DNA from: Macrostomum lignano | Taxonomy: Eukaryota | Direction of reading: 5' to 3' | NCBI GenBank assembly: GCA_002269645.1 | Contig: NIVC01000173.1 | Location: forward strand, 434,001-498,000 | DNA length: 64,000 nt | In this document: in pieces, positions 1-64,000 of the stretch | Layout: each line of letters begins with the position of its first letter | Numbering within the stretch: position 1 is the first letter of the stretch | Notes under the pieces: model-generated | Told to the model about the DNA's origin: nothing | The model's input: the letters and a program-made list of their open reading frames with translations, nothing else | Database searches by the model: none | Program-made: the position numbers and the translations under genes

Positions 1-49
1 GCATTACCCCCTTCTCTTATCTTCGCCCTGTCGGTCGTGTTCTGCTAAC

Positions 50-908
50 CCCAATGCACAGAGATAGAGCTCATATCTCCGCAGTGCTTAGCCGTCCCCA
101 ATGTACAGAGATAGGGCTCATATCTCTGCAGTGCTTAGCCGTCCCCAATGCACAGAGATAGGGCTCATATCCATCTCTGCAGTGCTTAGCCGTCCCCAAT
201 GCACAGAGATAGGGCTCATATCTCCGCAGTGCTTAGCCGTCCCCAATGTACAGAGATAGGGCTCATATCTCTGCAGTGCTTAGCCGTCCCCAATGTACAG
301 AGATAGGGCTCATATCTCTGCAGTGCTTAGCCGTCCCCAATGCACAGAGATAGGGCTCAAATCTCTGCAGTGCTTAGCCGTCCCCAATGCACAGAGATAG
401 GGCTCATATCTCTGCAGTGCTTAGCCGTCCCCAATGTACAGAGATAGGGCTCATATCTCTGCAGTGCTTTAAGCCGTCTCCAATGTACAGAGATAGGGCT
501 CATATCTCCGCAGTGCTTAGCCGTCCCCAATGTACAGAGATAGGGCTCATATCTCTGCAGTGCTTTAAGCCGTCCCCAATGTACAGAGATAGGGCTCATA
601 TCTCTGCAGTGCTTAGCCGTCCCCAATGCACAGAGATAGGGCTCATATCTCTGCAGTGCTTTAAGCCGTCCCCAATGTACAGAGATAGGGCTCATATCTC
701 TGCAGTGCTTAGCCGTCCCCAATGTACAGAGATAGGGCTCATATCCATCTCTGCAGTGCTTAGCCGTCCCCAATGCACGGAGATAGGGCTCATATCCATC
801 TCTGCAGTGCTTAGCCGTCCCCAATGCACAGAGATAGGGCTCATATCCATCTCTGCAGTGCTTAGCCGTCCCCAATGCACAGAGATAGGGCTCATATCTC
901 CGCAGTGT
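50..908. repeat. Minisatellite, ~47-bp unit (GTCCCCAATGCACAGAGATAGGGCTCATATCTCTGCAGTGCTTAGCC) with 49/51-bp variants
   Basis: Unit read directly. Lies downstream of the donor at 1444, so probably intronic to the transporter gene. Confidence 0.95.
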
Positions 909-1104
909 ATTTTTCCTTATTTATCCGCAGTGTACATTTGCATTGCCGCCTATCTGGCCAGTGCTAGTGCGGCAGTATCATAACTTAAATTGCGATTGAT
1001 AAAGCTTCTCTTGCTAAAATATCAGGTGACAAGAGGGATTGGCGACATTCAAAGCTAGCTTGAGCATACAGCAGTGTGTATGCCCATCAACTGAGGATTT
1101 GATG

Positions 1105-1320
1105 GGATTTGACACTATACTCTTAGAATAGCTTGAAGAGCCAGAAAAAGAATTCAGCTCATAGCTGCAGGCCAGATGAGAAAGGAGCAAAGGGAGAGAG
1201 GTAAGACAACTGAGAAAAGACACAAACCTTGAGCTGTTCGGATTGCTATTGTGAAGTTTCAAAGGACCCGAGGGCCGGATAGAGAGGCTTTACGGGGGCC
1301 AGAGTTTGCGCTTAGCCCTG
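1105..1320 (+). mobile_element. Degenerate non-autonomous DNA transposon (MITE), same family as 24094-25018
   Basis: 1215-1290 (GGATTGCTATTGTGAAGTTTCAAAGGACCCGAGGGCCGGATAGAGA) matches ~24900-24975, and ~1140-1185 matches ~24120-24165. Ends in CCCTG. Left end is approximate. Confidence 0.6.
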
Positions 1321-1444
1321 CTATACACTTATATTTTGGTCAAAAATCGCTTCAAAACGTTGAAGTTCTGTGCATAATCAGCTCATTCTGATGGCTTGTG
1401 CAGCGAACGAGATTTCGTAAGAAGAAAATCACAGAGAGTCTCAC

Positions 1445-2056
1445 CAGCGTGAAAATCTTATTAATCCAAGCGGACTCCTTCACGCCTAGCGAGATCACCA
1501 CAGTCAGCAGCAGGATGATGCCCAGCGCGAAGAAGTCCGGATACTCGGCGATGCCCTGCAGCGACATTGGCATGCTGGCCCTGAACGCGCCGATCACTTT
1601 GCCGCCGACTAAGCTGTCGAAGTTTTGCGACCAGGCGCGAGCTACGCTAGCAGTGCCGATCACGTACTCAAGGATGAGATTCCAGCCGATGACGAACGCC
1701 ATCAGCTCGCCAACTGACACGTAGCTGTACACGTAGGCCGAACCGGATTTCGGGACTCGAGCTCCGAATTCGGCGTAGCACAGGCCGGCCAACACCGACG
1801 CGGCGGCGGCGATCAGGAACGACACAACCACGGCCGGTCCCGTCGTTTTCTGTGCAACCTCGCCGGCAATCACGTAGACACCGGCGCCCAGGGTTGATCC
1901 GACGCCGAGAGCGACAAGATCTACGGTGGCCAGACAGCGGGCCAGCTTTGTGTCCTCCAGGTGCGCCTCGTCCAGGGTTTTCTTGCGAGTTAGTATACTC
2001 AAGAGTACAGAGATTCTACGCTTCGGATTTGATGAAGAGCAGAGACTTGGTGCCAT
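1445..2056 (-). CDS. Cationic amino acid transporter (SLC7A1-4/CAT-like, APC superfamily), first coding exon; the rest lies left of the window
   Basis: Motifs [56 protein letters not shown] and [11 protein letters not shown]. Donor CTG|GTGAGA after 1445. Confidence 0.93.
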
Positions 2057-3316
2057 GGCTAACCTTAATTGTGTATTTGATAGTTCCAGGGCAAAGCAAA
2101 ATCTCTGTAATCAAGACGCAAATTTTGTCGCTGACAAAAAGATAGTGCAGAAAATCTGACCTAAGAATGAGCATTCAGACGAGAATGAAGTCTGCTCTTT
2201 ATTCTTCCGTAGATTTTTTATGCTCAACTCTTGAGCGCACTAACTCGCTAGGCAGACACTTTTGGTTGGACAATAAGCTTCTCATCAAGCGCCTTTAGGT
2301 CAAGCCTTTGGTCTACGAGTGAGTAGTTGTGGCCCCAGCTCCATTGGCTGCAAATGCAGGTTAGCTTCAAGAAAATATGAGAAAAGTGAATAAAACAATG
2401 AATGTGCGCTATAGAATCATGTATAAATTTTTTTTCATACGACTTGCATACAGAATGGCTGTATGGCGCCTCAGTTGATTTTTGATTAAAAAGAGAAAGG
2501 TTCTGTCATGCTGCATAGCTAATAAATTGGTCGCACGCATCTGCAAGACTAGTAGGATTACGAATGAAGATCTGCACTATATAAGTTTCGCTAAAAAGAA
2601 CAATATGCTCTTTCTTATTACTTCAAATAGCCCGAAAACGAGTCATAATAATAATACAACACCAATGGGTAATAAACAAAGGCATACCTTTAACTAATGC
2701 TATAGTTACATATACGAGGGCGTGACGTGAATTTGGCTTGCGACAGCAGAAAAAAAGAAGATCATGTGACCCGTTTCGTTTCTTATAAGGTAGCTAAAGA
2801 CCATTTTTTTCTCTTTCGACCTTCTCTGCTAAAAGATGCTATTTCTTGACTTGCTGTGCGTGAAAGCTAGCTATTGAAGTGCAAGTACGCCCAGAAGTAC
2901 AGCCTGCTCTTGATTAGCTTAAATTAGCACGGTTAAACAGAATCAGAGACCTTACTTTAGGCCAAGCTGCTCAGGTTTGATTTTCAGGGCTTCGCTGCAA
3001 TCCAGACACCCGATAGGCATCCTATAATGCCCACATGTCTAACAATGGATAAATAATCAGCGGTCCCAGTGCGTGACAACGATTGTCTGGCGAGCATAAG
3101 AGCTGGAAAGTCCACAGGAGTTCTATGGTCGAAAGCCAACCAAACGTTGTTAAGACGCACGGCAGAGAAATTCATTTGAAATTAGGACATTCGTCTTGAA
3201 GAAACTATAAATTGCTAAACAAAAAAAATAACCAGGCCAAGTTACACCCAAGCACGTAATGTAGTAACTAGGACTGTGAGCAATAAAAAATCATAAATCA
3301 TTTTTCACATAACGCG

Positions 3317-6300
3317 ATGCCATCCGGATTTCTGTGCAGCCTGTTGGGGCTTTCCTGTGCGCTAGCACTGCTCGGTGCGACCCTGGCTGATGGCGAAGCG
3401 CCGGAGACTGCAGAAAAATCCGACGCCAGCAAGGAGGAAGCGAAACCGTCACAAGCTGTTCTTGATGATGCCGACTTTTGGATTGGTGAGCTGATCTGCA
3501 GTTTTGTGTATTTAGATGGGCAGACAGATTTATAAATGCCAGCGCTAGACAATATACTGTGCTAAGACAGACAGCCACGAGACACAACCACACCAGGACA
3601 GACACCAGGACAGACACCAGGACACAGATACCAAGACAGACACTAGGACAGAGACCAGGACAGACACTATGACAGAGAGCAGGACAGACACTAGGACGGA
3701 CACTAGGACAGACACACCAAAAAAAGACACTAGGACAGACACTAGGACAGACACACCAAGAAAGACACTAGGACAGACACTAGGACAGACACTAGGACGG
3801 ACACTAGGACGGACACTAGGACAGACACTAGGACAGACACTAGGACAGACACTAGGACGGACACTAGGACAGACACTAGGACAGACACTAGGACAGACAC
3901 TAGGACAGACACTAGGACGGACACTAGGACGGACACTAGGACAGACACTAGGACAGACACTAGGACAGACACTAGGACGGACACTAGGACAGACACTAGG
4001 ACAGACACTAGGACAGACACTAGGACAGACACTAGGACGGACACTAGGACAGACACTAGGACAGACACTAGGACAGACACTAGGACAGACACTAGGACAG
4101 ACACTAGGACAGACACTAGGACGGACACTAGGACGGACACTAGGACAGACACTAGGACAGACACTAGGACAGACACTAGGACAGACACTAGGACGGACAC
4201 TAGGACGGACACTAGGACGGACACTAGGACAGACACCAGGACAGACACTAGGACAGACACTAGGACGGACACTAGGACGGACACTAGGACAGACACTAGG
4301 ACAGACACTAGGACAGACACTAGGACGGACACTAGGACAGACACTAGGACAGACACTAGGACAGACACTAGGACGGACACTAGGACAGACACTAGGACGG
4401 ACACTAGGACAGACACTAGGACAGACACTAGGACAGACACTAGGACAGACACTAGGACAGACACTAGGACAGACACTAGGACAGACACTAGGACAGACAC
4501 TAGGACAGACACTAGGACAGACACTAGGACAGACACTAGGACAGACACTAGGACAGACACTAGGACGGACACTAGGACAGACACTAGGACAGACACTAGG
4601 ACAGACACTAGGACAGACACTAGGACAGACACTAGGACAGACACTAGGACGGACACTAGGACAGACACTAGGACAGACACTAGGACAGACACTAGGACAG
4701 ACACTAGGACGGACACTAGGACAGACACTAGGACAGACACTAGGACGGACACTAGGTCAGACACTAGGACAGACACTAGGACAGACACTAGGACGGACAC
4801 TAGGACAGACACTAGGACAGACACTAGGACAGACACTAGGACAGACACTAGGACAGACACTATGACGGACACTAGGACGGACACTAGGACGGACACTAGG
4901 ACAGACACTAGGACAGACACTAGGACAGACACTAGGACGGACACTAGGACAGACACTAGGACAGACACTAGGACGGACACTAGGACGGACACTAGGACAG
5001 ATGGCTGCTCACAAATTAGTCCTGACTACTCGCAGGTACGGCCCCGTTCTGCAAGGCCACCGCCGATGACTGTGAAACATTCGACCTGAAGTTCATTCGC
5101 GAGGATTCCACCGGCAACGGTGCCAAGTGCTGGACTGGCAAGAAGGTGCTCTGTCAGCAGAAACAGTTGAAATCCGAATTCGTGACCAGCTCAAACAACG
5201 AGTTGGTGGTGGCAGTTTACAATGTCGACGAACTGTCATTCTCAGAAGAGCACAACGGACAAACTGAGAGAACTTGTCATATTCCAAGAGGTCAGTTTGA
5301 TGAAGATGTTTTTCACCTGACCAATCAGGGAGAGTCCCAATCAGTGTCTCACCTGACCAATCAGAGAGAAATCCTAATGTATTACCTGACCGATCAGGAG
5401 AATCCTAATCAGTGTCTCACCTGACCAATCAGGGAGAATCCTAATGTCTCACCTGATTAGTCATGGAGAATCCCAATCAGTGTCTCATCTGACCAGAGAA
5501 TCCCATCACTCCTTTCTGGCAGCTTTGCTAAGCAAGTACCCAGACCTGGACGTGATTATCCTAGTCGGCCTATTCGTTGGCGGCTGCATGCAGAATGGAC
5601 AGAGCAAGCCGCCCATAACAATGGGTCTGATGCTGACCAATTACGGCTTTGGTCAGGCCAGCACCATTGTTGGAGAGTCAACCCGAGGCATTACGGAAAC
5701 CAACGGCGGTGTAGTGATCGTGTCCCGCTGGCCAATGATCAGCACGAGAGAGCACGTGTTCGCTAACTATGCTGGACTGGATAGGTTTATTGAGCGAGGT
5801 GCAGTTTACGGTGGGATTAATAAGCACGGTGTCATCTACCACGTGGTTGGAACGCAGCTGCAGGTAAACCAATGAGCCATTTTCATGGTTTTTAAGCACA
5901 GGACATGTAGAACTGTACGTAGGATAATAAATTAACGTAGGAATTTCCTCAACGAAAAGCTTTTTGAACATCAATAGATCTATAAAAAAGCAATGCATTT
6001 CAAAAGATGAACACTGGGTCTGCCTCCTATCAAAAGCAATAACAGTTTTTGTGCTGAAAAAATGAGAATCTCCGCAGTGTATTTTTCGGCGGAAACCAGC
6101 CTCCTAAGCATCTAAGAAACCTATAGTTTCTCGTCCTTCCATTTGAGTAGTCCTTGCCTCTTCCATGATAGAATGAATAATTGTAGAGCCTTTGACATTG
6201 GATTCGACATCTACCGGCTACCAACACGTAATAAATTCCCGTCTCAGACACCTCGCCACTGAGTTTGGTATCAACCCAAACTTGATGCTAACTTGGTTTC

Positions 6301-7495
6301 GTCAGCCCAGTTGAGATAGTTGAGCCACCCAGCAGTAGAGATTTGGTCTTGCCCATGGACATAGATATGACAGGAAATGACAACGAAAGTAGAAAATTCT
6401 GATGTTTACCTGCACGGAAGTCGATGTTTGAGCATGATTTCTGTAAGCTCAAAAATCCGATAACAGTTTTGAAAACTGAGAAAAAGAGAGAGAGAGACGC
6501 GTCGCTACTGACATCCTTCTTTGTCAGTCTAGATACGGCCAAATAATCAACCCCCGAGTGCCTATTTGCGTGTATGTGTATGTCTATGGCCAAATCATCA
6601 ACCCCCGAGTGCCTATTTGCGAGTATGTGTATGTCTATGGCCAAATAATCAACCCCCGAGTGCCTATTTGCGTTAATGTGTATGTCTATGGCCAAATAAT
6701 CAACCCCGAGTGCCTATTTGCGTTAATGTGTATGTCTATAGCCAAATAATCAACCCCCGAATGCCTATTTGCGTTTGTGTATGTCTATGGCCAAATAATC
6801 AACCCCAGCCAGGCAGCCAGACTTTTATTGATTGGACTTGTCTATGGAGAAAGTAGCTATGCAATAAATAATATACGGCCTCTAACTAATTTCTAAGTAC
6901 GAGTAACACTAACCTTCCACCTTGCCTCACACAGTCTGGCGTGGACAAGGAAAATATCCGCCTGGAACAAGCCAAAGAAGTCGCTAATTTTATCAGCGAG
7001 CTAGAACTGCCATCGAGTCATCCGGTCATCATTAGCGGCGATTTTCAAACCGACTATCTGAGCGACAAGCCGGCGGCTGAGAAACTATTCAATACAATGT
7101 TCGCTTCAACTATGCCAGCCATTGTTAGCGAAGTCCGAGTCAACGTAGATTATCAATCCAACGACCTAGTTGAGCCAGGTAAGAATGATCAAGAGTGGCG
7201 CGACTACGCCCTGTTTAGCAACAGACACCTGCCGGCCGATCAAGCCACCCTTGAAACCAGCTTATTCACCGCTGACAAGGACATCCGCTACTGCACCAGC
7301 GCGGTCATGCAGCCAACCTACGTGTCAGCCGGTGCGATGACCTGCGCCAGCGATAAAACCACGAAGCAATTATCGGATCATTATCCCATAATTGGTCGAT
7401 TCACTTTCAATACCAATGAGCAGAGTGCGCCAATGCAGTACAGGCATCCTACGGAGCAGCCATCTTACACTAACGAGACCAGCTCGACCAATTAG
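3317..7495 (+). CDS. Secreted sphingomyelinase C-like protein (endonuclease/exonuclease/phosphatase fold), 441 aa, with N-terminal Cys-rich GTAPFC module
   Basis: Exons 3317-3485, 5036-5290, 5523-5863, 6935-7495; all GT-AG, phases consistent, 1326 nt. Signal peptide, then YNV, DVIIL, GGVVIVSRWP, YHVVGTQLQ, PVIISGDF, DYALF and LSDHYPI. Confidence 0.85.
3570..5000. repeat. 12-bp minisatellite (GACACTAGGACA/G), ~120 copies, intron 1 of the sphingomyelinase-like gene
   Basis: Read directly; source of the (GQTL)n, (VSVL)n and (TDTR)n ORFs. Confidence 0.97.
5316..5505. repeat. Degenerate short tandem repeat (CCTGACCAATCAGGGAGAATCC-like), intron 2
   Basis: Read directly. Confidence 0.8.
6536..6808. 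repeat. 51-bp minisatellite, ~5 copies, intron 3
   Basis: GGCCAAATAATCAACCCCCGAGTGCCTATTTGCG repeated. Confidence 0.93.
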
Positions 7496-7824
7496 ACAAT
7501 TATTAATAGTATAACAATAATTTATTACCAAAATAACATTAGTAAGCTGTGCAGCGTCTAGGCGGCTTATTTTCCTCTTATATTATTAAGTTAACTCAGC
7601 ACTACTGCAAGTAGCTAAAATAAACTAGAAAAAACTTAACATTCGCATGTTGTCAAGATGCACTACTCCAAGTGGCTTAATGAAAGCATCTGCATTTTTT
7701 CGAAGATTCAGTAAAACAAATTTAATAGTTGGTTTGTTAAATATTAAGCTAATTATAGTAAGAAATATTTTCTAACTTTAATATTTGCACATTCAAAGAT
7801 AAGGACAATAACTTAGAAAGAATC

Positions 7825-8420
7825 TGAAGAATCCCTTACAGGGAAATCGAAGAATTCCTGATGGGGAATCCGAAGAATCACTTATAGGGAGGAGTCCGGA
7901 ATCCCTCATGGGGAATCCGGAGAATCCCTTATGAGTAATCCCGAGAATCCCTCGTAGGGTAATCCAGAGATCCCTTATGGGAAATACGGAGAATCACTGA
8001 TGGAGAATCCCGAGAATCACATGTGGGGAAATCCTGAGAATCACTTGCGGGGAATTCCGGAGAATCCCCTCTGGGAAATCCGAAGAATCCCTGATGGGGA
8101 ATCCAGAGAATCCCTGATGGGGAATCCGGAGAATCCCTGATGGGGAATCCGGAGAATCCCTTCTGGGAACTCCAGAGAATCCCTGGTGGGGAATCCGGAG
8201 AATCCCTGGTGGGGAATCCGGAGAATCCCTGGTGGGGAATCCGGGAATCCCTGGTAGGGAATCCGGAGAATCCCTTCTGGGAACTCCAGAGAATCCCTTC
8301 TGGGAACTCCAGATAATCCCTGATGGGGAATCTGAAGAATCCTTTGTGGTAAATCCAAAGAATCTCTCGAGGGAAATCCTGAGAATCCCTTATAGGGAAT
8401 TCCTACGGGAAAACCGAAAT
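7825..8420. repeat. Degenerate ~23-bp repeat (GGGGAATCCGGAGAATCCCTGAT)
   Basis: Read directly; a second block of the same family is at 9380-9870. Confidence 0.88.
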
Positions 8421-9122
8421 TCTAGCTAACTAACAAAAATCATGTTTTTGAAGCTTAAGTAAATCTTTGAGAATGAGCCTGATTGGTTCTCTAAAGTTGG
8501 TAACTGTTAGCGACCACTACGCTTGTATCAGCGATGTAAAAAAGACAAACAATGTTGAGTTAAAAATTGATTGCTCTGCTTACAAGAGCCAATATTAGTG
8601 ATCATTATTATATAGAGCAGATACTGAATGAATTAAGGATTTATTATTAGACAAAAATGATAGATTACAGTAAAATTAAACGCGCTTATTGCATGCAGCA
8701 TAGGAAATTAAATAAATATATATTTACAATTTAACTACAGCGACTCAAACAAGTAAATGCCCAAGAAAAAATCGACAAGTTATTGAGTTTTAAAAGTATT
8801 CTACAAAAAGGATTCAATATTAGATTTGAATTTAAATTAAACAAAAAGTGTCGATCCTTAACAACGCGTTGCACTACACGTTACTTTTTGAGAACGGCTT
8901 CATTCTGTTTTATCGAAACAATATTATGTTCAACAGATAGTATTATTAACAAGTTTTACAACAAGCAAACTAGGCAATAAAATGCCTATATTTTAATGCA
9001 TATAGAACAAAAACCCCGATAACTGCTGGTAAGCATATTAATTAGCTGTTAGCTTTAGATAAAGCTAAACTTAATTATTATTAAATGCATATTTTAACTT
9101 TGGAAACTCCTCCCATGCTTGG

Positions 9123-9278
9123 GCGCAACCTAGGGATTCACCCAGCCGTCTCTATTGGCAACACACACACGTAAGTCGCTATTGGACAGAATAGTAGTCA
9201 CGTGGCAGCTCTCAGCCAATAGCGACTTACATGTGTGTGTTGCCAATAGAAACGGCCGAGTGATTCCCAAGGTTGCGC
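9123..9278. repeat. 156-bp inverted repeat (about 63-bp arms, 30-bp spacer), MITE-like
   Basis: 9123-9185 is the near-perfect reverse complement of 9216-9278. Confidence 0.85.
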
Positions 9279-9379
9279 ATGTATGGAAACTCTGAATTTC
9301 TTCCTACGGAATAACAAAGTCAAACTTTCTTTAGGGAACTGTACAAAACGGTCTTCCAGGCAATCGGGACAATTTCCAC

Positions 9380-9870
9380 TTGGAGAATCCCTCTGGAGAA
9401 TACGAAGAATCGCCTCTGGGAAATTCGGAGAATCCCTGATGGGGAATCCGGAGAATCCCTTGTGGGGAATACGGAGAAGCACTGATAGGTAACCCTGAGA
9501 ATTACTTGTGGGGGAATCCGGGAATGCTTGATGGGGAATCCAGAGATCCTTTCTGGGAACTTATATTCCCCTATATGGAATCTGGAGATTTCCGATAATC
9601 CCCTCTGGAATATCCAGGGAATCCCTCTGGGATATCCAGGGAATCCCCTCTGAAATATCCAGGAAATTCCCTCTGGGATAGCCAGGGAATCCCCTCTGGG
9701 ATATCCAGGGAATTCCTCTAGGAAATCCCGAGAATTAACTTTGGGGAATCCAGGAGAATCCCATCTGGGAAATGAAATTCAGAGAATCCTCTCTGGGGAA
9801 TTCGGCGAATCCCTTATGGGAATCCGGAGAAACCCCTTTTGGGAAACCCAGAGAATCCCTTAGAGATTCT
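9380..9870. repeat. Degenerate GGGAATCC/GAGAATCCC repeat block
   Basis: Same family and orientation as 7825-8420. Confidence 0.85.
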
Positions 9871-10076
9871 GAAGATGAGGAATTTTACTATCTAATAAAA
9901 ATCCTATTTCGGGAACTTGCAGAATTCGTGAAGATGATTATAATTCATGATTCCCAAAAATATCGATCCCGAAAGTAATAATTGTTACTATCTATAAGAA
10001 AATCCAAGCAAAGGACATCCTTAAGGCATACTAAATAATTTGATATTTCTTGCAAATAGCAGAGTTTATAGTTCAA

Positions 10077-13000
10077 TTATAACAAATGCTGGTACGATCG
10101 ACGCTGATTGACACCGACGTGGTTGCCATGGCTACCAGCTGGCGGCCACGTCACCACGTTGGACCAGCGGCCCGACCTGCCTGCGGCGTCCTCGGCGCGT
10201 AGCACAAAATGACAGGCGCCCCGACGCGTGTCGATGCCGACCTGACAGCGCATCGGCAGCGGCAAGGCGCGCAGGTCGGCAGTTTTGGCCCAGGCCTCGG
10301 CGGGCAGGCCCGGCCGCTGGTAGCAGTACCACACCGAGTAGCTGGCGATCTGCTGCTGCCGGTCAGGCACCAGGCCGCGCAGATTCCAGTGGAGCTCCGC
10401 CGATTGCCTGGCAACGGATTGCATGTATTGGGATTACGGGAGAGTACCGAGGATTGGCATTATCGGGGACTGAATTCATAAGGGGATCATGGCAGATTGG
10501 AATCATTTGGGATTATAAATTATTGATTATGGATTATAGATTTTTGGGATCATTTGGGATGATAGATTATTGGGATCATTTGGGATGATAGATTATTGGG
10601 ATCATTTGGGATTATTGATTATTGGGATCATTTGGGATTATTGATTATTGGGATCATTTGGGATTATAGATTATTGGGATCATTTGGGATCATAGAATAT
10701 TGAAAATTGAAATTGAGGGGAACTTATTAGGATTGGAATTATTGGGGAATAATTGAGGATTGGGATCAGTAAAATGGTGGAGGGAATCGATAACTGGATA
10801 TCGTCTTTAATTACCATAATTACCAATTCAATTCAACCAATTTAAATATATCCATTCATATAACATATATAAACATAAGTGTCAACTACAAAAGTTTAGC
10901 CAATCCAGCAACTGTTACAATGCAAGGAATGGCAGTTATTTAAATTTAAGCAGTTCATTTAATAATGTCCCAAGGCATTAGCCCACTTTGCTAGCAAATT
11001 AAATGTAAGTAAGCAAAAGTGGAATTTGACTGACTTGGGTAAGATATTAAATATAATTAATTCGATGCTTTATGTTAACCACCATTATAACAATACATCA
11101 TGCGACGTAAAGCGCTTTCAAGATGCAAATTAATTTAATTAATAACAGTGGCAGACAGGCTAATGTCCCAAGGCATTAGCCCACTTTGCAAGTTCAAAGC
11201 TTCACTTTCTCTTAATAAAAAGGGAAACTAAGTAGCGAAGTGGAATTTGACTGCCTTGGGTGAGACGCGTAGATGATTTATTGAAATTATTTATGTAGCG
11301 AAATGAACATCTTAGGGTAAATTTATTATATAGGATCGATATCCATAGATAAAAACCAATAATATATATTTCAGTTAGATTTAAAAACAATAATCGATAT
11401 TCCTGATTAACTAATAAAAATCAATAATCTATATACCCAATTGACTAATAAAAATTGACAATCAAAATTCCCCATTCACTGATAAAAATCAATAATCGAT
11501 ATTCCCGATCGACGAATAAAACCAATAATCGATTTTCTTGATTGACTCAAAAATCAATAATCGATATTTCCGATTGATTGATAAAAACCAATAATCGATT
11601 TTCCTGATAAATGAAAAATCAATAATCGATATTCCCGATCGACTAATAAAACCAATAATCGATTTTCTGCGTAACTAAAAAATCAATAATCGATATTCCA
11701 TATCGACTAATAAAAGCCAATAATCGATATACCTGATTATTGATAAACTAATAGAAATCAATAATCGATATCACGGATACCAAAATCAGTACAAAGCACA
11801 GCCTAACCTATCAGCCGCATTGGCGCACACTTCAAGCACCGGCGCTTGTCGCAAGCTCAATGGCAGAGTCGCTAATCTGTCCAAAGGCGGTCCTGGTGGT
11901 GGCGGCGGCGGCTGCTGCTGAACAGACTGCGACGAAGCGACAACAGGTTGAGCATGAGAGCGCGCCTGTTGCTGGCTAGCATTGACGCTGAAACTGAAAC
12001 TGCTAATTGAAGACACAGCAGCGCTCGATTGTTGCGGCCCGTTTGAGACTGCGCCAGCCACTGCCAGAGATGACGGAGCTGTCGATGTGTATCGAACGGC
12101 CTGTAGCGAGCCCGCTGTCAGGGCAGATGGCAGGTCGGCAAAGAAAGGATATTAAGAAAGGCTCGACTTGATTCTTAACTGTCTGACCTAGCTAGAAATT
12201 TTGACACTCAAAACCCTGAATCTCGAGGACTCAGTTGCCTGAATCACGAGGACTCAGTTGCCTGAATCTCGAGGACTCAGTTGCCTGAATCACGAGGACT
12301 CAGTTTCCTGAATCCTGAGGACTCAGTTGCCTGAATCATGAGGACTCAGTTGCCTGAATCTCGAGGACTCAGTTGCCTGAATCCCGAGGACTCAGTTGCC
12401 TGAATCACGAGGACTCAGTTTCCTGAATCCTGAGGACTCAGTTGCCTGAATCATGAGGACTCAGTTGCCTGAATCTCGAGGACTCAGTTGCCTGAATCAC
12501 GAGGACTCAGTTGCCTGAATCACGAGGACTCAGTTGCCTGAATCATGAGGACTCAGTTGCCTGAATCCCGAGGACTCAGTTGTCTGAATCATGAGGACTC
12601 AGTTTCCTGAATCCTGAGGACTCAGTTGCCTGAATCATGAGGACTCAGTTGCCTGAATCATGAGGACTCAGTTGCCTGAATCATGAGGACTCAGTTTCCT
12701 GAATCATGAGGACTCAGTTGCCTGAATCCTGAGGACTCAGTTGCCTGAATCCTGAGGACTCAGTTGCTTGAATCATGAGGACTCAGTTGTCTGAATCATG
12801 AGGACTCAGTTGCCTGAATCATGAGGACTCAGTTGCCTGAATCATGAGGACTCAGTTGCCTGAATCCTGAGGACTCAGCGACCTGAATCTCAGAGACTCA
12901 CTTGCCTGAATTTTGAGGACTCGGCTGCCTGACATTTAAGAACTCAGCACCCTGGATCTTGAGGACTCAGCACGCAGAATCTTGAGGACTCAGCGCCCTG

Positions 13001-13784
13001 AAATTAAGGACTCAGCACCCAGAATCTTGAGACCTCAGCTTTCTGAATCTTAAGACTTGATCTTAAAACTGCGATCCCTGATTCTGGGGGACTCAGCGCT
13101 CCCTAAATCTTGATACTTCAGATCCCTGAATGTTGAGAAATAACAGAGATTTTTAATCTAACCTGCGCCACGATTAGCAAATGCTTTAGTATAGGGATTA
13201 ACGCTTATTCCGCCAACATTAACCCCAACACTGCCGGAGGATTGCACAGCGTTGGACCCGGTCGTAACAACGGCATCAGTTTGCAATTGTCGATCGCATT
13301 TAAGCATTTTTCTGCGCGCCAATTCGCCTTCAAGATGCCGGCTGACTGCGCGCAATCGTTTGATTTTTGATTTATGAATTTGAGCAAGGCGCTCGGCCTC
13401 CTCGGCGCCACGAAGCGGCCGCGCCAGAGCGCGAAGCTCGGCAATTAGACCCACGTGCTCCGGCTGAAGAAGCGGATGGGCCACAGAGCCAGCGCCAGAG
13501 CCGACACCGACAGCAGCTGCAACTGCTTCACCATTGCATTGGGCAGAATCTTCGTTGCTGTGCTTGTCATTGCTACTATTACTACTACTAGTAGTAGTGT
13601 GGGTAGTATCGTGTCTTGAAACGCTATCAATGTGATTAGTTGTCTTTTTACTAAAATCATTATCGCTATTTAAAACTGTTTGTTGCAGTGTCGCTGTTGC
13701 TAGTGAAGATGTCGATGTTGATGGCAATGCCATGGACACTGAGCTAGTGGTATGGCCACCAACTTCTGCTGCTGGGTCAGGGTG
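10077..13784 (-). CDS. ATF7IP: ATF7IP/MCAF1/Windei-like protein (SETDB1 cofactor family), ~402 aa if the ATG at 13733 is used
   Basis: Exons 13784(13733)-13163, 12114-11808, 10407-10077; phases 1 and 2 consistent. C-terminal FN3 AELHW...WAKTADLRALPLPMRC...HFVLRAEDAAGRSG matches the family signature KALPLPMAC...FAVRA.D..GR.G, preceded by a Pro-rich stretch and a coiled coil. Start uncertain. Confidence 0.78.
10490..10700. repeat. ~26-27-bp repeat (GGGATCATTTGGGATTATTGATTATT), intronic
   Basis: Read directly. Confidence 0.88.
11380..11775. repeat. Degenerate repeat with core AAAATCAATAATCGATATT, intronic
   Basis: Read directly. Confidence 0.8.
12222..13130. repeat. 23-bp minisatellite (GAGGACTCAGTTGCCTGAATCAT), decaying toward the right, intronic
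   Basis: Read directly. Confidence 0.95.
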
Positions 13785-16755
13785 CTGCAATTTCAGACCA
13801 CATTCATTATAGTTTTCACACTTCTTTTTTTGATTTATTTGCTTTTTTGGATTTTCTTTTTCCCTTGTTGTCTATTTTCTTTATTTTTCTTATTTTACAC
13901 ATTTCCTATTATCATGCTTTTGTCCTGATTAGCATGATTAGTTTTGTGACATATCTAATCTGGCTGGCTAGATCAGCTAGGCCTAGGTGTTATGTATTCA
14001 TACATATTTGGCAGTGTTATCTTGAAATCATTTGGACATAGACTGTTAAGTACTTATTATTTAATATTAAATTTTTATAATCATTCATCTATACCCATAT
14101 ATATAATAGTAAATTGGTATATACATAGATACTACTTAGTCAAAAACACATATCTAGATAATATCTTGGCACTTTTATAGATATCTAGTATACATCTAGT
14201 CCAGTGACTAAAAGCAATAGGCCCATTGGGTAACTATAGGATAACTGAAGTACAAAACAATATGCTAGCATTTTTTTCTATTATTGCTAAATTAGATACT
14301 TTAGAATTCTTTTCTTATTAGGTCTTGGCCAATAATAGATTCTTGCTATATAGATAAATAGTTTGATAATTGCCATATAGAAAAGTGCCTTAATATACTT
14401 CATTAATGCTAATAATATTATTGATCAAGTTTGTCCTCTTATTATTAACTATAAAAGTTGGCACTTTGGCTTTTTAAGCTAGTTGAAATGGCTTTTAGCA
14501 TTAGCATTAGTATAGTCAGTATGCTCAAAACTAAAATATTTAGTACTTACTATTTTAACTAATATCTTAAATGACTTGACCTGCTACAATACAAATATCT
14601 ATTTATTATATTTTGCTAGTGGCAGCAAATTAATGGGCCATGAATCCCATGATCTAGGCTAAAAGCTATCATATAAACACAGCCTTCCTAATTTATTTTG
14701 GCCATAGAATATAGTTTTAAAAAATATAACAATTAGTTCACTTTATTAACTAATAGATTAATTTAATGATCTATTTGCCAAAAATCCAAAACTCTATCTA
14801 ACCTTAATTATAAAAACATTTTATTTTAGACATTTATTTTAGGGTCTAATCCTAGCTGTCATAGGTATTCATAGATATAGTTGTAGTAGGGCATTATTTT
14901 AGGAACGGGAAATTATTGTGGGTTCAAATATGCTTTTACCCTACTATCAGTAGTTTCAACCTAGGGAAATAATTAGAGCAGGGTAAGTAGCTAAATTTGG
15001 GGTTCCTTTAGAACTACAGAGCAGTTGGGCTCTTGGGAAAGCATTTTCTCCTATCATTGAACATTTAACTTAGAAAATTCACAAAAGGAAATGGTAAGAA
15101 AGGGAAATAAAACAGGAATATAATTTAGGCTTGCACAGAGGAGTCTTGCCTCTAAAACTAACTGGGAGTCTTGCCCAACGCACAATAATGGGGAAACTTA
15201 AAAATAGGGAAGTTAATGTAACAATACTAACTTTTGTACTGTAACATTTAATTACTTCTTTTATTAAACTTGTGTTAACAAACTTTATCAGTGTCCTGAC
15301 TCAGTTCTTTAAACCTAAAAGCTAGAATTAAGGAACAGCAGGAACCTGGTGGCAGCAAACTACCGAAATCTCAAACCAGTAAATCCACTTAAAATCCTTA
15401 GTAGCAAATAGGAAACCAGTAGCTTAACCGCGAGGCAATGCCCGATTCCATAGTTAAGACAAAATATCAATTTTATTATATACTATACCATCCATTATAA
15501 TTAAGTACTTGGGTGAGGTTCCCATTCCATGACTTGATAATATGTATAGAAAAGACAAATTTGAATAAAAGTAGGTTTTCACCTAAAAGTAGGTCATAAA
15601 ATTATATATAATAAAGTGTGCAAGTGCTATAGCTACAGTAATTATGGTTTTGTATTTTTATGAATAGTAATACCAAGTTATAATCTTCTAAGCCAATAAT
15701 AATTGCAAGGATTTTTTGTTCTAATTTACCAACATTCAATAGTAATATTCATGCTCAATTTATATATTTTTTAAACTTAGAATTAATATTTAGGCCCTGC
15801 CTTTGTTTCAATCATTTATTTCAAAATTAATATTGACAAAATTCCAACATAGCATAAATTGACGCAACCTGGCTGGCTGATAAGCTATTATAACTTGTAA
15901 ATCTTCTATACTCGAAAACTTAGAAATCTTTTCAAAGACTATATCTATAAGGATTTTTCAAAAAAGAAATAAATTATACTATATATACTATTGATATATA
16001 GAATACAAAGGAGATTGAAATGAAACAAAGTAGATTTTAGAATATACAATACCAAGAAGACAATGACACTAATCTTGGTTATGCTTAAGGACTGGATTAT
16101 TGAATACCTAGATAAATACTAAGAGAGAAAGAGAGAGAGATTTATAAAAAGAGCTATTCTGAAAGACACATAAGAAATTCTAGGGTAAATAGTAGACTGC
16201 TTAGTAAATATAAGAAAAATGCTATTAGTATAGAATAGGAATGCTAGGCTAATGCAATGGTAATCTAAGCAAATTAAGTTTAACCATAATTTCTCAAAGA
16301 TGCTATTGCAATTATTGATAGTAGGCCTAATGTCTTTTAAGACCTTAGTTGCATGTGTTTAATAGTTCTATGACTATTAGTTCAAGTTCTATGATCACCA
16401 ATTTTGCCATTGGCCATAGTAATCTCTATATGCTATAGAGTTCTACATTTAGGCTTAGCCAAGACCCTCCTTCTAACTTTGATTTGTAGTCTTTTTGCCA
16501 ACTATGTAGGGCCTAGTTTTCAAATTTGCAACTAATAAAGCTTGTAGGCCTAAGAAAAAGTGGTCAACTTAGGGATATAAATACCACTATCATTAGCCTA
16601 CAAAAATGCATCTAATATCTCCAATGTTGAACACATTGACATAAAGTAGGCCTATGCTCATTAAAAACAAGAGCTTAGACAAGTCTATGCAGATTTTTTT
16701 ATTGTATAGGCCTAAGGGCCTAGTCAAATATAGGCAAGCCAACTAGGTAGCTAGG

Positions 16756-16952
16756 CAGGGGCATAGCCAGGAATTTTCTATGGGGGGATACACCAAGGTT
16801 AATTTTTATAGGGGGATACACCAAGGTAAAAAGTGCTATGACAGAGTCACATGATAGCATATATAGGCCTAGCAACAAAAGGCAACAAAAAAGTTATGGT
16901 CAGGCTCTTTGAGGGAGATACATCCCCCTATCCCTCCCTCTCTATGCCCCTG
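16756..16952. mobile_element. hAT-like MITE, 197 bp
   Basis: TIR CAGGGGCATAG / CTATGCCCCTG with a perfect 8-bp TSD, TAGCTAGG (16748-16755 and 16953-16960). Confidence 0.9.
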
Positions 16953-18082
16953 TAGCTAGGCCTAGTTTATACCCATATACCAATGCAGTAAAGCTTGAAT
17001 GTTTGCATGTGCATATAGGCCTAGGTCCTATTAGACTCAGAGTACTATGGTATTATAGGGGTCTAGGCCTAATCAATGGCAGCGGATAGCCCCCAGATGA
17101 CCACCCCTTTAACAAAAATTTTGAAAGTATGCGCAAGACCACAAGAAAATTTTTTCTGACTAATGGCAGATGCCAGGGGTAGGGAGCAGGGGGTGACCAC
17201 CCAACCACTGCCCACCCCCCAACTGGAGGTGCTGTCACCACTGTAATATGTCTAAATGTAAGCATTTAAGTATTAAACAAGATCCTTTTAATTTAGGGTA
17301 GGTCACCATCACATTCATGCTTTGGATTATCAGTTAGGGGCCTACATATGCAGGTTAGGGCCTAAGACAGTATTATATTATTATAGGCCTAGGCCTAGGC
17401 TAGGCCCTAATGAAACGTGTAACCATGTCCATCGTGTAAAAAAGTGTAGTAGTAGTTTATTGTTACTAATGATAAAGGCCTATGTGGATTAAGACCGCGA
17501 AAAATTAGGCCCAAATGACGATGTAATAAATCCACATACTACAACTAACATTTCCAACCAGAAAAAGAGAAATTGCAAAGAAACTTGGAATTGGAAGTGA
17601 CAGGTCACAGGTTCGTTCGTTCAACTATAAATTTTCTTTCTTTTAGATTAATTTGACAACCAAAGCGTCTTTTGAAACTCAATAAAATTTCTAATTAACT
17701 GCAACAGGGTTGTAACTAATTAACAACCTACCAACTATTTTACTTTTACCTAAAAAAAACGGAACAAGGACAAGTACAGCAAGTCGGAGTCGGAGACCTT
17801 GACAAGAATGATCTTGAATTTTGCATATTACGAGGTTTAAAAAGTACAACAAAATTAAAAGTGTTTTTTGTAAATTATGAAATAAGCGTTATTAAATGAG
17901 CATTATATTATATAAAACATATTATTGCGTTAAAAATGTTTAGTGAGAGCTGAATTCTTGAATCACAAGCCAGTATCTCTATGCTACTATTGAAACTCGA
18001 TTAATTTCAACTGAAGCAAGTAAATGCCCATTTTTTGTTTATCGAATACAAGTAGTTTTATGATTGGATCCGGGGTTAAACC

Positions 18083-21000
18083 ATGGCGACAGAAAACAAA
18101 GCTTCCGACAAGGAAGAACTGATTGATTTAAACGAGAGATTTCACTTTTACGTTCGTCGTGTACGCCAGCTTCGTGATGAATCCGATTTGGAGACATTTT
18201 ACAAGTCTATTGCCACTCTTGAAGATGAAGTAAAAGAGGTTCGAAAGTCCTACGAATCAGAAATCTCCAAACTGAAGTAAGAAATACTATTTAACTTATA
18301 GGTCACTAAAGCAAATAGATAGGTAGTTTAGTTGTCACATCGGTATTAAATCGTTTTTACTTCATTCCATCAAACAAAGTTTCTTTTTACTTTAGCGAGA
18401 TTCATTCATCAATTTATGATATATTTTGTACGCGTGTCGTAAGTAAGCATAAGTAGCATCTAACAGTAATGGATTTAGAGGAGGCGCAAAGGCCCTCCCT
18501 ATGAGTTAGCTTTTTGATTTTTTAAGTTGGGTTTTGTATATTTACCTTTCTTATCTTTCTTATCTTTCTTATCTTTCTTACCTTTCCCAATTCTTTATTT
18601 AACATTCAGTCAAATTGAAGAGAGCATTTATTATAACTTTATTTCTCTACCTGTGTACATGAGTTGTATGAATGAATAATTAAAAGCAAAAATAACATTA
18701 GAAATCTGCGCCTCCGTACAATTTTTTTGGATCTGGAGGTAAATATACGTGTATGGTTACCACAACAATTCGATATGTTTATGGGAATAATTACAGTATA
18801 CTGAGTACTTAAAAGAAAATACATATGTACCGCTCGAAATCTATATTTTCAGAAAAAAATATGGAAATTATTAGAAATTTTAATCGCAAAAATAAAAATA
18901 AGTTTTGAAAGCATTCAACCGAACTTCAAAATCTGTATCTCTTAGCTAAAGAATCGCTGTCAATTATTTCTTTCATGCATAGATTTACGCATACGATTAT
19001 TTTGCCCGGGACTAAACTAAAAGTTTGCTAAACTAAAACTAAAACTCAAATTTTTAATAGCAGAAAAATAATTTATTAACAAAATCTGACACCAAAAAAT
19101 TTTTTAGATATGCCATCGAGATTCTCAATCGAGAGAAGTCAGAGATGGAGAAAGACATTATTGCTCGCAAGAACATGGAAGCACATTTAAATGATCGGTA
19201 AGTGCTGGTTTTATGTTCATTGTTTGGAGCGAATTAGGTCTGTAACGTATACGTAGCTATCTTCCAACCAATAAACCCGTGATTTTAGCTTGAACGTGGA
19301 GGTGGACAAGACTCAGCGCTACGTGACAGAGATCAGCCAGTTGAAAAATGAAATCGTCGACAAAGACTACCAAATTCGCGAGCTGAATATGAATCTTAAC
19401 CAGGCCCAATACGACAACAGCGGGATGAAGAAAGACTTGGAAACAAAGACTAGACTGGCTGAGGACTTGAAGCGACAGTGAGTCGACTATTTTGAAATTT
19501 ATTTGCAGTCGAAGGAAATATAATTGCAAACACAACAATGCCTAAATTTGTAGACTTGATCTAAGCAAGAGCGAGTACAAAGACACCACCAATCGTCTGC
19601 AGATTGTGGAAGAGAAACTCTCTTTTCAGGAATCATTCACAGAAGAAGTGAGTAAAGCATGTTGACAGATAAATTTAAGCTTCAAATGATGTTGAGAAAG
19701 TTGAACTTAACCTATAGTATGCTAATAGACTATGACTTCTCCCGTAATCATTAGAAGGCATGGAACTAAGCTTTGTGAGTATCTGGGAAATGGTAAAGTT
19801 CAATATTTATAAATTCGTGACTATAATGACCAGGAGAGGGTAGAGTCCGAGCTCCGCCATGACCAGGAGAGGGTATGAGAGTCCGAGCTCCGCCATGACC
19901 AGGAGAGGGTAGAGTCTGAGCTCCCCCATGACCAGGAGAGGGTAGAGTCCGAGCTCCGCCATGACCAGGAGAGGGTAGAGTCTGAGCTCCCCCATGACCA
20001 GGAGAGGGTAGAGTCCGAGCTCCGCCATGACCAGGAGAGGGTAGAGTCCGAGCTCCCCCATGACCAGGAGAGGGTAGAGTCTGAGCTCCCCCATGACCAG
20101 GAGAGGGTAGAGTCCTAGCTCCCCCATGACCAGGAGAGGATATAAGAGTCCGAGCTTCCCCATGACCAGGAGAAGAGTATAAGAGTCCGAGCTCCGCCAT
20201 GACCAGGAGAGGGTAGAATCCGAGCTTCGCCATGACCAGGAGAGGGTAGAGTTCGAGCTCCACCATGACCAGGAGAGGGTAGAGTCCGAGCTTCGCCATG
20301 AGAGGGTCTCTGAGAGCGAGCTTCGCCATGAGAGGGTCTCTGAGAGGGTCTCTCCTGGCCATGACCAGGAGAGGGTAGAGTCCGAGCTCCACCATGACCA
20401 GGAGAGGGTAGAGTCCTAGCTCCCCCATGACCAGGAGAGGGTAGAGTCCGAGCTCCCCCATGACCAGGAGAGGGTAGAGTCCGAGCTCCGCCATGACCAG
20501 GAGAGGGTAGAGTCTGAGCTCCCCCATGACCAGGAGAGGGTAGAGTCCGAGCTCCGCCATGACCAGGAGAGGGTAGAGTCCGAGCTCCCCCATGACCAGG
20601 AGAGGGTAGAGTCTGAGCTCCCCCATGACCAGGAGAGGGTAGAGTCCTAGCTCCCCCATGACCAGGAGAGGATATAAGAGTCCGAGCTTCCCCATGACCA
20701 GGAGAGGGTAGAGTCCGAGCTTCGCCATGAGAGGGTCTCTGAGAGCGAGCTTCGCCATGAGAGGGTCTCTGAGAGGGTCTCTCCTGGCCATGACCAGGAG
20801 AGGGTAGAGTCCGAGCTCCACCATGACCAGGAGAGGGTAGAGTCCTAGCTCCCCCATGACCAGGAGAGGGTAGAGTCTGAGCTCCCCCATGACCAGGAGA
20901 GGGTAGAGTCCGAGCTCCGCCATGACCAGGAGAGGGTAGAGTCTGAGCTCCCCCATGACCAGGAGAGGGTAGAGTCCGAGCTCCGCCATGACCAGGAGAG

Positions 21001-24000
21001 GGTAGAGTCCGAGCTCCCCCATGACCAGGAGAGGGTAGAGTCTGAGCTCCCCCATGACCAGGAGAGGGTAGAGTCCTAGCTCCCCCATGACCAGGAGAGG
21101 ATATAAGAGTCCGAGCTTCCCCATGACCAGGAGAAGAGTATAAGAGTCCGAGCTCCGCCATGACCAGGAGAGGGTAGAATCCGAGCTTCGCCATGACCAG
21201 GAGAGGGTAGAGTTCGAGCTCCACCATGACCAGGAGAGGGTAGAGTCCGAGCTTCGCCATGAGAGGGTCTCTGAGAGCGAGCTTCGCCATGAGAGGGTCT
21301 CTGAGAGGGTCTCTCCTGGCCATGACCAGGAGAGGGTAGAGTCCGAGCTCCACCATGACCAGGAGAGGGTAGAGTCCTAGCTCCCCCATGACCAGGAGAG
21401 GGTAGAGTCTGAGCTCCCCCATGACCAGGAGAGGGTAGAGTCCGAGCTCCGCCATGACCAGGAGAGGGTAGAGTCTGAGCTCCCCCATGACCAGGAGAGG
21501 GTAGAGTCTGAGCTCCCCCATGACCAGGAGAGGGTAGAGTCCGAGCTCCGCCATGAATTATGGCTAGGAGAGGATTAAGACAAAGCGTCTGGACCAGGGA
21601 GCGTGAGAGACCAGGTTCTGTGAGTAGACTTCTCGTTAGCTCCACGATTAGAAAGTGGTGGCACTACGACTATGTTGTCAAAATACTTGTAACCATGGAC
21701 GATTTTTTGCGCAGAACAGCCATCAAAGGCATCCTTTAACAGTGACAAACTACAAATCACTAACCTATAACAATACGAATTGCAGCGCATGGGCGAGCTC
21801 AAGCGTCGAATCGAGACTTACCTGATGCAGATTGCTGAGCTAGAAAACAAATGCGAACTGTCCGAAGCTCGAGAGGCCGCCTTCCCCGACCAGCTTCGCC
21901 AAGTGAAAGAGACGGCGGACACCGATTTGCGCAAGTTTCAACGCGACACTGAGGAGTTCTACAAGGGCAGCATCCAGACGCTGCAGGAGCAGCTCGAGGA
22001 GGAGATTGGCGAGAATAAAAAACTACAGGGCGAAGTTGAACGTCTCAACGATAAGATTGTTGAGTACAGGAATCAGGTGAGAAATGCATTTGCACATAGA
22101 TGATTATCGAACCCCTTTGCGATTGGCTGTGCTACAGCTCAGTTCATGTGGCACACATTTCCATTTGTACATTTTAATCACTTGCTCATCAATCGCAGGT
22201 TACGGAGCTGAAGTCTCAAATCACCATGCTGGAGCAGCAGAAGCGCGTTCTCAGCCAATCATTGGAGTCTGAACGTCACCAGAACACGTACGCAATCAAC
22301 GGACTCGAGCGCAAGCTCAAGGAGGTCCAACAGGAACTGCAGGCCAAGGTGACCGAGATGAACCAGAAACAGGACGTGAGCGCCTCGCTCCGGGCAGAGC
22401 TGGACGCGATGCGCGCTCTGATTGAGGAGGAGGAGACCCGGCTGGGAATCCGGATCAGGCCGGCTGCGCCCATCAACTATCCCGGAAGCGGTGGTAACGG
22501 TGGAGGCACTCAGCAGCAGCAGCAGTTGACAACAGTTACAACTGTAGTTGAAGCTACCAGTACATCGAAGACTGCCGAGACAACAACAGCCGTTGTTGCC
22601 TCAACTCAGGTGGCAGGTAAAACTGAACAAACTAAAACCAAAACTTCGAACGCGGAGGCAACAAGCTCCTCAGAGGTGCAACACGACATTGCTGAGCAGA
22701 AGCGGCCGCAGTTGAAGCAGCGCGACTCGGACTGGCAGAAGATGAGGTTCCTCGCCGAGGAGACTCAGAAAGCTATGGGCAACAGCGGCGGCGGCGGCTC
22801 GTCTGGCAGCTCGCAGGCCGGCGAGGAGGGCATGCAACTGGACCTGAACGAAGCGACTGCAGCGTCGGCCGACGAGGCGGTGTCGCCTAACGAAGGCTAC
22901 GACGAGCCGAAAACTCCGCGTGACAAAGTGGTCGGACCCGTGCTGGGCGGCAGTAGCAAGGGACCGGGCGTATCCAATGCCGTTGGACCTCTGGTTGGTG
23001 CTGGGGCGTCTGGCGACAAAGAAGCGACACCACCTAGGAGCGGGTCGAGTAAGTGCACTCTGTTTAAACACCAGTCTTTTCTATCTCGCTTCGGATTGGC
23101 TTATCGTAGCATCCTGACAGCTTCAGATGATCGTAAACGTGCTTTGACCTCTTCACCATGCACATGCATTTTCCTAATGATATCTTGCATTAATTAGTTC
23201 AATTAAACAATGCCCCTTTCTAATTAGGAGGGAGTTCATTTTGCGATACGAATCATTTTGGAAAACTTCTCATAAACAGGCAAACGTCGCTCTGCACGCA
23301 ACGAAGGCGAGGGTCGCGACTACTTCGAGGAGTTGTTCGAAGACATCGACGATCGGATGGAGGAGGCAGGCGCAATGCAGCCGCAGCCTCAGGATACGTC
23401 GGTCATGCAGTCCAGGTGAGTCAAGACTCTTAATTAAGGTTACCTAGCGAAATAAGAGACGAGATCCTGAGATGAAATAGAGTGAGGCGAAGTAACTGAT
23501 AGCTAAGTATATGATCAGGTGATTATTTAAAAAAAGTTAATATGCAACATGCATGACATAAAGCCGAAACCGCTGTGTTTACAACTGCCTCTAACACCCC
23601 GTCTACGAATATAGGAACTGAAATTGAACTGGAGCATGTAAAAATTCGGTTTCTCAAATGTGTTTTCAATTCACGATTGTTCACTAAAGTTGGATCAACT
23701 AATGTTGTTCATTTTCTGTTTTATTCAATAAGCTGCACAATTGCAGCTGCAGTACATCTCTAAAAGAAGCATTGAAAACTTTTTGCAGCGCCATCGGCGA
23801 CATCAAGATTCTGGAGGTGAATCCGGAGGGAAAATTTGTTCGAGTTCTCAACTCCAATGAGAAAACGGTGAGAGATTGTAACGTGTACTTAATGGACAAC
23901 GTGGGGAACTCCTTCATTTGAGGATAAATTCCCGGAACTGAATTCTGCATGCTCCCAGAGTTGAAAATCGAATTCATTCGGTCCCGTTCATTGGAGCTGG

Positions 24001-27000
24001 AATCCACTTTCTGTCCAGCCATTTAGCAAACCGTTTAGCCTCTTTGTCCATCATCTTTTGCTGGCAGCTGTTTTTTTGTCTCACATCCTACAGCAAGGGT
24101 CAACAAACTTTTTACCTCAAGGGCCGGATGAAGAAGTCAGCTCATGGCTATGGGCCAGTTGAGAGAAGAAAGGAGGGGAATAGAAGAGATAAGAAACAAA
24201 ACAAGATGAGAAAACAGGGGAGAGACGAGAGAAGGAAGAGAAGAGAGAGGGGACAGGGGAGAGGGAAGAGAGGAGAGGGAGATAGAGGGGAAAGAGAGGA
24301 GAGAGGGAAATCTGAGAGAGAAGAGAGAAGGAGGAGAGAGGAGAGAGAGGGGAGAAGAGAGAGGGAGATAGAGGGAAGAGAGGAGAGGGAGATGAGAGAT
24401 AGAAGGGAGAGAGGAGAGAAGAGAAGGGGAGAAGAGAGAGGGGAAGAGAGGAGAGAGGAGATAGAGGAGAGAGGGGAGAGAGGAGAGAGGGGAGAGAGGA
24501 GATAGAGGAGAGAGGGGAGAGAGGAGATAGAGGAGAGAGGGGAGAGGAGATAGAGGCGAGAGGGGAGAGAAGCTCTCTCTAGAGAGGGGAGTGGGGAGAG
24601 GGGTGAGAGAGAGGGATAAGAGAGTGGGCAGTGGTGGGGAGAGAGGAGAGAGGAGAGAGGAGATAAAGGAGAGAGAGGAGAGAAGCTCTCTCTAGAGAGG
24701 GGAGTGGGGAGAGGGGTGAGGGGAGAGAGGGATAAGAGAGTGGGCAGTGGTGGGGAGCGGGGAGAGGAGAGAGGAGATAAAGGAGAGAGAGGAGAGAAGC
24801 TCTCTCTAGAGAGGGGAGTGGGGAGAGGGGTGAGGGGAGAGAGGGATAAGAGAGTGGGCAGTGTGTGGGGAGCGGGGAGAGGAGATAGGAGAGAGAAGAG
24901 AAAAGACAAACATTGAGCGGGTCGGATTGCTATTGTGAAGTTTCAATGGACCTGAAGGCCGGATAGAGAAGCTTCCCGGGCCGCATGTGGACCGCGGACC
25001 GGAGTTGTCCGACCCCTGTGACCTACAGCAAGTCCTCTGGTAATGAGTTAAATCCCAATTCTATCTACCCTTACATCACCGCTTCCACAACCAGGAGGCC
25101 GAGTTCGGCAACTTCGCGGTGCAGCAAAACATCGGCGGCCATCCGATCGCCGTGTTCCGCTTCCCGCCGCACACGAAAATCAAGCCGAACAGCACGGCGA
25201 CAATCTGGGCCGGCTGCAATCCGCCAACCGAAGCGTTGCACCAGCCGCCTACAGATTTCTATTGGCGAGAATATGACCGGTTCAATACGGGGCCGGAGTG
25301 CACTACGGTTGTGTGCGAGCCAAGCGGACGGGTGAGACGCGTGTTTCTCTGGGACCCTTTTGAATTCTTTGAAAATGGTTACTTTCAGCATGCCTACATG
25401 CAACTTTAATTTGTGCTTCAACCTCAAAGGCGGTTGTAGCCTAGAAAGGGGGCTGAAGCCAAGTGGTTACAACGTCAGACTCACGACTGAAACGTCGGGG
25501 GTTCGATTTTCGACCTACGCTCGTACTCGGAACAATTTGTGTCCTTGAGCAAGACAGCTAACTCTGCATTGCTTCAGTTTACCCAGCTGTAAAATGCTAG
25601 ATACCACACCTTTACTGAAAGATTGATGCGGGCACAGCTGCGATCGTCGGGCTGGTCCCTGACTTCACACCTTTAGAAAGATTGGTAGCAGTGGTAGCAC
25701 GTCTGATTATTTTACGCCGAAGTACCTTTGACTCAGACACAAAAGCACGATTTGGCATAAAAAACCTTTATTATCAACTGCACCAGCTTCAGAAAAGTAT
25801 GCGATTTGGACTTTGGACACGATCGTACGTCTCTCACTGAAACGTGCGTCCCCGATTTTCCTCATATTACAGTCCATAGCCTGGACCACGCCGTACCACC
25901 GCTACTCAAAGGACGCCTTTCTTATCGTCACGCCGACAGCCTCGCAGAAAACGTCGGCTAGAGACCCATCTGAAGACTTTGACGGCCTTGAGGGCGAGCC
26001 AAGACTGCCGCAGCATCGAACCCTGCCGCGAGAGGAGCCTGCAACCTTGAGGCGGTGAGTTTAGTGCTTTTGGAAACAAAATTTATGACATTTAAAGACG
26101 ACCTCATTTGGGACCTCATGTGCATGGGGCCTCTACTAAAATTGATAAAAATAAAAATTGGTATACCATGTGAAGTTTAAAGGTGCAGAATTGCTGTCTC
26201 AAAACGTAATTAACTGACCTATCTTCATAGTTTGTACCCTACTTGCTCCCGCCTCAAAACACACAGCGAGAAGACTATGCCCTGCTACGTGTCGTCGCGT
26301 CATCCACACGCCCAGCCAACCTGCAACAGCGTGCATCCGCGATGTGACTCGCCTCGCACCGGCCTGTGGGGCAACGATAATAGCTCAGTAAATAGGCAGT
26401 CGCGCTCGCAAATGACTCGAGTACCAGATCGAGTTCCTGGTGAGCGTATTATTGGTTGTCATGGCTCGTACATGTACTTTTTGCATTCCGTATTGTATTG
26501 AATCACTGAATCAGTTAGTTACGATGGGTTGATGCAGCGAGGGATCGTTTTTACAAGTTTGAAACTTCGTCGAACAGTCTTATGGTAATTTTTACCTCAC
26601 TAGAGTAAAACTTCACAAGCTCGAAATTTCACTATAAATGAATTCTTTAAGATTTTATACTAGCGGAAGTTGCTCGCAAGGCTTTTTAACTATGTGAAGT
26701 CTCGATTCGAGCATATGAAACGCGACGCCCACGTTTTGGGTGACAAATTAAAAATGATCGGTTTGAATTGAAAGTCTTCATTGATATTTTTTGTTTAGCT
26801 TATTGGCTTACATTTGACTAAAGAGGTAGAACATATATTGGCTGTTTCTCCTATATCTTGTGGAGAGTCCATAGCTATGGAGTTAATATATTAAACTGCA
26901 GTTGCTAACCTGAAGACCTTAATTCTACCTTTGCTTGAAGAGATCAACTAAAATGGTATTGGTAAAAATGATTTAACAGAGCGATTGTTGAATGCAATCT

Positions 27001-27109
27001 TATACCAGGTGAGCCGTACACAGGCAGCAGCAACCAGGTGATGGGCTCGGCCCGTGTCATGCACTATCAAGCCAGCCTTCGCAAAAGTGCCACTATTGGC
27101 AACAGAGCT
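18083..27109 (+). CDS. Intermediate filament protein with long (lamin-type) rod plus LMNTD1/IFLTD1-like lamin-tail domain, at least 884 aa
   Basis: Exons 18083-18276, 19108-19197, 19289-19477, 19554-19647, 21786-22076, 22199-23048, 23280-23415, 23789-23867, 25095-25331, 25873-26054, 26231-26439, 27009-27109; all GT-AG and phase-consistent, 2652 nt. Coil 1A KEELIDLNERF, coil 2 end ELDAMRALIEEEETRL, lamin-tail GDIKILEVNPEGKFVRV...FRFP...TIWAG...PPTDFYW. Candidate last exon 27261-27311. Confidence 0.88.
19825..21555. repeat. 33-bp minisatellite (CATGACCAGGAGAGGGTAGAGTCCGAGCTCCGC) with higher-order structure, intron 4 of the filament gene
   Basis: Read directly. Confidence 0.97.
24094..25018 (+). 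mobile_element. hAT/Charlie-like non-autonomous element with expanded GA-rich interior
   Basis: Imperfect TIRs CAAGGGTCAACAAAC / GTTGTCCGACCCCTG and a subterminal GGGCCGCATGTGGACCGCGGACCG typical of Charlie-type ends. No clean 8-bp TSD. Confidence 0.7.
25448..25710 (+). mobile_element. tRNA-derived SINE with CORE-like central domain (copy 1)
   Basis: A-box-like GCCAAGTGG, B-box GGTTCGATT at ~25500, and core TGTGTCCTTGAGCAAGACAGCTAACTC...CAGTTTACCCAGCTGTAAAATG. Second copy at ~62845. Boundaries approximate. Confidence 0.72.
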
Positions 27110-29002
27110 GTAAGTGCATATTGTCTTTTTTTCAATTACTGATCGTCTTGAACTGAATGCAGTTACTACTACTGTAGATCTATATAGGCCGAATTCGACG
27201 CTTAATTATACTTACTGAAACATTAACAAACTAATCCATCCGCCCGTTTTGTTGGGTCAGTCGTATTACATGCGGACTTTTACCTTTCAACACCTATTAG
27301 CACTTTTATAATTGGGTGATTGGGTGTCCCAGAAGTATAGTGCCAGTTTTATGCGTGTAAAGGTGGTACGTTACACCTTTCTTCCGTGCAAGCGTAGAAT
27401 TACTGTATCGTGTATATATTTATATTTATATCTTTATCTATATGGTCAAGGGTGCGCAAGCAAATGCCCCTAGAGCAGGAAGAATACATGCGAAAATCGG
27501 ATTTTCTGTGCTTGAAAGCTAAAAAAGCTGCTTATAGTCGGCCAATGCAAAAAGTAATTAACACTCACGTTCCTATACTTGTGGCAGAAAGAAAAGGGTG
27601 ACACATAAACTTCTATGACACCCCTCGTACAAATTTTATAACTTTATTAATTTACTTTAGTCAGTATATTTACGACTCGTAGAGGGGCGTTAAATAGTTT
27701 TAAGTTTTACTTCTACATGTACATGCAAAGTGTGTAATTAAGTACGTTCGCATACATGTACATTTGGGAGCCAGATACATGTATGATTGCCCTAATTTAT
27801 ATGTACATACATGTACATTTAACTATCGCGACGAAACGATCCAGGTTAGGTAATGGTTCGTAATTATTATACAGTATGCATGTTTGCGGTAATGTAATAA
27901 TAAACATATATTACTACAGTGTTTCTTAGGTACTGATATGTACAACAGGTGTGATTTTATTTAGCCCAACTTAAAGTCAATCATGCAATTAAATAAGTGA
28001 GCAATTTAACAAATTGATAGTAGATATAGTTTCTTGAAAATCGACAGTTAATTATTATTTCAAATTTTTTAAGCAAAAGCCTAAATCTTTTCAATAATAT
28101 TTTATTTAAAAAAAATTACTTAATTGTAGACTACAATTCCGCAAAAACGTTTACTCTATCTTTAACACCAAAACGACAAATTTATAACCATTAACATTTA
28201 TGTAAAGACGTATTATATGTAGTTGCGTTGACGTGCTGAGTATACCTGCCTAATGTAACGTTTTACATCGTCAGAAACTTTAACAAACAACTGCAAGGGT
28301 GCATTAGCTTTTTATATGTAATATCCTTTAACCATATCATAATTTATTTTTTGCCATTGCAGCTACCTCTAGTCAGCAGTGCTTTCAATACACAATACTC
28401 AAGCAGTATGCCGCATTTTAAGTACGTAATTTACACATTTTATCATAAAATTATTATTGATCAGCACAGAAAATATTCCAGTTGTAAAACATAATTTGTG
28501 ATTGCACTTCTTGATGCATTATTTTGGCCTAATTGTCTATATTTACCGGCGCGTACTCGCATGCAGTGGCAGAGCAAGCTATTAATGCAGATGCAGGACG
28601 AATGTTATGTTGCCTGCTATATGTAAACCTTTATCTTAAAACAACTTTCACGATAATTAATTTGCTTTGAAATTTGTCTCAATAAGAAATGAATTGTAAT
28701 TTTTATGGCAGAACTGTAATTTTCAAGTCTGGCAAAATCAAGAATTATTGGGTCTTTATTTTGCATACGAAATGTAATATATAATTTTGTTATAATTGGT
28801 AAAATGCAACCGTGAGGCAACCCGGGGGCCAACAGATAATCTATAATAATAGATACACTGTTAGGCCTTAACTATGCTTTATATTTTTGCTTTCATTATC
28901 GCTAATGAGTCGTCATGTTATGCATATTTGCTTTTCAACCTATCCTCTTATACCTCTGTCAATTAAAATTGCACGCAAGGACTACTCAAGTACTTGAGTA
29001 GG

Positions 29003-29192
29003 CAGTAGCGCAACCAGAAATTTTTCAAGGGGGGGGGCGGATTCTGAGGGTAAAGTCCCGGGAGGGGGGGCGGCGGAGGGGTGGCTCTGTTTTTGGCGAA
29101 AATTCGCTTGGTCCCCCCTTTGATTTTTTTTCGGTCCCCCGCCTAAGGGGGGGGGGCGACCGCCCCCCCGCCCCCCCCTGGTTGCGCCACTG
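29003..29192. mobile_element. hAT-like MITE, 190 bp, G/C-run rich
   Basis: TIR CAGTAGCGCAACCAG / CTGGTTGCGCCACTG with a perfect 8-bp TSD, TGAGTAGG (28995-29002 and 29193-29200). Confidence 0.92.
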
Positions 29193-29505
29193 TGAGTAGG
29201 TCTTGACTACTCGAAAAATGGTAATAAAATTGTGTTAATTAAGACCCTGTCCGTCTCCACATTAGTCGTATTCGGTATTCGAATCAGTATTCGTAGTAGT
29301 TTATTTATATCGGCAAAAATTAAATATTATCGCGAAGGATAATGTCTGACCTCGGCTTCATTTTCATTACAGCTCAGTGGCTCCACCTAACATTGTCCAT
29401 GTTATGATATTTGTCTTCTCAGTGGACGCACCTTTTGCCAAGACAAGTACGAGCGTATAGAGATGAAAGGAAATAAATTAGGATGTAGATGATCTTCGCA
29501 ACTAA

Positions 29506-29578
29506 GCCGCGATAGCTCAGTAGGGAGAGCGTTAGACTGAAGATCTAAAGGTCCCTGGTTCGATCCCGGGTCGCGGCA
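29506..29578 (+). tRNA. tRNA-Phe (GAA), 73 nt, intronless, no encoded CCA
   Basis: Acceptor stem GCCGCGA/TCGCGGC, anticodon arm TTAGA-CTGAAGA-TCTAA, T-loop GGTTCGATCC. Confidence 0.97.
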
Positions 29579-29579
29579 A

Positions 29580-29586
29580 TTTTTTT
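29580..29586 (+). terminator. RNA polymerase III terminator (T7)
   Basis: T-run immediately after the tRNA. Confidence 0.85.
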
Positions 29587-30865
29587 GTCTGTGGCGACCA
29601 TCTGTCGGCAATATATTTTCATGGATGTTTTTACTATTTCGTCAAATATTAATTTATAAAATTTTCAACTAACTAAAGTTCACCTTTAACGCAAAAGTCC
29701 ATCAGTTTACGATATGTGTCGAAAGTATGTCTTTTCATGCGATTTTTTAACTGAAAAATACTCGAGTTAGGAGTATAAACTTGTAAAGTTTAAATTTGCA
29801 CGCTAGCAACTAACTTCGGCATTTTCAACCAAATTTTAGCCTGACGTAATTCTTCGCTCGGATCTGGAGCGGCCAAGCCCGTTTTCAAAGCCACACAGCC
29901 GGTTCGACGATGGAATGAAGCAGGTTCAGAGCATGTACAATTCTGAGCATTTACCGCCAATGCCCCGGCCGCCAGCAGCTGTAAAAGCCGAAGGAAACTG
30001 AGTTGCAAAAGCGACCAAATGGTTTACAGCTATATTGTTTGAATTTCAAAAAAAGTAGCACGAATTTATATTTTTAAGCCGTCTTGCTGCCAGCTTTAAG
30101 TTTTACGCCGAGTTTTTTATTTTTATATTGTTTTCATCTACTTATAGTAGAGAAATAATAATAGTTGCTTTGAAATTATTCTAACCTTATAATTACCGTG
30201 TGCGCACGCCAGTAGCTCGTGATTAAAGCTTTTAAAAAAACACCGTCTCCTTTTAATGCTTTTTCCAATTCTCTTACTTTTATTGATTGCCTAACTACTT
30301 AAGGATGATAGATCTATATTTTGCCACTATTTTAAAATTTTCGATCGGATTAACACTTAACAAATATAAGAAAAATCTGACAATTTTTTTTGCGAATCCC
30401 ATGACAGAATCTGAAACTTTCAATACCGAATTCATCGTCAATATACCCATTTGCTTCTACGTTTTGCCTTTTTTAAGCTGTATCGTTTTTGCAGTATGTA
30501 CAGTACAAATATAAATACTTATAATAATTATTAAATAAATTCAGACTAAACGTAATGTTGCTGACGTTCCAAAGTTTAGGACAAATTTTCAGTATTCGAT
30601 GTACTTTTGTTTGTTAATAGATTCTAGTGCCGTAGAACATCGTGACAGTATTTGGCGCCGCCCTGACACTACTGAGAATTGGCGCCCCTCTGACATAATT
30701 ATCGCCACCCTGACCCTATTGGCGCCACTCTGACACTTTTAGCGCCACCCTGGCGCATAATGGCGCAACTTCTGACTCTATTATAGCGCTTCTAGTTGAC
30801 ACTACCGGTTGCCCCTGACACTATACTAGGCACCACAAACTATCTATCTATTGGCACCCCAACAC

Positions 30866-31418
30866 AGTAGATATTGGCGCCTCCACACCGTAGATATTGG
30901 CGCCCTCACACCGTAGATACTGGCGCCCTCACACCGTAGATATTGGCGCCCTCACACCGTAGATATTGGCGCCCTCACACTGTAGATATTGGCGCCTCCA
31001 CACCGTAGATATTGGCGCCCTCACACAATAGATATTGGCGCCTCCACACCGTAGATATTGGCGCCCTCACACCGTAGATATTGGCGCCCTCACACCGTAG
31101 ATATTTGTGCCCTCACACAGTAGATATTGGCGCCCTCACACAGTAGATATTGGCGCCCTCACACCGTAGATATTGGCGCCTCCACACCGTAGATATTGGC
31201 GCCCTCACACCGTAGATATTGGCGCCTCACACCGTAGATATTGGCGCCTCACACCGTAGATATTGGCGCCTCACACCGTAGATATTGGCGCCTCACACCG
31301 TAGATATTGGCGCCTCACACCGTAGATATTGGCGCCTCTAGATATTGGCACACCGTAGATATTGACATTATTGGCGCCTCCACACCGTAGATATTGGCGC
31401 CTCCACACCGTAGATATT
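30866..31418. repeat. 22-23-bp minisatellite (TAGATATTGGCGCCCTCACACCG)
   Basis: Read directly; degenerate relatives at 30650-30860. Confidence 0.95.
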
Positions 31419-31854
31419 GTCGATATTTGCGCTCGCAAATTTATGCGGGTTTTACCTTTTAAAAACCCTTTCAAATTGCTAAGCGTAGTTTTAATGACAA
31501 CAGCATTTTCTTAATTTATTTTATTTTAATAAAGCAGCTGAATTCTCGCTTTAAAAGAGAATTTTCAAAGCCAAGCAAAATCCTTGTTGACTCCGCTTTT
31601 GTAGGAAGCAACAAAATCAATATTCAGGCTCAGAGCTTCTGAGATTTCAATCGAACAAGAGAAAAAACACGCAAAAACTGGGCGTGACAATTTTCTGAAA
31701 GCCCTGATCCACTTCTAATCTTCTTCCAGCCTTCGATATTTAATGATTGCAGAATTGCAGACTGCATGCTCAGCGTAAGAGTACACTGTAATTTCAGTAC
31801 CTTGTCCATCTTATTTGCGCTTTGCTAGATCTTCTCACAGACTCGCATAACCAC

Positions 31855-32900
31855 ATTGGGAGTGAGTCTGCTATCAATGAAGTGATCGTCTAGTAGCTTT
31901 GGAGTGAGTCTAGTAGCTTTGGAGTGAGTCTATGGTAGCTTTGGAGTGAGTCTATAGTAGCTTTGGAGTGAGTCTAGTAGCTTTGGAGTGAGTCTATAGT
32001 AGCTTTGGAGTGAGTCTATAGTAGCTTTGGAGTGAGTCTATGGTAGCTTTGGAGTGAGTCTATGGTAGCTTTGGAGTGAGTCTATAGTAGCTTTGGAGTG
32101 AGTCTATGGTAGCTTTGGAGTGAGTCTATAGTAGCTTTGGAGTGAGTCTATGGTAGTTTTGGAGTGAGTATAGCAGCTTTGGAGTGAGTCTATAGTAGCT
32201 TTGGAGTGAGTCTAGTAGCTTTGGAGTGAGTCTAGTAGCTTTGGAGTGAGTCTATAGTAGCTTTGGAGTGAGTCTATGGTAGCTTTGGAGTGAGTCTATA
32301 GTAGCTTTGGAGTGAGTCTATAGTAGCTTTGGAGTGAGTCTATGGTAGCTTTGGAGTGAGTCTATGGTAGCTTTGGAGTGAGTCCTTAGTAGCTTTGGAG
32401 TGAGTCTATGGTAGCTTTGGAGTGAGTCTATAGTAGCTTTGGAGTGAGTCTATAGTAGCTTTGGAGTGAGTCTATGGTAGCTTTGGAGTGAGTCTATGGT
32501 AGCTTTGGAGTGAGTCCTTAGTAGCTTTGGAGTGAGTCTATAGTAGCTTTGGAGTGAGTATAGCAGCTTTGGAGTGAGTCTATAGTAGCTTTGGAGTGAG
32601 TCTAGTAGCTTTGGAGTGAGTCTAGTAGCTTTGGAGTGAGTCTATAGTAGCTTTGGAGTGAGTCTAGTAGCTTTGGAGTGAGTCTATAGTAGCTTTGAAG
32701 TGAGTCTAGTAGCTTTGTAGTGAGTCTAGTAGCTTTGCAGTGAGTCTAGTAGCTTTGGAGTGTGTCTAGTAGCTTCGAGGTGAGTCTAGTAGCTTTTTGG
32801 CGTGAGTCTAGTAGCTTCAGAGTGATTCTAGTCTAGTAACTTCAGAGTAACTATTTTAGTAGCTTCTGAGTAACTATTCTAGTAAAGCTTCTGAGTAACT
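31855..32900. repeat. 20/22-bp minisatellite (GTAGCTTTGGAGTGAGTCTA)
   Basis: Reverse complement of the arrays at 33525-33780 and 35335-35860. Confidence 0.96.
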
Positions 32901-33298
32901 TTTGTACTAGCGTTTCTTAGCCTGCGTTGTCCTACTTGCGTATTGGAGGAACTTCAAAACAACAATGACTCAATACAAAAAGTAGTGCAAACTGCAACGA
33001 AAGATTGGAAGAGAAGAAACCGTCTATCGACTCACAAAATCACACCACCAATATCGGAAGAATCCAAGAAAGTCCAGCTGCCGTTTAATCAGTCCCAGTC
33101 AAGCACCGGGTGGCGTGACTGACCCGCCCGTCACTCGGGCAGGTCAATGTTTAACTCGGCTAAACCCCCAACTGGAGAGTGGCCTGACCCGATACCGCAT
33201 AATTCTCTTAGAAATGCACGTTTTCGGATATGGAAACAAGGCAGCTGTTGGAGTCCCACGGCACCGGACACCTACTTGTGTTATTCGGTTGCGAAGGC

Positions 33299-33304
33299 TA
33301 TAAA
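33299..33304 (+). promoter_or_regulatory. Possible TATA box
   Basis: TATAAA about 100 bp upstream of the ATG at 33403; motif only. Confidence 0.3.
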
Positions 33305-33402
33305 TTGGCGAAGGATTGGCAGGATTCTGATTCTGTACACTGCAATACTTTCAACACCTTCAAGTGTTCTATAGCGACAGATCCTACCCATTGACTTCTA
33401 GA

Positions 33403-35984
33403 ATGCAGCTGCTTCTCGTCACCCTTGCTCTGGTGGCCGCCGGTGCCTCCGCTGAGCAGCTTCAGTGGAAAGACTGCGGTGAGTGTGTACCGACTGCATT
33501 GGGGCTCATTGCAGTGCTGCTAGCCTCAGACTTGACTCACTCCAAGGCTGCTAGACTCACTCCAAGGCTACTAGACTCACTCAAAGGCTACTAGACTCAC
33601 TCCAAGGCTACTAGACTCACTCCAAGGCTGCTAGACTCACTCCAAGGCTACTAGACTCACTCCAAGGCTACTTGACTCACTAGAAGGCTACTAGACTCAC
33701 CCCAAGGCTGCTAGACTCACCCCAAGGCTGCTTGGCTCACTCCAAGGCTACTAGACTCACTCCAAGGCTACTAGAGTCACTTTAAAGCTAATAAAGTCGC
33801 TCCAAAGCTAATAGAGTCACTCTGAAGCTAATAGAGTCACTCCAAAGCTAATAGAGTCACTCCAAAGCTAATAGAGTCACTCCAAAGCTAATAGAGTCAC
33901 TCCAAAGCTAATAGAGTCACTCCAAAGCTAATAGAGTCACTCCAAAGCTAATAGAGTCACTCCAAAGCTAATAGAGTCACTCCAAAGCTAATAGAGTCAC
34001 TCCAAAGCTAATAGAGTCACTCCAAAGCTAATAGAGTCACTCAAAGGCTACTAGAATCACTCCAAGGCTACTAGAGTCACTTTAAAGCTAATAGAGTCAC
34101 TCCGAAGCTAATAGAGTCACTCCAATGCCAATAGAGCCACTCCAAAGCTAATAGAGTCATTGCAAAGCTAATAGAGTCACTCCAAAGCTAATAGAGTCAC
34201 TCCAAAGCTAATAGAGTCACTCCAAAGCTAATATAGTCACTCCGAAGCTAATGAGTCGCTCCAAAGGTAATAGAGTCACTCCGAAGCTAATAGAGTCACT
34301 CCGAAGCTAATAGAGTCACTCCGAAGCTGATAGAGTCACTCCGAAGCTAATAGAGTCACTCCGAAGCTAATAGAGTCACTCCGAAGCTAATAGAGTCACT
34401 CCGAAGCTAATAGAGTCACTCCGAAGCTAATAGAGTCACTCCGAAGCTAATAGAGTCACTCCAAAGCTAATAGAGTCACTCCAAAGCTGGGTCTCTTTAA
34501 GTCTATTAGAAGCACTACCACTGCATAAAAATGACTCCAACTCATTCCAGGCTCCTCAAGCGATATCGTGAAGATCACTGACTTCGGCATGCGCCCCTAC
34601 CCGCCGATCGCTCAGAAGGGCTTCAACTTCCAGCTGTTCGTCAAGGGTCGCGTCAACAGGGACTTCGGCGAGGCCAAGATGAACCTGAAGCTGTCCCGCA
34701 AGGTCCTGGGCTTCTGGGTCCCGATCCCCTGCCTTGCTGGCTACGGTAGCTGCACCTACGACAACGGCTGCCAGCTGATGGACACCCTCCTCCGCGAGGC
34801 CTCCATCCCGGAGATCCCCGACGAGTGCCCTGGCATCCGCGCCCAGAATGTCGACATGGCCAACAGCATCACCCTGCCCGAGATTCCCGGCCCTCTGGCT
34901 TGGCTCGTGTCGGTAAGAGGAAATCTCCGCTCCAATGCTTGTAGTATAACTCCAATGTCTGTAGTATAACTCCAATGTCTGTAGTATAACTCCAATGTCT
35001 GTAGTATAACTCCAATGTCTGTAGTACTCCAATGTCTGTAGTATAACTCCAATGTCTGTAGTATAACTCCAATGTCTGTAGTATAACTCCAATGTCTGTA
35101 GTATAACTCCAATGTCTGTAGTATAACTCCAATGTCTGTAGTATAACTCCAATGTCTGTAGCATAACTCCAATGTCTGTAGTATAACTCCAATGTCTGTA
35201 GTATAACTCCAATGTCTGTAGTATAACTCAAATGTCTGTAGTATAACTCCAATGTTGTAGTATAACTCCAATGTCTGTAGAATAAATTTAAATTACAATG
35301 GCTCTAAATCGTCTTCTAAACAATCTAAAGCCACTAGACTCACTCCAAAGCTACTTGACTCACTCCAAAGCTACTTGACTCACTCCAAAGCTACTAGACT
35401 CACTCCAAAGCTACTTGACTCACTCCAAAGCTACTAGACTCACTCCAAAGCTACTAGACTCACTACAAACCTACTAGACTCACTCCAAAGCTACTTGACT
35501 CACTCCAAAGCTACTAGACTCACTCCAAAGCTACTAGACTCACTCCAAAGCTGCTAGACTCACTCCAAAGCTACTAGACTCACTCCAAAGCTACTAGACT
35601 CACTCCAAAGCTACTAGACTCACTCCAAAGCTACTGGACTCACTCCAAAGCTACTAGACTCACTCCAAAGCTACTTGACTCACTCCAAAGCTGCTAGACT
35701 CACTCCAAAGCTACTAGACTCACTCCAAAGCTGCTAGACTCACTCCAAAGCTACTAGACTCACTCCAAAGCTACTTGACTCGCTGAAAAGCTGCTAGACT
35801 CATTTCAAAGCTGCTAGACACACTGAAAAGCTGCTAGACTCATTTCAAAGCTGCTAGACTGCTACACAGAATAAAATGCCAATCAATTCCGCAGGGCACT
35901 TACCGCGCCCGCGGCGAGGTGATCGAGAACGGCAGCAATGCCCGCGTGATCTGCATGGAGCTTGAGGGTCGCATTGAAGATTAA
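33403..35984 (+). CDS. GM2A: GM2 ganglioside activator-like / ML-domain secreted lipid-binding protein, 175 aa
   Basis: Exons 33403-33478, 34551-34912, 35895-35984; phases 1 and 0. Signal peptide, QWKDCG, WVPIPCLAGYGSCTY, WLVSGTYR...RVICM. AATAAA at 36067 and 36082. Confidence 0.9.
33525..34490. repeat. 20-bp minisatellite, two sub-blocks (TAGACTCACTCCAAGGCTAC, then TAGAGTCACTCCAAAGCTAA), intron 1
   Basis: Read directly. Confidence 0.95.
34937..35280. repeat. 20-bp minisatellite (GTAGTATAACTCCAATGTCT), intron 2
   Basis: Read directly. Confidence 0.95.
35335..35860. repeat. 20-bp minisatellite (TAGACTCACTCCAAAGCTAC), intron 2
   Basis: Read directly. Confidence 0.95.
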
Positions 35985-37084
35985 ATCGGTTTGAAGCGAC
36001 TTGATCGTCTCGAGGTGATCGAGTTGGGTTGGACATGTCAATCGTAGTGGAGGCACTTCTGATGGGAATAAACATTTTATCAATAAAAGAGGCTTAAATT
36101 TTGTACTGCCTTAAGTGTTTGTCGCAAGTAAATTGGAAGCTAAATAAACTTGACATGCTAACATCAACAAAGTGATACTACAATACATTTTAAACTACTC
36201 ATAAATTTTGTTGTATTTATTTGTTAAACTCAATTTATTAAAACTCTAATTCCTAATTAGAATATAGGTAGCGTACCCCGGTGATGCATTCTGTTCGCAA
36301 GCATGGACAACACTTGTAAATACACCTTTTCACCTTTAATTTTTATCAAAGTCCAGTTTTAAAAAAACTAGCGGAAATTCAATTCAGACTATTCAGACTG
36401 GGGACAATTTTGTCTATGGCTAAACCGTTCTTCGGTGGCAGAATGTTTAGAACTGGGTTTTGTTTTTATTGATTTTCCATAAGCGTTAATCGCTACTGAT
36501 TAAGCTTAAGTAAGAAAGAAGCAGCAGACTGAAAACTGTAGCTTCTAGAACTGCTCCTTCAACTTCTGATGAGGCCCAAGAATAGAAAATCCAAAGTGCT
36601 ACCATAGACACGTGACTCATGGCTTGGAAATCAGTGTGCTGTAGTATTATATAAGTTAGACCAATAATTCCTTGATAGCTTCCAATTGGTTGCTAAGCTC
36701 TGCTTCGTGCCTTGGAATATAGCAAGTCACATGACTTCTAAGACGGGGCGCTTCTCTGGTATTGGTTAAGGCTTCATTCAACTAAATGAAGTGCGGATTT
36801 AACACAATTTTTCCGCTGTAACTCTTTATACGACGTAGACTCAAGTTGACTAGCTTCAAAAAATTCCTTTTTTTCCAATCTTTATTTACGTTCAAACTGT
36901 AATTAATTTATATTCCGCTTCAATGATGGATTGAATCTGGACTGACTTATATTACATTTGCCACGCCCGACGGGTTAGCAAAAATTGAAAATTTTAACGC
37001 TTATTTTCTTCCGTTTTTTATAACTTCATCAGCTAAATTAGTACTTAGTACTTTTAGCTTATCGAAGATCAGTTCGTGGGTGAC

Positions 37085-38215
37085 ATTGTCAGTGAGCCGT
37101 CTTGTTAGTTGATAATCTTGTCAGTGAGTCATCTTGTCAGTTGATGATCTCGTCAGTGAGTCATCTTGTCAGTTGATGATCTCGTCAGTGAGTCATCTTG
37201 GCAGTTGATGATCTCGTCAGTGAGTCGTCTTGTCAGTTGATGATCTTGTCAGTGAGTCATCTTGTCAGTTGATGATCTTGTCAGTGAGTCATCTTGGCAG
37301 TTGATGATCTCGTCAGTGAGTCGTCTTGTCAGTTGATGATCTTGTCAGTGAGTCATCTTGTCAGTTGATGATCTTGTCAGTGAGTCATCTTGTCAGTTGA
37401 TGATCTCGTCAGTTGATGATCTCGTCAGTGAGTCATCTTGTCAGTGAGTCATCTTGTCAGTTGATGATTTTGTCAGTGAGTCATCTTGTCAGTTGATGAT
37501 CTTGTCAGTGAGTCATCTTGTCAGTTGATGATCTCGTCAGTGAGTCATCTTGTCAGTGAGTCATCTTGTCAGTTGATGATCTTGTCAGTGAGTCATCTTG
37601 TCAGTTGATGATCTTGTCAGTGAGTGTCATCTTGTTAGTTGATGATCTCGTCAGTGAGTCATCTTGTCAGTGAGTCATCTTGTCAGTTGATGATCTTGTC
37701 AGCGAGCCGTCTTGTCAGTTGATGATCTTGTCAGTGAGTGTCATCTTGTTAGTTGATGATCTCGTCAGTGAGTCATCTTGGTAGTTGATAATCTTGTCAG
37801 TGAGTCATCTTGTCAGTTGATGATCTTGTCAGCGAGCCGTCTTGTTAGTTGATAATCTTGTCAGTGAGTGTCATCTTGGCAGTTGATGATCTCGTCAGTG
37901 AGTCATTTTGTCAGTGAGTCATCTTGTCAGTGAGTCATCTTGTCAGTGAGTCATCTTGTCAGTTGATGATCTTGTCAGCGAGCCGTCTTGTTAGTTGATA
38001 ATCTTGTCAGTGAGTCATCTTGGCAGTTGATGATCTTGTCAGTGAGTCATTTTGTCAGTGAGTCATCTTGTCAGTGAGTCATCTTGTCAGTGAGTCATCT
38101 CGTCAGTGAGTCATCTTGTCAGTGAGTCATCTTGTCAGTGAGTTATCTTGTCAGTGAGTCATCTTGTCAGTGAGTCATCTTGTCAGAGGGTCATCTTGTC
38201 AGTGAGTCAGTGAGT
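37085..38215. repeat. 16/32-bp minisatellite (TCTTGTCAGTGAGTCA / TCTTGTCAGTTGATGA)
   Basis: Read directly. Confidence 0.95.
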
Positions 38216-39475
38216 GACTCGTCATATAGCTCGCTTACATGGCGGGTGAGTCAGTGAGTCATCTGGTTGCAGATCCACTCATTAGGGTGGTTAGATAATC
38301 GCTATATGAACCAAGTAATAGCGCAAAAAGCGGCAAAAAAGCTTACGCAAAGGAACTGAGCAAGGATATAGTCTAATAGAAAAGTAGCCACATATATAGA
38401 CGCTCCCATAATCTTGTTGTTGCTCTCAATTCTGACAGATTGTCAATCAGCCGCGGCGGCGGCGAGCAAGGAAAGAAAAGTTTTCACTTCTTCTCTTCAT
38501 CTTCTTATTTTCCTCGAGTGCTCCCAGGAAGAAAAAATTAGAATAGCTGGAGGAACGGCGGGCATCGGAGCTCTCTGATTTGGCTTGTCCGAGTCGATTT
38601 TTCTGCTGCCAGGGAGGAAGAGGGGGGAGAGAACAGAGCGATCGACTTGGTTCAAATTGGCTTCGAAGCCCCATAGGAGCTTACGCGCCAAAAGGCCTTT
38701 TCTCTAGCTAATGGACTAGTTTTTCCCTTAGCTCTACTGTTACAATACATTTCAAGTACTTCTCTTGTTGCTGGGGGGGGGGGAAGGAAGCTCCTCGCCC
38801 GAAGCGTCGAAGCGGCCCTCAAGGGTAAAACAAGAGCGAATTTTCTGCTTGTGATTTAATTCCTACGTCACGACATGGTCAAGCCTGTCTCGAGTCAGTA
38901 CAGCAGATCGACTGACGGACTGACTCATCTCGCACCTATTTTTAAATATTTTCTTTGTCAAAGCCTCTGTTTACCTACGAGTATCCGTTTTTGATACTTG
39001 ATTAATTTGATAGGTAATATTGAGATGTTTGAGATGTAAATTCGTTTCTGAGAAAATCAAGGGCTGACTTTATATTGAACTTACGCCATATGTTAGTTAA
39101 AGCGATAAAGTTTTTTAGGGAATACAATTTGACGTTTTGATTCATTCTTTGATTCCTATCTCGGTGGTGTATATTTTTCTGGAAAAAGCATGCAGCCTTC
39201 AAAGATTTTCTAAGAAATAATCCGTCCTGTGCATCTACTTAAAAGTCGTCCTTGCAGGACACGACGCGTCAACAGCCAATGGCGATTCGCGGTTAAAGCC
39301 CACCAACCAGGGCTGAAATCTCCGCTAGCCTGCTTGCCTCTAACGAACTCTGTATAAAGAAGCGACGACTGCAGAAGCTGCAGAGCGTGGCGCTAATAAA
39401 TTTACGCATAAGCAACTGGCAATCTTGAATCTTCTCTATCTTATTAAGTTTTGATAAGCGGCACGGCGGCACATC

Positions 39476-41438
39476 ATGTCTGGTTTATCTGGCATAGGCC
39501 TACTAATCTACAACGCAGCCCTAGGATCAGTGTTCGCTGTTGGTCTCCTTGGCAACTGCCTAGTGATCGGGGTGATCTTACGCCAACGCTCCGGTACTCG
39601 ATCGCCAACGAGTATCTACCTGGCTAATTTAGCTCTGGCCGATGCCCTGCACCTGTTGTCAATACCGCCTCTGATTCATACGTCCATCGCGAACTACTGG
39701 GCTTGGTCAGAGCTGGCCTGCAAGGTGTATTACCTACTGTTCTACATGAACTCCACCATGTCAGTTTATATCATCACTGCTATGAGCTTCGATCGCTATA
39801 AAGCGGTCGTGTCCCCGTTCACTTCGGCCGGCTTGCGTAACAAACGATTTGCCAGCATCATTCTCGTCGCCCTGTGGATCATTGGAGCCCTGGTGATCAG
39901 CCCCGTCTGCTTGTATGCTCATATTGATGAGCTGTACAACGCCACGCACTGCACGCATTCACAGGTAAGAATTGGACACAGCTAAAGGGACACAGGCGCG
40001 TCGAATGGTACAATATAATTAATACGACTCTGTGAGGTATTCAACCAAACATATTTGATCAAGAACCTTTAGAATGAAGCAGTAAACGTGATCAGTAAAC
40101 TCAGTAACGCCAGAAACACACAGTCAGTAACGCCAGTAACACACAATGAGTAACGCCAGTAACACACAATGAGTAACGCCAGCAACACACAATCAGTAAC
40201 GCCAGTAACACACAGTCAGTAACGCCAGTAACACACAGTCAGTAACGCCAGTAACACACAGTCAGTAACGCCAGTAACACACAATGAGTAACGCCAGCAA
40301 CACACAATCAGTAACGCCAGTAACACACAGTCAGTAACGCCAGTAACACACAATCAGTAACGCCAGTAACACACAGTCAGTAACGCCAGTAACACACAGT
40401 CAGTAACGCCAGTAACACACAATCAGTAACGCCAGTAACACACAGCCAGTAAAAAGTTCAGTTTCGTAACATAGTCACTAATGTGTGAAGTAACCATGAG
40501 CATAAATGTCTTTGTGTCAACCACTTTGACACAAAATTGACAAAAATACAACAGTTTGAACACATTTATAGAAAACAAAATTCGTCTCTAATGCTCCATT
40601 CTACCAGTGTTTTCACAGCTGTCACACAATTTCTCTCGCACAGATGCCACCGATGGAGGACGCCAACGAGACGGAGCCGGTGCCAGACGATCTGTCCGAC
40701 ATGATGCGCAGCTTTTTCACGCATCCGGCCTACTTCATTCGCTACATTTTTGTCACCGGCTGCGTGCTGCCCGGCCTAATGCTGATCTGCTTCTACTCGC
40801 TGATTGTGCACAAGCTCTACATGATGAAGCTCGCCAGGAACTCCAGCGGTCAGGCCCGACAGAGATTCGAGAAGGTCACCTTGCTTGTTGGAGCCGTTGT
40901 CGCTTTCTACGTTGTCTGTTGCCTGCCTCACTGGGTGCACGTGAACGTGAGCCTGAGCGTGAGCGGCCACTCCTACTGGCTGGTGGTCAGCTCCCACATC
41001 ACCGCCCTGCTCGGCTACGTCAGCAGCGCCGGAAATCCCGTGCTCTACGCCTTTTTAAACGACCCGTTTCGAGCGTCACTACGTGAGTTTCTCGGCATCA
41101 ACGGGCCGGCCGGCGCTGGTGGCGCTGGAGGAGCGCTGGGCGCTGCCGGCGCTGGCGGTGCTGCTGGCGGAGCTGCCGGTGCAGCGGCTGTAGCCGGCGG
41201 CGCAGCCGGAGCGGCAGACGGGCTGATTTCGGGCACCGGCGGGGCTGCCGACGCGGAGGCCGTCGCCACCACCCGCCAGCTGTTGAGTGGCAGCGTCGGA
41301 ACCGGCGGCATCTTCGGCGGTGGAGCTGTCGTTGTTGGCGGCGGTGGCGGCGAGGGATCTCCAACGATGGGCCTGACGACCTACAATGTCACCTCTATGG
41401 AGAGTCAAGAGCACGGAAAGGAACAGTCGGCTGTGTAA
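39476..41438 (+). CDS. Class A peptide GPCR, somatostatin/allatostatin-C/opioid receptor group, 427 aa
   Basis: Exons 39476-39964 and 40644-41438 (phase 0). GLLGNCLVI, IYLANLALAD, MSFDRY, LPG...ICFY, CCLPHW, NPVLYAFL. Confidence 0.9.
40095..40450. repeat. 23-bp minisatellite (CAGTAACGCCAGTAACACACAGT) in the GPCR intron
   Basis: Read directly. Confidence 0.94.
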
Positions 41439-42984
41439 ATTTGAGAGCTAGCCAGTAACCATCAGCAAACCATAAGCAGGTTTTCGTCGATAAGCCACGA
41501 AGTTAGCCTTCTGTTTTCTGCCCGCGAAGACTGCGAGCGGGGTGGACCTACATGTAGGTAGTTTGCTTAGTCACAGCGTAGGTTTCTTAAATCTTCGAAT
41601 GCACCTATAAACTTATGTATATTTAAGCGTTTGTGATGAGATTGTATAAACTTGAAAACAAGCGGAATTTCGCCATAAGTATGGCTCCAGTACTCAGTCT
41701 GTCAGGCCTAATGAGGAGAAAAACAATCTATGTCAAAATTTACTTAGTTTTATTAGTTATCAGAGTGTGAGTTTACTGTTGCTTGCAACTACATTTGTGT
41801 TTCTTCTCTGTTTCGTAACTTATCTAACAAAGATCCCTTGAGCTCGTATTCGGCAAGTAAACTTGGAATTTATTTTTTGACTGTACTGCCCCCAATTTTT
41901 GTTTATTTTCGTATTGTTTCCCGTGTCCTATGTCCTGGTAATCCCGTGTCCTAGCTCTAATTACCAGTTTATTTACCTGAAACCCGTGTCCAAAAACGAG
42001 CTTATGTCGAACTTTAGTGACACTCTGTGTGTATTTATTATAACCCAAAAGTTTAAATCGATTTCATTGACGATATCGTAGTCTGTAAAGTTTGTCCTCG
42101 TGTTGTGCAATTTCTAATTTTAACGAATTACCTTTTTTGTTATAATCAGTTTGCATAACTGTCTCTATTATTGTAATATCTCTGTTGTTTCGTATTACTT
42201 TGTTTTACTAAGTCATTCAAATTTGTGTTACTAAAATGTTGCAAAATATATTGTTGTTAAGACTCGAAGACTCGTTACCTTTGGGTATTTCCTTTATTAA
42301 ACACCTATCAGGCAAATTCGTCAATGTAGAGTTTACCGCTGTTTCGATGTTTGCTTCGTTAAGCTACAGCTTTAAAAGAAGGAGGTTTCGATGAACACAT
42401 GGACGTTATCTGCACAGTACCTACGGTAGATTTTCTACGAAACTTTCTACTGTCAAATCCCCGCTGCTCCTGCCTTAACGCTGCTTACCCACTCTTTGGG
42501 AGCCAAGTCAAAACAAGTCGTGGCAAAAAGGCACAGTTAAAAGCCCCGGGATACCCAGAAAGATTTGCAGGCAGGCGCAAACGTCTGCAAGATTTAACAG
42601 GACCGGCACACTTTGCCCAGCGACAAGAAAGCCTAAAAGTGCAGGATTTGCCGTTCTGCAATGGGAAGGACAGAATTTACGCTCGTAGCCTTGACGTCGC
42701 CTGGTTGGACAAGACTTCCGAATGCTTCATTTAGTTGGCTCTCCGAATTCCGACCGCTAAAGTAGCGTGACGCTGCACTTGGATATCGTGTAAAAGTTAC
42801 TGCAAAATGAAGTGACGAGATAGGAAGTTTTTTTTAATTTTTCCCACTCAATAGAAGATATCAATCAAATTTAGCCTGAACACGTTGTGCCTAGTTTTAT
42901 TCATAAGTTTGTTTGGACAAGTTCAAAAAACAAAGACGCACTGACGATACGATAAATACCCGTTCGTTACCGGCCTTTAGATCG

Positions 42985-43955
42985 TTTCTAAGAAAATCCA
43001 GTCTAGCGTCCTTTTACTTCAGCTGTCCGGCTCGTTTCTAAGAAAACCCAGTCTAGCGTCCTTTTACTTAAGCTGTCCAGCTCGTTTCTAAGAAAACCCA
43101 GTCTAGCGTCCTTTTACTTCAGCTGTCCAGCTCGTTTCTAAGAAAACCAACAATCTAGCGTCCTTTTACTTCAGCTGTCCGGCTCGTTTCTAAGAAAACC
43201 CAGTCTAGCGTCCTTTTACTTCAGCTGTACAGCTCGTTTCTAAGAAAACCAACAATCTAGCGTCCTTTTACTTCAGCTGTCCGGCTCGTTTCTAAGAAAA
43301 CCCAGTCTAGCGTTCTTTTACTTCAGCTGTACAGCTCGTTTCTAAGAAAACCAACAATCTAGCGTCCTTTTACTTCAGCTGTCCGGCTCGTTTCTAAATT
43401 CCAGTCTAGCGTCCTTTTACTTCAGCTGTCCGGCTCGTTTCTAAGAAAACCAACGAGCCTAGCGTCCTTTTACTTCAGCTGTCCGGCTCGTTTCTAAGAA
43501 AACCAACAATCTAGCGTCCTTTTACTTCAGCTGTCAGCTCGTTTCTAAGAAAACCAACAAGTCTAGCGTCCTTTTACTTCAGCTGTACAGCTCGTTTCTA
43601 AGAAAACCAACGAGCCTAGCGTCCTTTTACTTCAGCTGTCCGGCTCGTTTCTAAGAAAACCAACGAGCCTAGCGTCCTTTTACTTCAGCTGTCCGGCTCG
43701 TTTCTAAGAAAACCAACAATCTAGCGTCCTTTTACTTCAGCTGTCAGCTCGTTTCTAAGAAAACCAACAAGTCTAGCGTCCTTTTACTTCAGCTGTCCGG
43801 CTCGTTTCTAAGAAAACCAACAAGTCTAGCGTCCTTTTACTTCAGCTGTCCGGCTCGTTTCTAAGAAAACCAACAAGTCTAGCGTCCTTTTACTTCAGCT
43901 GTCAGCTCGTTTCTAAGAAAACCCAGTCTAGCGTCCTTTTACTTCAGCTGTCCAT
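42985..43955. repeat. 50/53-bp minisatellite (CTCGTTTCTAAGAAAACCCAGTCTAGCGTCCTTTTACTTCAGCTGTCCGG)
   Basis: Read directly. Confidence 0.96.
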
Positions 43956-44604
43956 GTCTCGTAAACACTCGCGAGCACTCTCAAACAAGGCCTCAAACCC
44001 CGGATGATGCAATTTGCCCTAGTTCCTGCCCCAGACTCGTCAGAGTGAAACCTATAAAAAGATATTTATCTAGTCTAGGCGCCAAGATTTCGACGCTAGA
44101 TAATAAGCGAGAGAGGACTTTTGTTCGATGGCGATCCCCACGGGAGCCGACGGACAATCTGGTCGCCCTCGGCTCCGATCCTCGGCTCGCACAACCAAAT
44201 TCCCCAAAGAGGGGGGGGGGATGCGGCAGGCCCGAACAGATCAAGTCTCCCCAATTCTAACCTTCAGGAAGAAGGAATGAGACCGCTGGAGCCCATGCAG
44301 AGAGAGGGAAATATGAGAGAAGAATTCGAATAGTTACGAATGAAAATTTTCGCCCTTGAGCGGCCAGTTATAGAGATGCTAGGCTGAGATTGAGATTGGG
44401 ATTATATAGAATAGTTCGCAATGGATCCCAGCCCTGTCCGTTTAGGGAAGTTTCTGTAGGAAACCAAGGCTCTGTTTAATCAAAAGTCAAGCTCATAACA
44501 CTTATTTTCTGATCTTCTAGGTATAATTTAGTTCTCTTTCTATTTGCGCAGACAATTTATATTTTTAGTTGGCAACAAATTTAGTTAAATTAGGCAACTA
44601 TCAA

Positions 44605-45195
44605 GTCCACCCTACCCAAATCCACCCTACCCAACTCTACCCTACCCAATCCGCAATACCCAACCCACCCTACCCAACGAACCCTACCCAACTCTACCCT
44701 ACCCAACCCAACTCTACCCTACCCAAATCCAGCCTACCCAACTCTACCCTACCCAACTCCACCCTACCCAACTCCATCCTTCCCAATCCACAATACCCAA
44801 CCCACCCTACCTACTCTATCCTACACAACTCCACCCTACCCAACTCCACCCTACCCAACTCCACCCTACCCAACTCTACCCTACCCACCTCTACCCTACC
44901 CAACTCTACCCTACCCAAATCCACCCTACCCAACTCCACCCTACCCAACTCCACCCTACCCAATCCACAATACCCAACCCACCCTACCTACTCTATCCTA
45001 CACAACTCCACCCTACCCAACTCCACCCTACCCAACTCTACCCTACCCAACTCTACCCTACCCAAATCCACCCTACCCAACTCCACCCTACCCAACTCCA
45101 CCCTTCCCAACTCCACCCTACCCAACTCCACCGTACCCAATCCACAATACCCAACCCACCCTACCCAACTCTACCCTACCCAACTCTACCCCTTA
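44605..45195. repeat. ~15-bp C-rich minisatellite (CCCTACCCAACTCCA)
   Basis: Read directly. Confidence 0.93.
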
Positions 45196-45749
45196 CCTAA
45201 AAATCAAAATTGCTTCAATACAGCATTTATCCCAAAATAATCCCTCTTATTCTAGAAATAATAAATCCCAGGCTTTAGGTACAGTTCTGCGCAATTCACT
45301 CAGACATCGTGAATTCTCTCTCCGATCCAACTCCCTCATCCATTTTGCTTTCCATCTCTCCCGCAAACTACTCTCTCCTTCCTTAGGCCAGTCTTTAATT
45401 TGTACTTTTTTGCTGGGATATTTTCCTGCCAGAGACTGACCGTCCAGCAATCGGATATTCAACGTTGGGGCCAATTTAGCCAATGCACAGCACAGGCAAG
45501 AGGATAATTAGTTCAGTGTACACATTTAGGAGGAAAAGAGCCATCAAGAGTCCAAGGACAGCGGCCGAACACAGTTTATAAGCAATAGAAGGTATCTTTC
45601 GCTCTTATTTATCCCAGCTACATATCCTACAGCTAATCTTTTAGGGAGTAAAACTGATTTTGTAAAATATTTTGGCAACGCATTGTTTGTTGGCTATATG
45701 CATTGGGATTATCATTATTCTTGTGCTGCATCAAACCTGAACGTGAGTC

Positions 45750-46885
45750 AGCCTCCCAGTCACTATCCCAGTCACTCTCCCTGTTACTCTCCCAGTCACT
45801 CTCCCAGTCACTCTCCCTGTTACTCTCCCAGTCACTCTCCCAGTCACTCTTCCAGTCACTCTCCCAGTCACACTTCCAGTCACTCTCCCAGTCACTCTTC
45901 CAGTGACTCTGCCAGCTACTCTCCCAGTCACTATCCCAGTCACTCTCCCAGTCACTCTTCCAGTGACTCTGCCAGCTACTCTCCCAGTCACTCTTCCAGT
46001 CACTCTCCCAGTCACACTTACAGTCACTCTCCCAGTCACTCTTCCAGTCACTCTCCCAGTCACTCTTCCAGTGACTCTGCCAGCTACTCTCCCAGTCACT
46101 CTTCCAGTCACTCTCCCAGTCACACTTACAGTCACTCTCCCAGTCACTCTTCCAGTCACTCTCCCAGTCACTCTTCCAGTGACTCTGCCACCTACTCTGC
46201 CAGTCACTCTTCCAGTCACTCTCCCAGTCACACTTCCAGTCACTCTCCCAGTCACTCTTCCAGTCACTCTTCCAGTCACTCTCCCAGTCACTCTTCCAGT
46301 GACTCTGCCACCTACTCTGCCAGTCACTCTTCCAGTCACTCTCCCAGTCACACTTCCAGTCACTCTCCCAGTCACTCTTCCAGTCACTCTCCCAGTCACT
46401 CTCCCAGTCACTCTTCCAGTGACTCTGCCAGCTACTCTGCCAGTCACTCTTCCAGTCACTCTTCCAGTCACACTTCCAGTCACTCTCCCAGTCACTCTTC
46501 CAGTCACTCTCCCAGTCACTCTCCCAGTCACTCTTCCAGTGACTCTGCCAGCTACTCTGCCAGTCACTCTTCCAGTCACTCTTCCAGTCACACTTCCAGT
46601 CACTCTCCCAGTCACTCTTCCAGTCACTCTCCCAGTCACTCTCCCAGTCACTCTCCCAGTCACTCTCCCAGTCACTCTCCAGGTCACTCTCCCAGTCACT
46701 CTCCCATTCACTCTCTCATTCACTCTCCCAGTCACTCTCCCAGTCACTCTCCCAGTCAGTCTCTCAGTCAGTCTCCCAGTCACTATCCCAGTCGCTCTCC
46801 CAGTCACTCTCCCATTCACTCTCCCAGTCACTCTCCCAGTCACTATCCCAGTCACTCTCCCAGTCACTCTCCCAGTCACTCAGCC
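45750..46885. repeat. 12-bp minisatellite (CCCAGTCACTCT) with higher-order variants
   Basis: Read directly. Confidence 0.96.
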
Positions 46886-47374
46886 CCTTACTGTTTGCCA
46901 TCTTGGCTCACCAGAGAATTGACTGCTTCAATATAATTCCCATCACCTCTCTCTAATCATCCGCCTGCAGTTCTCCCTTCCCTCCCAGAGGGCAAATCAG
47001 CAAAAAGGGGATTAGCAGGCCATCCTCCCCGAATATGTTGTCAGCTTCCTCATTTCCGCTTGTGCCCACCATCCATCTCATATTTTTCATCTCCCAGACC
47101 TGACCGCGATGACGATGACGGGCAAGGCAATGCATTATTAAATTATAAATGACAGATTAAAGTAGCGGTCGCCATAGCATGGGGTTTCAGATTTGGTGGG
47201 GGGATCTGTCGGGATAGGGGAGGATAACGAAATCCTGAGCAAGGAAGTTTGCGGGGTTAGGTGGGCAGAGTTATTGCTGTAATATAAAGTAAATACTTGC
47301 GAAAAAAACAACAGGATTATTTCTATCGATTTCATTGCTATATTTGATACCAATTCAAACACACTCCGTCCCAC

Positions 47375-47765
47375 ACTCCAATCACCCTGTGTCCCACACT
47401 CCAATCACCCTGTGTCCCACACTCTAATCGCCCTGTGTCCCACACTCTAATCGCCCTGTGTCCCACACTCTAATCGCCCTGTGTCCCACACTCTAATCGC
47501 CCTGTGTCCCACACTCTAATCGCCCTGTGTCCCACACTCCAATCACCCTGTGTCCCACACTCTAATCGCCCTGTGTCCCACACTCTAATCGCCCTGTGTC
47601 CCACACTCTAATCGCCCTGTGTCCCACACTCTAATCGCCCTGTGTCCCACACTCTAATCGCCCTGTGTCCCACACTCTAATCGCCCTGTGTCCCACACTC
47701 TAATCGCCCTGTGTTCCACACTCTAATCACCCTGTGTCCCACACTCCAATCACCCTGTATCCCAC
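47375..47765. repeat. 23-bp minisatellite (CACACTCTAATCGCCCTGTGTCC)
   Basis: Read directly. Confidence 0.95.
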
Positions 47766-48470
47766 ACTCTCCCCACACTCAGTGAGAACTGACCTCCTAT
47801 CATTCACTGTCTACTCTCTCTTTTATCTTTGTTTCTCTTTGGTCTTTCAACCCCAAAAATATTTTCGTCAGTTGTTGACCAACAGCGGTAGATCGATGAG
47901 GCGCGCTCATAATTAAAAGCGATCCCGAAAAGTCTATACGAAAGGAAATGTGCTGGGCCCTGTAATTTTATTAGCCAGCTATGTCGCTTTTCTCTGCATG
48001 ATAATTGCTGTAATTATAGATAACAAAGTAGGCTCAGATGAGCGCCATGCAATATGTATCCGGTGCTTTGATTTTTGATCTAGATTGGAAATTTTCAGCT
48101 TCTTAGATTTTTAGGATGCATCGGGAGAATAAGACGATATTCGAGCATAGCAGCTCGAGTTTGGTTATCACCTACCGGGGAAATTTAATTGATTTCGAGT
48201 TGGCGCCGTCGCTATTCGAATTTCAACAAAAATTCTTCTTCAACTGAGAGAGAAATTGGAAGTGATCGTTGCTTTGAGGGCCAACGGCCGGCCGCAACGG
48301 TCGAGGTCACCTTGCGTGACGACTAATTTTCTTGGAAACTTGATCGCCTCTCAACTGAGATTCGATCTGCAGCCACTGCGCGTCTCTGCTGGTCTCCGCA
48401 GCATTCGGGTTGTTGGTTCAACTCCTCTGCCTTGCCTCCTTACCTGTGTTACAGCTGTGTCTGTCTACTG

Positions 48471-49011
<541 letters not shown>

Positions 49012-49395
49012 GTATCAAATGCTCCTGAAATCAAATAACTCATTTTTTCTGCATAGAAATCAAAGAAAAAATGCTGAAACAATGGGGTTCCGGCCAGCCC
49101 AGGCCGCAGCTGGTGGCAAGCGAGTTAATCCAAACCCTATCAGGGTGAAATGACCCTTGTACGAATGCATTATAAATCAGTGCTTGCACTATACTAATTT
49201 TTTTGTATCGGCTGATTGTGAAAAAGTGGCGCGACTTTTTATTAGAATAAATCTATAAATTAGCCGGGCTATTCGTGTCTAATTCCCACACTTGGTTGAG
49301 GCTTTTTAATTCGAAATCCATTCTCTGATAGTGGCGACGTAGTTTTGCTTAATTTCCCAGACAAATTAATTTCCGGATTAGGCGCTAAAAGAAAC

Positions 49396-49970
49396 ATGTC
49401 TTTTAAAACGGTTTCGATGCTCTTTGCTGTCGCCCTGCTGTCTGTGACTTTCAGCTACGGACTGGGTGATGACGTCATCACGGTGGCCGAGTAAGTTCCT
49501 AGTCTGTCTGGAGGTGTCTTACACAGGGACAGGAGTTTAGTTCGAAAATACATGTACGGGATGTCATGTTTGAAATTGATGAATAAGATTTGAAAAAAAA
49601 CAGGAACAGAAGAGAGAGGAAAGGAAAAAGGAGTGAGGAGAGATGAGAGAGAAGAGAGAAGAGAGGAGAGAGGAGAGAGGAGAGAAAAGAGAGGAGAGAA
49701 GAGAGAAGAGAGAGGACACAGAAGAGATGGTAGAGGAGAGAGGAGAGATGAGAGAAAAGTAAGAAGAGAGGAGAGAGAAGAGAGTATAGAGGAGAGAGGA
49801 GAGAGGAGAGAGAGGAGGAAAGAAAAGAGAGGAGAGAAAAAGAGAGGAGTGAGAAGAGATGAGAGAGAGAGAGAGAGAGAGAGGAGCGATCAGAGAGGAG
49901 AGAGGAGAGAGAAGAGAGAGGAGCGATCAGAGAGGAGAGAGAGAGAGAGAGAGGAAAGAGGAGCGATCAG

Positions 49971-50065
<95 letters not shown>

Positions 50066-50122
50066 GAGGAGCGATCAGAGAGGAGAGAGAGAGAGAGAGA
50101 GAGAGGAAAGAGGAGCGATCAG

Positions 50123-50157
<35 letters not shown>

Positions 50158-50170
50158 GAGGAGCGATCAG

Positions 50171-50205
<35 letters not shown>

Positions 50206-50466
50206 GAGGAGCGATCAGAGAGGAGAGAGAGAGAGAGAGAGAGGAAAGAGGAGCGATCAGAGAGGAGAGAGAGAGAGAGGAAAGAGGAGCGATCAGAGAG
50301 GAGAGAGAGAGAGAGAGAGAGGAAAGAGGAGCGATCAGAGAGGAGAGAGAGAGAGAGAGAGAGAGGAAAGAGGAGCGATCAGAGAGGAGAGAGAGAGAGA
50401 GAGAGGAAAGAGGAGCGATCAGAGAGGAGAGAGAGAGAGAGAGAGAGAGGAAAGAGGAGCGATCAG

Positions 50467-50539
<73 letters not shown>

Positions 50540-52516
50540 GAGGAGCGATCAGAGAGGAGAGAGAGAGAGAGAGAGAGAAAGGAAAGAGGAGCGATCAGAG
50601 AGGAGAGAGAGAGAGAGAGAGAGGAAAGAGGAGCGATCAGAGAGGAGAGAGAGAGAGAGAGAGGAAAGAGGAGCGATCAGAGAGGAGAGAGAGAGAGAGA
50701 GAGAGAGGGGAAAGAGGAGCGATCAGAGAGGAGAGAGGAGAGAGAAGAGAGGAAAGAAAAGAGAGGAGAGAAAAGGGAGGAGTGAGAAGAGATGAGAGAG
50801 AGGAGCGATCAGAGAGGAGAGAGGAGAGAGAAGAGAGAAGAGAGATAAAACAGAGGAGAGAAAAGAGAGGAGAGAGATTGGAGCAGAGTAGAGTGTCAGG
50901 TTCACAAGACGTTAACTCAATACAAGTATTATTGGCTGAACATTTGATCATGGCCCGATGAACCTGCAGCTGCAAGACTTTGTAGATAGGCTCAGTCCAG
51001 AGCGGCAGCGAGTGCCTCAAAGAGCAGAGTTTTCAGTTCGAATCCATGCAAAATTTGCTTTAGCATCTCGGGTTGCCCTCGCGTGGGCCAGATAACTTAC
51101 CAGCCTCCTGAGGTATCGCTCGGAGCCCGTGTCCCAGAGCTTGTTTGAGCACCTCGGTGTATTTGCCCACCAATTGAACGGGCAGAGCCTGTAGTGCACT
51201 GCTGGATTGATAAAGTTCAAGATTCCTACTTTGCCGATATAAACTTTAGAGACCAATATATGTATTGCACTCTTTTGGCCCATTCACGCACTCCATGTGC
51301 GTCTTTTGTGCACTCCATGTCCCTTCATGTCTCTCCCTCTCTTACGCACTCCATATCTCACCTCTACGCACTCCATGCCCCTCCTTTACGCACTCCATGC
51401 CCCTCTTTTACGCACTCCATGTGCGTCTTTTGTGCACTCCATGTCCCTTCATGTCTCTTCTTCCCTTAGCACTTCATGTCCCCTCCTTTACGCACTCCAT
51501 ATCCCTCCTTACGCACTCCATGTCCATCCCTTAGGCACTCCATGTCCCTCCTCTACGCACTCCAGGTCCCTCCTTAACACACGCTATCACACCATATCTC
51601 ACCATGGCCCCCCTCACAAATCCCTGCTGTCGCCCGCGTCCATTCCTTGATCAGATACAAGGAAACGCTGCAGCAACTGGAACAGTTCAACATCATCACG
51701 GAGACGCTGGAGAAGATCCGCGACTTGCTAGACCAAGCCGCCCAGGTTGGCCGGGAAAAACTGATGGAGGTGCTGCAGTCTGAAGCCCTGAAAACTCTGC
51801 TGAACTTCCTGCCGTCTTACCTTCGCGACTGGCTGGATGGCTACATCAAGGATCTGCTGGAGAACCTTAACGACCCCATTGCCTGTGAGTGCCGATTAGG
51901 AATACTTACTTCTATAGGTTCAACATCGGCTTACACGGGGTTTCTGCTATTTAAAATCTCGTTCACGTGGTTTGTTAGTCCCCCGAAACACCATATGGGG
52001 TGTCTGTCATCCACTACACCATATGGGGTGTCTGGCATCCACTACACCATATGGGGTGTCTGGCATCCACTACACCAATTGAGGTGTCTGGCATCCACTA
52101 CACCATATGGGGTGTGTGTCTGTCATCCACTACACCATATGGGGTGTCTGGCATCCACTACACCAATTGAGGTGTCTGGCATCCACTACACCATATGGGG
52201 TGTGTGTCTGTCATCCACTACACTATATGGGGTGTCTGGCATCCACTACATCATATGGGGTGTCTGGCATCCACTACACCAATTGGGGTGTCTGTGGCAT
52301 CCACTACACCACGTAGGGTGTCTGTCATCCAACATCTCCTTTACGTAGGGTATCTGCAAAGCTGCATGTTTAAGCTTTGAAAAAAGCAAGACTTCCAAAA
52401 ACCGGGACTTAACGGCACCCATCTCTCCTCTTGTTTCAGTCACCAACTTGCAGCAAGCCATGCAGTCCACCGCCAAGGTCTACACTGAGATGTCCTACAA
52501 AATGAAGAGATTTTAA
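49396..52516 (+). CDS. Unrecognised secreted, Cys-free, alpha-helical protein, 133 aa
   Basis: Exons 49396-49490, 51655-51884, 52440-52516; phases 2 and 1 consistent, 402 nt, GC3-rich codons. Signal peptide MSFKTVSMLFAVALLSVTFSYG. Confidence 0.8.
49600..50880. repeat. (GA)n microsatellite / GAGGAAAGAGGAGCGATCAGAGAG compound array, intron 1
   Basis: Read directly. Confidence 0.96.
51280..51560. repeat. Degenerate repeat with core GCACTCCATG, intron 1
   Basis: Read directly. Confidence 0.85.
51990..52325. repeat. ~28-30-bp repeat (CCATATGGGGTGTCTGGCATCCACTACA), intron 2
   Basis: Read directly. Confidence 0.9.
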
Positions 52517-53642
52517 GTTGACCTAAATCTTTATGTAAAAAGAGAATACAATGCTCAAGACCTATTGCTCGTATTGAAAAAATATATAAACAGCTGAATA
52601 TTTTGGCAGACCTATAATCTTTTCCACTGTTGCAGTTTCAAGGTTCATGAAGTATCTAGCCAGCATTGAAGTGCATAGTAGGATCAGGGATTTACTGGTT
52701 AATTCCCTGCACCAACAATGTCCGCTCTATGCAGAGTGAACCCGCTGTTTACAGAGATAATATATATTATAGGATCTGCAACTAAGTCTCTGCTTGGCCA
52801 CAATATTAAAAAAACTTTGACTTAAAACATGGCAGGCGTGGATAGTGATACAGATAAGACCTTAAGACGCAACCAGAAAAAGAGATTCGAGGCGGCGGGA
52901 GCAAGAAATTAATAACTCTGCCAAGAAATTGATTCCTCGCCTTCAATGTTAAACTTCCTACACGAGTCCTGCGAGTTTTAATTACTCTTAGTCTCGATTT
53001 TCGACGCAGCTAAAGGCCTTATCGAAGTTGGCGCCTTCGTTCAATTCATTTTTAGGTTGAATGAAATCTTTTCTTATTGAGCTACAGTTCTTGCAGCCAC
53101 CAGTTGCAGTTTAGTAGTACATTTGACTTCTCACGGCAAAGAAATAGGAACAGTATTGAGAGATGGACGTACTGGTACTGCAGAGCGATTTAGGAGCAAT
53201 AGACCTCACTATATACTACTATTGTCAGTAGAGTTGGATAGGACTTCAAGAGAGTATTTTAACAAATTTTGCTCGGCACTGCCTCTGAAATAGTCTCAAG
53301 TCAATTAGACAGGTTCTCAGCAATAGCGCGCCTTCAAGACTGCCTCATCACCTCTGCAGCCTGTTGTGCGAACGCGTGCGAGCAAGGGGTCTCCCCTCTT
53401 CGTCATAGTCGATAAAATATTCAAGGCTGAGGACAGAGCTCCGAAACATGAAGGAATCGAGTTGAAAATAAATTGTACCAGATCAAAGACAAGTGAAATA
53501 TCGGTTCTCCTGAATAAGCATCTCAGTGTAGCGAGTTTAAAAAGCTACTTAAGACTGAGAAAGTGTTTTATCTTAATAGCTATTAGTTTTGAACTTACAA
53601 ATTCATCGACAGCAATTTCGAATTTGTCAAGTGTTACTAAGC

Positions 53643-55106
53643 ATGCTCAGTTTTAGTCTGAAATCGGAGTTTACTTGCTTGCTACTGCTGTCAGCTCTGA
53701 CTAATTTGACATGGAGCTTCTCCGGTGCCGCAAATGAGGCTCGACTGGGTCCTAAAACTGGTAAGCAGTTCTGGAAATTATTTAAAAAAGCAACATAACA
53801 AATACCAGCTACATCACTTACTGGTTTTAAAATTCTTTCTTGGTGCCTTTCCCTCTCCTAGAAGCTTCTAGACCGTTGCGTCTGCGCTCGTACTACATAC
53901 TAGATGCCGCTGGATTCTGGATAACGCTGTGTTTAGAAAACTCTGGATGACGGTGTCTTTGGAATACTCCGGATGACCGTGTCTTTGGAATACTCCGGAT
54001 GACCGTGTCTTTGGAATACTCCGGATGACCGTGTCTTTAGAATACTCCGGATGACCGTGTCTTTAGAATACTCCGGATGACCGTGTCTTTAGAATACTCC
54101 GGATGACCGTGTCTTTAGAATACTCCGGATGACCGTGTCTTTAGAATACTCCGGATGACCGTGTCTTTAGAATACTCCGGATGACCGTGTCTTTAGAATA
54201 CTCCGGATGACGGTGTCTTTAGAACACTCTGGATGACGGTGTCATTAGAACACTCCGGATGACCGTGTCTTTAGAACACTCCGGATGACCGTGTCTTTAG
54301 AATACTCCGGATGACGGTATGCTTAGAACACTTTGGATAACGGTGTGTTTAGAACACTCTGGATGACAGTGTCTTTAGAACACTCTGGATGACGGTGTCT
54401 TTTTGAACACTCTGGATGACGGTGTCTTTAGAACACTCCGGATGACCGTGTCTTTAGAATACTCCGGATGACCGTGTCTTTAGAACACTCTGGATGACGG
54501 TAAGCTTAGAACACTTTGGATAACGGTGTGTTTAGAACACTCTGGATGATGGTGTCTTTAGAACACTCTGGATGATGGTGTCTTTAGAACACTCTGGATG
54601 ACGGTGTCTTTAGAACACTCTGGATGACGGTGTCTTTAGAACACTCTGGATGATGGTGTCGTTCGAACACTCTGGATGACGGTGTGCCTAGAACACTCTG
54701 GATGACGGTGTCTTTAAAACACTCTGGATGACGATGTTTTTACTATCCTTTGTCTCACTCAGGTCTTCGTTCCTTCTATCATCTCAGCTTGCAGTCAACT
54801 TCTAATCAAACAGTTGCTGAAATTTTTAGACAACAAACCAATCGTTGGTTTAACGCTGCATATCCTCGATCTGAACGAAGATCAACCGGAGGGAACCCGG
54901 ATGAAACGCTTGGTAGATTTGACCGAACCGGCGACTTACCACTGCGGCAAGTGTCCAACTTGTCTCTGCTATTACAGGCGCTGGCGATGATGGACAGACG
55001 GCAGCGATTGAACTTCTGGACATTGCTGACTAAACGAACTCTTTTGAAACTGATTAACATCCTTGCTGAAGGAAAAGAAAAAATGACACTAGCATTCGAG
55101 CCTTAG
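53643..55106 (+). CDS. Putative secreted peptide precursor, two exons, frame ambiguous (153 aa from ATG 53643, or 84 aa from ATG 53734 ending at 54990)
   Basis: Donor CTG|GTAAGC at 53760/53761 and acceptor CTCACTCAG| at 54762/54763, with a 26-bp array between them as in neighbouring introns. Both frames give hydrophobic N-termini and KR sites. No family recognised. Confidence 0.5.
53940..54735. repeat. 26-bp minisatellite (CTCCGGATGACCGTGTCTTTAGAATA)
   Basis: Read directly. Confidence 0.95.
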
Positions 55107-56199
55107 ATAAAAATCACGATCGTTTTGGCATTTTTACTTTCAGTAGCTATTGCATATGTTAGAAAGTTGGTTACGATTGAATCAAAAAGTTTACCCGGTG
55201 GAGGGTTTCGTATCCCGTGCGGTGGCCCTTGCGCTGCTCTTAATTGACAAATAAGAACGAGCTTAGTTAGTATAAGCGAGTTCCAGTGACAAAAATGGTG
55301 TTTACTATTATTTGCGTTGCACTATCATTATAGATCGTAACAGTATCTACATGTGTAATGACCTCATTGACCCATCGACAAAATCAGTTGAGAAGAATAT
55401 GCGCTAGAAAAATTCGATTTCTTGAGAACATGCTAAATGCACTAGTGGAACGGTCCTTCCCGACCCTCCTTCGAAGAAAGCAAAAAGTAGCGGCCTACTT
55501 CTTGAGTGACCTACAAGTGAACTTTCGTATTGTAACTTCGAGGATACTTCGAGCCTGACTCTTTGCAGTGCAAAATATGAGGAACACTTTTCTCCGTTTG
55601 CTTGTGAATGGAATTGATACACACATCAATCAATGTCTGACAGATCCACGTAGTTTGTCTTGCTCCCCTCCCCGTCACTCTGCGAGGGACAGGAATTAAT
55701 TCGGGTGAGAATAATTTGAGCAAGATAAGGTAGAGATAGCCTACGACGAGTTTACCGCGCATGCATGAAAACATTAATCAACTGCAATCAAAATCCATAT
55801 GGTTGTTTCCCATTGCGCTGTTGTGCAGCATAGGCGCAATTTAGAAAATGTGAAAATTCTTACACTTAAAGACAAATTAGTGTTTGTTTTGTGAATCCGT
55901 TGTACCCAAACATTCGCTGCGCATGTGTATTAACTTACAGTTGGACAGCAATTGTGTTTCCTGTTTTTATAGACTTACACGCTGAAATTGACACTAAGCT
56001 GCACTATATAGTTACATAGCTAGACAGATAAACTATAAACAGTTTTACGAGTACCACGGGGGAATCGCGAATAACGGATAAGCATTGCGATGATTGACAC
56101 AGTCCTGTGGCGTATCCAGAGGAAGGCCAGGGGTAAACTTAGGCAAGCTTAAGTTTTGCCTCCACTTGAATGTGGAATGGTATCTGCCGGTCTTGGAGA

Positions 56200-57390
56200 T
56201 GGGAGTACGGGCATTCACCAAGAGACAGGGGGGTTCACCAGAGGACAGGGGGTCTGCTAAGAGACAAGGGGGCCCACCAAGAGACAGGGGAGGGGTCCAC
56301 CAAGAGACAAGGGGGCCCACCAAGAGACAGGGGAGGGGTCCACCAAGAGACAGGAGCTTCACCAAGAGACAGGAGCTTCACCAAGAGACAGGAGCATCAC
56401 CAAGAGACAGGAGCTTCACCAAGAGACAGGAGCTTCACCAAGAGACAGGAGCTTCACCAAGAGACAGGAGCTTCACCAAGAGACAGGAGCATCACCAAGA
56501 GACAGGAGCTTCACCAAGAGACAGGAGCTTCACCAAGAGACAGGAGCTTCACCAAGAGACAGGAGCTTCACCAAGAGACAGGAGCTTCACCAAGAGACAG
56601 GAGCTTCACCAAGAGACAGGAGATTCACCAAGAGACAGAAGCTTCACCAAGAGACAGAGAATCCACCAACACACAGGGGCGCCCAACAACAGATAGGGGC
56701 ACCCACCAACAGATAGGGGCGCCCACCAACAGATAGGGGCGCCCACCAACAGATAGGGGCACCCACCAACAGATAGGGGCGCCCACCAACAGATAGGGGC
56801 GCCCACCAAAAGACAGGGGCGCCCAGCAAGAGACAGGGGCGCCCAACAAGAGACAGGAGCGCCCAACAAGAGACAGGGGCGCCCACCAACAGATAGGGGC
56901 GCCCAGCAAGAGACAGGAGCGCCAACAAGAGACAGGGACGCCCACCAACAGATAGGGGCACCCACCAACAGATAGGGGCGCCCAGCAAGAGACAGGAGCG
57001 CCAACAAGAGACAGGGACGCCCACCAACAGATAGGGGCACCCACCAACAGATAGGGGCGCCCACCAACAGATAGGGGCGCCCACCAACAGATAGGGGCAC
57101 CCACCAACAGATAGGGGCGCCCACCAACAGATAGGGGCGCCCACCAAGAAACAGGGGCGCCCAACAAGAGACAGGAGCGCCCAACAAGAGACAGGGGCAG
57201 CCACCAACAGATAGGGGCGGCCAGCAAAAGACAGGGGCGCCCAACAAGAGACAGGAGCGCCCAACAAGAGACAGGGGCAGCCACCAACAGACAGGGGCGC
57301 CCACCAACAGATAGGGGCGCCCAGCAAGAGACAGGGGCGCCCAACAAGAGACAGGGGCGCCCACCAACAGATAGGGGCACCCACCAGAAA
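56200..57390. repeat. Compound array: 19-bp (CACCAAGAGACAGGAGCTT) grading into 20-bp (CCCACCAACAGATAGGGGCG)
   Basis: Read directly. Confidence 0.95.
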
Positions 57391-58339
57391 GTAAAAAAAA
57401 TATTGTTTGCATCACCAGAGAAACACATCGAAGAATTCTCCTAAAGGGGAATTCCGTTTAACGTCAATTCTTAAGGGGAGAATTAATTAAGAAGAAATTC
57501 ATTTTATCTCTAAGGGGAATTCCATCCTTCGGTAGGGAATTCTATCAAGGGGAATTTCTTTATTCTTGGAATCATTCTTTATTTTGGAATGCTTTCCAAT
57601 ATAATGGAAACTTTTCCTTAATAAAAATCAACTTAATGGAGAATTCTATCCAGGAGAATGTCCTTCAAGTGGATAATTAAAACTACAAAAAATCAAGTTA
57701 GCTAGTTTTGCGCCTGCATCAAAGCGTAGACCTCGATTTAGTTTTCCAGCACTGCACTTATCTTTATAAGCTTAATCCACCTAGTAAAAACCAGTTGTGC
57801 AGGACTGTTGCTCCCATAGCCAGTATATTTATTTATCCAAAGAATACAAATTGTCAGGGCCAAAGTTCTTATACTTAAAAGGTCCGCAGCCGCCCAAATG
57901 ACCGCGTGGGCTGGGCTCAGGGGCAGATGGGAGGAGCCAGTCCAGTTACTGCACGTCGCAGCTCCAGCGCCCTAGCAACTGGTCGTGGACGTACAGAAAA
58001 ATTCCCTGACCCATGGAGAATAAACATGCTAGAGAGTGGACTGGAGGGGGGCAAGACGGAGAGACAAGTCCTGCACCAACCCTGCCTCCGCCTGCACCGC
58101 CCATACAAACTCTCCAATAGAAAATAAAGAAAATATAGAGAGGGGGGAAGGTGGAGTTGCGTAGGAAATCCCAAACCACAAGCCTTTATATAATAGAAGT
58201 TAGGCATTATTAGTTAGAGAACTTCAGAGACTCCAACTTCCATATCAATACCTAAATCAATTAGTTCAAGACTGCATGATTGCAACGGCATGGGAAAGTT
58301 CGATTCCTTGTTGAGACGGGTGACCCATCGTAGTCAACC

Positions 58340-58373
<34 letters not shown>

Positions 58374-59526
58374 CAACAACGACAGCAGAAATCGTTGAGA
58401 GCCTCCAGCCGAAGGAGGCAACATAGTGGACGAAGAGGCAACCCAGGAAGTTCCCGAAGGCTTGCCCCAGCTGATGGCGGTGAACCCGGCACCGGCATGA
58501 TGGCGAGACTGCGGTAAGCGTAGCAACTACCTTCTCCACATGGCCGCACCTAGCTATAGCTAATTTCTCACCCATAAGCAGCTTTTTGTTGAATAATTCA
58601 CAGACTTTGGGCACCAAATTCTTAAACGCTTGTATTGAGCTGTCAATTATAATAGATTGCTTCCTGCGCTGGAGAAAAAGTGCAAGTTTCTTTTCTGCAT
58701 TAGAAAACAACATTATACTGAGGTTTATTAAATAATAACTCAATTTTCCTATAGACCTTCCAAAACTGAAGCGAACCCAAATTATCGACAGCGCTAATCA
58801 TGGCTTAGGCCTGCAACCAGACATAAGCCTTAGCGAACCAGTTACTAACTCAATAGTCATGGCCTGAGTTTTACTTTGATTGATTTGACACAGTTAAGAA
58901 TTGGGGAGCAAACTTTCTCTTTACTTTGAACGATTTTTACAGATTCTTTAGTAGCACAAATTTCGAATAGGATTCCTAATAAAGAATCGAAAACTAGTGC
59001 TTTTCACGCAGTTGTAACTTTATCGCTCAAAATGTGCAGAACATGTCTACAGACATTAAATTTTTGAGTAAACCGTGCTCTCAAGCTTTTAAACCTGACA
59101 GAGTTACTAAGCTTAAATGTAGCAATTCTTGATTGGGAAAACTTGGCAAAATTGTTATTTAATACGAGCGTAGAAGTCTACTCATTTTTTCGACTCTTAA
59201 CACCTTTGGGTCCACTATTTTAATCCCATCTGCTCCTAAATCAGTGTGCTTTTCGGTAAGCTTTTTGGTAAGCTGTAAAGTTCCATATTAAAGTTTGTTG
59301 CTACAAATAAATAAATATAGGCTTCTATAAATAGAAGGTAATAAAAGGTAATAAAAGTCCAGAAGGTAATAAAACGATGGTCAATTCAATGCTAAAGACT
59401 GAAGTAAGAGCGTACTGGTATTGACATCTCGCAAATACACTTTGAGGCATCGATAAGGGTCTTTAATAGCATCTACTGTAGCTTTAATACCTCTTTCTAA
59501 CAATAGAACTCATCTACACATCAGCA

Positions 59527-62500
59527 ATGTTTCCCAACTTCAGCCGGCCAAGCCAGCTGGGATTTGTGGCCGATCATTCAGCAACGCCGTCGAAGTCGCT
59601 GATGCAATCGCTGCTGACTCTGTACGGCATGGTCATACTGATGCTAGGCGTCGTGATCCCAATCAGCGACGCTCTGGCGAAGCCGGCGCAACATGCCGAC
59701 TACAGGCAGGTGAGGAGCCTACTAATCAAGAATGCGCTCTTATTTCTATGCAAATTTATTTCATTTCTTGTCTTACGCAGACAGGCTTAAAAATTCTTTT
59801 AGTCTGAAGTTTTGTCTAAAATTAATTAAGATTACAGCGTGTCATACATCCCTAGATTTATTATTTCAACAGAGAATTATTCATTATCACTTGGGTGCTA
59901 CCTCTCGGTTCGCTAAGCTCTTTTTCGGTAAGCAAATTTTCGGTATTTTCCAGAAAAAACTCCCCCTATGGAAATGAAGCATTTGGTCGTAGCGGATAAA
60001 ATGTTCTTCAGTGCAGTGATTGACCCTGCGTGGCCTGGATTGACCCGTACAGCCAATGTGCTGCAGCAAATCCATGCTCTAGTACGGGTATTGGGCATGA
60101 CGTACTGTCTGTGAATAACCATTCTTTAAATGTTTACGAGTACTATAGGAGTCTAGCTGTTTTAGGCTCTTATCTGAGCAAGGAAAAAGACGTGTGACTT
60201 TAGACTCAAGGGGTTTGCTTTCCTGCAACAAGGAGCAAGCATGCACGGGGATACTTGCATAACACCTTGCGTGTTGTCAGATAAGCCATGCGAGTAGTGG
60301 ATTAGAGTAATGCAATTTAAGACAAAACTGCTACTCAATTCAGTTTGCTCCTTTTTATTTTCTTTAAATTGGTGCCTGAAATCGGATAGTTCATATTTAC
60401 TATAGATAAGTTTGTGATTGTTATAATGTCTGACAAAATGTTTTAACAAAAATGCTCTAGTCTGGCCTGAGATACAGCGAAATTTTTCATGGTTCTGAAT
60501 ATCCATCCACCTATACTATATCTCTAAGATCTGTTTGTCTGTCTGTCTGTCTGTCCATCTGAAACGCTCTAGTAAATTATCTACGACTGCAAAATTATTT
60601 GCAGCAATTTCTAAGATATTTTTATCATTAGACTCGTAAAACAGTCCTTACTAATGTACTTAAATCACGACCCATGAACTCTCTCACATAGAGAACAAAT
60701 AAAGTAAAAGCCAACCTATTAGTAAATCACATGTAGCTCAGAACTGAATAAGTATCCCAGTACCACCGACCCATTTTGTTCAGATGTTCTACATCTTTAT
60801 GCACGGAATCGGAGCAGTGTCCATCATGTACCTGGACGCTCTGATCGCGTTTCACAAAAGCGACCCAAACTGCAGTGCCAGCCGGTCAGCAGTCAGCGGT
60901 CAGCCGCTGGCCACTGTGCCGGAGATTCGCTTCGAGGAAGCCTCTACCACACCGCCGGATTCGCCGAATGACGCAGCGAATGGCGCTTCGGAGCTAGAAT
61001 TACTCACTACGGCTAACAACGTACCGACGGGAGACAGGGGAGCAGTTTTCGAGAACGAAGACAAGGACAACGATGATGAGGAAGAGGAAGAGAAGGATGA
61101 AGCAAAAGCAGCGGACGATCGTCGAATCAGCAGGACGTTGGCGGAACCCGCTGAGATCGCGGAATCAGTAGCGGCCACGGAGGCTGCCGAGACGCGTCTG
61201 TATCTGAAGCCGCTGCCATTCTGCTCTGGCGGCAGCAATTCAGCTTCGGCAAACTCGATGGACTCGATGACCGGGACAGCGACTGGTGCAACCACCACTT
61301 ACGGAGGAGGCGGCAATCGGGCTCAGACGTCTTGTCGAGTCTTTTTCGACAGGGTCAGACGTCGCTTGAAAGTAGCGAAGTTAGCTATTCAGAGTAAAAT
61401 AGGTTTGTTAGGGACTGCTTCTGGAATTTAAAAATCTCATGGGTTCTACTTATAACCAGTAGAGTTTTGTATCTTGTCATCCGTATGATCTACGGATAAT
61501 TAATTTGCAGATAAAATCAAGAAAAAGCGAAACGGTAGACGAATTACATGGTCGGCAGCTGGAGTGAACATCTATCTGAGGCTGGGCTCCGTTAGTGAGT
61601 ATGGGATAAAAATAAATACCTGTTCATCATGCACAAGATTTAAATTCTTCAAGATATCAACAAAATCCAAACACGAACCGAACCGGCAGTATTTGGCTTC
61701 GGTGTGATGGTCCACGACGGCTTCAAAATAGTCGACGTGCTAGAGAAACCCGACAGCGCACACTGCGCGGGACCCTGGTTCCTGCCTAAGCAAGTCATCC
61801 ACTTGATCTTCATCGTGTGCCAGACCTACTACCTGTTTAAACATCATAGGGTACGTAGGCATGGTTGGATGCTGCTCGCTGCAATCTACGAGCTAGATGA
61901 ATCATCTGTTGACCATTTCCTGTAAAAAATCAGGTGACCATCAATACCCAGAAGCCATTGGTTCGATTCATACTGGTCCACCTGATGGTGACTAACCTGT
62001 GCATCTGGGGCAAAACGGTAATCTACGAGATTAAGCTGAGCATTATGCATTTAGCGAACACGACTGAGCACCACAGCAATGGGACCGGGGCAAAGCAAAC
62101 ACACTCCAGGACTCTGAGCACTTATTTGAACGCTACGTCGACAGGGCACTATCAGAATGGTTCAATAGGTAAAACAAAAAAATCAATTATTATGTTCTAG
62201 CCGTTTATGAATTTTGATAATCGCATCTCTTCCGCTTAACGCGCAGTTCATCCAGCCGCTCACTACTTATCTAAGTGCGACGGGCTTCAACTGCCAGAAG
62301 AGGACAGCCCGTCGCATAAGCTCGGTCCGTACCTGTACCCATGCGCAGTCGAATACGGCCTCATCTGCGCCGCGATCTGCTTCAAACTGTTCGCTCGAGT
62401 TGGCGATGTCGAAGTCGTTCCCTACGGTAGGAAAGAGTCGCCCCAAGGACCTCGGGCCACCACGTGTCACAAATCGCACAAGGGCCTGTTCCTAGGCCTC

Positions 62501-63485
62501 TTCATCATGATTTGCGTCCTGGTGCCGACTATTAGTCTGATATTTCTGCAACGGGAAAACGAGCCTGGCAGGCACAGGGATCAGCACGCGCTAGCAGTGA
62601 TTGCTGTCGAATGTCTCGTACTCGTCTGTACATCCGGAATGGCCGTGCTAGGAACTGTAAAAGCAGTCCGAAAATTGAAGCTCTACAAGCTCCATGGCAG
62701 CGAAGCTTTTGATGTCAACTTGCTGTTTGTTGGACTGGCTGGTAAGATATGTCACAGTACTTTTAGATCCAGTTAATCCTTTTAATCCTTCTAGTTAATC
62801 CAGTTAATACGCATGCGACAGCGATGTGAAGATTCAAGAGATTTAACGGATTCACGACTGAAACATCGGGGTTCTACATACTTCGACCTACTCGGAACAA
62901 TTTTTGGTCCTTGAGAAAGACACTTAACTCTGCATTGCTTCAGTTCACCCAGCTGTAAAATGGGTGCCAGCATTAGCTAGGGTTAATTGAGGGTGTGTGG
63001 CGACCCCCCACTCCTTGGACTGAACAGCCGTACGCAGCCATCAGATGCGCCACGCAATAGCTGCGGCTGAGCTTTCAGTTGCACATCTGGCCCAATTGGA
63101 GCAATTGTAATCAAATATTATTGTTATCATATTTTAGAGTTCAATCTGACTGATGACTTTTGGACAAAATGTATCGATTAAAAAATAGCATGTCAAAGCT
63201 GCTGAACTTTGCTTTCAAAAATATCAGATGCCATAGCCTATCATCGTAACTCAATCAGGAATCATCTGCTACAACCTGTTCGTCACCATCTCTGTCGGGG
63301 CATGCCTTCTCGACCCAGCGGCGGCCACTGTCGGCCCGACAGTGTCGATGACGCGGGAGCTTGGCTCCGGTATTGAGCACTGCCAGTGGGGCAGCCAGTT
63401 TCAATTCAATATTGCTCGACTTACCGGCTTGAAATCGTTTCTTGAAGTGACGCAATCGGTCGCGCAGACTCTGTTCATAATGCAG
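59527..63485 (+). CDS. OTOP: Otopetrin-family proton channel, 3' exons beyond the window, start uncertain
   Basis: Exons 59527-59709, 60784-61393 (or 61402), 61511-61594, 61690-61850, 61934-62168, 62247-62741, 63259-63485; phases consistent. Motifs LLTLYG, NIYLRLGSVIFGFG, QTYYLF, VHLMVTNLCIW, YLYPCAVEYGLICAA, CHKSHKGLFLG, QSVAQTLFI. Confidence 0.9.
62845..63125 (+). mobile_element. CORE-like SINE (copy 2), head degenerate, in an otopetrin intron
   Basis: TCACGACTGAAACATCGGGG...GTCCTTGAGAAAGACACTTAACTCTGCATTGCTTCAGTTCACCCAGCTGTAAAATGGG matches 25480-25600. Boundaries approximate. Confidence 0.7.
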
Positions 63486-64000
63486 GTAAATACTTTACTC
63501 AAAGTTGATATATTTTACTCATGGTCCACTTCATAGCGAAAAGAGTTAAGAAGCACTGTCAATAGGTAGAAAGTTTTCCGTATTTTCCAGAATCAACTGC
63601 AAATACTGCACATTCAGAAATTGCAAATCACTATTAAAATAATCTGTTCTGTCCCAGGTTGATTCCTTCATTTCATTCACGAGGCTGTTTGGTAGTTTCA
63701 CAAGTTAAAGTTTTTTTTCAAAACTATACAGGACACCGACGAATTTTTTTTGAAACGGGTCGTTTTGGCGGATTTTTTCTATGCCAAAACCTTATTTAAC
63801 GATAACCAAGACAGCTCATCCTAAGGAATCCATTTTCAGGCGTTTAGCTGGTCTTCAATAATACTCCATACATTTACGTTCAAAGTCGGCTCCACCACCG
63901 GCTATTCACTAATTTTAGGCCATCCAACGCAAAGTGACTCTACAGTTAGCTGAAGGTCTGAGCAAGCCGGGCCGGGGAACCACCATAGCCCTGCTTATCG

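Follow-up and report, generated by a model that had tools for sequence, protein, structure and literature searches.

Does the flatworm Macrostomum lignano possess an intermediate filament protein that combines a complete, lamin-length rod with a tail of the LMNTD1 type? Nematocilins consist of a rod, an Ig fold and a "nematocilin tail domain" (NTD), and their rod has been lost in mammals (Kollmar 2015, PMC4448529). They have been equated with LMNTD1/2, and the class has been named Cilin (Kremnyov et al. 2025, bioRxiv 10.1101/2025.08.21.671432). Both studies defined the class and tied it to cilia, and both described Platyhelminthes as being without it. The nematocilin/cilin class is a lamin-derived, non-nuclear filament family. 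The locus at 18083-30001 (+) is, with high confidence, the M. lignano orthologue of this class, whose mammalian members LMNTD1/IFLTD1 and LMNTD2 are rod-less. According to the original prediction, LMNTD1 is a truncated remnant of a filament class that is old and distinct. This idea is correct, as rod and tail both group in this way, but it is not new: the literature already describes LMNTD1 as what is left of an ancient class with full-length members in invertebrates. New here is the presence of the class in flatworms.

The window analysed comprises 64,000 nucleotides of contig NIVC01000173.1. The locus corresponds to the GenBank gene BOX15_Mlig010331g1 (100% match), which is annotated without a name. 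Translation of the coding sequence of 13 exons reproduced the protein of 925 aa (P0001) exactly, and every intron has GT-AG borders (Table 1). The ATG at 18083 opens a continuous spliced frame and has an in-frame TAA immediately 5' of it. A frame of 12 exons spanning 18083-27311 had been proposed earlier; its continuity was confirmed, whereas its 3' end had to be replaced, with exon 12 splicing to the exon that ends at 30001. The sequence encoded there (PSPFSKPHSRF..G.KQVQS...PPMPRPP) is conserved among family members, with tblastn E-values as low as 3e-12. The former terminal exon at 27261-27311, encoding SYYMRTFTFQHLLALL followed by a stop, was dropped, having no homologue and being missing from the GenBank model. 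The motifs EGEGRDYFEELF, AIGDIKILEVNPEGKFVRV, QQNIGGHPIAVFRF, NSTATIW, HQPPTDFYWREYDRF, CTTVVCEPSGRSIAWTTPYH and NRQSRSQMTR, on which the prediction had relied, were all found in the translation.

Table 1. Coding exons of the M. lignano locus and the protein features they encode.
Exon	Position (strand)	Encoded features
1	18083..18276 (+)	start codon; head of 8 residues (MATENKAS); beginning of coil 1A EELIDLNERFHFYVRRVRQL
2	19108..19197 (+)	rod: coil 1A / start of coil 1B
3	19289..19477 (+)	coil 1B
4	19554..19647 (+)	end part of the long lamin-type coil 1B
5	21786..22076 (+)	linker L12 and first part of coil 2; family-typical IPD/FPD proline at aa 223
6	22199..23048 (+)	remaining coil 2, rod-end motif AELDAMRALIEEEETRL, low-complexity linker; single open frame
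7	23280..23415 (+)	basic patch KRRSAR and conserved pre-Ig motif GEGRDYFEELF
8	23789..23867 (+)	start of lamin-tail Ig fold SAIGDIKILEVNPEGKFVRV
9	25095..25331 (+)	Ig fold core; family signatures QQNIGGHPIAVFRFPP, HQPPTDFYW, GPECTTVVCEPSGR
10	25873..26054 (+)	end of Ig fold SIAWTTPYHRY (to ~nt 25905) and start of NTD
11	26267..26439 (+)	NTD motifs RHPH..HP, GNDNSSVNRQSRSQ
12	27009..27109 (+)	NTD motif GEPYTG...GSARV
13 (last)	29840..30001 (+)	PSPFSKPHSRFDDGMKQVQS...PPMPRPP, stop TGA

In the chain, a head of 8 aa is followed by a rod of ~360 residues, a linker of ~200 residues, the GxGxDYF motif, the Ig fold and an NTD ending in PPMPRPP. The rod ends at ~aa 367 (nt 22441), and the low-complexity linker (aa 368-569) follows within exon 6. 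Databases hold rod-only (Mytilus P0002) as well as tail-only models, and retention of intron 6 (231 nt) would lead to a stop at 23194 and a tail-less rod protein. Both observations would be in line with a chimera, in which the annotation has fused a rod-only filament gene with a rod-less LMNTD1-like gene lying head to tail. Such a fusion is very unlikely. The frame of exon 6 continues for 200 residues beyond the rod and ends 10 residues short of the conserved pre-Ig motif, exon 7 joins exon 6 in the correct phase with GT-AG borders, and there is no tail-only frame that opens with an ATG and encodes a family-like N-terminus. In over 20 orthologues, drawn from six phyla, a single protein comprises rod, Ig fold and tail domain; several of these orthologues lie on transcript-like contigs of 3-4 kb. 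The closest rod relative, a trematode protein (P0101), has an Ig fold too. The gene model and these single-chain orthologues support rod and tail as parts of one predicted gene.

An exhaustive HMMER search with the tail sequence revealed 365 matches, of which 53 had E <= 1e-30. The strongest tail matches were full-length proteins with rod and tail from molluscs, a nemertean, an annelid, a hemichordate, amphioxus and a shark; the scallop member is already listed in UniRef as "Intermediate filament tail domain-containing protein 1". Matches to LMNTD1 reached E 1e-50 for the turtle and E 2e-35 for the aardvark protein, and the LMNTD1 motifs quoted in the original prediction came close to the real ones of aardvark LMNTD1 (P0046). 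Word-indexed searches returned little, namely 10 matches for the full protein, 2 for the tail and 17 for a five-sequence tail alignment, none of them a named flatworm, so that the family was exposed only by the exhaustive HMMER search.

The Ig fold was recognised by the Pfam LTD model with 43.2 bits (E 5.8e-11; cut-off 34.3). Individual comparisons gave 129-167 bits against cilins and LMNTD1, 58 bits against lamin A, 24 bits against lamin LIII and 15-25 bits against ordinary filaments, and 47-62% identical aa for cilins and LMNTD1 versus 19-29% for lamins. The family Ig signatures QQN.GGHP, HxPPxDF.WKE and ECTT.LC.P.GQ..AW are present in the M. lignano protein. Its pre-Ig GxGxDYF motif corresponds to GQGKDYFDEMF in molluscs and hemichordates and has a counterpart in aardvark LMNTD1. 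Downstream of the Ig fold lies a conserved tail domain of ~190 residues, and an NTD profile derived from 23 non-flatworm family members matched aa 754-920 with 126 bits (E 2e-39); the same profile had zero matches on lamins, ordinary filaments or LMNTD2. HMMER matches, scores and NTD profile agree that the tail is closer to LMNTD1 and nematocilin than to lamins or cytoplasmic filaments, within and beyond the Ig fold, as had been claimed. The tail was also modelled with AlphaFold on an alignment of 15 sequences, but this model reached a mean pLDDT of 46.8 and was discarded.

The Pfam Filament model spans aa 9-367 with an E-value of 4.5e-13, which passes the curated cut-off. Aligned with human lamin A, whose sequence was taken from the supplementary alignment of Kollmar 2015, the rod shows no 42-residue gap in coil 1B. 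Both analyses agree with the predicted lamin-length rod of ~360 residues with a long coil 1B. A rod profile matched from position 2 to 372, with an unbroken heptad register. Rod scores were 85-147 bits against cilins, 43-55 bits against lamins and 27-34 bits against protostome filaments. At the rod end, the protein shares the signature AM(R/K) with mollusc cilins; the corresponding sequence of lamins and ordinary filaments is AYRKLLEGEE. A comparison of intron positions pointed in the same direction: the three consecutive rod introns after aa 64.67, 94.67 and 157.67, all in phase 2, are found at the same position and in the same phase in the Mytilus cilin gene. The intron at aa 94.67 (phase 2) is presumably equivalent to human LMNA intron 1, and the intron at aa 189.0 presumably aligns with LMNA 213.0; overall, we take LMNA exon borders to align with the introns at aa 94.67, 189.0, 641.0 and 720.0.

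These shared borders belong to a lamin-like build that raises the question whether the gene encodes a divergent flatworm nuclear lamin rather than a member of a separate cytoplasmic filament class. Like human lamin A and fish lamin LIII, the protein has an Ig fold and a rod of lamin length including the long coil 1B; its Ig fold matched solved lamin A structures at E 1e-15, and the basic patch KRRSAR lies at the place of the lamin nuclear signal. Some divergent flatworm proteins that cluster with nematocilins have moreover been considered lamins, with the clustering ascribed to branch attraction (Kollmar 2015, PMC4448529). Several features speak against a lamin. No CaaX box was found at the C-terminus, which reads ...PRPPAAVKAEGN, and by motif rule only, no canonical nuclear signal K-K/R-x-K/R was detected, the sole basic cluster outside the rod, KRRSAR, not fitting it; for contrast, the lamin LIII sequences (P0003-P0005) carry KKRK together with CVVM, CAVM or CSLS. 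The M. lignano protein further differs from lamins in its AM(R/K) rod end and in its complete NTD, which is absent from lamins. Its similarity to lamins is two- to three-fold lower than that to cilins, for the rod as well as for the Ig fold. Neighbour-joining trees (the only method used, 300 bootstraps) were calculated separately for rod and Ig fold, with four vertebrate lamins, five closely related protostome filaments (P0006-P0010) and no flatworm lamin as outgroups, and separated the cilins and three flatworm proteins from lamins and ordinary filaments with 100% bootstrap support for the rod and 97% for the Ig fold. Each tree places the gene in the nematocilin/cilin/LMNTD1 clade. A divergent lamin has accordingly a very slight probability, and KRRSAR may at most mediate weak nuclear import of the M. 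lignano protein.

That the protein is an ordinary Macif1-type cytoplasmic filament with a chance long tail is scarcely credible: M. lignano does carry Macif1 and ~11 further filament transcripts (PMC4016567), and a long coil 1B with a lamin-type Ig tail is also typical of protostome cytoplasmic filaments, but Macif1, a canonical filament of 605 aa (PMC4016567), is a different protein, which rules out identity with it, and the canonical protostome filaments P0006-P0010 reach only 27-34 bits for the rod and 15-25 bits for the Ig fold, are without the tail domain and form a clade of their own with 99-100% support.

The assignment to the nematocilin/cilin class allows a comparison with named relatives. 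Bilaterian cilins, among them those of Ostrea edulis (LOC125645531), Mizuhopecten yessoensis and Ptychodera flava (named "lamin-B2-like"), have the same domain order as the M. lignano protein, with 55-62% identical aa in the Ig fold and 112-147 bits for the rod, and they likewise have neither a CaaX box nor a nuclear signal, both of which Cilin has been reported to be without (Kremnyov et al. 2025). The head differs in length: it comprises 166-255 residues in bivalves and Patella but 8 in M. lignano, and it is short as well in annelid, hemichordate, amphioxus and shark cilins. The C-terminal residues are AAVKAEGN in M. lignano, in contrast to the usual ...SSW/SAC of cilins. Some cilins, from molluscs and the nemertean, have an alternative C-terminal exon of the "GTIRFGPPSPFLSPLQQEF" type, for which no counterpart was found in the last intron of the M. 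lignano gene.

The vertebrate LMNTD1 proteins of aardvark (XP_007947986.1; 381 aa) and hawksbill turtle (XP_077663584.1; 759-762 aa) have GxGxDYF, the Ig fold and the first half of the NTD in common with the M. lignano protein, with 47-51% identity and 129-137 bits for the Ig fold. Mammalian LMNTD1 is without a rod, whereas in the M. lignano protein rod and tail domain are both complete and the rod is well conserved. The earlier statement that a full rod is missing from vertebrate LMNTD1 applies to mammals and birds but not to the turtle, whose protein (P0025; 762 aa) has kept most of it: the rod profile matches from position 65 of 372, and this divergent rod scores 15 bits against that of M. 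lignano. An Acropora protein annotated as "Lamin-A" (P0231) falls into the same clade, with 85 bits for the rod and 97 bits for the Ig fold. Cnidarian nematocilin/cytovec and ctenophore Ml-Cilin belong to the same family in published trees (Hwang 2008; Kremnyov et al. 2025), and hydrozoan nematocilins are without the Ig fold (Kremnyov et al. 2025). The cnidarian and ctenophore members are the only ones localised experimentally, to the cnidocil filament, ciliary rootlets and basal bodies.

Of all rods, the closest are those of two trematode LTD proteins, from Calicophoron daubneyi (CAL8093474.1; 181 bits) and Fasciola hepatica (THD25556.1; 101 bits). These proteins share with M. lignano the near-absent head and the Ig signature CTTxxC-P-GQ-AW, and in the rod tree the three flatworm proteins form a trio with 100% support. 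NTD and GxGxDYF were not detected in the trematode proteins, however, and their Ig folds, at 35-38% identity, are far more divergent; the Ig tree does not group them with M. lignano (12% support). The M. lignano gene, and probably these two divergent trematode proteins as well, contradict the view that the class is absent from Platyhelminthes. We moderately favour the broader reading that flatworms never lost cilin, with M. lignano having a complete, slowly evolving copy and the trematode LTD proteins, probably together with the "divergent flatworm lamins" of Kollmar (2015), being cilin orthologues that have shed their tail.

Judged from its homologues, the protein may function as a cytoplasmic filament linked to cilia. 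Family knowledge suggests that the rod would form parallel coiled-coil dimers and, from these, cytoplasmic filaments of the 10-nm type, with the Ig fold and the tail-domain motifs as a putative docking module. The site of action would probably be the ciliated cells of Macrostomum, i.e. the multiciliated epidermis and the protonephridia, where the filaments might lend stability to rootlets, basal bodies or further parts of the cilia. The sperm of M. lignano are aflagellate. This role in ciliated cells is proposed on the basis of reports for Mnemiopsis Ml-Cilin, Hydra nematocilin, oyster and sea-urchin larvae and human LMNTD1. A literature search for the locus tag Mlig010331 returned no paper. 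Scanning the window revealed no RFX X-box-like site near the 5' end of the gene, so that the link to cilia is unsupported by the locus itself; the surplus of X-box matches in the window stems from an unrelated tandem array. Lamins and vimentin require their heads for assembly, and the M. lignano head has only 8 residues, so filament formation is an assumption, although members of the class frequently have a short head.

Every defining domain of the class is thus present in an early-branching flatworm, and the M. lignano sequence bridges the two odd trematode proteins to the class. If flatworms indeed never lost cilin, the published absence of the class from Platyhelminthes would be overturned. 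RNAi and transgenesis are established in M. lignano (PMC7053086, PMC11075559), and the hypothesis of a ciliary scaffold is therefore directly testable there. Being transgenic, RNAi-amenable and transparent, with a multiciliated epidermis, M. lignano would, on the same condition, become the first tractable bilaterian model for the function of cilin/LMNTD1.

Three-frame translation of 18000-27400 revealed a chain of open segments linked by canonical GT-AG sites, starting from an ATG at 18083 with an in-frame TAA directly upstream. The spliced product begins with MATENKASDKEELIDLNERFHFYVRRVRQL, contains all motifs quoted in the original prediction and is 100% identical to the GenBank entry 'hypothetical protein BOX15_Mlig010331g1 [Macrostomum lignano]' (P0001, 925 aa) found by homology search; the record carries precomputed Pfam Filament and LTD domains. 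Translation and identity bear out the predicted frame from 18083 with its GT-AG introns. The GenBank protein and the predicted model differ solely at the 3' end, where the deposited protein follows ...SATIGNRA (exon 12, end 27109) with PDVILRSDLERPSPFSKPHSRFDDGMKQVQSMYNSEHLPPMPRPPAAVKAEGN. The exon encoding this sequence is conserved in relatives of other phyla (tblastn E down to 3e-12), whereas the mini-exon at 27261-27311, with which the prediction had ended the gene, matched nothing and was rejected. Exon 12 splices instead to the conserved exon. Since the 13-exon CDS (2778 nt, twelve GT-AG introns) gives exactly P0001 on translation and its last exon is conserved, the gene is real and extends from 18083 to 30001. 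The stretch is identical to the NIVC01000173.1 record of assembly GCA_002269645.1.

The rod matches a rod profile over positions 2-372 and equals lamin A, lamin LIII and protostome filaments in length. The alignment showed no 42-residue deletion in coil 1B, and a crude heptad scan revealed long, continuous registers with one proline only (aa 223), in the L12 region. The head is short, as it often is in relatives (5-20 residues). The linker is followed by a KRRSAR patch, a GEGRDYFEELF motif and a lamin-type Ig fold, which matches Pfam LTD with 43.2 bits and the solved Ig domains of lamin A with E 1e-15. The post-Ig region of ~190 residues contains the short conserved motifs RHPH, GNDNSSVNRQSRSQ, GEPYTG, PSPFSKPHSRF and PPMPRPP. 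Neither a CaaX box nor a K-K/R-x-K/R motif was found in P0001. A structure model of the tail was of too poor quality for use.

When the tail (aa 571-925) was compared with 1.84 billion representative proteins by exhaustive HMMER search, 365 matches emerged, 53 of them at E <= 1e-30. The best matches are 760-1160 residues long, and their C-terminal ends align with nearly the whole tail. Cluster look-ups assigned matches to molluscs (Ostrea, Solemya, Mizuhopecten, Patella, Babylonia, Biomphalaria, Arion), a nemertean (Tubulanus), an annelid (Owenia), a hemichordate (Ptychodera), amphioxus (Branchiostoma) and a shark (Scyliorhinus). Most are annotated 'uncharacterized' or 'lamin-like'; a scallop match goes by the name 'Intermediate filament tail domain-containing protein 1'. 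The matches also include proteins annotated as LMNTD1, from the hawksbill turtle (762 aa, E 1e-50) and the aardvark (381 aa, without rod, E 2e-35), and the LMNTD1 motifs given in the prediction proved essentially right against the aardvark sequence.

Rod and tail, tested apart, both sided with the cilins in phmmer scores and trees. The rod (aa 1-372) scored 85-147 bits with cilins, 15 with turtle LMNTD1, 46 with lamin A, 43-55 with lamin LIII, 27-34 with protostome filaments and none with LMNTD2. Corresponding values for the Ig fold were 130-167 for cilins, 129-137 for LMNTD1, 71-83 for LMNTD2, 58 for lamin A, 24 for lamin LIII and 15-25 for protostome filaments. A post-Ig profile built from 23 non-flatworm members scored 126 bits (E 2e-39) on M. 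lignano aa 754-920 and 60 bits on aardvark LMNTD1; lamins, canonical filaments and LMNTD2 gave no score. In distance-based trees (neighbour joining only, 300 bootstraps; few outgroups, no flatworm lamin) cilins and flatworm proteins split from lamins and canonical filaments in 100% of replicates for the rod (371 columns) and 97% for the Ig fold (113 columns), the latter tree placing the M. lignano protein among lophotrochozoan members.

Intron positions point the same way: rod introns 1-3 (after aa 64.67, 94.67 and 157.67, all phase 2) are shared in position and phase with the Mytilus trossulus cilin gene. The introns at 94.67, 189.0, 641.0 and 720.0 align with LMNA exon borders, which fits a lamin-derived gene. 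At the level of sequence, the M. lignano gene shows every defining feature of the cilin class.

The C-termini of mollusc, nemertean and annelid cilins (P0015, P0017, P0018, P0020, P0029) are of two kinds, ...GTIRFGPPSPFLSPLQQEF... or ...PSPF.SPH.RF..GLDQ..SQH..F.PPMPRPP..SW. Because Solemya P0015 carries both modules in tandem, they suggest alternative terminal exons; M. lignano cilin has the second module (PSPF...PPMPRPP) only.

Further features lie in and around the gene. The tRNA gene is situated inside the last cilin intron on the same strand and is followed by a seven-T run. The intron 4 array contains a 30-bp sub-repeat x3, is open in several frames on both strands and could pass for coding sequence, and the GA-rich array explains why the 24-26 kb bin is so strongly skewed in GC and AT. 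ARAGORN and Rfam gave no call for the SINE-like stretch in intron 9. Tandem-repeat DNA makes up much of the remaining window.

Coordinates of features of the cilin gene, its product (aa) and the surrounding window
Feature	Position	Strand	Remarks
Head	8 residues
Rod	aa 9-367		Pfam Filament
Low-complexity linker	residues 368-569		same exon as coil 2
33-bp tandem array, intron 4	19826-21556		~52 copies, 86% matches
GA-rich imperfect microsatellite-like array, intron 8	24216-24846		periods 7-25
Stretch resembling tRNA-derived SINE head, intron 9	~25430-25560		box-B-like motif GGTTCGATT
tRNA-Phe(GAA) gene	29506-29578	+	ARAGORN; Rfam tRNA 69 bits
Last cilin exon	29840-30001	+	encodes PDVILRSDLERPSPFSKPHSRFDDGMKQVQSMYNSEHLPPMPRPPAAVKAEGN; TTTTAG acceptor in front
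Near-palindromic RFX X-box-like site	10122-10135		GTAGCCATGGCAAC; 8 kb upstream of cilin gene
Tandem array, ~51-bp units	42984-43922		GTTTTCTTAGAAAC recurring ~18 times; separate from X-box-like site
Open frame resembling amino-acid transporter exons	1352-2056	-	by eye only
Open frame resembling endonuclease/exonuclease/phosphatase-type enzyme exons	5444-7495	+	by eye only
Open frame resembling rhodopsin-type GPCR exons	39476-41438	+	by eye only

The central inference of the original prediction, that LMNTD1 is the relic of a distinct filament class, is correct and already published. Kollmar 2015 (PMC4448529) defined nematocilin by rod, Ig and a conserved 'nematocilin-tail-domain', noted that mammals had lost the rod and gave Platyhelminthes as a phylum without the class. 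Kremnyov et al. 2025 (bioRxiv 10.1101/2025.08.21.671432) identified human nematocilin as LMNTD1, with the full filament architecture kept in turtle and frog LMNTD1, placed ctenophore Ml-Cilin at ciliary rootlets, in comb plates and at sperm basal bodies, reported enrichment of oyster and sea-urchin homologues in ciliated cells, proposed the name Cilin for the entire class and again described Platyhelminthes as lacking it. The locus tag of M. lignano cilin is mentioned in no paper in the literature searched. Identity with Macif1, the 605-aa anchor-cell filament of M. lignano (PMC4016567), was rejected.

The M. lignano protein has a complete, conserved coiled-coil rod, both ends of which carry the filament consensus, followed by an Ig fold and a conserved tail rich in motifs; lamin targeting signals are absent. 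By analogy with the family, it would dimerise and assemble into cytoplasmic filaments, which the Ig fold and tail domain may dock to ciliary or basal-body structures; expression would be expected in multiciliated epidermal and protonephridial cells. No X-box-like site was found near the 5' end of the gene.

Two more flatworm proteins, both from trematodes and annotated 'LTD domain-containing protein', were among the tail matches: Calicophoron daubneyi CAL8093474.1 (P0101, 786 aa) and Fasciola hepatica THD25556.1 (P0150, 692 aa). Of all rods, theirs come nearest to that of M. lignano (181 and 101 bits, respectively), and the rod tree united the three proteins in a 100%-supported group within the cilin clade; in the Ig tree the two trematode proteins did not join M. 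lignano (12% support). Like M. lignano cilin, both have a near-absent head and a CTTxxC-P-GQ-AW Ig signature; unlike it, they have no detectable tail domain or GxGxDYF motif. They are candidate degenerate flatworm cilins and may be the 'divergent flatworm lamins' whose grouping with nematocilins was put down to branch attraction (Kollmar 2015, PMC4448529).

The prediction correctly recognised a gene that belongs to a known class; what is new is the organism, a flatworm. The gene extends the cilin class to a phylum in which it was reported absent.
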